A stretch of 64,000 bases of DNA from Trichoplax adhaerens. Lineage: Eukaryota; Animalia; Placozoa. The stretch is from NCBI RefSeq assembly GCF_000150275.1, contig NW_002060944.1:2580152-2644151 (forward strand). The letters run 5' to 3'. Positions 1-64,000 of the stretch are shown piece by piece. A program made the position numbers and the translations under genes. The notes beneath the pieces were generated by a model that saw nothing but the letters and a program-made list of their open reading frames with translations, ran no database searches and was not told the origin of the DNA. Numbering within the stretch: position 1 is the first letter of the stretch; every line of letters starts with the position of its first letter.

Positions 1-258
1 TTTACGAACAATTTTGACAGTGAGTAACTAACTTTAATAGCTTATCATACAAGCGCTGTTACGTGCAAGCAGTTTTATACTGCACACTGTACAGTATAAC
101 AGGTGAACTTAATGGCGGTGGCATGCTTTTCTGCAATAGTTTTTACTATCGTAAAATAATCGCAACAATCCGATAATGTATTTCAAAGATTTTATGAAAG
201 AAGCATATAAATATGATAGTGACAGCATCTTTTTGATAAATGTGGAAAAAAAACGCAC

Positions 259-400
259 CATTTTGATATTACTTGAGTCCTTCAAAGATCAATCCGCTGA
301 TCCTAATGATGGCTCCAAAGCGACACGAACAGATTAAGAAGAAGGAATTTCACTCCTTGAGACGCATGCTTATAGAGGTTTTCTGGCACCAATAACTTGA
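259..400 (-). other. Probable first exon (5' UTR plus ATG only) of a gene continuing left of the window
   Basis: Minus strand reads AATATCAAAATG|GTGCGT: ATG at 261-259 followed directly by a GT donor, the same design as PPIL3 here. It lies just beyond an ACAGT array, head-to-head with AK8. No coding sequence is visible. Confidence 0.3.
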
Positions 401-402
401 TC

Positions 403-1730
403 TACAGTACTGTACTGTGCAGAAGGTGGACAGGCTAGTACTGTACACTGTACACTTACAGTACTGTACAGTACACGTTCAAAAATATGATTGAAATACA
501 GTAGAAAGACTACTGTATATTAGAGTATTACTGTACAGTACAGTACAGTATGACATGTACATTGTACAGTACAATGTACAGTACTGTGCAGTACAGGTCT
601 ACATATAGTACAGTACAGTACTGTACAATGAGTGTACATACTGTACTGTACTGTATACTTGAATTTAATATTAACAAAAAGAAATTAAGTGTTTAGGAAC
701 TCGTTGTCACTTGATCTTACTGTAGTATTATTAAAACTGGATATAGAAGTACTGTATATACAGTACTGTACTGTACATTAGTTCGGACGGGCGAGAACCT
801 GTATTTTGTAGTTGGTATATTCAAAGTTTTTACACACGATTGTACACCGTACAGTACTAGCAGGCACTAGTATTAGTCTTAGAAGTCCCTGCACTAATGG
901 CTCCGATCGGACAGCAAAGTCAGAAATTGTACAGTACTGTAATACCAGCATTGACGTCTATTTGATGAAGTACAGTACTTCACTAGAAGAAGGTACTGTA
1001 CACTACTACCGTACACTACTGTACTGTACACTGTACAGTACTGTACTGTACATTGTACAAACTCTCCAAGCCCGAGAACCTGTAATTTGTAATTGGCAAA
1101 GTTTTTACTCAAAACCGTACAGTACACTGTACTGTATTGTACAGGTCAGTACTGTACTGTACTGTTGTGTACTGTACTGTACAGTATTACTATCTAGAGT
1201 TAACACTAACAACTGTATTGAAAGTTCGTGCTACTCTCACTTAGCATACAGTACAGTACTGTACACGGTACACGATATAAAGTTACTGAACCTCTGACAG
1301 GTCTACACGGTACGGTATAAAGTTACTGAACCTCTGTTAAATGAGCACATTATCGTAAACCGTCAGTAAAGCGACGGGAGTTTGCACTAGTTGTATCGAA
1401 AAGGGGCGGCTTATACTGTATACGTACGCCGTTCACACTTACAACGCATTATACTGTACAGTACAGTACTGTACAGTAATAACAAGTTTGCATAACAGTG
1501 AATTGCATATACTGTACACTGTACACTGTACACTGTACAGTAGTACTGTATTGCATCGTACAATCTAACAAATAAAGCGTAGTACAGTACAGTACAGTAC
1601 TGTACATGTACTGTACAGTACAGTACAGTACAGTATAATAATTTACAATACTACAGTACACTATACTGTACACTGTACTGTACAGTACAGACTGTAATAC
1701 ACCATCTCTAAATTGTAGCAGTTGTACTGT
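403..1730. repeat. Degenerate ACAGT/TACTG pentamer arrays upstream of AK8
   Basis: Dense CAGTA and TACTG runs in both orientations, joined by TACTGTACAGTA palindromes (about 403-780, 840-1270, 1410-1730). Confidence 0.95.
1293..1390 (+). mobile_element. Helitron-like 3' terminal fragment
   Basis: 1334-1391 is a near-identical reverse complement of 12323-12380. It has a CCGTC-N8-GACGG hairpin followed by GAGTTTGCACTAG|T. Confidence 0.6.
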
Positions 1731-1738
1731 AATTATCC

Positions 1739-1751
1739 ATTACTTAGCAAC
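1739..1751. promoter_or_regulatory. RFX X-box-like site upstream of AK8
   Basis: ATTACTTAGCAAC (reverse complement GTTGCTAAGTAAT), 25 nt before the ATG of a motile-cilia gene. Confidence 0.5.
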
Positions 1752-1776
1752 CATTTCAAATACTTTCCTTGTCAAT

Positions 1777-4700
1777 ATGGATGCGACTAAGAGGCCATTG
1801 CAAATTCCTCCAGGTTTCTCAACCTACGCTGAAAAACATGGCATTTTTCAACTTCTTGAAGTAAAGATATGGCTAATTAAAATTCTATAGAATCTTGCTG
1901 TTAATTATCGTTTCATGAAAACTATTAGCATTTTGCATCTTGTGCAAGTACTGAATGCCAGCAGTGCACTATAATGTTAGTATTTGGGAAATATGCGCAT
2001 ATTAATTTTCACTAACTTGAGTTAAACGTTTATTTCAGCGATTACTCCAGAAGATTATTATTACACAACCTGATGATCCGTTAGCCTTTATGACAGATTT
2101 CTTGAAACAGGATAACGACGATGGTAATTTATCATTTGTAGAAACGTGCGCTAGTAGCTTATTTACTGTACACTAGTATACCGTAAGCTAACAGACACAA
2201 TATCAAGCGGCAGCCTTCGCAATTGTATAAACAAAGTAAATTTGTTACGAATGCTACGACTATAGATCATATTGACAGTAAATGATAGAAGTATTTCAGC
2301 TTTTAACGATAACTCCTATATCAGTATTTAAGGATTTCGATTAAGTAGCAATGTTACTGTGCAATTATATGTCGCTATCTTTCATATCCAGAAGGCTGAC
2401 ATTATGATTGTACGCTAATTTACATACCTTATAACGTCACTTGGCTGTTCTTGACTTAAGTTAGTCTATTTTGTCTATGGTCTTTGTCAGCGTCTCTACA
2501 ATCAGTATATACTATGAACGATTTTACTTTTATCACCTTGTTCTATATAATCGTCAACAATTTCCACTTTATAGTCCACAAGATTGTAGTGCAAGGTCCA
2601 CCTGTGTCCGGAAAGCGGCAAATTGTGAGTATTATACTTGTATAGTATTTCATAAATGATCAAATCTAACAGGATTATTATGCAATTATATAATCTTGCT
2701 CTAGAGTAAAATGATAGTCCAAAAATTTGGAGTTGTTCATGTTACACTACAGAAATTATTCTATGACTCAACACTGTCCGAAGCTAAAAAGGTTGTATAA
2801 TGAATGGTAAATACAGCATTTACTCTTATTGCTTGAAGTTCTAAACTTTACTTTATAAATTGAAAGGCCATCGAATATTTGCATGAAAACCAGGTAATTC
2901 TAAGATACGACTACATCTGATACTATTACTCTAATAAACTTAAAGTAATTATAAATTGTGTTATATTATTTAACTACCTTCTTAGCACATTCCATCCAAT
3001 ATTCTCGTTCCAATACTAGAGGATCGATTACGAATGCTCGATTGTCAGAATAAGGCAAGCTTCTATTTATTAAAATATCGGGTAAATAAATAGACTGATA
3101 TTAATTATGATAAAAAATAAAATTTCGTTTTATCGCTAGGGATGGCTTCTTGAAGGATTTCCACAAAATAGGGAACAGGTTGAGCCGCTACCATAAGAAT
3201 TATTAGAAATAGTTTATTTACTTTACCACTAATTTGAGGTGATACTATTTGTAGGCTCTCGCGATGCAAGTAGCTGGAATAATGCCTAAACATTTTGGTA
3301 ATTTAGTTTTTATTAGGCATTTATTGATGTTATGGCGTTCTGCTGCTTAACATGTAAAATAAATAGTTCTCGTTATAACTTTTAAATTTGACTGTTTCAG
3401 TCTTACTGGATGCGCCAGATGCTGTATTAGTAGAGCGTTGTCTTGGCAAGCGAATTGATCCCATAACTGGAGGTTTGAGTACTAAATTATTACTTTTATA
3501 ATAATATTTAGCTGCGCTTATGGAAGCCAGTACTTTACTGATATCTGTAACGTATTACTTTGTCTAGATGTTTACCATATCTTATTCTACCCACCTGATG
3601 ATGCCCTCGTGGCAGATCGACTGGAGCAGCAACAAAACTATAACACTGATGATGTTTCAAGTCGATTAGCTATTTTTCAAAGGTACAACTAACATCATTC
3701 CTGAATAGGTTGCTAGAGTATCAAAATTCGAAAATCAATTTAACTGTGACCATACTAATTTATATTTTAGGCATATCGATGGTATCATTGAATGCTATAA
3801 CAAGGTATCTAAAAAGATCAATGCCGATCAACCGATTGGTGATGTATTCGCCCAAGGTAATGTTCACCAAAAATACCACTGTAAATATTTTCGTTAAAGC
3901 AAGATCTTTATTAATATTATAAAATTTTTTCAATAGTTCTTAGTTTTCTATGTACCAAATCGAAGTCAAATTCACCATTTACGCCTCGTGTTGTTTTGTT
4001 GGGACCTACTGGTAGTGGAAAAAGTACTCAAGCTGATTTACTATCTAAGAAATATCAGTTGATTAATGGTAATTTTTTAGCATATATTTTGATAAAGAAA
4101 AGGCACTTTGGCTAATAGGAATTTGCAATCTAAAAAAATTTATCTATGTACTATTGCAGTATGTGTCGATTCTTTGGTTAAAGAAGCTATTGTTAAACAG
4201 TCTAAAGCTGGAAATGGAATTAAGCTTTATCTCGATCGTGGTGTCGCAGGTAGAAATTATCTTAGTGTTGAGTTATGAAATTCATAAAGTAATTGGGCTC
4301 GAAAAACCGTTGTATTATAAGTAGACAGCCATTGCACTGGTAATAAGCTTATATCTGTTTTATTTTTACTTTTATAGCTCCTGATGCACTAATGTTCCAA
4401 TTAGTAAAAGAACGCTTATGCCAATTAGATTGTATAAAAAAGGGTTGGGTTCTTCATGGCTACCCGCGAACAAGAGAACAGGCCGTAAGGATGGCAGAAA
4501 TAGGCCTGGAGCCGAATAGGTTATTAGTATGTTTAATTGATTAACTTTCAATGAATGATATAAAAACTCATCAATTTATTTCATTTTTGCTCCTACTACT
4601 GCTAGAGTCTTTGCCTTAGATATTCCCACTGATTCAATATTAGAACGATTATCCCTTCGCGGCACCGATCCAATAACAGGCGCAAGGTACGATTATGCAG

Positions 4701-5430
4701 TGAAAATTGCAGTGGGCGTATGCTTATATCTAGTACTCGTTGCTAATGTTACTTTAACTTCAAAAACATAAGATTAAAGATATTTTTCTGCTTCTATAAA
4801 TATTCTCATACAGGTATCATATGCATTATAATCCACCAAGGACTAATGAAATTGCTAGTCGTTTGAGAACTGTAAGTTTGTTATTATTATTGATCAATTC
4901 CTTATAATCTTTCTATATACAGCACCTCTTCGACTAGTAGAAACCTTGCAAATATGTGCAGTACAGCATAAGCAAAAAGAGAACAATACAGCACATATAA
5001 GATTTGCAGGAGAATTAATTCAGTATTGCGTACAATTGAAAGCAAATATCAGAAGATTCATTAATAGCGTAGAATGTAAACCTGTATGAATCAAGTACCA
5101 TACACACGTAATTACAAACCACTACAGATCCTAATCAGATATGTCGTATATAAGTGAACTGGAAAAATGCTTGAGGGCAGCTTTCAAGTATTTAACAACT
5201 TTGAAACCTTAACATGATTACTTTTTCTTAACTTAAAGCACCCGGATGATACCGAAGACGCGATTATGAAGCGTTTAAGTGCATATCAAATATTTATAGA
5301 CGATATTTGCGAATTTTATGGTAATACAATCAAACATATCAACGCCGATCAAGATCCTCATACAATCTTCGAAAGCCTTGAAGCTGGAATTGTGTCTCCG
5401 CTTCCAGTTAGACCAGATACGCCGTTTTAG
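1777..5430 (+). CDS. AK8: Adenylate kinase 8 (two AK domains), about 17 exons
   Basis: Exon 1 (1777-1860) [28 protein letters not shown]; exon 2 (2039-2123) ...QPDDPLAFM; P-loops GPPVSGKRQ (2595-2621) and GPTGSGKST (4002-4028); GWLLEGFP and [10 protein letters not shown]; last exon 5239-5430 ...[15 protein letters not shown]...PF*. Confidence 0.93.
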
Positions 5431-6724
5431 ATGCAATCTACAATGACTTATCTATGGTTACTAGAACTTTAAATCAGTATGTGTTATATGTATATCAATA
5501 ATTGAATTAATTATAAGTTAGTTATTGTAATGATTTGAGTGTAATATAATACCTATCTACTTCAGTTCTGACTATGTATCGCATCTTTATAAATGTTTCT
5601 TATCAAGTATAGATTTACAGCTTTTCACTGTCGTAAATTGCTATCTTGTAGGGAGTCTGTAGAGAATACTTCTTCAGCTAACTTCACAATGTCTTATTAT
5701 CATTTTTTAATTCCTATGTGCATGATTGAATTTATTGTAACTACAAATGCTTAATAGTAAGTTAAAGGTACAATGTAGACAAAAATATATTAAATTGCGT
5801 TGGATCTTAAATTATTGATTTATACTGTATTATTTTTACTTATTCTGATGAATAAATGTTTTCTTCAATTTTATTTTGACGGTATCTGTCCTTTAATGTT
5901 ACATGTACAGTATGCTGTAAATTTTACACCGCAGCTCAGGTGTTAACTTGGTTTCATCTCATATTATCTATTTTGATAAAATGCTTGAAGAAATTGAAAA
6001 AGGATTAATACTAGTCTATACGATAAATTGATATTAACCATAGGATGATGCACTCACATATCGCAATATATATGCTATTAAACAGCCAGTCCTCCTGATA
6101 TTTAAAACCATTGATACAACTACTGTAATTTTTCTTTCCTTTCTTGAAGGTAAATATTTGCTTGATGTTTAGATGTAAGAAACTAGTAATTGACTTTGTG
6201 AAATAAATCAATTTTAATAAAGTTTTAGGAAATTAGATGTTGCTTGTAAATTTAGACTATCACGATACGGGCTATGATGGCAACAACTCAATTATACTCA
6301 ATTATGTTCAAAGAAATTCTGCTTCTACGGCAATACGACTATAAGTATACGCAGTAAAATATAATACCATTATGATGTAATTACGAATACTCGAAATACG
6401 ATATTTTCCCAGCTTATTCCTTAACAGGCCTGATTTTAATATTTTCGAGTCAAGTAGATTTTAATTTATACAGTATGTGATCAATGGGGTGTACATAGAT
6501 AGCACGAGTATGACATTCACAGGTATTAGAAAAAATTCATGTTTAAGCTAGTGCAATGATTTAGTTACTTCTATTATGATTAAATCGTTTTTAAATACGA
6601 GATATGTAATATATACCATATACCATAGTTAACTGTCGCATTAAGATACTAATACTAAAATGAAAGAATATAAAATAGCAAACAGGAAACAACGCTTGAT
6701 AGATTAAAATTATGTCCCACATAG

Positions 6725-8511
6725 TTAAACGTGCACTGGCAATTCAAGGACAATTGTACATAAAACTTGCTCGCCATTTTCATTTAAAGCTGTGAAATTA
6801 ATAGGTTGCGTTGCTGAGCCAGTTTGTAGGCAATCTTCCAACTTCGAATAGATTTTTGGATATGAATCCTTAAAGTTGATATAGTGATCTGTTAATACAT
6901 GGAGAGTATGTTGTAAAAACTGCTGCTTAAAATCCGTGGTAATTCCGCTACTTTTTTTCAGGTCATACATAGATACAACAACATGATCATGATGCAAGTT
7001 ATCATGATCATTACAATCTGTTAGCGAAGGCGGATCCAAAGTAGCAGATGGCGTCAATAAAGTAGGATATAAACGGAGTTGAACACATGTTTTATATGAT
7101 TTACTATATGCATTACCAGTAATAATGCGTAGAGAGTTTTTACTTTGCCTTTTCTCTAAAGGGGCAACAACAGTAACACATAATAAATATTCCTCTATTG
7201 GATTGTATTGATCGCACATCGAAACCAATATAGATGCTTTAGATACGTGTCCAGCGGATTTTAGTAATGTCGTTTTATCAGCGTAACTAGGAGTATACGA
7301 TAATTTTTTTAGGTCGTCGACATGAAATTCTTTGGCTATTTCTAGTGAAGGTAAGACTAATAATAAACATCCCCGTCCATACAGTTTATACTTATCCATA
7401 GCTAATTTAGACAACCATAGACTTGTTTCTTGATGTTGAATGCACATTACGACAATGTTATGGATGCATTCTTTGATAGAAGCCACAACTTCAGACAGTT
7501 TCTGTTGCTGACTGTGGTTATCATCAGTGCAATCACTGATATCTATTTGTAAATGGCGAGCTCGACTACTGATCATACAAACTGCCTTATCACCTTCTTG
7601 ATGCGATTGTTTCCTAATGGAAATGTCAGCTCTACCTTTAGCATCTACCAGGCTTACTGAATCGCTTAGGATATTTTCATCGTCAGCGAGATTTCCATCA
7701 CTGTTACGTGATGATACAGAGTGATTACTTAGGTAAGAATCGTTAGATCCAATGCGATGGCGTGTACAATCTTGATTGTCATTCGTATGAAAGTCTGATG
7801 ATTCGCCGGTGTCATGGACATAAATATAGTCGGTATTATTGTAATCTACCAATGTGACTGTTGACATAGACTCTGAAGTCGCATCAGCTTGGTGTCTTTA
7901 ATATATAATAATATATAAATAGCAATTTTTCTATAAGCTAAAATTTACGTGCTAAGCCAGCGAAAACATTAAGACTAGATGATAAAACAAAATTCTGCTA
8001 AAAGAGCTCAATACACTGCAGTAACATATAAATAATAATTTATTTGGATAAAATAGACTTACATCTTGGTTGGATCTGTGGCAGATCCATCGTTGGCGTT
8101 ATAGGAGTCGGGAGATTTTCCTCCTGCTTTCGTTTTCATTATTGTATCGTTGTTGTTATCATCAATTTCTAAGAAACCAATTAAAGAGACTTGTTATATT
8201 CGAACATCACACCCTAAATTTTCATATGAATTGAAATATCTAACGAATATGGATGGTGTGATACATTCGTATATTTATCTTTGATGGGTATTAGCACAAT
8301 GATCAATTTAATACACAGTAAGGTGCATATAGATATAAATACTGAAAACTGTAGCAGTAGAAAAAATCGTTGTACTACAAAGGCGCATGGATATGATTGA
8401 ATTTTTTAAGCTCTCTTAATTTCGCAAGTCCTTTACAAGCTAATAAACATGTTCGTATCATGGTATGAATGAAGATAAGGCTAAAAAAATTTAGCACCTA
8501 CTTTTACTCAT
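6725..8511 (-). CDS. AJM1: Apical junction component 1 (AJM1/C9orf172)-like protein, about 428 aa
   Basis: Phase-compatible exons 8511-8502, 8168-8063 and 7895-6725. C-terminal blocks CIHNIVVMC..LSKLA..GRGCLLLVLPS, QYNPIEEYLLCVTV and NFKDSYPKIYSKL..P....GEQVLCTIV match my recollection of the AJM1 core. The first exon is less certain. Confidence 0.65.
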
Positions 8512-9696
8512 TGTAATATTCAAATATCACTCGTATTTCACACAATCTGATGAAAGCGTCATCTTTGCTTAAGCGTGGATTGAGCTCCTTTCGATGCAAT
8601 TTTTTAAGCGTAATGAGCTGGTGCATAATTTAAAGAATTAAAGCATTACGCGTATCTCATGTAGAAACTTAACCATTAGCTGTATACGATTAAAGTGACG
8701 CAAGTGTGGTTATGATTTTCTATTTTGTTCTTCTGGGATGGCAACGAAAACATCGAAGCTCAGTCTAATTAGCATTCGTACTTAATAATAAATAATTGAC
8801 TTCAGAGAATAGAAAACGATCTCGTTTCGCTTCTTGTAAAGAAGAGTCAAAGAATAGACCAACTATGTAAAAGTAAATAATAAGTAGGTTAGTAGTAACA
8901 GAGTTACTACAAATTACTACAGTAGTACTGTAATTTCTAGAAGTCCATGGTTAGTACACTCACGGACTCTTTAAGAGAATAGAAATTCCTGGTACCGTAA
9001 AGTACATTATTGTAAATCATTCATTAGTAAAAGTTAGAAGAAGAATTTTACTACGTTACTGTACAATGTATAAAATCATTGATTGTAATCTTGAAAGATT
9101 TTACCGGTAAAATACGCTTCCATTTGAGAAATATTTTAAACGACTTCCATCAAGTATTTTCTATGAGATTGATAGCTTTGATGTTAAATGATAAGAACGT
9201 TATTTACTTAAGACATTTTAATCGTTTGAGCTAGATTTGATATTACGTATTATGATACTACAGTACTGTATTTGTTTCGATAAAATATCCGCATAATAAA
9301 TTGAAAAGAATAAAAATTCATTGCAGCATTACGCAATTACTTGACTGCATTAATTAATTTTAGGAATGAGCTTATCAATTAATTTCACTACAGCACTTTG
9401 TATGCTTTCAACTCCAAGTACAGCATTTTAAAAATGGATAAACTGTACACAAGACATAATAGCAGTTTATGTTATTTACTCGCGGTTTAAACGAAAAAAC
9501 AATGCAAATGTAGATTTGATTGTTTATAGGAAACTAATCGTGAGCATTACATGCTCATGTTATTAGTTCTCAGCAATAAGTAATTTCGGGTTAGGTAATA
9601 GCGACTCGTAATTATTCGCTTTGACTATGTAAGAGACACTTTGGATCAACAGTATCTCTTTCACAGTCGATTCGATCTTTTTCTAATATTGATCAA

Positions 9697-9897
9697 TTAG
9701 GTCTTACCTGTAGTTTGTTCATCTTCTTTCCTTTTTTCAGCATTGCCTTTAAAAAGAGCTTTTCCAACTAACATCGCTAAATATGCGATAACAATAACCG
9801 AAAGTGTACATAGAATTAATTGATCACATACGGAGTTGTACATAAAACTTTCCATGAACCAATTATGGCAAAAGTTAAATATTGAATTGATAAACAT
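9697..9897 (-). CDS. Putative 66-aa single-pass membrane microprotein
   Basis: ATG-initiated ORF with one hydrophobic helix (LILCTLSVIVIAYLAMLVG) and a charged tail; short TACAGTACTGTACTG tract about 140 nt upstream. Confidence 0.35.
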   Translation of the reverse strand: MFINSIFNFCHNWFMESFMYNSVCDQLILCTLSVIVIAYLAMLVGKALFKGNAEKRKEDEQTTGKT

Positions 9898-10630
9898 GAT
9901 GAGTTTAATATACGAATATAATCACAGTGTAATAACAGAATTAATACTCTAAGAATACAGGGTTAAGAGTTAAGATTCGTTAATTCAAAGAGGAGATGAT
10001 GGACAATTGTGCAGTGAGCGACAAGTGTCATAAAATACAGTACTGTACTGCGATCAATACGGTAATTTAATGCAATTTTTAGACTCTGTTTGGAAATATG
10101 TTGAATGCCCAATTTTGTATCAAATGTTGAGAGCCTGAAAATGTAGAAGGCTTCATAAAAACGGAGATAATCTATGAAATGGTAATGGCGATCACATCAT
10201 TGCTAATCAAAATATCAGTAACAATGTTGTTCTGGAATTTTGGTTTCTGTCAACTTCTTGATGTTGTGGAGTAATTTACTGCCGATAGAGATTGCTACAT
10301 GAAGAGGTGTAGCTACAGGTTGCAAGCGAAGGTCTCGTAGTAGCGTAGGAAAGATTGTGATCTGGTGAAAAGCGAAGAGGTTATTCGATGATTTACTAAC
10401 TGTAAATAAATAATATTGCGAACTACCGCAATTCCCTAGGTTTGGCCCAAATACAGTACTTTCCGATATCCTGGAAAGTGCATATTTCCCGTAAAGTACT
10501 ACTTTAATTTCAATTTTCAACCGTGTAATTTAAAGACACCTACTGCGTTATCTATGACTGTGATATTTATTCAAAGATAATTACTGATTACAGTACTGCA
10601 CCACTGTAACTGCAAAGTGAAATTAATTAA

Positions 10631-11148
10631 TTTTACCGATTCACGTCCATGTTATTTATGAAGCAAGCGTGGTTGCATTGTTAAATTTTTTCCTCAAGGT
10701 CTTAGATAAAGTACGGTACTATACTGTACTTAAATGCTATCGATTGATACAACGTTTAAATAAAATCCGTCAAAGTTTTACCATTTTATTCCATTTATGA
10801 ACACTAAATTGGAAAAGATCAGGCTATGCAGTACTGGGTTAAGGGTTACTGCACTGTATGTAGGTTGTACTGTGCGGTACACTGTACAACGAGGACTCTT
10901 AAGCCCCGACAATAGTATTGGCCTAATCCATTCTTCGATTTTACAAGTCTTGTTCTCCATTTCGTTTGCATGAAATGATATTTGCTGTTGATACAGTCAT
11001 CGTCAACAGTGAACAACTGAGATTTCAGATTCACAAACTCGTTTATAATATTCCAGGACTTTTCTTTCTTTAGAAATCCCTATTGCGAACAGTAATATTT
11101 TTAACAACTATGACCACGCTTGCTTGACTGTAGGCATATTCGGTAAAA
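10631..11148. mobile_element. Degenerate element with imperfect ~50-bp terminal inverted repeats
   Basis: TTTTACCGA..AAGCAAGCGTGGT..TTGTTAAA (10631-10685) mirrored by TTTAACAA..ACCACGCTTGCTT..TCGGTAAAA (11100-11148). Confidence 0.45.
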
Positions 11149-11390
11149 GGGCAGTAGCTCTGCCGAGAGTGGAGTTAGTTGTAAGAAAATTTTTCATATT
11201 TCTTCACATTTCTATGCGGTGGAATATATTACAGTACAGTACAGTATATAGACTACGAGTGGATTGATGATTTCGTTCGCTTTGCTTACCTGATCAGATG
11301 CACATAGTTATTTTACGGAGAAACAAAGTTCAACTTACAATCTCCGGTATAGATTGATTTTACTTACATAACTTCTTGCTGTTCGTTCTA

Positions 11391-11453
11391 ATCATGTCCC
11401 AAAAGTACCGCCGGAGTAGTTAAAATGATTCGTATCTACTTTTGGGTAATGAT
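11391..11453. repeat. Short inverted repeat (15 of 17 bp arms)
   Basis: ATCATGTCCCAAAAGTA ... TACTTTTGGGTAATGAT. Confidence 0.5.
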
Positions 11454-12323
11454 GGTGAAGAACAAAGTTATAACATACTTTATTGTAAGTCTTCAATTTT
11501 TTTACATCATTTTCTAGGTATAAAATGAATTTAATGTAAACAGCTATCCGTGATTGTAATCATAAATATACCGTAAACTTTCTGTAAGTTAAAATAGAAA
11601 TCGATGAGAACGTTCTAAAACTAACTGTGCATTCTTAAAATACTGCATACGGTATAGGGCATTAAATTTGCAGCGAATATTTTCTGCTAATACTTAACTT
11701 TGTACATTACCTTTTTTGATTTTTTGTTCTCTATAGTAATAAGATACTAACGTGTCAATTGAGTAAGCCTAAGAAGACCGTACTAAGCATGGTATCACCG
11801 ATATCGGAATCTCACGTTTTGAGATTTTGGGGCGCTATTTATGAAAGTAGTTAACACGTAGGAAACCAAAAATTTGATTTACTGTAGGATACCGGACTGC
11901 GCTTTAATTAATGAAATGCAGTAATACTGTACAGTACTGTACAGAACTACAGATACAATAACAAACTCTTCCATACTATATCTTGCTAGTGACGACCAGA
12001 TGACTAATGAATGTACTTGTATGTAATGTTAGTTGAAGTTGTGCGAACCATATTGGATCTTAACCTTGTTAAGGTAATTTAATTTTGGTTCGGATTTTAC
12101 TTTTACTTTTAACGTGTGACATCAATTACTTGCTTTACACTGCACGTATCATATCAATGTACAGTGCTGCAGTGTACGTACAAGGATACGGTGCTGTCGT
12201 ACGCATCTGTTGCTATACTGTAAGTGATCATCGAATAAGATGCTTATAAATGTCCATACGGTAGACCCTTCTCAGGAATAAAATGTGATTAAAATCGTTG
12301 GTGGTTATGTGCATTATACAATA

Positions 12324-12534
12324 CTAGTGCAAACTCCCGTCGCTTTGCTGACGGTTTACGATAATGTGCTCATTTAACAGATAGTATTACCATTTGATAG
12401 ACCTGTCAGACAAACTCTGGGACAAGGAAACGAACAGTATAAGTCTATAAGTAACTACTGACTTAAATGCCCTTTTAGTAAACGTTAATCACACACAGCG
12501 AAGTACCGTAAAGATAGAACTTTTATTACATAGA
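12324..12534 (-). mobile_element. Short non-autonomous Helitron-like element (~211 bp)
   Basis: Minus strand begins TCTATGTAATAAAAG and ends CCGTCAGCAAAGCGACGG-GAGTTTGCACTAG|T. A second copy of the 3' part lies at 1293-1390. The 5' flank is G rather than the canonical A. Confidence 0.6.
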
Positions 12535-12661
12535 CACATCTACAACTTTTCACCATGCAACTAAACTCAAACGTTCCCGTTTATGTAGGAAGCATTTAAT
12601 TTGTAAATAAGGACAGTATTATTATTATATCTTACCAGGTGAGACATCTCGTCCAGAGAAG

Positions 12662-12776
12662 CGTTTGGGTCAAAGCCCTTTCGAAAACACGACGCCGGTC
12701 GCCCGATGTTCAAAATATAAATTTTTATATTGTGGGCGACCAGTATCGAATTTTGGAAAGGGCTTTAACCCAAACG
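12662..12776. mobile_element. MITE-like palindrome with 43-bp GC-rich arms
   Basis: CGTTTGGGTCAAAGCCCTTTCGAAAACACGACGCCGGTCGCCC pairs with GGGCGACCAGTATCGAATTTTGGAAAGGGCTTTAACCCAAACG; the AT-rich spacer is also partly self-complementary. Confidence 0.6.
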
Positions 12777-15700
12777 GATCTAGATGCTCGACGCTGGGTT
12801 TTCGCCGCCCATATGAATGTACCAAAACTGACATATTCCTTACATAGCTTTTCTGTCAGTAAATATTTTTAATCTCTGAACTCACACTTAATCCAAGTAT
12901 GTATGTTGTCTAATTCAACTATCAATAGCTAGAACTTGAATCATCTTACTACTATCTACACATACTAACAATCAATATCAAATACGTAATAAACTATCAC
13001 AAATAATGTCCACATTAAGGCATTACTTATCTTACCTAGCACTACAAATATAGATATTTTCCGTATTAGCTACTACTGTACTTATTAAAGTATCTTAACG
13101 GTAAGGTAACACGGTAACATCCATCAACCGTACAATTTAACCACTACTGACTGACCTACTGTATTATGAAACTTACATTAATGAAAAACATTGCCTTTTT
13201 CCTTCATATTATTACTGCACATGCTGTAATTTTTTCATTATACAGTAATGTTATAACGGCACTAGCAATTTACTTGGATTTTGGTTTTAAAATGAGCAAG
13301 GTCGCCGTCCAAAAGGAGTTGCGACGATGCAGCTTGACGCAAATACAGCAAAAATTTGATCGAATTACGCACATTCAAATAGCAACTCAGGAACAGATAT
13401 CTATATGAAAAAGAATGACTGCACGACAGGCATAAAAGAACCAGGTGTTGTGATTGTAGCTTCGGCAGAGACTACTCCACAAAAATATTGGAAAAATTTT
13501 TTGATTTATGCAGGAATTATGGAGTAGTTCTTGGTTACGTCACCATGAAAAATTCATCTACACTCTACAGTAATGTCGGACTGCTTAACTGTACAGTGTA
13601 TAGTGTACAGTACAGCCATATGTAATGTTACCGGATGGTATTTCGCAAAGGATGCTTGCGATATGTAGAGGATGAGATATATATTTTATTAGTATCTTAG
13701 AGAGAGAAAAAGCAAGAAGACTCGGAGGAAAGTTTATTAAGGTTACAGTATACATACAGCAGACTGTACGACGTGAATGTACTTGCGGTGCTATACGTTT
13801 TATATGATAGTCCATTATGTTACATCATGGATGAAATTGAGATTACAGTATTGTATCATTTACGATTTTACGTACTGTCCAAGTGCACCAATATTCCTAA
13901 TTGTTTCCTGACAATGAACGCATTATATTGTACGATGCTATCAAATATCAACCTTCTCTATTTGTATTAAGATTGATAGGAGTGCTAATCAATACAAATT
14001 TGGTGAAATGGGGATAAATTACGTGCATTCTCAAGCCACAGTGTTATGAATTTTGATGATGCTTTGCCAATTACAGAGTACTGTACGGTGTACAGTATAG
14101 CATACGAAATAGTTCCCAGAGAAATATTAATTAGCTTCATAAACGACAGTCAGTTAGCATTATAATTATGGTTTGTGTTTCACACGAAGTGACACCATTC
14201 GTATACCCTTCATTTCGAAACAGTATCCAAGTACACTACTATATAGTTGCCATCTCATTACGTTAAGCAAACGCGGAAAGCAAGAATAGGAGTAGGAACG
14301 AAATTAGTACGAGAGCTAGAATGGTGACTAAAAGATTATTACGAATTTCATTGTTAATTAAGCAACGGCATTCGTAAGATCTTCTTGGCATATAACGATA
14401 AATGTTGGTTTATATCGTTCGTATTCTAAAAATCGATAGTTACTTTGTAATATTTTAAAAATGATACGTATATTTGTCTTGCAAGGATACTCGTATTTGA
14501 CATTTAATGAGATGATTTTAGACGAAATCTTTCGCAATAAACCAACAGTGAAAGCAATAAATGTAGACGTACGAATACTGTACAAATCCAAAAATACGCT
14601 CGTACATAGGCTATTATACGACTAAAAGGTAATCGAATTCTGTGTAATTAAACTAAAGAAGTATCCTATGAAAATAGTTATGCGGTACAGGTAACTAAAA
14701 TAAAAATATTGTTATCATTTACTATAGACCAATTCGTACTGTGCTAGAAGTAATTTTCAGGATTACAATCATAGTAGTGTAATACATACTTTATTCCCTT
14801 TCAATGACGGTGGCGAATATTTCACTGGCAATGATTATCGCAGTTGCATGCTGTTTATAGCAAAGTATTTACTACTATTAGCAATACTTGGCACAATGTT
14901 GTAAATAGAATAATGACAATGTGGTGTCTGCTTAGATCTTTCGTTCAATTTAAGTTGATAGCATCCAATGATACTGTTACGGCTTAACTTATGCAACGGG
15001 CAATTTTTACTAGCATGGGTGATACATCGTACGCCTGTCTATTATCTAATAAGAATCAATATATAGTCTATCATTACTTGTGATGTTATTCTAATGCTTA
15101 CTTATTAAATGTTATGAAAATATAACTATTTGAAATAATAGATTATAATTATCAAAAAAGAAAATTGGTGAAAGCTTAATACTTAATATCTTACATTCTG
15201 ATACAACGTTCTTGGAATGAACCTATTTCAAATTTGTCTTGAAAAGCGTTAGCGGTCGTAGTGCATGCTTTACCAATATCGCAAAAGCTAAACTATTAAG
15301 ATTATCTTGCAGAGCTGATTTTGAGACCAACTACTAGAACAAATGTGATCAACAACGACTTTGTTCTCCTTTTAGTAGCATTCCTTTTAGTCGTGAAATC
15401 GGAATCTGCTTATGTTCACGTATCTAATCGTAGCCATAACAATTATCAATAGTGTGGCAATTGTATTCATTTAAAATACGTCTTTATCGCTCTAATTGTT
15501 ACGTAAATTAACGAAGAAAAATACATTATCATGAAATATTAACAATAATAAGAGTTTACCGATATCTTACATATAAAATGTTTTACAATCGCCAGTCGAC
15601 CTTTCTACTGTATTTCATTGTTATTAAAATTTGAATTACTCCTTTTGAGTTTCCTTGAAAGGTCAAAGATACATTTAGTTCCCTGTTTATTTTTTATATA

Positions 15701-18700
15701 AATGGAGTTCTAATAACACAAATTACGAGGCAAAGAAAGAGATAATCATCACAATATGTAAATATTTTAAGTGTTGCGACATGTGATATGCTCTTTGTCA
15801 CCAATTGATCATTATTTAGACATTATACGATCGCAATACCTAACACTTTATATATTCGACTACTTTAATATTTAATAAAGTCATAAGTATATAAAATTAT
15901 AATTCGACTTTACTATCACAATTATCAATTGAGTAACGTAGAATCAAATGATAAATCCTTCATTTAATCAGGCTATCATAAAGTATTATACGGTAATTTG
16001 AGTTTAAAATATGGATAAAGCATAGTATAGCACTGTAAATGTTGCGAAACTGTGGTACGAAATAACCAACTAGCGATTGTTAAAATTAAAGAAGATAATT
16101 GAAATGCTTAAGTACTTCGGTACTAGTCTCCTAGTCTAAATGCGGTATTTAGTAGAATAAAAATTTCTAAGACGAATATTGATATGTGGAATGATTGCCT
16201 AGGTTATTCATGAGAGTTAAAATAATATTACTAAATACATAAGAGTATGCTTAGTATCACTAGAATACGAAATAATGCTATTCAGTGATGAATACAACTG
16301 TGCCCTCTGTATTGCAACCGGTGATTTCAGCGTACCAGAGCATGATTCGAAAGTGAGCTACCGTGCATGATAGCAGTTCGTATCTAGACTTAATTAATAA
16401 GATTTCATTTGTTATGTTGTTGCTTGGATGTATATTGAACAAGCTCTTTCACTCATATTTTCGTATTATACACCAACGACAATGAATTTGATCACTTTTA
16501 ATGTATTGTCTATTTTACTGTTCATTCTGTATACTACTATTGTGCATACTAGTATATGCTAGCTGCTACAAGATTAAAATGAGCACATAGCGGCAATTTT
16601 TAAATTGCAAGCCGAATTTTTCTCATTAAAATACCATGTAATAACAACATTTTATAGTGTGTACTATTACTAACTGCTTATATATCGACAACATGAAATA
16701 CAATGACATCTTATACATTGCATCTTATGAACTTTATTAGCTACTATTCCTCTTTCAATCTATTGCTTATATAAGAATCCGTACCGTATTTAGTAGCATA
16801 TACAGTACAAGTATACTGTATTCGGATAAAATTATTCTGAATAGCGAAGGCGATAGTTTCAATAATTAATATACGAGTAAAACGTATTATTCTATTACGT
16901 GCCGGCTTATACTAGTATATTTATTAAATTAAACATTGCATAAAGCCTTCTAAGCTGCTGACTAACAAAAAAACAGGGTTAGCATATACGATACTAAGCT
17001 ATTGTTGCCTGTTTATTAAAAATTTGGCTGACGTGCGGACATCTTGAACCCTGTGATGTCATACTCTGCAGCTGACAGTTTGTTGTATAAACTACCGCTT
17101 TATATAGTACAATAATGTAATTTGCCAAATCTTACCTTTAGGGAACCCGATCGCCAATGCAGAACCCAAATTATTACCGTTTGATTTAAAATTGAGTTGA
17201 GTACCATATAAAGTATACCGGTATGTACTGTATATACATAATTTGCTTTGTATATCATAATGCAGTTATTGAATGTGGAATAGTTTAGCATCCTTTAGTA
17301 TCAGACTAAATGGTCGCTAAAATGGTTTAAACTTGTAGTAAAGGTGGTAAAAAAATTGCAGGCGTTGTGATTGATAAAAGAAAAATATAGGGCGAGTAAG
17401 TGGTTACTAATAAGCCGTTTCCAGCATGATTATTGAATAATTGAACGCCAGTATTGGTAGTACATTAAGTTGTGTTTTGCTATATTGCTTTCGTTTCATC
17501 ATGCAGACAAGTTATTACATTCATAATGTTTGACAGCTCCGCATTTAACTAACATAAATCCATACAAATTCGTCTATTGCATGAAAATTAAAACAAAGCA
17601 AGCAATAAAATTGTTTCAATACTTGTTTCTAAAGCTTATGGTAATACGCATTTTTAAAATCTGAATAACGTATACCATTCAAATTTTACAAGATGAATCT
17701 TACAACATACAATATTACTAGCTACGTAGACTACGTATTATACTGTAATTATCAATATATATTGCAAACAAGTTCTAAGATAATATACTGTAGTATATTG
17801 AAGTTATGTTTTCTGTTTATTGCTCTGTCAGATTATACAAACAATAGTGATTCAATAATTTTAGCATATACATTAGAAAGTATATATATGGCTAGAGCTC
17901 ATTAATATACAGTAGTTTCATGCCGTCGACAAATAATAACGTATTTATCAATTCGGTTATCTCCTAAATGCATTATTATAAGCTAGCTATTAATTATACA
18001 AATAAACTGGGTTTTAATATTAAGCCTGCTACCGCAAACTAATGAAACGCTAATGAGAAATCTACACTATTGCGCATTTAATTAATTGTGATCTTTGTCG
18101 ATTCGCGCATAATATCCTTATATTCTCTACTTAGAATGACAAAAATGTGAACGAATATTGATCTGTTCTTTGTTAAAATTTATTTCAAAAAGTTGCTTTA
18201 GCAATGAAACCGGTAGCGACTACTTACTTAATAAAAAACATTCAGGAAAAGTTAATAAGATTTTACGGTTTCATTATCATTCTCCATAATCATTTCTATT
18301 CATATGTATAAACATGTTTAAATTTTAAACTATACAAAGAGCGATAGTCATAATAACAATAGGGTTTGCTCAATAGAATAAACTAATTGAATTAAGATCT
18401 ACAGCTGTTATTAGATATGATTTTGAAGTGTAATATGCAATTAAAGGGCTCCTCATATAAGAAGTAGTAAGTGCCTTCGGAAAGTAACTCATTGTAAAAT
18501 GATTATGGCGTTTCAATCTCTTTAAAATATGTATTACATATCAGCTGTGGAGGTTATTTAGCAATTATTTGGGATATTGTAAACTGACTAAGGTGCACAT
18601 TTATAAATTTCGAGATAGTTTCATGACTAAATGATTTTTAATGGCTATATAGTTGATGTTGAGTTAATACGAGTATATGACTTTGCCATCCAGGTCAGCT

Positions 18701-20353
18701 TACTCGTATAAATCGAAATAACATCCGCTATTTAAATGTCAAAAGCTAGCTGCGAAGGTAGATATTTATAGTTATAGATTGGATTAAGAAAGTTGCATAA
18801 TCCGAATCAACATTGTAATTGCAATAGGTTCCGTTAGTCATCACTGTTCACGCATAACTAAACCTAGACAACAATAAGTTACGATGAAATTAATGAAATT
18901 CACGTTTAATAGCAGCCACATCTTTAGCATAATGTGTTATCAGTAAATGATAATTTCAATTACGTACGTTTCATATCGTCACATTTCTCATTTAGGAGTA
19001 TTGCTATAGCCAACAAGAAGAATTCTTAGAAGTCCTGTAACTTGCCTTGTTAACCTAACCCTTCGTTACTTTTTACCATCTAATTTTGTTGTTAATTGAT
19101 TTATAAACAGCATAAATTCTTATCAGCATTCAGTTATATGAACATTGTCTCTGTACACACGCATATACGAATTTTTACTTATGCGATACCTGTTCAGTTA
19201 TGCATTGCTAAGCTAGTAGTAGACCGAGAAAATTAAATTTTGAGAATAAGAATTCAATTTCGTTATAAGTTCTTTCAATTCATATTCTTCTTGCTATGGA
19301 CATGTATTACTAAATCTTTAAATTTTTTTTATATTTATCTCGTATATTCACTTAAATGTGTACGGTAATTACCTTTACAAAATCTAACTTTGCTAATATT
19401 GCTGATTTCGCTAAGCTTATGAATAAGGGTCAATTAGTACAGGCCGTGACATTGATAGTAATGCGATCTTTTTATAGTTAGACAAATAAGCTTAGCCTTG
19501 TGAACATGTGAATTAACGCTAGAATAATTTCGCAAAAAACTCTGTGTTTCATTTCCGCACGTCTGGTTTGAGTTATTATTTGCTGTCAGCCTCGTCTTGC
19601 TGTTTATTCACCGTGAATAAAATTTTATCTAGACGAAACATCGGTCTTTTTGTTCGATATTTTTGAAGAGTATATTGTACGTAATGGTAATAATATAAAC
19701 ACTGATACTGTAATATAATGGAAATGGTAATTTGGGTATGGTCTTTATCAAACCCTGGCGGCACCCACCCCGAAATGTAACAATGGAACTTATTCCATTC
19801 GATCTATATAAAGTATTTCGCCTGCTAATAGATCAGATATTGAGAATAAAAATTGTTGCATTTAGCTAGTGGCGGACAAAGTGGATCTGATTCTTACTTC
19901 TAATTTAGGATATTGCAACAATAAAAAATATTACGATCTCGCCAATTCTCCTAATTTATATTTTATATTTAATATCAATTTATAATTTCTCATTTTAGGC
20001 AATCAAATATGGCATTGCGATCTTTTCATACATAATCGCTAGTGCCTCCCGCAACTTCGATATGTTTTCATTGATATTAGAAACATATACTGTGAAATTG
20101 ATCAAACCTTTTAATATACTTGTATACAGCTTACAACAGACTTAAAATATTTCTTCTACCTCAATAAATCCCTAAATTTGGAGTTTAATTTATTAGAATT
20201 TAAAAGTTCAGATTTACTTAACGTTAATATGAAAGTAAAATAATCTCGCCCACCAGTATTATATAGTCCTTCCGTTATGTCTTTCATTTAATTGCCAATC
20301 GTAGTAATTGCACAACATCCACATAAAATCGACGCCATTTTTATATTCGGTAG

Positions 20354-20808
20354 TAAACTATTTTTCTGGTGGCGGTAATTACAATATAAGTGGTATAAAT
20401 ATATCTATAATTTGACTATAACAGGATTTTTCTTTATCTTCATAATGTACAGCAACTATGTCTCAGAACAATCCTTATTATTTATTATTCGAGAGTTACT
20501 ACCTACTTCTATTACTGATTTAGAGTAATATAAAACTACTTGCCGTACTGATAAATCTTTAGAGAGATCTCTCAGAGTCTCTTAAACGATTTTTCTGGTG
20601 GAGGTAATTACAACATAAGTGGTATAAATATGTCTATAATTTGACTATAATAGAATCTTTCTTCATCTTCATGATATACAGCAACTATGTCTCAGAATAA
20701 ACCTTATTATTTATTATTCGAGAGTTACTACCTACTTCTATTACTGTTTTAGAGTAATATAAAACTACTTGCCGTGCTGATAAATCTTTAGAGATCTCTC
20801 AGAGTCTC
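20354..20808. repeat. Tandem duplication, two copies, period 229 bp
   Basis: 20354-20581 and 20583-20808 are highly similar, with scattered substitutions and small indels. Confidence 0.95.
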
Positions 20809-21832
20809 GAATAAATCTTCAATGGAGACATTTATTTTAAGGTAGCATTTTTTTTATACGGTAGTACTCTAGGATAGATTTTACTCTAATGTTCAAATTC
20901 TGCAACGTGACATATTTAGCATTCTATTATAGTAATGGTAATAGTTTATTTATTCTTTATCATTAGATCTTCCTCCCATTCATTCAAGTTATATATATAT
21001 GAATAACATAATTGCTATTAAGGTGCTATTGCTGTCACTTCTGTATACAAACTCATATCAAGTTCAATCATTCATATATTATTGTGTAAATACGCGTATA
21101 ATCCGCCCAGAATAGCAAAGTAGAAGCTTTACCAATAGTAACACAGTGACGCACACAAGCTTAGGTGATTTAGAACTGCTTTATTACGGTAGTTTAGGTT
21201 ATTTCTATATGTACACTATATTCGCACTCACATATTTCTTGTGCTACTCATTGCTATTACAGTGTCATCTTTTCACTGCGTATAGTACCTTTGATGCGCG
21301 TACCAAAGATACACTAATTATACTAATTATAACACGAGTTACAATATCCTACTCATGGCTACTACACAGGGTTATGCTATGCTATGCTTGCCAAAATAGC
21401 CCAAAAGTTAAGGTAAGAATACTGTTGCCATATGACACATTGAGACTATAGTGTATAGTAGAGTAGACTACACGTACGAGTTCATGTATGCAGTTGGCAG
21501 TTGCAAATCTCGTGCATCATTCTTCATCTTTTGTACAGTACTAATAGATTTCTGCAATTTCCCTTCAGTTAACTCAATACCATACGGTATTCAGTGTCCG
21601 TATTATCCTAGACACTATACCGTACAAAGTGCCGGAGAAATTTTCCTGATTTGAACGAAAATAAAATAATAAAAAAAATGTACAGAACTTTAACAAATTG
21701 CATATCAAACGATATTAGACGAGTCCATTTGCACGAATCCGTCATTATAATTTACGTACGACGTCTACAGTAGATCTTGCACTAATTATGTTTAAAGTGA
21801 AACCGTCATTCTCGAAATTCGTCAGACAGTTA

Positions 21833-21996
21833 ACTGTACAGAACAGTACTATGTACTACAGTATAATTTGTAGTTGGCATGTACTGAACAGTGTACAGTA
21901 CAGTGTAGGGTATTCCAAAGTTTTTACACTCGACCGTACCACTGCGTACAGTACAGTACAGTACTTACTGTTCGGTGTACAGTACATTATACTGTA
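21833..21996. repeat. ACAGT array upstream of the GoLoco gene
   Basis: CAGTA/TACTG runs ending about 450 nt before ATG 22445. Confidence 0.85.
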
Positions 21997-22444
21997 ATAA
22001 AGATAACTGTCCAGCTGCAGTTTATTATGTAAGCACTCGGTCATTGTAAATGTATAGAATATGAATAATAATTAGAAAGAATAATTAGAGGCTTTATTTA
22101 TCAGAAAATCTTCCAGTACGCTTATTTTTTTTTTTATTCTGGGAGGTTTCCGTTGTTGATATTTTATACGCATCTCTGTGGTAGATATCAATCATCTCCC
22201 CATGCTACTGTAAATGACGAGAACTTATTCTAGTGTGGTTGATTGGTTGTTATTTGCTGCATCATTCTACGCCAAACGTATGAACTGTTCGTATAAAAAT
22301 TGAACACCAACAGTTTCGGACTCTATCCAGCATTTTACGATCGATTGCTGGTATTTTACGGCTTGGTTACTCACGCGTATTGCCCAAAGTTTTTATTCAA
22401 AGTCTGAATACGAAACGATAGAATAAATTTTCACTTACCAGAGC

Positions 22445-25155
22445 ATGGATCAAAGCAGACCACCTTTAACTAAGGCAAAATCACTACTAGATCCTCAATG
22501 CCCTTCTAAGACGGCAGAACCCAACCGATTAAATCAAGAATTCGTGGATAGCGTCATGAAAAGTCAGGTTGGTTAAGGATAACTTAAATTCTTTCCTAAA
22601 ATTTCTTCAAACTTATACTATAGTTGTACTTTAGCTGAGCAATATTATACATGTATGCTATATATATGCACTAGCTTTATAAATTTTGTAAGATCATAAA
22701 AACATTAATGATCAGTATTATTAATTACTTATATTATTCGTAGTCATTAAAGCAATTTGATATCGTCGGTATTAGGGAAGGAGCATTTAGAAATTATTGA
22801 GGTTAAAAGTGCTTCTCCATCAAAATTTCAATTAGTGCACAAAATTTCATTCTAGAGAAAGTAGTAATCCTATACAGATTGATAATATATATAAAGGATG
22901 TGGGTATACTGAAACTGCATCATGATATTGTATATGAACTATGGGCTACAATAGAATAACTTGGATTATCAAGTTATTGGATCTTTTCACTTAGTTTGAA
23001 ACTATTAAGATACTGTATTTTAGCTTTTACTACATATTTTGAAAGGTGTGATGCCGTATCAGTACCTTATTATGGAGTAGAATGCGATATTATACTTATG
23101 CATATATCTTATTGTATCCTTAGTTATGATATAATTATTGTTAGATTTATTTTTATTCCTTCTCTATCCGCTTAAATATATACGTACATACGAGTACAAG
23201 AGTATATATATATATATATACTGTATACTGTAAGTGCAGAAATCGTTCGCACGCGAAAAAATTTGATAAATTTGGATTTTATCTTTTACAATGAATTTAT
23301 TAGTCTGAGAGATTAGACGAACAACGATGTAGTGCTTTTCTACTCAATCAAGATCTCATCCAATTGATCGATAAAGTACAAAGCAAGGGAAGAATGGATG
23401 ACCAACGCTTCACGAACGAATGTAAGACTGGTTACCAGAAATAGATTGCTGCGATTTCTTAATAACATTCAAAATATTTTGTATGGGCAGAATATAAGCT
23501 ATAACGTACTGTATGAAATAATTCCACCTGCGAGTCAAATACAATTAGATTTTATCGATCGTTTTCTCTATGATGTCTATTAATTTTGAGGCATATCGGT
23601 ATTGTTGTAGTAGGATCTCTAAAATTTGATGTTTGCCGAAGATAGAAATACTATCATACTTTAATTGTCAAAAAATTGGCTAAAAATTATCAAAATGAAA
23701 AATAGAATGTAGTTTACGCGTATATGTGCTTAAGGGTCAGCATATAGAAACGATTCAGTGATCAGATATGTAGGTTGTAAAATTAAAATTTGCCAAATTA
23801 TTTCATATAAATAATCATAAAACTAATTCTTTCATTTTAACGGCAAAGTTTGTAATAATCCTTCACTTTGCCTATTTTTTAATACAGCAGCTAGATCTAG
23901 AATATTTGTTTTAGTTTTGCACTAATACAATGTATAGCAGTGCTTTTAGATTAAAACAGTTTGCTTGCTGTGGATTTTTTGCTCGTCGATTGTTTGTATG
24001 TTTGTATATTATACGTAGTTACGTTTGATGATGTTACTCCAAGTTACGGCGTATCTTGATTGGCAATCTATGCCTAGTATACAGTATAGCGTAGACACAG
24101 ATACACCTTAGGACAATTAACCATATTTAAATATAAGTTGGAGCAACAAATATAGCACGGCCAATTAATTATTTACTTCGATTATAAGAATTTGGCAACG
24201 TAGTTGTTCTCCATTGCTTCCTGAATGCTAAGTATATACCGTCTTCGAAATGGCTCGCTGTGATAAAATGGAATCAAACAGAGACTCAAACGCTGTTCTA
24301 TAGTAGTATAGTAAAGTATGAATACAAGTAGCAATAAAACTCTTATCAACTAACAACTGGGTTATCAGTTAAATCGAAAATTGAAAGTGGACTTTACGAT
24401 GCTTTAAAAGTAACGAATCTTCCTTTGATTTAATTTTAACGTTTACTGCATCAACAACATTCAATAAATGCTATAAAACTGTCTGTTAATTTCACCAGGA
24501 ATTTACGACGTCTAGATTATGATTGGGCTATTAATATTTTGATAGTTGATATGAAAAACAGAATACATGGCAAAAAAAACGATCATCCAAATGTTAATTA
24601 TGAGCAACTAAAGAAATATAGCATACTTACAATGCTTACTATTTTATACTATGATGAACTACTTTGCCAATGCTTTATATCTATTGAAGAGCTTAGTTGT
24701 CAATCTTATAGACTAGTAAAGTAGTAATGCGATTCTGTACTATCTTGGAATAAATCTAATTAGTTTCATGATGAACACGGTTTGCAAATTATGGTGAAAA
24801 TTTGGCAGTCAATTATGGTGAAGTTGTAATTTCTAGTATAATAAGGCCATAGTAAGAGTGGTACATTGGATCAGTTAAATGTATAATGTTACAATGAAAC
24901 AATGAATTGAAATATCCAATTGCGGAGACTACAGTACTTTGTATTGTTTAATATAAAAAATAAGGTATGATTGGAGGGATCAAAATGATAGGCGAATGTA
25001 TAACATTTATGATCAATTTTCAACTAAGTATCGTCGTATCTAAGCTATTCATCAACATTTGATTAATTATGGATAACGATATCGCTAATAAATAATGAAA
25101 TTTTTATTCTTTTATACATTTAGCAACGGTCCAACGCTCGATACGCTCAGTATGA
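22445..25155 (+). CDS. Small two-GoLoco-motif protein (PCP2/GPSM3-type architecture), about 90 aa
   Basis: Exons 22445-22567, 23304-23421 and probably 25124-25155, with GT-AG junctions in compatible phases: MDQSRPPLTKAKSLLDPQCPSKTAEPNRLNQEFVDSVMKSQ/SERLDEQRCSAFLLNQDLIQLIDKVQSKGRMDDQRFTNE/STVQRSIRSV*. Two (D/E)QR triads. The last exon is less certain. Confidence 0.8.
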
Positions 25156-28100
25156 TACGATATTGAATCTAGGAAAGATCTCATATTTATTGCTCACTAC
25201 CGTGCAAACCTACATTTTTTGCGGAAGTACAGTAAATAGAATTACTGTTAGAATGAACGAAAAAAGTTTCTTTCTGGTGCTTCTTGAAAGCTTCAACAAG
25301 ATATCATGCCACGGCTTAAATATGGCATTTACAATTCGTAAAATCTTGTCATACACCAAAAATTTTAACCATTTGGTTTAAAAGTCTAAGTGTTACCAAC
25401 TTAGGTTACTTTTCAGTAAGATTGCATGCCAAGTGATACTTGGCTGTTTTATGAATGATTTTAATGAATAACGTGCATCTTTGACGAATAGCAGAGCTTC
25501 ATCAACTATAATCTACTTTTGACTACGTTTATAATTTAATTTCAAAAAGTGGACATTACACACTTAATAGCCAAATTTATAGATTCGTCTAGATCTAATC
25601 TAAACACACATCCTTGCTTTTCGAATAAAATTACAATGTCCCATAATTACTCATATAATTAAAAAAAAGATGAAGTATTGAAACTATTGAAACTTATGAA
25701 CATTGATTTAGTGGCACAATAACACAAAATAGAATGATGAAATGGTACTAATATATAGAAGTAAAGTTTTAAAAGGAGCTTAATATAGACGTTTAGCTTA
25801 TTGTTTAAAGGCAAATTTAAATCGATGAAATATGTCAGATTACTATATTTGAACGTTTTGCAGGATCATTTGACGTAAAAGTCTGTCCAAGACGGAGTAC
25901 ACTAAATCGTATAATATCCGCAGTATTTTAATTATGAAAGAACTAATCGGATTAAAGATTATCCCAATGCCGTATCAAATGCTGCATATATACTGTACAA
26001 GACTCAAATAACCTGATCACTCAATAACTATAAGAGCTTATATAATAATTTCGTACTTATCACTACGTTATCGACTAATTAAAAGATTGATTGCCATATT
26101 TTTATGTCTATACGGTAAAATTCTCACTAAATAAACTGATGTCAACGTTGCCCCATATAATTTAGAATGCGCCATTTCCGAAGACCTTAAACGCTAGGAA
26201 ATAATTATAGTTTACCCTGCATATATAGAAAAATAGATATCAACATTTAATTGCTAATTTTGTCTATAAGATTTTCGCATTCATTTCTCAAAGCATGTAG
26301 CGGAAGATTAAGTGAGAAATATTTTTAAAGGTATTATTAGTATTTTAACACCATTGCAATATTCATTTTTTACAAAAATAGCGACTGACAAAAGAGATAA
26401 TTTCTAATAAACAATGTAAAGACATGAAATCAGTAACGTGGATGAGGTAATACGCGTATATTAAGTTAATCATTTACGCAGGCTAGTATTCTCAGATTCA
26501 GATTCATTACCGTTTCTGAATACCGATTTAATTCATACAACGCTATATATACGCGTATAATGTACAGATTTCGAAAATATGGCTATTAAAAATACCAAAA
26601 GGTGATGCTTATGATTTGCTTCATTAAATGTCATGCTAAATTTAGCTCTCAATGCAAATAGAATTTAAAACAGCCGTAATTTTGTGATAAGCATATTCAG
26701 AATCGTAGTAAAATAATTTGTTGTATGGATCAAATTGATAAATTTTTAAGCAGTACTGTAACTTGCACGCGAGTAAGTACACGTAAGAAATTAGCGTATT
26801 ACAGCTATCCACGTGTCTCAATTGCAGACTGAAATCGCTGTTACTGGCAAGTTCAATATATCTTTAATGAAAGTACCGACCACAGTGATAATTTTATATT
26901 CGTAATAATGTAAGCCAATGATTAAAACTGTATCAAATTTTATAAACTAAATAAGAATATTACAAAATGTAGCTGGAGTTATTTCTGTTATGCTATAACT
27001 TGTTTCTTAATAGTCGCGATTCATATTTTTCATATGAATTGCGACGTCTTATACTTCAACAAATTCGTCTTGTAGATTATTTACCTAATTATGCTCGCTG
27101 GTATATCATCCGTGTATATCGATAAAGCGGTGAAGGCATGTAATCAGAAAAGTTTTTATCAATTACCATATCGAGTAGATTAGAGAGCGCACTAATTTTG
27201 AATGTTTATTACGGGAATATAATTGCTTTATTTGATGATGTGTACCACAATACTGAGATGTATATTCGATAATCGAATAGCAATTAACTATAATAAACTA
27301 TAACATACTGTACGTTAACTGCTGTACTTGTAAGTATTGCAGCCATTTAATTCATTTTCAGTTCGGAAGGTAAACAAAAAATTTCACTATTCCAGAAGTA
27401 TACTGTTTCATTATACCAGTCATCATCTACAAGTTACTTCATTAAGCATAGCAGACTTATCTATGTCCTACAGTACTTTAAATCATATAAAACTTTCATT
27501 ATGCTTCCATAATTTATCGAAATCACTCACGAGTATATTTTGATATTTTGCAGTTTTTATATGAGAAAGGTTAAATATTTTAAATCGAAGTAACAAGGAT
27601 TTTGTTTTAATACCATACTCTTAGATATTTTAATAATAGCTAGATGTAAACTCTGATTGCAATATTTTAGCATTATAGAATAGCTGCAAGAAAATGATTG
27701 TTGTGATAGGACGACAAAATAAAAATGTTACCTTGAGCTTAACTTAATAAAATTCCTTTTTATAAAACAGCTTTGCAACAAAATAACGTAATGTACGATC
27801 AATAAGTCGATTCCCTGAACCGCATATCAGGGAGCAATATCTACTCCATCAGGAATACTTTTCCTATACTAGCTAACTACACAAAGACTTACTCGCCTCG
27901 TATTTTACGTTAAACGCTAATCTAAAGAGCCCTCTTTATTATACGATATATACCGCATTTCCATACTCTTTTACAATACTTTAGACATCCTAGTTAGTAA
28001 TATTAATGCTGAAACCTTCTAATGAATCAAAAGCTAATTTTATCTGCTACTACCTAATGAAGGCAATAGTGTTTACGAACATAGACATCTAATGACTAAT

Positions 28101-28449
28101 ACAAAATAGTCGGATTGCAATATATCCTATAACGAAACATTTCCATGATAATCTACAATCTACCATAAGTAAGTTACAATCATAGTGATTTGAATTGTAG
28201 GAAGATTATTCTCGATTCCCGAAATTTAAGTACTAATTTCGGTATGCTGTCAGAAATTTCTAAGACTAACGTATTGGTCTTAGAAGTCTCTAATGATGTA
28301 TGTATATATCGCTGCCATAAAAGCTAGTGCTGTATTTAAACACTATATATCTAAATTAGAAACTCACTAAATAAGAGTAAACCAACAAAATTATCCTAAC
28401 GTAGATGTTTCTACTCTAACCTCGATATCGCAGTGTATAAGACTGTACC

Positions 28450-28497
28450 ATCCCTACTCTTACTTTTAATCTGGGATTATAAAGTAAGAGTAGGGAT
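28450..28497. repeat. Hairpin with perfect 17-bp arms
   Basis: ATCCCTACTCTTACTTT-TAATC-TGG-GATTAT-AAAGTAAGAGTAGGGAT. Confidence 0.85.
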
Positions 28498-29463
28498 TTT
28501 TATAAAGTTGAGTTCAAGGTAAAATTTTTTCTTTAGTAGTCTCTGGTTATGAGGCTTGCCAAGAAATGGCTGGCCGATATTACGATCGATAGATAAGACA
28601 ATAAAGGATTTAAAAGACAAATATGTTTTTATTATTAAAAATTTATCCAAAGAAATATAACAATCTCATGTAGAATGAAAAATTATTAGCGATTGGCGAA
28701 TGTACAAATAGGTTCGAAGTAAATTATTTGCAGTTTCTAACTAATAAATGAATCATAAAACAGCGCAATATTATTCTTTGATGAATTAAAAGCGAATACA
28801 AGATGCCGTTGCTATGAACTGTAGATACTAGCATTTAGCAGATATTTACAAAATTACATTTTTTATTTTTGCTTAAACTACTTAATCAGAATAATCATAC
28901 CGTATTAATATCATTTACCTGGATAACTGTAAAAAGATACATTTCGTAAAGCGTATCTATGCTTACTTCTACGAACTTTACAGGAACGATAATTACCGAC
29001 TCGGTACAATCCTTGATCAGAAGTGGAATGTACACTTCAATAGCATTATCAATTCTGGCTATCATTAATACTTCCATTGGTTGAGACTTGAGATTATCTA
29101 AGATGTTATCTCTGCAGCAAACTACAGTGCGCAGTACTATACTAGATTTTGCAGCCTACATTTTGAATTATCCATTTCTAACTACAAAAATTTCAAAAGT
29201 AAAGAACATATTTTTCAAATATATCTGGCTATCCTTATCTCTTTAAATAGAAAATAAGTTTTGTTAAATTTCTTTATGCAAAGAAAGTTACGTTTTATGT
29301 GTACAGTATTTAAAATATCGTAATAGTAATTTACGATGCTTTAGAAACTTTTAGCACTTGAGTTTAAAGATTTATTCCAAGATTGATTTTTCCTTGTCTC
29401 AAATTGATTGTAGTAAGTAACAATACATCAAATAAACGAAAAGACACTATTATAATTTCTTGT

Positions 29464-29664
29464 TTAAGTTAGATCGGGCTTCAATTCTACACTTCCAGCA
29501 AGTAAGATTACAAGAGCAGAAACAATAAGGAAAGTGGATCCCATGAAAAGGTAAAATTTAACAGGGTCCTCAAATATATTGCTAAAGCAAGGATCCATTA
29601 TATCTTCTTTAAAGCTTACTAATTGTGAAAGAAAGAAAGACGAAGATGTACCTTCCATCGCCAT
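29464..29664 (-). CDS. Small single-pass membrane protein, SMIM15-like
   Basis: 66-aa ORF; EDPVKFYLFMGSTFLIVSALVILLAGSVE resembles my recollection of SMIM15 (KDPYGFL..LFLASAVLSWKLAKMIE) but lacks its basic tail. Confidence 0.45.
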   Translation of the reverse strand: MAMEGTSSSFFLSQLVSFKEDIMDPCFSNIFEDPVKFYLFMGSTFLIVSALVILLAGSVELKPDLT

Positions 29665-30511
29665 AGCTACTCTTTTAAGTAGTATATTTCGATTCTTTAT
29701 TCCAATTATGATTCAGTTTTCCTGTTTTGTGTTATTATTGATCGAGTTTACTCGTATATCGACGGTTTACTAGCTCATTTTCAAATGCTTTTGTAACAAT
29801 TGAATGCTTGTTATGCGAACATTATGGGGGGGGGGGGAAAGTAAAGATGGTAAAGTATGCTTTGACTTACTATTATATTAATAGTATTAGTTCAAGTAGT
29901 GATAAAGCGTGTACCAATCCTAGGTTCTAATCGTCCAATAGTCTTTATGAAATTTACGTATGTAGTTCATTCACAATCTCTCATTTAAGGGGTTTGCTGA
30001 CATGTTGCGTTCATCTATGGAGTAGTGATGGAGATTATAGAATAGAGTTCATCATCTGTTCAAAAAATATCCTCCTACACAAAGTCTTAAACAATTACAT
30101 ATATTTTTAGGGATGTGTATCATTCATAAATGTACACATCACTACATGCGCCTGTAGGTAAATACTTGATTTTACTCTATAACTATATATTTTGTGTAGT
30201 AACTAGATACAATACTGCCTGTAGTTAATTTTTCAGATATGCATAGGTATGTGTCTGTATCGTATACTGTAATTGGTTACGATGCGACTGATCATAGACT
30301 TTAGTTTAGACCTTCTATTTTTCTATTCACTTTTCACCTTTGATGTTATTTCTGTGATTTCCTACAGTATAGCATTACACTGTATTATTTAACCTAATGC
30401 ATAAAAGCCTTCAGAGCATAGTCAGTAGCATTCATTGGACAGTTTATGTATAGCAACTACTCACAGGTTTCGCTAATTTAGAATTCAGACATATCCAGAC
30501 AATGTCAATTA

Positions 30512-30726
30512 GTTTCCATGACAGCAGCAATTCTAGCTAGTTGGAAGGTTTTTGGCGGTTGCTATAGTAATGCTGACGCTGCATTGACGGTATATTCCAT
30601 TACAATATTGCTTACTGTGTACTGTCTATAATTTCATTAGCGATATTACGGATCTTATTTAATCTTTGTAACAATCTGGTAGCTTAGATACCACAAGGAT
30701 AGATTACTTTGCGATACTACGGTAAC
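30512..30726. promoter_or_regulatory. Cluster of RFX X-box-like sites upstream of CFAP77
   Basis: GTTTCCATGACAGC (30512), GTTGCTATAGTAAT (30558), GTAGCTTAGATAC (30679), GATACTACGGTAAC (30713), all within about 320 nt of the ATG. Confidence 0.55.
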
Positions 30727-30829
30727 AGATCAGGAAGATCTTAACAAGTATCATTCTGAGACTTGTAATTATAATATCAAGAATATATACTTACTACACC
30801 AATCGCGATAATTGTAGCAGTGAAACAAG

Positions 30830-33657
30830 ATGACGGCAGTTGTAAGCGGAACTTTTGTCGGTACTTACAGAGAATCATATGAAACTAATCCATTACTGAA
30901 GAAGGTAAATTTATCCTTTGTATCAAGGAAATCAAACAGATTATAACAGATTTTTAGTGAGCCTTTGCCCTCTAGTAAATGGTATGAAATTTATGCTAAA
31001 GATTTAAGATAACTTTCAGTTCCTTTCTAGCAATTTAATTCCTAGTGTAATAACCCGGCTTCATACTAATAGTAAGAATTAGTGAATATCAGTAAGTATT
31101 TTAGGTAAATAGCTTTGATTAATCCATACTTTGATAACCTGTAAGAATAATGAAAACGGAACAGTACGTATTTGTTCAATTAGCAATAGTACTTAAATTA
31201 ATCATTATCGTCAAACACAGTAACATTGTTTCTAATCAGGAGGAATGCAGGTGCTTTTTTGTTGACATGAAATCGTTATACATATCGTTTTAAAAAGCAT
31301 CCGAAAGAGCACGAAATTTTTTTCATGACATTTTATTAATTAGAACTCGATTGAAATTTTATTAGAACAAAATTTATGCTGTTAGAGTCACTTAAAATCA
31401 AGGCTAAATTAAAAAACATTATGAATTTTATATGAGTTTGCAGCAAGTTTCCGAATATAATCAAGGCTTTATATTAAAGTATCGTTATAAACTGCATTGA
31501 AGAATGCAGCTGACATAGAATTGATAACAATTTATTGTAAGCATATTTCTGATCATTTCCGATTATCGATAAGAGCGATAGATATTTTATAGATATTTTA
31601 CTATTAGCTTTCATGTCTATAACTGAAGCGCAAAGTACCGAAAATTTTAGTACACAAAAGTAATCGATTTTCTGTAAGATTAATTTGTATATGACGTTAT
31701 ATATCGTAAAGAATGCAAATAGTGTTACCGCTCGGTTTGTAAATTATGTGTTGGCTATAAATTAGTAAAATAACAAATTTAATCCCTACGGTTAGGAATA
31801 CTCTCATAATATATAAAGTATCACAAATTCTAATGTTGTTATCACCTTATAGAGCATATTCATAATCGATACGGGTTATAACTTTCTGTGGAGTACGATG
31901 ACACAGTAAACCATTATATTTTAGTTTCTCTAATACAAAAATGAAAGAAATATTATTTGGAAGTTGATACTATTAATTTTCTGTTGCAAAATGTAATATC
32001 ACATATCATAAATCTACGATCTGCACTGCGTTCGTATATATGCTATATATACAATATTTGATGAGATATGACTAAAGTACGTATCGCATATGTGTGGTAT
32101 TAAATTTAAGAGTTAAGTTCAAATTATTATAAGAATGAAATTTTACTTGAACATTGTTCAGATTTGCTATCACAGCCTTTAAACCTGCATGTATAATATT
32201 GTATTTATGAACAGTCTGAATTAGGACGTCCATTAAATCGTGGCTTTACCCTGCCTGGCGATGATTTTGTTTACGGTGTGGCTAATCATGATAAAGGTGG
32301 CGGCGCTGCTCAGGGTAAATTTATATAGGCATAAAACATGAATATTTCAAGAACTATCTGCTTTAATTTACATTTATTCTGGATGTATTATGGATTAAGT
32401 AAAAATTGATATATTTTACTTGTAATGAATAGCTATAATGCATTGGAATAAAGACTTAAATCATAAGACGAAATTGCCTGCTTTGAAGAAGAAAGAGCAG
32501 CAACCGAAAGATTTTATTACGATGAATAAAGCTGCAACTCAATCTGGTATAACAACATCTAAGGAACAAGCAGAGTTTAGAGAAGTCAATGAAATTAGAC
32601 TAAAGAAATCATACGAGAGGAGAGCTAAACAAGCTCATAGGATACCAGTAGAAGCAGTCTTCGGTCATCCCACAAGGTAGAACCACATGAATACATTGCA
32701 TGATATTATAAATTCAAAATTTTGATAAATTTTCTTAATCACTTGTATTCTTTCTATAAGGCCATCTACGCCAGTTTTTGATCTGTTGGAACATAAATAT
32801 CAAGAGAAATGGATACAAGAAAAAAGACAGCATGAGCTTCATACCCGCGAGAAGAAGCAGCAAAAGGTTTGTCTACATAAAGCATCAGTTTTGTATGAGA
32901 TGTATTTATATGATACCGTACGTATTTGGTAAATGAATCAATGTAATAATAAGCATTGCCTAATAAATTCAGATGTTAAATGGCAAGATATATGAAACTA
33001 AGGCTTCTCTTCTACGGAAATTTGAACCACCTGTACAACAAACTTCATTTTGGCATATGCCCAAATGGGAGAAGGTAAGCTAATCATAATTACACTTAAA
33101 TCATGTGGTGCATTATAATCGTGGCTATGGGTGCTATCAAGGCTACTATTAGTTGTTTATATTGTCAAAGATGCAAAGTACTATATAATTTTATCGAATA
33201 AAATGTTTAGAATGAGGTATGATACGGTATATCCAAACGCAAGTGTGTTATAGGAGCTTTACTTATTTATTAGTCTTGCATTTTTGAAAGTTAAACTGTT
33301 GAAAATCAGATCAATGTTGAGAAGATAAACTTTTTCCGGTATTACAATTGCAAACTTAAGTTAAAGAACTTAATAGATTGCGTAAAGTAGTCATGTATAT
33401 AACGTATTATATAAACTATAATTAAACGATGGTATTTAATACATGTATGTGCACATAACATTTCATCGGTAATCTAACGGATATTATCCTTACTGATAAC
33501 CAAAAATTATTTCACACTACGATAGGTTCCGGCACATTTAGAAACTTTTAGATCAGTTAAAGCACGTGAAGCATCATTTCAAAAGCTTTATCAGGATGGA
33601 ACAGCTCGTAAAGGTATCTTTCATCATGGGGTATATGAGTTACCTAATGGCTGTTAA
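30830..33657 (+). CDS. CFAP77: Cilia- and flagella-associated protein 77 (C9orf171), 6 exons
   Basis: Exons 30830-30904, 32215-32314, 32433-32676, 32761-32866, 32973-33074, 33526-33657; motifs NPLLKKSELG, LPGDDFVYG, DFITMNKAA, FGHPTRPSTPVFDLLEHKY, WHMPKWEKVPAHLETFR. Confidence 0.92.
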
Positions 33658-35734
33658 TTAAATGTCAGGAAAGAACTTTTTAATGATAAATTCAATACAA
33701 GATATATTGTAATCAAAGTCACAGCTTGTGTATGAACGCAGTTGTGTAAATAGAACTGTATATATATATATAAATCTCGCTCTCTCTTAGTGTATGTGAG
33801 TAAATACTGCTTTTGATTGATTTTAGCTATACATGAGCTAGGTGGATGGTTAAAGCAATATTTTATAGTATCCGATATCATTAACGCAGTAATATACATG
33901 ATTCGTAACTTATTTGCAGTAGATGTAAGACGGAATTATCGTCGATCTTGTAGCAGGGAGCTGACAACGTGTTTTAATTCACGATTGAAGTGTCCCGCAT
34001 AGAAACATCGGCATTAAAACTATAGTAATATACCGTGGCATCTGTTACGAAATTGAAATAGATTATTTTGGGTTACAATGTAAATTGGATAATTATTGTT
34101 TAAATTCTTGTGTCATGAGCACGCGCATAAATTCCTTATTTTCATTAGCTAAAATTTTTTTATCTAGATTAGATCAATATAATAAAATGTTATTTACACG
34201 ATGTATTATTTTGTAAAAGTCATTAAACTGAAGACGATCCTATTTTATCAATTTGATACAATACTGAACACATCAAGCAAAGTAAAATAATTTCTTGCGT
34301 CTAGTAATGACTTCAGAGGTAATCTATCTTAATTAAATTCCGTGCTGGTACATTTCTATTGCGTAGGTGAATTTTTCAGTATACTGAAATTATTGAGATT
34401 CATCGTCCATACACGATCGAATATACAGTAACAGTTATGCAAGATTTATCATAAGAGGATATTTACCTCTTCTAGAACAATCAATAAACAACGACTATAA
34501 ATTCACACTCAGCGCCTATTATAGTTGTAATAGCAATAAAGGCAAACTATTGAAAAGGCCAACGAGTAACGTAGTCAAAGCCAATTCTGTATGATCAGAT
34601 ATTGCAGTTTTAGAGCTTCAGTACCTATTATTTAGTCCCACACAGCACAATTGGCAATAGTAATGTAATTAGTAACTAAAAATAGAAAACTACTATCTTA
34701 CAGTCTACAGTCAGAGCTAGCCATAGATTTTTTCATTAAGCGTTCTAAGTATTTACGTTATCAATAATGCAAATGTTCTACCTCATTAGAATGTATCCCT
34801 TGATTACACGAATAGGTTATTGTACTTTTAGACGCATGGAGGACTTGCAAAATAGCCAGCATTGTTCTTACGAAATCCTCGGGTGCCGTATTACCGTATT
34901 GTTAAACATGGAATAAGCTCATGGTTGCCCATTATTCAGAAAAGATAGGGATTATTGCTTATTTCAATCATGCTCTACTAAATTTTACTTGCCGTGCAAA
35001 TATGCAATATCTTCGAACATAGTATGGATCGCAATTGCTACTTAAACCCACTAATACGGCAGTTGTCTTGCTTGACTCAAAGTACGAGTAAATAAAGTTT
35101 ATAGCATGTAGAGAAAAAGTTTATTTACTTTATATAATTGTTCGGGAAGTCTACAAATTTTAAAAATTAATTTATCCTGATGGTATAATACACCGTATAG
35201 AACCTAGTTCCATCTCAATCATATCATATCAAATATTATACAGTCAATATTTACAATCAATTTCGTAGTGAGAATTAACCAACTGTAATGATTGACTCCG
35301 GAATCTGGACATTTCTACGTGGCAATATTTGTGCTCATTGCATCAGCAGTATTATATATGTATATGACTGTACATAAACATCATCAATTAACAATTATGT
35401 AAACACCTTTCGTATACATTGAGTACTCTAGTGATAACTAAATACTGTTTGGCATTCACTGCGAAATAGCGATTACTTTCGCAATGGTTAAAGGCATCTA
35501 AATACTAGCGAAACAAATATTCTAGAAGTTGCAACCATTCCCAATAAGACCTTTTACGAAGATTAATTAAAAGTAAAAGAACTTTGTAATATTGTGTGGA
35601 ATATTTGCGATGCTGTTATATTAATAACAGCGACAATTTTTAGTAAGATATATCCCAATTTGTAAGATAAGTTTCCAATTACTGCAACACAGCCACTAAT
35701 AATTATATCAATCCACGCTAGCAACATTCTAAGC

Positions 35735-40720
<4,986 letters not shown>

Positions 40721-40784
40721 GATGATTTCGGTAGGTATCTTTCCTTTTCTACAGCAACACCGTGGCACTTTGCTGTGGCTGAAC

Positions 40785-41206
40785 GTACTGTTCTTTGTAC
40801 TGTACAGTGTACAGTCGCCAACTTCTACAGTGTACAGTACACAAGTGGTCTTGTTCTGCGTACTGTACACTGTAGTTAAATTACTACAGTACATTACTCT
40901 ACTGTACAGTACTGTGTACTGAACTGTACACTACTGTACACTGTACAGTACATTGGGAGTCTAGATGACGTAATTACTACTTAATATAATTAATTAGTCA
41001 TCGTACAGGACACTACAGTATCATTGACCTGTACAGTACAGTACAGTACTGTACACTGTAGAGTCTACAGTACTGTACACTGTAGTGTACAGTACTGTAC
41101 TGTACAGTACAGCAGGGACCTTCATCTGTATTTTTGGGGGATGCCGATCCCAAGAAAGTTCAAGCTGAAATTTTGACTCAATTGGTCTACTGTACTGTAC
41201 TGTACA
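40785..41206. repeat. ACAGT array at the GPR107 5' end
   Basis: Dense CAGTA/TACTG runs starting about 65 nt upstream of the GPR107 ATG. Confidence 0.95.
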
Positions 41207-43063
41207 ATAGAATTCCCTAGGATTCTAGAGGTTCATGACTATAAAACATTCTTATGGGTAATCATTGTGACTTCGTTATGAATTTGAGAAACAATGGACA
41301 ATATTATTTTGCGCAGTACTATCATGCATCACAAAAATACTCGTGTTCAAGTGCTGGCCAAAATGGCTAATTAATTATATGTTGAAGTGATCGATGACAT
41401 ACGGTATATGTCAATAATTGTAATAGCTGTTATGCCCGGCGTTGCCCTAAACGGACTTAGAAGTTGATCGCGTATACTTTCTAACGTATATCTGCAGCTC
41501 CTTAAATGAATTTGAGCTCGGATGATTTAGAGGATGATATAGTGAATATACACTCACTACTTAATTATACGCTTATGTATAAAAATACACAGTGCAATGT
41601 AATTATAGAATAATTTTTTGGATCTAAGTAATGAGATTGTTCGAAACTGTAAACATGATAAGCTAGGTACTCCATTTATGTCTATAGACGACTTGTATTT
41701 TATGCGTTTATCCATCATATATTATACCGGTAAACAGATATAAATGAATGTCAGCATTTTAGTAATGGCTGTTTGCATCAGTATACTTGGCAGTTACTAT
41801 TGCCAATGCCGAGCAAGTTATATTATATTAATCAAAATCGCAGTCGTCAATACTTTGTATGTCCAGTGTAGGTATAACTTAGCGATAATAGGCAATAGAA
41901 CTAACTTTAGATTAATTAGCTGGACAACTGAGTAAAGCAGGATCAGTCATCAGTGTCAGTAAAATTTTGAATTACATTATTTCTATATACTGTATTTGTC
42001 CTATTCTTAATTATGACTTAAACATAATAATTCAGGACGGATTGCGCATATTTTTAAACTAATTCGCTGGTATGAATCTGAATGTTGGTGATCTGATATA
42101 CGGCATTTCTATTTTATTTTAATAATTAGAAATAGACCTTTACATCATATTTCAACTTTTGAATGATCCCTACTAACAAATCGTAAAGTTTTGCGATCGA
42201 GAATTAATTACAGCAGATTGGTTTCGTTTCACTAATAGTAACAATGAAATTTGATAATTCCAACTGGTTGCATGACTTCGTATAGATATCAAACTTTGGC
42301 TACTGACTGGGTGAATGGATCTCATTCTAAAAGTATGCATTTATTTACAGTCAACAAGCTTTGTTAACCATATAGCTAAGATAATCTAAAGACTAAATCG
42401 AAATAATGATACATATCGTAGTTGTTGCAACCGCCTCTAATCAGCATTCGTTAACATCTTCCACCTAATAAAGTGACGATATCATCTTAAACTACGAAGG
42501 CATTAAATATTTCAATACAACTGCATGCTTTAGCCTAAATGGCAATTGCAGCTATTCAATGAATGAGATTAAAGTCAAAAACTGCGCCCAATATTTCGTC
42601 AATTATTTATCTTAATAAAGTACATGCACTCCGCAATCAGTTATATATGCATATGAAGGCTAGTATTGCAGGTAAAAAAATTTAAGAAGTTATAATACTC
42701 ATAATTTACAACTGATAAACAATGAGAAATAAGAATCAATTTCAGACTTGTCGTACTATCTACAATTTTCATTGTTTGATGTGCAGGCCTGATAGTCTAG
42801 ACTGCATAAATAATTACAGAATTTACTAGATAACATAACTGGAGACTTTAAAATTTGTATGACACTGCCAAATACAAATGCACTATAATCAGAATACTTT
42901 GCCAGCTATGGTTCAAAAGTAAATAAAATATTTAATGTATTTAAGTTGCATCAGTTTATGGGATCGCAACTGCTTTATTATGCATTTCCTGTCCTGGCGG
43001 ATTTTTAAGGGTATAATAATGAGAGGAAAAGACTACATAAACTTTAAATTTTAATACATAGTT

Positions 43064-44999
43064 TTATGCATTTTCTGCTATCGGATTAGCGTGAATCGTA
43101 ATTTTTCTTATATGAATATTTCGGAGGGGCCGATAAGATTTTTCGTCGACTGGAATCTTCTCAAGATCATCAAGTATTTCAAATCCATCAATTACCCTGT
43201 CGAAATTAAATATTAATAATAATATATCAGAAAATTAATAAAAGCTATTGTTTTATAAATGGTCTCAAAAGTATCAAATAGATAAACTACATTGCACACC
43301 GCATATAGATTTGATAAAACAGCAAAGTAGTACAGTAATTACCTCATAATTTTCATCTACCAGCAACATTCTATAGTAATTATGCAATTTATTATACTCC
43401 TGAACATACAGTATGAGTAACTGTAACTATTACGTTGTACTTACTTTCCAAAAATTGTGTATTTGTTATCCAAATGCGATTGCTTTGCATAGGTGATAAA
43501 AAATTGAGATCCATTCGTGTTTGGTCCACTATTTGCCATTGAAACCATACCTCTTCTACTGTGCTATAACATAAAAAGATGCCGATGTAGTTTCTAATAC
43601 ATAACTAATTCTTAATGAATTTTTTGTTCCAGACGTAGATAAGGGCTTATACCTTGACAGCATCATTAAATTCGTCTTCGAATTTTCTACCCCAAATGCT
43701 ATTACCACCTTTTCCGGTTCCTGCATCATCATACCCATATTCATTTATGAATTAAGATTAATACTACAGCTACAGTATAACTGCTAGAATGAATCTGCTA
43801 TCTTTATATAGTGCGTGAAGGATATGGGTAATTAATTACATACGTACAGTTGAATGATTACACAGGTATTAAACAAATTACTGATACACATCATAAAGCA
43901 GTAGAAATATCATATTGTTTAGCAATTCAACCTGTAGGATCTCCGGCTTGTACCATAAATCCTGGAATATTTCTATTGTAGTATGATGATACAAGATCAA
44001 GTTGTAAGTAAACCGACCCAATTTCTTTAGGTATACAAGTATGAATATACGACAACTAATCACTAGTATAAGTTAGTAAAGTTGCTTAGTATACGTTGCA
44101 ATAAAAACAGTACATTAAGATCAATAATTGGCCATTCAATTGATTTGCATTATGATCCTAGTAAACGGGACTTGATAAAAATCTGTAATCATTGTATTAT
44201 ACTGTACTAATTTACGTTGCACCGAACTAGAAGGTTTGATATAATCTAATGTTTTCCATTATACTATGACGAAGTGCAATATTGAACATATAAACTATTA
44301 GCCCGTTAGTAATTGAGAAATTTAAAAACTGTTCAGAAATGTAATTGAATACCACATTCGTATCATGTGTAACTAATTAATTTCGTATATCATCAACAGC
44401 TAAAGTGCTCTTTAAACGGTACTCCTCGTAATGTACTTATCATGGCTATCATGTAATACGGTAAATTAAAATTTATATAATGGCACTCTTCAAGGTTGCT
44501 AATATAGCTAATTTATCAAGGCAGTGTAGCATGATTATAGAATGAACTTACCTATGAAACTGGCAATCATCATAGTAATTACTAGCACACAAAGCTAAAA
44601 AGTTCTACAAGAGAATATTCATTCAAGTTACAGTCAAAACTATTGCAGAACTCCTTTAATCAGAAATTATCCAATAGTTGATATGATATCGCCCGGTACC
44701 TCACAAGCTTTTGGGCATTCGTCACAAAATAATTCAATCTTCAAATCTCCTAGGTCAGTATGCAGTGTAACAGACTGCAAGAAAGATTTCTATTAGAATT
44801 TGAGCAAGTTCCGTTTTGCTTTTGTCATAATGTATAAGTTGTGATATCTCAATTTATCCAATCGCTCAATTATATTTGTATAATTAATATGTAAGTCTTA
44901 TCAATTTTACAGCTAGTAAATTACTTAATGATTCAATATGGTTACTAGTTGCAAGTACGCGTATGCTCGAATTTCTATTGTATACTGTGAACTAACCAT
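43064..44999 (-). CDS. PPIL3: Peptidyl-prolyl isomerase-like 3 cyclophilin, 7 exons
   Basis: ATG|gt at 44999, then [82 protein letters not shown]. Confidence 0.95.
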
Positions 45000-45267
45000 T
45001 TTATATATCGTACTTTAACCGTATATCGTGCTTTGCATTCTTCGTAGAGAAATTCTTTTAATTGATTGATTGTACAGGAAGTTTCAAGCCCCTTAGCGTA
45101 AGTGTCGTATTTTGAAATACTAGCGGTCTGGTTTTTGCACAGTGATTAGCAACTTTGTTCCTGTTGAATATATTAATTCCTCAAGGACAAAGTATTAAAT
45201 TTGCAAAAGCGGGATTTATTGAGTGAGCGAGTGATATTGAGCTTGAGGATATTATATCATGAACGGC

Positions 45268-45480
45268 AGCAGTACTGTACACCGCTGAGTATGCAGCAAA
45301 CACAGTACTGTAAGTACTGTACTGTACACTGTGTACAGTACAGTGTACAGTTTACAGTACAGTACAGTATAGTACAGTACTGTACACTGTACAGTACAGC
45401 ATGATATACAGTACAGTACTGTACAGTACTGTACAGTACTGTACAGTACTGTACTGTAATACAGTCATTCGGTACTGTAA
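45268..45480. repeat. ACAGT array in the PPIL3/KYAT divergent promoter
   Basis: Includes perfect (GTACAGTACT)x4 at 45411-45450, followed by a C15 tract at 45535-45549. Confidence 0.95.
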
Positions 45481-46416
45481 CCCAGAGGTCTGCAAGGACT
45501 GATGAACTATTATTTTTAGTGTAACTGCATCAATCCCCCCCCCCCCCCCTCCCCTCCCATAATCTAGAACCTGAGAATTGGTGCGATTTCGCTGTCAACG
45601 TTGGCTTCTGACTTCAGGTAAGTGCATCATGTAGACTGTAATGAAATTATCGAATATTTTGCTATATTGCTGCAGTATTATAGTAGTAGCGCTGTTTTGA
45701 TTGCTAGTAAATGTTGTTATGGGAAGTTAAAATTGATAGATTTTCGTATATTGTTACTGTCTGCATAAACGTACGGTAAACACCTCCATTGCGTACTATT
45801 TGTAAGCGTAAAATATCAACACCAGCAGCTGTATCACTAGGGGAATGCACTGTATACCAGCAATGTCTACCAAATAATATCATAGTAACCATATCAGTAC
45901 ATTTGCTCAGAGTACTGTAGCAAATTTGGTAAAGCTTTCTTGCTGTTTAAAATATTTCTATAGTGTCTCGTGCTGTCTTCAATTACACTCTAGTATTAAC
46001 ATAGTGTATACTTGTTTACAAGTGCAAAACCGAAGAGCTACAATAACTGAAAATTACAGAATTAGCCGTAACGATACGACATTAACTTTTTTATGTGTTA
46101 TATACTACTGCTATTTCTCGCTTAACTGTTCAGACTGAAATTTTGAGAACGGCTATTGGAAAGTATTATATAATGTTGCCTTGCAATGCCCCAATACCTA
46201 CCTATTTACTATGATGTAGGAAAGAACTGAAATCTGTTTTCCTTCTATTAATTTCTCTTTGAAATAGAATCAATCTATGGTAACCAGCATTTTCTAGTGT
46301 TGGATATATTTTTGGGTAACTTGTTGATATTTTTGAGTATTTTAACAGTCAATACAGTAATATTGCATTTGGGATTAACATGAATTTCAGTAGGTTAATT
46401 TTAAAGTTTTCTAAAA

Positions 46417-49400
46417 ATGGAATCCAGTACTTCCAAATTAATCGGTGCAAGAAGGTTGGAAGGGATGTATGAAAATGTCTGGTGAGTTAGCTCACATAAA
46501 TTTATGGTGCTAAGCTGTAATGCCATGCTTATGATTGTGTAACTGCTCGTGTATACGCTACGTTACCGGTTACTCTACTCAGTCAGAAAATATATATATT
46601 AATACAATTAGAATACTATATTTTTGTAACATTACCTTGAGCTGCGGTAATTAAGCATGTGTTGAAAGAAATTACGTTAGTGATGCTAAATATCCATAGG
46701 AAAGGACTTTATTGTACTCGAACATGGTCCTGTATAGGGATTTTATTGCCTGATTGTTAGGCATTCTATTAAAATGTGTGCTATAAATACTTAGGGCTCA
46801 ATTTAAGTGATAAAACGGCAATTTCATAGCATTTTGTAACGGTGCACAAATTTGTTTTATTAGTAAACATGTAAATAGGAGCTATATCTTTGTCTAGCAG
46901 AATATGTAACAGACTATTTATGTTCGCTACTGGGTCCAATTTTACCAATGTTAGCAAATAGTATTAAACAGTAGGTAAATACTCTTATATTACAGGGTAG
47001 AATTTGCCGGATTAGCCAGACAGTACCAGCCAGTTAATTTAGGCCAGGTAAGTTCGTATATGTTCGTGGCCTTCATATCTTAAATATTTAATGCGAACAT
47101 GTGGTTATCAAATTCTAATCACATCGACAAGATGTAAGATCATTACCTAGAAATTACTAAGTTTAGCAGTAACTACACCTATTGCTTTCGTGAACGTGTT
47201 TTCATAGTTTTAGTGATCTAACAGCTATTTTGTATGAGAGTGTAATATTTAATGGACAATTTATCAACTACCTACAATTTATTAAGGTATATCATCAGGA
47301 ATCGAAATATTCAATTCAATATTACCGAATATAGAAGTTTTCATCTTGAAATCTGCTTCAAATCTTACTATAATTCATAATATAGTTGATATTCTATTTC
47401 TGAATTACCATGGAGAGTCTGCATGGTTATTTGGAACAAATAATAACAATTATTGTAAGAGGTTATTGTGAAAGCGCTATATAGTGGACATAAACAATAT
47501 TGTCGTACGTGATATATACAAAATGAAAAGCTCCTAATTCGGATCCAACATTATAACTGTGATATTCTGTGTTCTGATAAGATACATGAATCTTGTGCTT
47601 TAGGGCTTTCCAGATCTTCCTGTCCCTCCCTTTCTGAGAGACTCCATGATGAAAGCTATACAAAGTAGTGACATGAACCATCAATATACCCGTGGTTGGG
47701 TAAGTGCGAAGAAATGCTGGCGACTATATCAATGAACCAATCCTTTGACATTAGATTATTTAATAATTTTAAAGGGCCATCCAAAGCTTATTAATGCTCT
47801 TGCTAAGCTGTATGGACCTTTACTTGGGCGTAAATTAGATCCAGAATCTGAGGTGAGTCACTTACATTGGTCTAGACTGTAAGATATGGTTGCAATTTGA
47901 TTGTGTTTATCGAATGTTACGTGATATAGATTCTAGTTACCGTTGGAGCGTATGAGTCACTTTATTGCTGTGCTATGGGACTTATTAATGAAGGAGATGA
48001 GGTATATCAATACAGAATTTGGATAATCAATGAAATCGTTTTCAGTACTTGATATGACGCTTTAGTTCTGTAAATTATTTGACAACATGTTGAAAATCGC
48101 TTACATAAATATATAGGTTATTCTTATTGAACCTTTCTTTGATTGTTACGTTCCATTTGCTAAAATGGCTGGTGCAAAAACAGTTTGTGTCTCGTTAAGA
48201 GCGGTAATACACTATAGAGCTCCTTATTGTTGCATTGAATTGCCTGTGAATTGAATTATATCCATTCTTCGGTTGATAGAAGGAAGACGCAAAATCTTCA
48301 GCTGACTTTTGCTGGGATGAGAATGAAATAAGGAATGCTTTTAATGCTAAGACTAAGTGCATCCTTCTTAATACTCCTCATAATCCTACTGGAAAGGTAA
48401 TTGATTGTATTACAGTATATAGTAAGCTATGAAACGTCATCGAATATTATGTATTAGCTACATTACGAATTTGTCATGTTACGCACTAGGTGTTCTCAAG
48501 GAAAGAGTTAGAGTTGATTGCTGAGCTATGTATTAAACATGACGTGATTTGTATTACGGATGAAGTTTATGAATGGTTGATTTACTCTGGCTCTGAACAT
48601 ACCAGGATAGGTTAATTCTATATGCAACTGCATGAATTTTAAAATTTGAAGGCTTTTGACTATCAGTAATTTCTTGTAGCAACACTTCCTGGAATGTATG
48701 ATCGAACAATAACAGTTGGCAGTGCGGGTAAAACTTTCAGTGTCACCGGATGGAAAGTAAACAAAAAGCAATAAAGTTGATCGTTTATCTGTTATTTCGA
48801 AAGTTTTAGCAATCAATTTATATTATTCTAACAGGTCGGCTGGTCTATGGGGCCGTCGAATTTGATCAAACATTTACGAGTTGTTCATACGAATAGTATA
48901 TATCATTGTTCAACAATAACTCAGGTACATTAAGGCTGCTGTTAGTTTAACCTTGTTAGTGTCACTTTGGTTTTATTGAATAAATCATGCTTCTAAATGA
49001 AATTTAAAAATCAGGAAGCCGTTGCTAATGCAATAGAGACTGAAAGCGAAAGGCTAGGAGATAAAAATTGTTACTTTCGTCAGTTGCCTAAAATGTTGGA
49101 GAGAAAACGTGATAAAATGGCCGTTCTCTTAAAATCTATCGGTGTTGTACCTATTATTCCTGAAGGTGGTTATTTTATGATGGCAGACGTGTCACCACTC
49201 GGTATAGTACTATAGCTTAAAATCCACAACTACCGAAATAATCAAGTGCAGTTAGCTATTATTCGCTGTGATTTACGGAGGACTGCTTTAATAACTATAA
49301 TGTATAATGCTAGCGACTAACATAATGTAGGTATTAAATTTAACGATGGAGACGATACATCGCCGTACGATTACAAGTTTTCACGGTGGCTAATTAAACA

Positions 49401-49813
49401 AAAGGTATTGCAGCTTACAGTTAGTATTGAAAGATTATAAATCCTATCAAAAAAAAAGTTTATCACCTCTCAGTTTATGTTTATACCGAAATTACTTTTA
49501 ATGCTTCTGCTTTAGGGAATCGCTTGCATCCCACCCAGCGCTTTTTATTCCAAGGAACATAAGGATCTTTCAAAGAAATTTATTCGATTTTGTTTCATAA
49601 AGGTACAGACAAGTGATTAATTTATTTTAGATTGATTTTATTTTTTCTCTTCTAACTAAGCTACGAATTTCTTACTTGCTCTAACTAGCTTCAGAGTTGC
49701 GTCCAAAATTCATTAATAGTGAATGTTTTTTGTACTTTTACTGATAGAATGACACAACGATGACGATGGCGGAAGAAAAATTTAACGAATGGGCCCGATC
49801 TTTAAAGAAATAA
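46417..49813 (+). CDS. KYAT: Kynurenine--oxoglutarate transaminase (KYAT1/KYAT3), PLP-dependent
   Basis: [72 protein letters not shown]; probable non-coding first exon ending CAG|GTAAGT at 45617. Confidence 0.93.
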
Positions 49814-50739
49814 TTGTACCATTCATGCCACTAGTATTTTGCAGTGTCTTAATGATATCGAATTCCAGCGGTTTTTTAAAATCATATTCCAATAATACCT
49901 TCGGCCGATAATGTACACGTAGTACAGTATATATAATTTATCAGTTATGTTTGCTGTACAAATATGGTACTGTATAACGATAAAGTTTTGGCTATTATAA
50001 TACATTTGATGATGTAGTTTACAGATGGATTTTAATGTTTACTTTGATCTATTTTGCTATTGCTTAATGAACCTTGCATCAGCTGTGTCAGTCATTCTGA
50101 ACTTAAGATTGGTATCGAATATGTAGCTACACTACACATGTCAGCAATAAGCTATTACCCCAATTTGGGTAATTTCGTCTGTGGTATTCCTATCGAACTT
50201 AGTATCATCTTGTAGGGAAACAACAGAATAATAAATTGATGCGGTTGGATCTTGTTTATCAATTTGTAAATTTTGTAATAATTTTAATTTTAATTTGATG
50301 AAGTGTCAATATCAATTTGTCCTAGTGAATTAATTCAATATGCCACTAATAATACCCTTAACAAATGATTATTAATTTAACTCTAATGAGTTCCCGTTTC
50401 AATTAACTTGTATTGATCAACTATTCTCATGGGTTCATTCATTAGAAATCATACAGTATCATAGAACTGATAATGGAGCAAATTGCAGTAAATTATTGGT
50501 AAATAACTTTACAGATTACTACAGTAGTATGTGTAAAATTTAGAAAATTTTTAAAGACATTAGATCATCACATAACCGTGTACAGTAATAGATAAATTAT
50601 AGTATCAATTTCAATTGCTATTACAGACCAGCGAAGGCTACAAGCTCGCAACTTTTTAAAAGGGCTTCAGATTCATTTATAGGAAGTAAGAAAAAGATTA
50701 CGTAGTTACAACAGCAGCGGTGACGTCCCTATAACCAAA

Positions 50740-52299
50740 TTAAAGACTATACAGGTATGTTGAAGTAATAACGAAACCAGTACCAACGAAAAAATTGGTC
50801 GTTGGTGTAAAATCTTGCAGCCAAATCCACGAGATGTAGCCCATCAATAAGATCGATACCGCCGCAGCAAAACCCTTTAAGATATTATCAGCGTACTTAA
50901 CAACATTAGCAACAATTAAACCACCTACTGCTTGTAATATTACCACAATCCAGGTTAGATAGTTATAACCGTAGAAGAAGCCTTTCGCTCTAATAATATG
51001 CCAATCATTAAAAAGAATGCCGAGGGAACTGCATAGAATAGAGAATCCACCAAGTTGTAAATTTCTCATCCATAGCGAGACTGCGGAACCTTTTAAGATC
51101 ATTTCAAAGTAAACTCCTGAGAATCCGCTAGTTAAACAAGCGCATAAAACTGCAATCAATCCAATAGTAGGAGATCCTTGAGCATTTGACGTTGATTTAG
51201 ACGATTGGCCATTAGTTGCTAACTACAGTTGTTCATACAAGAAATGAGGTTGAGATGATTTCTTTGACATACTCATACTTAGTAAATCAGTAATTAATTA
51301 GTACATCATTCATTATTTTATCTTTCAAAGCTATAGTAAATCTGAAGCACAACTGTATGCAGTGTACAGTAGCGTACAGTAGGAAGGCTATTCGTTACAA
51401 ATGTTGGAAGCGAATCAATCTTCAATCTCATTTCCACTTTTTCAGTACTGTAGCCCAATTTACAATCAACTTGATCCCTATCAACTACATTGTCAGCTCT
51501 TACAGGTTGTCAGGCGATATCGTACTGCAAAATAGATTTCCTTTTAACACAGTACAGAGTAATTCACCAGAGTCTGAGAAGCTATGGTAATGTATAAGCA
51601 CGAGTGATTTCTACATCAAACGCAGTTGTAGAGCATGAAATGACGATTCCTTGTTTACGTAGATGGTCCAGTTTAACTTTAGGAATAAATCTCAATTTTA
51701 TTCAGCATAGAATGTATTTATACTATAATTTTATCATACGAATACTAACTCAAGTAGTGCTTGATGATACAGTGGCAATTCAATATCCATACATATACAA
51801 CATTAAGTTATCAAATTACCTGAACTAAAGCTATTCCACATGTGAGCTGCACTAAAGCAAACCATTTTAAAGGATTCAATTTTTTCCCCATCAAGATAAC
51901 AGAAAATATCGCGGTTGCTAATATCTTTAACTGATAGGTTACTTGATAAGTTGCAGCGTCTAAATTTGATAAGGCTAAAAATAGTAAATTGTTCTGGACA
52001 GTGTATAATAACGCCGGTACCGATACTTTAAGAGTATCTAATGGCTTTGACAAAATTTCTCGTCTAATGTTTGAAATCGATTTGGAGAAATTAAAGTTAT
52101 TATTATAGTGTATCATAAACATATTAATAATAATCTTGACAATTTCAGCTAATAGAACTGCTGTTGATGATAGATAACGCGTTGCTCCAGCTTGACTAGT
52201 TCTAGAGTAACGTAAAATTAAAACAAATATAGTAGTCTGCAATGTTAACACAACTAAGCTAATAACACGAGGTGAAAATAGCGTTGAGTTTGTGGCCAT
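50740..52299 (-). CDS. SLC35A: UDP-galactose/UDP-GlcNAc transporter (SLC35A2/A3 family), 2 exons
   Basis: Exons 52299-51820 and 51222-50740; QNNLLFLALSNLDAATYQVTYQLKIL, SGFSGVYFE, VVKYADNILKGFA. Confidence 0.93.
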
Positions 52300-52499
52300 A
52301 ATTCAAGACTCTCGAAGCAATTGACAACTACTGTAAATTAGATTATGGTTAGCAGTAAATTGCAATATTAATAATAATAATTCTAATGAACTATTAACCA
52401 AAATGGATGCCGTAAAGTAGGGTAATAGGGTATTTTATAAATGAAGATATCACGGTTACCTGCTAACTACAGTACAAAGACAATTGTCTTCTCATGACG

Positions 52500-53165
52500 G
52501 TACTACAGTACAATATACTGTATGTGCTATGCTGTACTGTAATGGACAGTACAGTACGTCGATCGCTTCCATTTTCTTGATAGTAAAAGCTGTTAAAATT
52601 GAAATTTCTTACAATGGGAACCCTCCTTTACAACGATTGATGTTCAATAATGGTAAAACTAAGTTAGCTAACCACCACCATCAAGACCTCCACTTCTTGA
52701 CTGTACTAAAACTAAATCGACTTTTAGCCATCTGCAAATCGACAGTACAATACAGTACAGTACAGCACAGTACAGTTGTAAGTGCAACGATTGATGTTCA
52801 ATGATGGTAAAACTAAGTTAGCTAAACACCACCATCAAGACCTCCACTTCTTGACTGTACTAAAACTAAATCGACTTTTACCCATCTACAAATCGACAGT
52901 ACAGTACAGTACAGTACAGTACAGTACAGTTGTAAGTGCTACAGTACATTGTTCTACGATGGGCTAATCTGAAGCACTGTACTGTACACTGTACAGTACT
53001 GTACTGTACTGTACAGTACACTGAGTGTACAGTCAAAAATCGGAACGGTCTACAGTACTGTACTGTACAGTACTGTACTGTACACTTTACTACAGTACTG
53101 TATACTGTACTGTACTGTACTGTACTAACTATTGTCAGACGAGCACATACTGTACTAACAGTAAC
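52500..53165. repeat. ACAGT arrays in the SLC35A/NELFB divergent promoter
   Basis: CAGTA runs switch to TACTG runs and end about 25 nt before the NELFB ATG. Confidence 0.95.
52631..52938. repeat. Tandem duplication, two copies, period 154 bp
   Basis: 52631-52784 and 52785-52938 are nearly identical; each ends in a (CAGTA)n run. Confidence 0.95.
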
Positions 53166-53185
53166 AGTCTTTTTTGGGAGCAAAC

Positions 53186-55651
53186 ATGGAGCCACTCGAT
53201 GGCAAGCAAGGTCAACGTTACTTAAGAATACAATTTGCGAATGCAGATAATCCACTAACCATCATAGAAAACTTCCAAAAGGAAAATAATGTTAAAGTTA
53301 GTGAAGAATTCCGTTGTTGCGTTCCGTTATTAGACTTACTAGGAGTACCTAGGCTAGAATTGCATCGATCTTTGATTGATGCTTTGCGAAAGAGGTTGAC
53401 TGAAGAAGTGGAGAAAAGCAATCCGGAAAAGTTGCAACAATTACTTGCGGTAACTTTCCCTTCCATCCATATAAAATCGATCAGACCAGTATGTATCGAA
53501 ATCATGAAGCGTTTGCCAAGTTTGCCACAAAATTATCTAACTTTGTTAGAAGACAATCAAGATTTACTTCAAATATTGCCAATCGAAGTCCGACGACAGG
53601 TCTGGCAGAATAACCTCAAACTCTTTGCTCTCGAAATTAATCCCTTAATTGACACCTACCTTCGAAGCACCGAAGACTTCATGTTTTCCTTGAATTTCGA
53701 TAAGCAGCAGCATTTCTTCAATAAAGCACCTCGAAAACGTCGCCAGAATGAAGTATTACAAAAAATAGTAGAATTGATTGGTAGATCAGTGAAATTATAT
53801 AACACCACCTTACAGATTCTGAGAACGCTCTATTTTAGAAATGCAATTGAGCATTATTGTACCTTACGCTTGGAAATTTTGATGAAACTACACGATAATG
53901 ATGTTAGAGAGATATTATCCCTTGATCCATGCTATAAATTTGTATGGTGTTTGGATGCTTGCCTACGTGATGGCCTGGTTGATAGTAAACGTTGTAATGA
54001 ATTAATTGCATTAATGGAAGAAGCTACAAAGGAAAGTGGCAAGCAAATATTGGGGTAAAATTTGAATGAATGACTTATCATCTCCATGTTAATAATGAAT
54101 AATACTTCCAAATGCCTAATATAGTTGCAATTGAGGCTGATTTATATAATTAATTGCTAAGTAATGGAAAATTGCATTCATTCTATGCTTTCAGCGACTT
54201 TGCTATTATTTTAGCGGACCCATTTGTTATCCATGCTTTGACTGGGACTATATTCAGGAGTATTCAGCTACTTTATGACCAAGAATTGCTACCAAGGGTG
54301 AGTTTACCATATCAATAACCAACAGTAGTTAGCTTATGGGTTTATTTGTAGATAAAGTAAGTAACTGCCGTTCGTTCAGCCTTACAATTCTGTAAAGTAA
54401 TTATTTTGTACTGGTTGCTATCACGCATGCTCTTGTGGTAGTGATGATCAAATTTATTAGTTCTTATTTGCCTGTATAAAGCTAAATTGCATGACCATTG
54501 AGTATCCCTATTGATACGTTATATGATGAAGATGTATGTCTACTAATTACTTTGCTCACATCCACTGCTTTATAGGATGTTCCGTTATTGCACTCGCTAC
54601 TTAGACTTTTATCGCTTGGACTCAACGCTTCGCAAATGATACATCGGCAAGATTTTGCCGAAATTGATATTGTAAGGCTTAAGCAAAAGAGATAGTTAAA
54701 TGAATTAAAATATGCATTGAAATGGCTATCTAAAATAGTATCAATAATCATATAAATGAGATATATCGCATACAAGTTGGCCGCAGTTATTTCTGCAGAT
54801 ATTAACAGAGTAGATTATGTGGCACAATCTAAATTATGAAATTTTACTAATCTATTATAGGATAATGTTATTGTGCTGCGATTTATACCGACAATTATGC
54901 TGTTAATTCACTCTCTGAAAAATAATGGTATATGTCCTCCAAACATAGACTTAGACTTTTTCTCTTCGTATATTCATGAAAATCCTATTGCACGTCGGAT
55001 TGCTTGCGAGCTTATATTACATTTGTGTAATAAACATAACCTGAGCGATCTAAGCCTCTTGCTACCAAAGGTAGCGCCCGCTTTTAGAACTCCTGATATA
55101 TCCGATAACATCTTTTTGCATCTATTTATTTATCAACTGGTAATATCATTTCTGGAAGAACACGGAAATGATGAATTTTATCAGACAGTATTCGAAGAAT
55201 TTTTTCTGCAATGTGAAAATGTCGATTGTACCAAACATATGCTACGGTTGCTGTGGTTCAATTACAGAAGAATGGCATCATCCAATGTTTCTATTATACT
55301 GGACTATGTCATTTCAAAAGGACTTGTAAGTAATAGATATAGTTAAGTTTGGGACATACCGTAATTGCTATATTACATCCAAGCATTAATAAACACTAAT
55401 TTAAGTTACATGTTAGTAGTGTACATCATTAGTGCTTAGAGTATCAAACTATAATCTTGGTTGCTACCCAAATCAGTAGTCACATTCATCTAAATGTATG
55501 GTAACCTTTATTACAGGATGATAAATTTACCAAGGATGTATGTCGTAGCATGATGAAGAGTTTAGAAGCGGATAAGCTAAGGGCAAAATTTTCAGAGAGA
55601 AGATATTCCCATGGTCCTACTTCTACATTGATGGATGATGAATTTGAATAA
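53186..55651 (+). CDS. NELFB: Negative elongation factor B (COBRA1), 5 exons
   Basis: Exons 53186-54054, 54195-54297, 54576-54671, 54861-55325, 55517-55651; PLLDLLGVPRLELH, EVRRQVWQ, PRKRRQ, HYCTLRLEILMKLHD, DPCYKFVWCLDAC. Confidence 0.93.
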
Positions 55652-57303
55652 TACTTTCTAGTTGTTAAGTTATGATGGAATTGAGATAGGTTTTATTTTA
55701 TTATAGCATATTATTCTATATCTTCGTTATCGATTAATTGATGTTATCTAACTGGAAGTTTACTATTACATCAAAAATTAATATAAGCCTTTGTTACTTA
55801 AATTAAGTATAAAATCTTCCAATTGGATTGTAATATAGTTTTACGTACAGTACATTGGGCTGACATTAACTCCTAAGATATTGCTGTATGAAACGAAGTA
55901 TTTACTATCTTCTCAACTTGTACATATGCGTATGTAAACATGGCGCTAGTCGTAGATTTCTAAATAGAATGATTTGCATCCATTATCTTCAAGTGAATCT
56001 AAATCTAAAAATTGAAGTAATTACTTAAAAAATTTTAAATTATGTACAGTACTGTAATTTATGCAACGCGCCTAGATATGTGAATATTCGGAATTAATGT
56101 GTCATGTTTGTGAATAACTTTTCATCCTTTGAGTAACACGGAATATTTGTGAATATTTGTTAAATATAAGCAAATAAAGTAGTGCGTACTAATGATGATA
56201 GTCGCGTTCACTAATGTGATTATTTGATACGTGCCGTTAAATAGATGCATAAAGTCTGTAAAAATTAATTGAAAACATTTTTCTGTTACCATACTATAAT
56301 TATATCCTGAAGCTAAATAACCATTCTTCATAGACATTCCGTGATTAGTGAATGATATTATGACTGAATAAATTTGCCCTTTCACCTTAAATGAGACCAC
56401 AAATGACATTACAACGGTTAATAGAAGCTCATAGCGCGGCTGTTACTGATAAATCTGGTTGTAAATCGTACTACATTTTAAGGCATTAATTAAAATATCT
56501 GCTAACTAATGATATCTTAAAATACTGCAACTTAGAAAATGTATATGCCTTAATTGTTTTATGTTCCAACATAATTTAATCACAGTACACATACTTGCTA
56601 TTAATTGTAATGGCTGCATTTACTTTGCTTGTACTGTAGGGATAAACACAAGAAAACAATTTTAATCGAGTATAGACGTATACTGATAAGGTGGCTGAGA
56701 TAAATATTTCGAAGTAGCTTTTGATAAGGTCGTTACTTAAAATTCGCTCGATCTGCTCGCTAGCAGTAATAATAAGAAAAAATATCTTTAATAACAACTA
56801 AGACTAACTTAGTAAATACACAAGTCTCCTAACCCAAGGTAATCATTAGCCTAGTGTTAAAAGTTATTAAGAAAACATCAACATCAAGATAGAATCAATG
56901 TTTTCTACATTACTTAGTGAACTATCTTACTTGATTGTATTTAGAAAAAAACTACCAAAAGTGATTATTTTAGCCTTATGTGCGTTCGGTACTTAGTTTA
57001 AATATACAATTAATCATTTTATTATAAATAAATAAACATATTACAAAAAAATTTCTGACGATTAAAAAAGAAAAAGATGCTCGTACATCTATAATGATAA
57101 TCACAGACCAAGCTTTTATCAAGCAACAATCATTTAAATACATTGTAGACACCTTCGTACTCATTCTTGTATTTATTAGTAGAAAAGCAATATATGAATT
57201 CTAAATTGTGAAAGATACCGTATCAGTGTTAGAATGATAAATCTATTACAAGAACAGGAAATAGGGTAGCAAAATTATAAAGTGCATTTATGACATGGTC
57301 TTA

Positions 57304-60300
57304 TTATATTTTTGCCAAGCATTGTTCAACCACAGCTCGTTTATTCGGCGGCATAGCAGATAATAGTTCTTGTTTTTCTTGATCAGAAACAGACTTTGGA
57401 TTGTCTTGCAAACGACGCATAATATCATTTAAATTAACCTTAATCTTGGTAGTGGGCGCTGTAACAGCATCACTTCCCGAAGAAGACGGTGTATTAGATC
57501 TCGAAGACTGAATGGGTTGTCCTACTCTTTGCGTTTCAGCAGTCTTACCAACAACTTGAGAGTCGGCGACGTTTGAAGGGGACATTTGTTCGCTGGTAGA
57601 TTGAGAGGCTTGAGGAGATTTCGTAGTAGGCTGTTGAGCTTGTACTTTCTTTTCGCTATTAGCTGGTGGCGAAGCTGTAGATACTTTCGTGGCTCTTTGC
57701 TGAATCTGTTTTGGTCCTTGAACATTTGACTGGCTTGAGGTAGGAGATTCTGGCGAAGACTGAGCTGCTTTTTCCACCATTGCAACTGTTCGGATTTCCG
57801 ATTTTGACGGATTTCTAGCTGCAGGAGTGCTAAATTGATTTTTCTTCCGATTGTATACACTAGATCTTTGCACTAGACCTGACGAGCGGCTAGCAGAAGT
57901 CGCTTGACCAGCTACTATAAAGCATAGAATCTTTAGTTTCGAATTAAAATATTCGAATATTTGATACTTTGATTCTCCGATCACAATCAATTATAATACG
58001 GGAGACATGCACATCAGAAAAGTATGAAGTCAAATATTCATTCTCTTACCCCCTGCAGATATGTAAGGTAGTAGACGCTTCATTGTATCTTTCGCCTATA
58101 ACCAAATAAAAATTAAAACAACCATTTAATTTTCGCGAGGTACTCATTTTACGTTCATTAATACCGGAAATACGGAAATTATACTAGTCATATCCACTAA
58201 TTAACTATTAAAATCTAGTGGGATTTGTTGTTTGTTAAAATATAGTGCATGTTTATAGAGATTAAGTACATTTTACGTACCATATTATTATTGTGAACGT
58301 TATGTGATGATCATGATGTGTAAACAGCTCGAACTGTTGCTAATGATTATGATCATCGTCATACAGTAATTGCTATTAGCTTAGGCGTGAACGCGATCAA
58401 GCGTTTACTGTTTCGTTTAAGATGAAGTTACATAATGACTTGTAGTACGACAACTAGACTCAATTTATATTATAGATTGAACCTAATGTATTGTGCGTTA
58501 ATCCATGACAGACTATGGTATTTAATATTGAAATAGTTGAAGGATGCATTTATCTCATATTAATCTTTAATTTCTATCAAGTTAAGGTAGTATTCACGGT
58601 CCAGTATCCTTTTAGATTTAGCAGTTTAGATATTATTTAGGTCTATCTTAGAATTGGTTTTTAAAAGCCTTACTTGATATAATTCAACCCGTAGATCATT
58701 ACTCAGGTCCTTATAATTAGTTGATAGGCTTTTAAAATATGCTATGGCCAAGCTAAACGATGAAGCAAGATATAATATACCACGCCAGTTATAAATATAA
58801 TGAAGCATTTTACGATTATTACTCGATATTGTATCAAGCTTACCATAATAAGATAATAACAGGAATGATAACATGGGCGCTTGTTATCTGTTCAAAAATA
58901 AAGGTCAAGGCCCCGCTATCAGGACTCCTAATGTATTTATCTACGATTAGGTTCAAAGCGGTCGCATTTCCAGTTATATTGGTGTTAGTTAAGCTATTAT
59001 ATGAAATATAGACATAAAAATTACTGATTAGAAATATTTCCTAAGGATCTAAGTGCACCGAAAATATGTTTCTGAACGTAGTTCTACGACATGCTTTGTA
59101 CAGCGTTTCATTTCTTATTCAATTTATCGTAACAAATACCGATATCTCATAGAGAAAGAAAAAAGTGAATATATAAGACTTACTACACTTGAAATGGCCC
59201 ACAATCCGGTGATAAGGCAAAGCTATACCAGCAACATTGTAAAATAGAATTAAAATGATGGAATAACCCGTGAGCCTGTATTATCAATGACAATATTTCA
59301 TATCTTGTAATAAAATACGGATAACAGAATGTGTTTACATGAAGTAATAATGGTTGTACAGTATGTACAATTCTACCAAAGACAATCTATAACTTAGAAT
59401 ATTAATCGAAATAATTTACATACTTGGAAATGATAATACCATAGAAAATTGTAGTGATAAATAACATCAAGAGACTGATTAAGTAATATGTGCCCAGAGT
59501 GCTTGTAGCTGTAAATACTGTATTTGGCAATACGGTACATGTCATAACCGACCAGCCTTTTAAGTAGAATATCACCAAATTTTTAAATAGAGCTAGGATG
59601 GGTAAAAAAGGTGAAAAAAACATTCCAAGCCTGATCCGATTGCAAAAACAAAAATAACACAATAATTACAAAATAGATTTCGATAAATCATAATATTTGG
59701 TTAAGTTAGAACTTGCAAATATTCAGCTTTCTTTTAATAAGGCAATTATAAGTATTTGTTACGGCATCAAACTCCAATCGAGTATTAGTAATATAGCAAT
59801 GTGAAGTAGCATCAAATACAGTTAAATAAATACATATTTACGAAAGAAAAGCTAGGTATTTATTCGGATCTAAGTTGTTGCTCTTACCAAGTTAAGCCTT
59901 GCGAATAAACGATTTGTAAAATGCTTTGAGCCACAGTAAAAGTCGGATAAGGAGGCTAATTGATGTTAAAATTAAAGTAATTAGCACTGCTAGAAAACGA
60001 TAAAAATTCAATTTTTGGTGTAAAGTAACTGATTTTGTTTACTACTAACTTAAGCAAAGATAAACTCGCAAGAAAATCGATTGATACAATGATAGTACCG
60101 CAATTTACTTTATATATGAAATTATTCTTAATAATAATTCGAGTACCGAAGCGAATTCAAAACTCAATTAAATACAGCATATTTACAGGAAACGTAAACG
60201 AAATTAACTACGATTTAAAATACGGACCTCTTTTTTTGTTCGGCAAGCTGGTAAACATCGAACTAGTCCGGCTCTCACAAAGTCACCAATTAATACCCCA

Positions 60301-63113
60301 CTAATAACGCTAATTAGATCGATAGTTGAAACTTTAAACAACTCTTGACCAACTGTACTTTCCCAACACTTTCCAATGTTTTGGCTGCCAGATGCTAAGC
60401 GGCATACCTCTCCCGGTGCAAAGAAATTTGTAAGCTGAATGGAATTTGACTAGCGATACAAAATATAAAGTGGAACCATATTACTAATTACATACGATCT
60501 ATTTTTAATATCCACTTGTAACTGCTTTGAAAAATTTGATATATGCTACAGTTATGACTAATTTTTACACTGACCAGCGGAGTTACGGAAACAATTGATA
60601 TAACCAATACACTTAGATTAAACAAGTACATGATCATGACCCTGTAGCAATTAAACAAAAGTTTAGAATGAATTTTTTATCGTATTTGAAGAGTAAATAA
60701 CTAAGCAAGCAAATCTACTTTCGGATATTTTACAAATGAAGAAATAGTTTCAGTAAGCCAAATTAATTTCTATCTTATGCATGGTATGATTCTAGCTCAA
60801 ATTACGATACATACTTTATCCGGTATTCATAGATTAAAGATTTAGTTCGATACATATAAATGAACATGATTGGCTTTCATTCAATTACCGAAATATTTTC
60901 AGTTTCAATTTTGTTTGCTGTTTATAATCCTCAAGGGTAGAGTAAACATCGAATAGTACTGGTGAAATAGCGTTGCATAGAGCAAGTACGATGGATACCT
61001 ATAAATCACAAATTTCGACATACTTTTAACTTTATTAAGGTTAAATACTGCTATTGACTATTACTTAGATAATTACACATATAAAATAAGGGACTGATTA
61101 ACAAGCTATAGAACAATGACTGCAACCAGCTCTTCTCTCACTCAATTGAAGGTCATTATTTCAAATATAACATTCGCTATTTTGAACCGCAGTAATTATG
61201 TAACTAACCAAATATCTCACGATTATATTGGTATGATCTTTTAAGTTGCACTCGTATTGAATTAGGGTGTAAAGAATAAGTGTTCCGCATCCTAGCCATG
61301 TCATGATCACCAATAACCATGCAATAATCCTTCGGATATATTTTATGAATCTAATTTTTCATTGTTTATAAATTTCTTAGACAGGCACATTTACGCAATA
61401 GATCAGCATGAATATTCAGAAACTATCAAGATCAGAATTGCATATGACAATATAACTATAGTACAGTATGAGATTTCCAAGACAAGAGATTAGTTAGTAG
61501 TGTAACAAAAATACCGGTGTAAAATTGATAACTCGAATATGTACTACTACAGTACTTACATTCCATAGTTTTTGCTCTCTCGAACATCTCGTAAATCTCC
61601 AAGCAATTCCTGCGTAGATTTATTTTTTACATTACTTAGTGCTAGTAAAGCAAGTAGTAACTCCATATGGATTACGTATTATTACGATCGAGGCCTGTAA
61701 TTTTAAAATATCTGAATGGGATACTAACCGTAAATTCTGTCCTAAGGGACTGTTTCTTTGAAATGGCATTGCCTTCGTTATTAATTAAGAAATCCCAGTT
61801 AGTGCACAATTTCCATATAAAATTGAAATTAGTGCTGGTAACTATCGATATCTTTGTCGTCTTCTTTCGGCTTTGTGCAATTCTAGAAGTAAATTGGATT
61901 TAATAGACTTGATACAATCGAAATGAAAGATAGTAATGTTGCTACGACGGTACTTGTAGCCATGAACAACCAGTAAATGCGTAAATCGGTATATCGCTAT
62001 ATTATTTAGTAGTCTATGATGCAGTAGAATACAATGGAAACTAAGGTGGAAAATATACAACATAAAACTATCAAATACTTCTTTTTAAATACTAAATGCA
62101 TCACTAGTTAGCAAAATTTCCTATATTTTCAATAACAATATTAAGGGATCAAAATTTATAAATGGTAAACCTTATTAACAAAAACGCGTAGCTGAATATA
62201 TAAGCTCCTGTTGTAGTCAAGAAGTAAGCCAGCGGCAAATTGTATCTTTCAATATTTTTATGCGGAAAGGCAGTGTAATTGCCAAAAAAAAGTATAGAAT
62301 ATCGAATAGGGCCCTAAAAAACAATACAGCAGGTTACTTCTATATGTTTACTAAGAATTGTCTATGACGTTACAGTATTCTCGTAAGGTAGGCACTGATG
62401 TCATAAATTCCCGCTCATAATGGTCACAGCTACGCTTTATAGAACAAGAGTATGCTAATTGGAAGTATTTCTTCAAATTAAGTATCATTTATGTACCTGC
62501 TAACATATATATTACATCTTATTAACTTTAATTTAGTGATATTAAACTTAAAATGCAATTAAAATAGCATATCTTAACACTTTACTGTATTTACGGTTTC
62601 AGTGATCTACATGCAGTACTTATCTGAAGTTTATTAAATTAGGGTTGCGATTTGCCCAACTATAGAATATTAAAATTGTAAACTTACCTGAAAGTTAAGT
62701 ACAGTCGCTATTCGATCATCTGTAAGGGCAGCAGCAGGAATAGTTGTATCTGTTGTATTAAATAAATACAGCTACAAATTCAAAAATAAATTAGAACTTT
62801 GAGCACAATATTGGTGGGAAGTAATTATATGATCTAGTTAGTTTGAAGTCCTTATAAGAAACAATAAACATAACCTTATATTTATTAAATTAGCAGGCTA
62901 AATTTTTATGCAAAACTCCCTATATAGGCATTAGATCGGCTAAGAAATGACACTGCTAGCAATTTTTGAATAACACGATCATGTTCGTAATACGATTTAG
63001 TAATACCTTTGGTACAACGACAAATCCCACAAAAAAGAGAGAAAGTACAAGGTTAAGTAAAAACACTCCTCTTACGAATATAAAGTAAGAGGCTACAATA
63101 GAACCAAAGAAAC
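57304..63113 (-). CDS. TMC: Transmembrane channel-like protein (TMC1/2/3-type), 5' end not resolved in window
   Basis: GFFGSIVASYFIF, YSILFFGNY, YNLPLAY, NWDFLI, signature CWESTVGQE, IVYSQGLTWLGMFFSPFLP, SPDCGPF; last exon 57912-57304 is an S/Q/T/P-rich tail. Confidence 0.9.
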
Positions 63114-64000
63114 CTAGACATTAGCAGAAGAAATTAAATCGCCATTAGCTGATCGCTACGAAAGCTTACTAAATAATGGTATAATCCAGTTATAATGTCT
63201 TTTGACAGCTAGCCACTTTCATTAATTTTATTTTATATCAGAGAATGGATTGATGGAATAGAATAGAATATTTCTAGATTCAGTTTATATTTTCTTGTTG
63301 TAGCACCTAATGTTAATCTATTGTAATGACTAAAAGCAGATTTCAAAATTCTAATAAAATTAGCAATTATAAGTATTTTCTCTGAATATCATTTTCACTA
63401 ACTATGCAGTGTGATATGCTGTATTTTGAATTACAAACACTGCTTTGAGTAGTTCCAAAGCGAATGTTATTGTAGTTACTGTGTTGAGATCATCAATTAG
63501 CTAAAGTAATATTAACATAATGTGGTAACAATAGCCAATCTGACTGGTTATAAAAAATATTTAGCCCCTGTTAAATGAACTAGTGTTAGGTAACCGTAAA
63601 GTGAGGACATTAAGTATCTTTGTGATAGTAATTTACATGACTACTATCAGTACAAGATTAGCATCAAATCGATGTGATCTGATTAGAATTGAAATTTGCG
63701 AAATTGGGTTTTAGTTGCTAATGTTTTAACTTTAAGGATAAGATTTAATAAATGCCTTATAATTAAGCGCTGCATTACTTCTAATATGTTCTAACATTTT
63801 ATATATTTTAGAAACCACATTTAGAGTTATAAGCCACAACTACTATATCAGGTGATTCAATCAAAAATATTTTGGAGAAATGTATGCGTCGACAATAGAA
63901 TGGATTAGATATCCTGTATCTTCAACGGGTTTGATCGAATATCTACATGTATCATCAGCTTTGAGCTACACTGATATATAAAGTACTAAAATTTAATGAA

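What the first reader, a model, noticed from the sequence alone, without database searches (positions are those of the whole stretch)
22445..25155. Hidden stand-alone GoLoco microprotein in an early-branching animal
Seen: splicing rebuilds a GoLoco motif across the first intron (LNQEFVDSVMKSQ/SERLDEQRC), followed by a second (LNQDLIQLIDKVQSKGRMDDQRF). The protein ends within about 15 aa whether exon 3 is used or intron 2 is read through. It has an upstream in-frame stop and its own ACAGT array, and I found no TPR, RGS or RapGAP exons nearby. Knowledge: GoLoco motifs bind GDP-G-alpha-i/o as dissociation inhibitors through the (D/E)QR triad; the GoLoco-only proteins I know (PCP2/L7, GPSM3/G18) are vertebrate. 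Inference: an unannotated G-protein modulator. Its place among 9q34/MHC-paralogon genes raises the possibility that it represents the ancestor of GPSM3/PCP2, or a convergent derivative of a Rap1GAP- or Pins-type motif. It is absent from the ORF track.
Basis: partly seen in the sequence, partly recalled or inferred. Interest (0 to 1): 0.82.

Follow-up and report, generated by a model that had tools for sequence, protein, structure and literature searches.

The report
Small two-GoLoco protein gene in placozoans
This is a real, evolutionarily conserved two-exon gene for an 87-residue protein that consists of little more than two G-alpha-binding (GoLoco) motifs, so a "GoLoco-only" regulator of the PCP2/GPSM3 type exists in one of the simplest animals; a sister strain's annotation already lists it as a nameless hypothetical protein.

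Summary
Exon 1 (22445-22567) and exon 2 (23304-23444) encode an 87-aa protein whose first GoLoco motif is rebuilt across a phase-0 intron. The gene is not wholly unannotated. The same 87-aa protein is public as RDD44383.1, "hypothetical protein TrispH2_003079" of Trichoplax sp. H2. It passes the Pfam GoLoco cut-off (31.9 vs 25.1 bits).

A divergent placozoan contig (L012) carries the ortholog. Its exons are 82-90% identical in DNA, while the intron and flanks are 42-50% identical. All 11 changes in the exon 2 core are synonymous. Start, splice sites and stop position are kept.

Its donor is missing in L012, and the H2 model reads through to the TAG at 23442.

No TPR, RGS or RapGAP exons are nearby, and both species have in-frame stops just upstream of the ATG, so the gene stands alone. 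Motif 2 is divergent: it has one extra residue and scores 13 bits alone, but it is perfectly conserved.

The exon layout mirrors the last two exons of the Trichoplax Pins/LGN-like gene 195 kb upstream. That favours a partial duplication of that gene over ancestry of GPSM3/PCP2. G-alpha-i/o-GDP binding is inferred, not shown. It is a new member of a known kind.

The parts
21750..22000 (.). Array of ACAGT/ACTGT pentamers about 450-700 bp upstream of the ATG; probably promoter-proximal
   Evidence: 14 copies in one 250-bp bin. Comparable arrays lie at 250-1750, 40750-41250, 45250-45500 and 52500-53250. The last of these sits between the divergent nucleotide-sugar-transporter (-) and COBRA1/NELF-B (+) genes. 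A promoter role is inferred, not tested.
22445..22567 (+). Exon 1: start codon, 28-residue N-terminal part, and the first half (helix) of GoLoco motif 1 (...LNQEFVDSVMKSQ)
   Evidence: It equals residues 1-41 of the public protein P0001. In the ortholog (L012:101-223) there are 10 synonymous and 7 non-synonymous codon changes. All 7 non-synonymous changes fall in linker residues 18-28 (dN 0.088, dS 0.94).
22568..23303 (+). Intron 1 (phase 0, GT...AG), placed inside GoLoco motif 1 directly after the conserved Gln
   Evidence: Donor and acceptor are kept in L012, but the intron sequence is only 42-47% identical.
23304..23444 (+). Exon 2: second half of motif 1 (SERLDEQRCS), GoLoco-like motif 2, a short variable tail and the TAG stop (23442-23444)
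   Evidence: In the ortholog (L012:936-1073) the 37-codon core carries 11 synonymous and 0 non-synonymous changes (P about 1.3e-8). The stop is at the equivalent place (...QK*) in both.
22529..23333 (+). GoLoco motif 1 (protein residues 29-51; 22529-22567 plus 23304-23333), canonical, with triad E47-Q48-R49
   Evidence: Pfam PF02188 profile positions 2-21 of 22 match residues 32-51. The best solved-structure matches are GPSM2/LGN GoLoco 3 and 4 (4g5s_E, 4jhr_A).
23340..23411 (+). GoLoco-like motif 2 (protein residues 54-77, LLNQDLIQLIDKVQSKGRMDDQRF), with triad D74-Q75-R76 and one extra residue between the Gln and the triad
   Evidence: It scores 13.1 bits on its own (E 0.065, below cut-off) and has no GoLoco match in the PDB. 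It is 100% conserved at protein level in L012 despite 8 synonymous changes across residues 54-77.
25124..25155 (+).
   Evidence: The donor GT at 23422 (gaaT|GTaag) is absent at the equivalent place in L012 (aaaTATacg). The H2 gene model ends at the read-through stop. A minor isoform in this strain cannot be excluded without RNA data.

Best explanation
A single-copy, two-exon, protein-coding gene of placozoans encodes an 87-residue protein made of a short N-terminal stretch, one canonical GoLoco motif split by a phase-0 intron, a six-residue linker, one divergent GoLoco-like motif and a short tail. It has no other domain.

Shown: the gene structure, its conservation under purifying selection, and Pfam membership of the whole protein.

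Inferred: like PCP2/L7 and GPSM3/G18, the protein binds GDP-bound G-alpha of the i/o class through its helix and its (D/E)-Q-R arginine. This would hold GDP in place and keep G-alpha apart from G-beta-gamma. As a free peptide-like protein it could also compete with the TPR-GoLoco protein (Pins/LGN type) for G-alpha-i.

Its most likely origin is a partial duplication of the last two exons of the Pins/LGN-like gene that lies 195 kb upstream on the same strand. That duplication would predate the split of the two placozoan lineages compared here.
For: Gene model and annotation
- Exon 2 finds exactly one protein among 1.84 billion: P0001, 87 aa, 100% identical. It is RDD44383.1 of Trichoplax sp. 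H2 and equals exons 1+2 with read-through to the TAG.
- The H2 models are evidence-based MAKER predictions using RNA-seq (PMC6057997).
- Pfam GoLoco scores 31.9 bits against a 25.1 cut-off, with two stretches.

Conservation
- The ortholog L012 has exons 82% and 90% identical in DNA, against 42-50% for intron and flanks.
- Exon 2 core: 11 synonymous and 0 non-synonymous changes. Exon 1: dN/dS about 0.09.
- ATG, GT, AG and the stop position are conserved. In-frame stops lie 5-6 codons upstream in both.
- The gene is single copy in the genome.

Stand-alone status
- No RGS or RapGAP hit falls in the window.
- No homology to the Pins TPR exons is found in the window.
- The H2 annotation has no adjacent gene for 10 kb upstream and 7.4 kb downstream.

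Motif quality and partner
- Motif 1 aligns to LGN GoLoco 3 and 4, which have solved structures with G-alpha-i.
- T. adhaerens has three preGNAI genes and a preGNAO gene (PMC5896119), and G-alpha loci are found in this genome.
- Protein-language-model neighbours are all short GoLoco clusters.

Origin
- In the Pins-like gene (L001: TPR exons; five GoLoco motifs) the fourth motif is split after its Gln in phase 0.
- The last Pins exon carries that motif's second half plus a whole motif, the same layout as here.
- The two last exons align collinearly: 17/44 identical, E 2e-7 pairwise, and E 3.8e-4 by tblastn against the window.
Against: - No binding or GDI data exist, and no RNA reads were available to me, so transcription and the splice junction rest on the H2 model and on conservation.
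- Motif 2 fails the Pfam cut-off on its own (13.1 bits). It has a one-residue insertion before the triad and no PDB GoLoco match, so it may not bind G-alpha in the canonical way.
- The Atlas's own structure model of this protein is low-confidence (pLDDT 0.47). That is expected for a peptide that folds on binding, but it gives no support.
- The duplication origin rests on a shared intron position and about 40% identity over 44 residues of repeated short motifs. Convergence or an older common origin is not excluded.
- The organism behind L012 is unnamed (an ENA metagenome assembly). That it is a placozoan is inferred from 31% GC, the identical gene layout and the single-copy state in this genome.
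Confidence: 0.65

Rival explanations
1. The gene is real and conserved, but the protein no longer acts as a G-alpha-GDP dissociation inhibitor. The GoLoco-derived helices would serve another partner or role, for example a decoy for Pins-binding proteins or a scaffold. Alternatively, only motif 1 is active.
For: Motif 2 is sub-threshold (13.1 bits), has an extra residue between the Gln and the DQR triad, and has no PDB GoLoco match. The N-terminal 17 residues are also perfectly conserved, which suggests a second functional element that GoLoco binding does not explain.
Against: Both motifs keep the Gln and the (D/E)-Q-R arginine, and both are invariant across dS of about 0.9. Motif 1 is a full-length match to the Pfam profile and to LGN motifs crystallised with G-alpha-i. 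G-alpha-i/o genes are present.
Confidence: 0.2
2. It is the pro-ortholog of vertebrate GPSM3 and/or PCP2. An ancient GoLoco-only gene linked to the GPSM (Pins) gene would have been present in the ancestral linkage group that became the 1/6/9/19 MHC paralogon.
For: It has the same architecture as dual-GoLoco PCP2 isoforms retrieved (for example mouse isoform 5, P0091). It lies 195 kb from the GPSM homolog. Its neighbours carry the Pfam families CFAP77, COBRA1, ADK and aminotransferase, whose human members I recall as mapping to 9q34. From memory, human GPSM1, GPSM2, GPSM3 and PCP2 lie on 9q34, 1p13, 6p21 and 19p13. A short dual-GoLoco RefSeq model exists in a brittle star (XP_072045103.1), so such genes are not limited to vertebrates.
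Against: The exon 2 search of 1.84 billion proteins found no relative beyond the H2 protein. The profile search found vertebrate PCP2 only at the level of generic GoLoco similarity, 22-36% identity. The intron-in-motif layout matches the Trichoplax Pins tail, whereas the mouse Pcp2 GoLoco lies within exon 3A (PMC3939015). Motifs of about 20 residues cannot resolve orthology.
Confidence: 0.1
3. These are the terminal exons of a larger multidomain gene (Pins-, RGS12/14- or Rap1GAP-like), or a decaying partial duplicate with no function.
For: A pyrimidine-rich ...ttcacttaccag sits just before the ATG and could be an acceptor. No RNA evidence was examined here.
Against: In-frame stops lie 5-6 codons upstream in both species. 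Conservation begins exactly at the ATG. The candidate 'cag' lies 3 nt before the ATG here but 4 nt before it in L012, so no upstream reading frame is conserved. There are no TPR, RGS or RapGAP exons in the window. The H2 model is a stand-alone 87-aa gene. Eleven of 11 changes in the exon 2 core are synonymous, which rules out neutral decay.
Confidence: 0.04

Closest known systems
PCP2/L7 (GPSM4), dual-GoLoco isoforms, vertebrates
   Same: A small protein (about 100-140 aa) with no domain other than GoLoco motifs. Two motifs sit in tandem after a short N-terminal stretch. PCP2 is a known G-alpha-i/o-GDP binder with GDI activity (PMC3939015 and references cited there). Vertebrate PCP2 proteins are retrieved by the profile that includes this protein.
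   Different: This protein has only six residues between its motifs, against about 25 in mouse isoform 5. Its motif 1 is split by an intron, whereas the mouse motif lies within exon 3A. Motif 2 carries a one-residue insertion. Similarity does not go beyond the motif consensus. Orthology is not shown.
GPSM3 (G18/AGS4), vertebrates
   Same: A GoLoco-only protein without TPR or RGS domains, in a family whose members act as G-alpha-i-GDP dissociation inhibitors (established knowledge, not tested here).
   Different: From memory, GPSM3 is about 160 aa with three motifs. It fell outside the length range of the word search, so no direct comparison was made here.
C-terminal GoLoco region of Pins/LGN/AGS3 (GPSM1/2), in particular the Trichoplax homolog at G000:C1413:2.405-2.409 Mb (L001)
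   Same: The best solved-structure matches to motif 1 are human LGN GoLoco 3 and 4. The phase-0 intron directly after the motif's Gln is the same as in the fourth motif of the Trichoplax gene. In both, the terminal exon carries a motif's second half plus a whole motif, and the exons align collinearly (17/44 identical). Both genes are on the same scaffold and strand.
   Different: This gene has no TPR exons. It has its own start codon and upstream repeat array, two motifs instead of five, and a shorter inter-motif linker.
Amphiura filiformis 'G-protein-signaling modulator 2-like' isoforms X1/X2 (XP_072045094.1 / XP_072045103.1, 124/123 aa)
   Same: An invertebrate automated gene model of a short protein with two GoLoco motifs and nothing else.
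   Different: Its linker is long (about 60 residues). Its genomic context could not be fetched, so whether it stands alone is unverified. No specific similarity beyond the motifs was seen.

Membership tests
GoLoco/GPR motif family (Pfam PF02188) | Score above the Pfam gathering cut-off (25.1 bits) | tested here: met
   The public protein P0001, identical to exons 1+2, scores 31.9 bits (E 8.7e-8), with its best stretch at residues 32-51 on profile positions 2-21 of 22. Exon 2 alone scores 22.1 bits.
GoLoco/GPR motif family (Pfam PF02188) | Amphipathic helix ending in a conserved Gln, followed at fixed spacing by the (D/E)-Q-R triad whose Arg reaches the GDP phosphates | tested here: met
   Motif 1 reads QEFVDSVMKSQ-SE-RLDEQR, the same spacing as LGN GoLoco 3, EDFFDILVKCQ-GS-RLDDQR. 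The motif proper (residues 29-51) is invariant in the ortholog.
GoLoco/GPR motif family (Pfam PF02188) | The second motif qualifies on its own | tested here: inconclusive
   It scores 13.1 bits (E 0.065), below the cut-off, and has no PDB GoLoco match. The Gln and D-Q-R are present, but with one extra residue (Q-SKG-RMDDQR). It is 100% conserved in L012.
GoLoco/GPR motif family (Pfam PF02188) | Binds G-alpha-i/o-GDP and inhibits GDP release | not testable with these tools
   This needs a biochemical assay. Only the presence of partners was checked: G-alpha loci, and three preGNAI genes plus preGNAO in T. adhaerens (PMC5896119).
GoLoco-only proteins (PCP2/GPSM3 class) | No other domain; a complete short open reading frame with its own start and stop | tested here: met
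   The protein is 87 aa with no other credible Pfam hit. The ATG and the stop position are conserved and upstream in-frame stops occur in both species. The H2 model is stand-alone.
GoLoco-only proteins (PCP2/GPSM3 class) | Orthology to vertebrate PCP2 or GPSM3 (specific sequence similarity, shared introns, synteny) | tested here: inconclusive
   Only motif-level similarity was seen. The intron position is not shared with mouse Pcp2. Synteny with 9q34-type neighbours is suggestive only. No non-placozoan ortholog was found.
Pins/LGN/AGS3 (TPR-GoLoco) | N-terminal TPR array in the same gene | tested here: not met
   A tblastn of the Trichoplax Pins TPR exons against the window gave only noise. 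The start codon is conserved with stops upstream. The genome-wide TPR_12 scan was saturated by other loci and is uninformative.
RGS12/RGS14/Loco | RGS domain (and RBD) in the same gene | tested here: not met
   The nearest RGS hit is at C1413:2830036-2830802, about 186 kb beyond the window's end and about 227 kb from the gene. None falls in the window.
Rap1GAP | Rap_GAP domain in the same gene | tested here: not met
   No Rap_GAP hit falls in the window. The nearest on this scaffold is at 3.63 Mb.

The most novel reading that the evidence does not exclude
The placozoan gene is the surviving non-bilaterian representative of an ancient GoLoco-only lineage that was linked to the GPSM (Pins) gene in the ancestral 9q34/MHC-paralogon block. 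Vertebrate GPSM3 and PCP2 would descend from that lineage rather than from truncated GPSM1/2 copies.
Probability: 0.1. Interest if true: 0.65.

Novelty: new member of a known kind. Interest (0 to 1): 0.45.

Why it matters
GoLoco-only modulators (PCP2, GPSM3) are treated as vertebrate proteins. Surveys of G-protein signalling evolution list only the TPR-GoLoco, RGS12/14 and Rap1GAP architectures for early animals (PMC3971589).

A conserved 87-residue GoLoco-only gene in placozoans shows that animals without nerves or muscles also use a free GoLoco peptide alongside Pins. It gives a minimal natural test object, one canonical and one variant motif, for how such proteins tune G-alpha-i signalling or compete with Pins in cell polarity and division.

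It also illustrates that microproteins are missed by older genome annotations. This genome's public protein set lacks the gene.

The result is useful but not surprising in kind. The motif, its likely partner and its mode of action are well known.

Tried and rejected
- Word-index search with the exon 2 open frame found nothing because of the length limits. The full scan then found the H2 protein.
- The JGI metagenome scan with P0001 gave one locus, L013. It is a GC-rich bacterial contig and a false positive.
- The H1 versus H2 comparison was rejected as evidence for selection. The two are 99.5% identical over 21 kb, non-coding DNA included.
- P0010 looked like a stand-alone dual-GoLoco gene on a 3.2-Mb contig. 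Its locus (L014) has prokaryote-style ORF calls on eukaryotic DNA, with another GoLoco ORF 1.9 kb downstream, so it is probably part of a larger gene and was not used.
- The Amphiura locus could not be fetched.
- The genome-wide TPR_12 scan was swamped by expanded TPR genes. It was replaced by a local tblastn.
- The SSXT, MglA_C and BsuBI Pfam hits on the peptide are far below their cut-offs and were ignored.
- Earlier-findings look-ups were blank.
- I found no text in a placozoan chromatin paper naming the ACAGT motif.
The joined protein I used is the public record P0001 returned by a tool.
- No contig that I take for human was met.
Full report
**Source of the window.** The window is AT-rich (about 32% G+C). 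It lies at C1413:2580152-2644151 of a 105.6-Mb assembly in 1414 contigs. A 21-kb stretch around the finding is 99.5% identical to contig NOWV01000026.1 of Trichoplax sp. H2. The H2 genome paper reports 99.1% identity between H2 and the T. adhaerens reference, whose assembly is about 105 Mb (PMC6057997). I therefore take the genome for Trichoplax adhaerens H1. This is an inference.

**The observation.** An ATG at 22445 is preceded by an in-frame TAA six codons upstream. The open frame runs to ...LNQEFVDSVMKSQ at 22567, followed by GT. After an AG at 23302-3 the frame continues SERLDEQRCSAFLLNQDLIQLIDKVQSKGRMDDQRFTNE....
- Exon 2 alone scores 22.1 bits against Pfam GoLoco, with two stretches.
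- A six-frame scan of the whole genome with the GoLoco model finds only two places: a cluster at C1413:2407475-2408578, and exon 2 of this locus.
- The gene is single copy.

**A public protein with this sequence.**
- The word-index search with exon 2 was blank because of its length limits.
- The claim depends on relatives, so I ran the exhaustive search with exon 2. It returned exactly one protein among 1.84 billion, P0001: 87 aa, 100% identical over residues 42-80.
- P0001 is RDD44383.1, "hypothetical protein TrispH2_003079" of Trichoplax sp. H2. Its sequence equals exon 1 plus exon 2 read through to the TAG at 23442-23444.
- Only the H2 accession is attached to this exact sequence, so the public proteins of the present genome lack it.
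- The H2 models are evidence-based predictions made with RNA-seq.
- P0001 is a natural record returned by a tool, so I used it by id.
- P0001 scores 31.9 bits against Pfam GoLoco (cut-off 25.1). The best stretch, residues 32-51, spans the exon junction.

**Conservation.**
- The word search with P0001 found P0002, a 57-aa ORF call on a 1091-bp ENA metagenome contig (L012). The contig has 31% G+C.
- The contig contains both exons in the same layout. Exon 1 is at L012:101-223 with a GT donor. Exon 2 is at 936-1073, after ...aatgaattcattag.
- DNA identity is 82% in exon 1 and 90% in the exon 2 core. It is 42-47% in the intron and 42-56% in the flanks.
- In the 37-codon exon 2 core, all 11 differences are synonymous (dS 0.87, dN 0). 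Only 19% of possible single changes there are synonymous, so P is about 1.3e-8.
- Exon 1 has 10 synonymous and 7 non-synonymous codon changes. All 7 non-synonymous changes fall in linker residues 18-28. The first 17 residues and the motif helix are unchanged (dN 0.088, dS 0.94).
- Conservation starts at the ATG. L012 has an in-frame TGA five codons upstream.
- A possible acceptor, 'cag', lies 3 nt before the ATG here and 4 nt before it in L012, so no upstream coding frame is conserved.
- The tails differ (NECKTGYQK* against SKYTGCQK*), but both end at the same ...QK-stop.
Exon 3 (25124-25155) is unsupported.

**A stand-alone gene.**
- The H2 annotation calls no gene in the 10 kb upstream. The next gene, 7.4 kb downstream, is CFAP77.
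- Genome-wide scans place no RGS or Rap_GAP exon in the window.
- The TPR_12 scan was saturated by other loci. I therefore ran tblastn with the TPR exons of the Trichoplax Pins-like gene against the window and found only noise.

**The two motifs.**
- Motif 1 (residues 29-51) is canonical. Its best matches among solved structures are human GPSM2/LGN GoLoco 3 and 4 (4g5s_E, 4jhr_A), with the same spacing between the Gln and the DQR triad.
- Motif 2 (residues 54-77) keeps the hydrophobic helix, the Gln and D-Q-R, but has one extra residue before the triad.
- On its own, motif 2 scores 13.1 bits and finds no GoLoco in the PDB.
- Motif 2 is nevertheless invariant between the two placozoans, so it is functional in some way.
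- The Atlas's own model of the protein is low-confidence (pLDDT 0.47), and its ten best feature neighbours that carry a family all carry GoLoco; the three shown are short clusters of 62-137 aa. Both results suit a peptide that folds on its partner.
- Partners exist. There are several G-alpha loci, and the literature reports three preGNAI genes and a preGNAO gene in T. adhaerens (PMC5896119).

**Origin.**
- The other GoLoco locus (L001) has TPR-like exons followed by five GoLoco motifs, so it is the Pins/LGN/GPSM homolog. It lies 195 kb upstream on the same strand.
- Three of its motifs are split by introns. The fourth is split directly after its Gln in phase 0 (...DNEFFDMLMKCQ | ASRIDEQRVEAHL...).
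- The terminal exon carries that second half plus the fifth motif and a 12-residue tail. That is the layout of the candidate's two exons.
- The two terminal exons align collinearly: 17/44 identical, pairwise E 2e-7, and E 3.8e-4 by tblastn against the window.
- I therefore favour a partial duplication of the Pins tail that gained its own start and promoter before the two placozoan lineages split.
- By contrast, the mouse Pcp2 GoLoco motif is encoded within one exon (PMC3939015).

**Relatives elsewhere.**
- A profile built from P0001, L012 exon 2 and the Pins tail exons (alignment A2) retrieved vertebrate PCP2 proteins and many short fragments of GPSM-like genes.
- One invertebrate model stands out: Amphiura filiformis XP_072045103.1/XP_072045094.1, 123/124 aa with two GoLoco motifs and nothing else. 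Its locus could not be fetched.
- P0010 proved to be an ORF call inside a larger eukaryotic gene.
- The metagenome scan gave only a bacterial false positive.
- No specific ortholog outside placozoans was found. The sensitivity of these searches for a 20-residue motif is low.

**Synteny.**
- The window also holds an adenylate-kinase-domain gene, CFAP77, a weak aminotransferase match, a nucleotide-sugar transporter and COBRA1/NELF-B.
- From memory, not tested here, the human CFAP77, NELFB, AK8, KYAT1 and GPSM1 genes lie on 9q34, and GPSM2, GPSM3 and PCP2 lie on 1p13, 6p21 and 19p13.
It fits a local duplication next to the GPSM homolog equally well.

**Verdict.**
- The finding is real: a conserved, stand-alone, dual-GoLoco microprotein gene.
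- It is missing from this genome's public proteins but already deposited as a hypothetical protein for strain H2. It is not discussed in the papers I could search.
- It is a new member of a known kind.
- The mechanism, G-alpha-i/o-GDP binding and GDI, is inferred from motif conservation. About 0.65 for the whole statement; that the gene itself is real is close to certain.
- Ancestry of GPSM3/PCP2 remains an open minority reading, at about 0.1.

Noticed in passing
window 250-1750, 21750-22000, 40750-41250, 45250-45500, 52500-53250: There are dense arrays of ACAGT/ACTGT pentamers, up to 28 per 250 bp. The window holds 437 copies in total, against about 130 expected from base composition for both orientations. 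The arrays lie next to gene starts: one sits between the divergent nucleotide-sugar transporter and COBRA1/NELF-B genes, and another just upstream of the adenylate-kinase-domain gene. They look like a promoter-proximal feature of this genome. A placozoan chromatin paper describes a promoter motif derived from Mutator transposon ends but does not spell it out in the text.
   Followed up: partly
L001 (G000:C1413:2405975-2409031): The Trichoplax Pins/LGN-like gene carries five GoLoco motifs. From memory, vertebrate LGN/AGS3 have four and fly Pins three. Three of the five are split by introns at three different positions within the motif.
   Followed up: partly
window 20354-20808: A tandem duplication of a unit of about 228 bp, with copies about 93% identical, lies 1.6 kb upstream of the gene. 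It showed up as off-diagonal BLAST hits.
   Followed up: no
window 6728-7897 (-) and 57307-57990 (-): Two long single-exon open frames (390 aa, and 228 aa rich in Ser/Pro/Gln) have no Pfam match.
   Followed up: no
window 3915-4541 (+), 32429-32677 (+), 48997-49212 (+), 50743-52302 (-), 53165-54055 (+): The neighbouring genes are an adenylate-kinase-domain gene, CFAP77, a class I/II aminotransferase (weak match), a nucleotide-sugar transporter and COBRA1/NELF-B. From memory, several have human counterparts on 9q34.
   Followed up: partly
P0090 / P0121 (Amphiura filiformis XP_072045103.1 / XP_072045094.1): A brittle-star RefSeq model of 123-124 aa has two GoLoco motifs and no other domain. It is a possible invertebrate GoLoco-only gene. 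Its genomic context could not be fetched.
   Followed up: partly
window 8000-22400: About 14.5 kb upstream of the gene has no convincing coding ORF, and the H2 annotation calls no gene in the last 10 kb of it. That is long for this compact genome.
   Followed up: no
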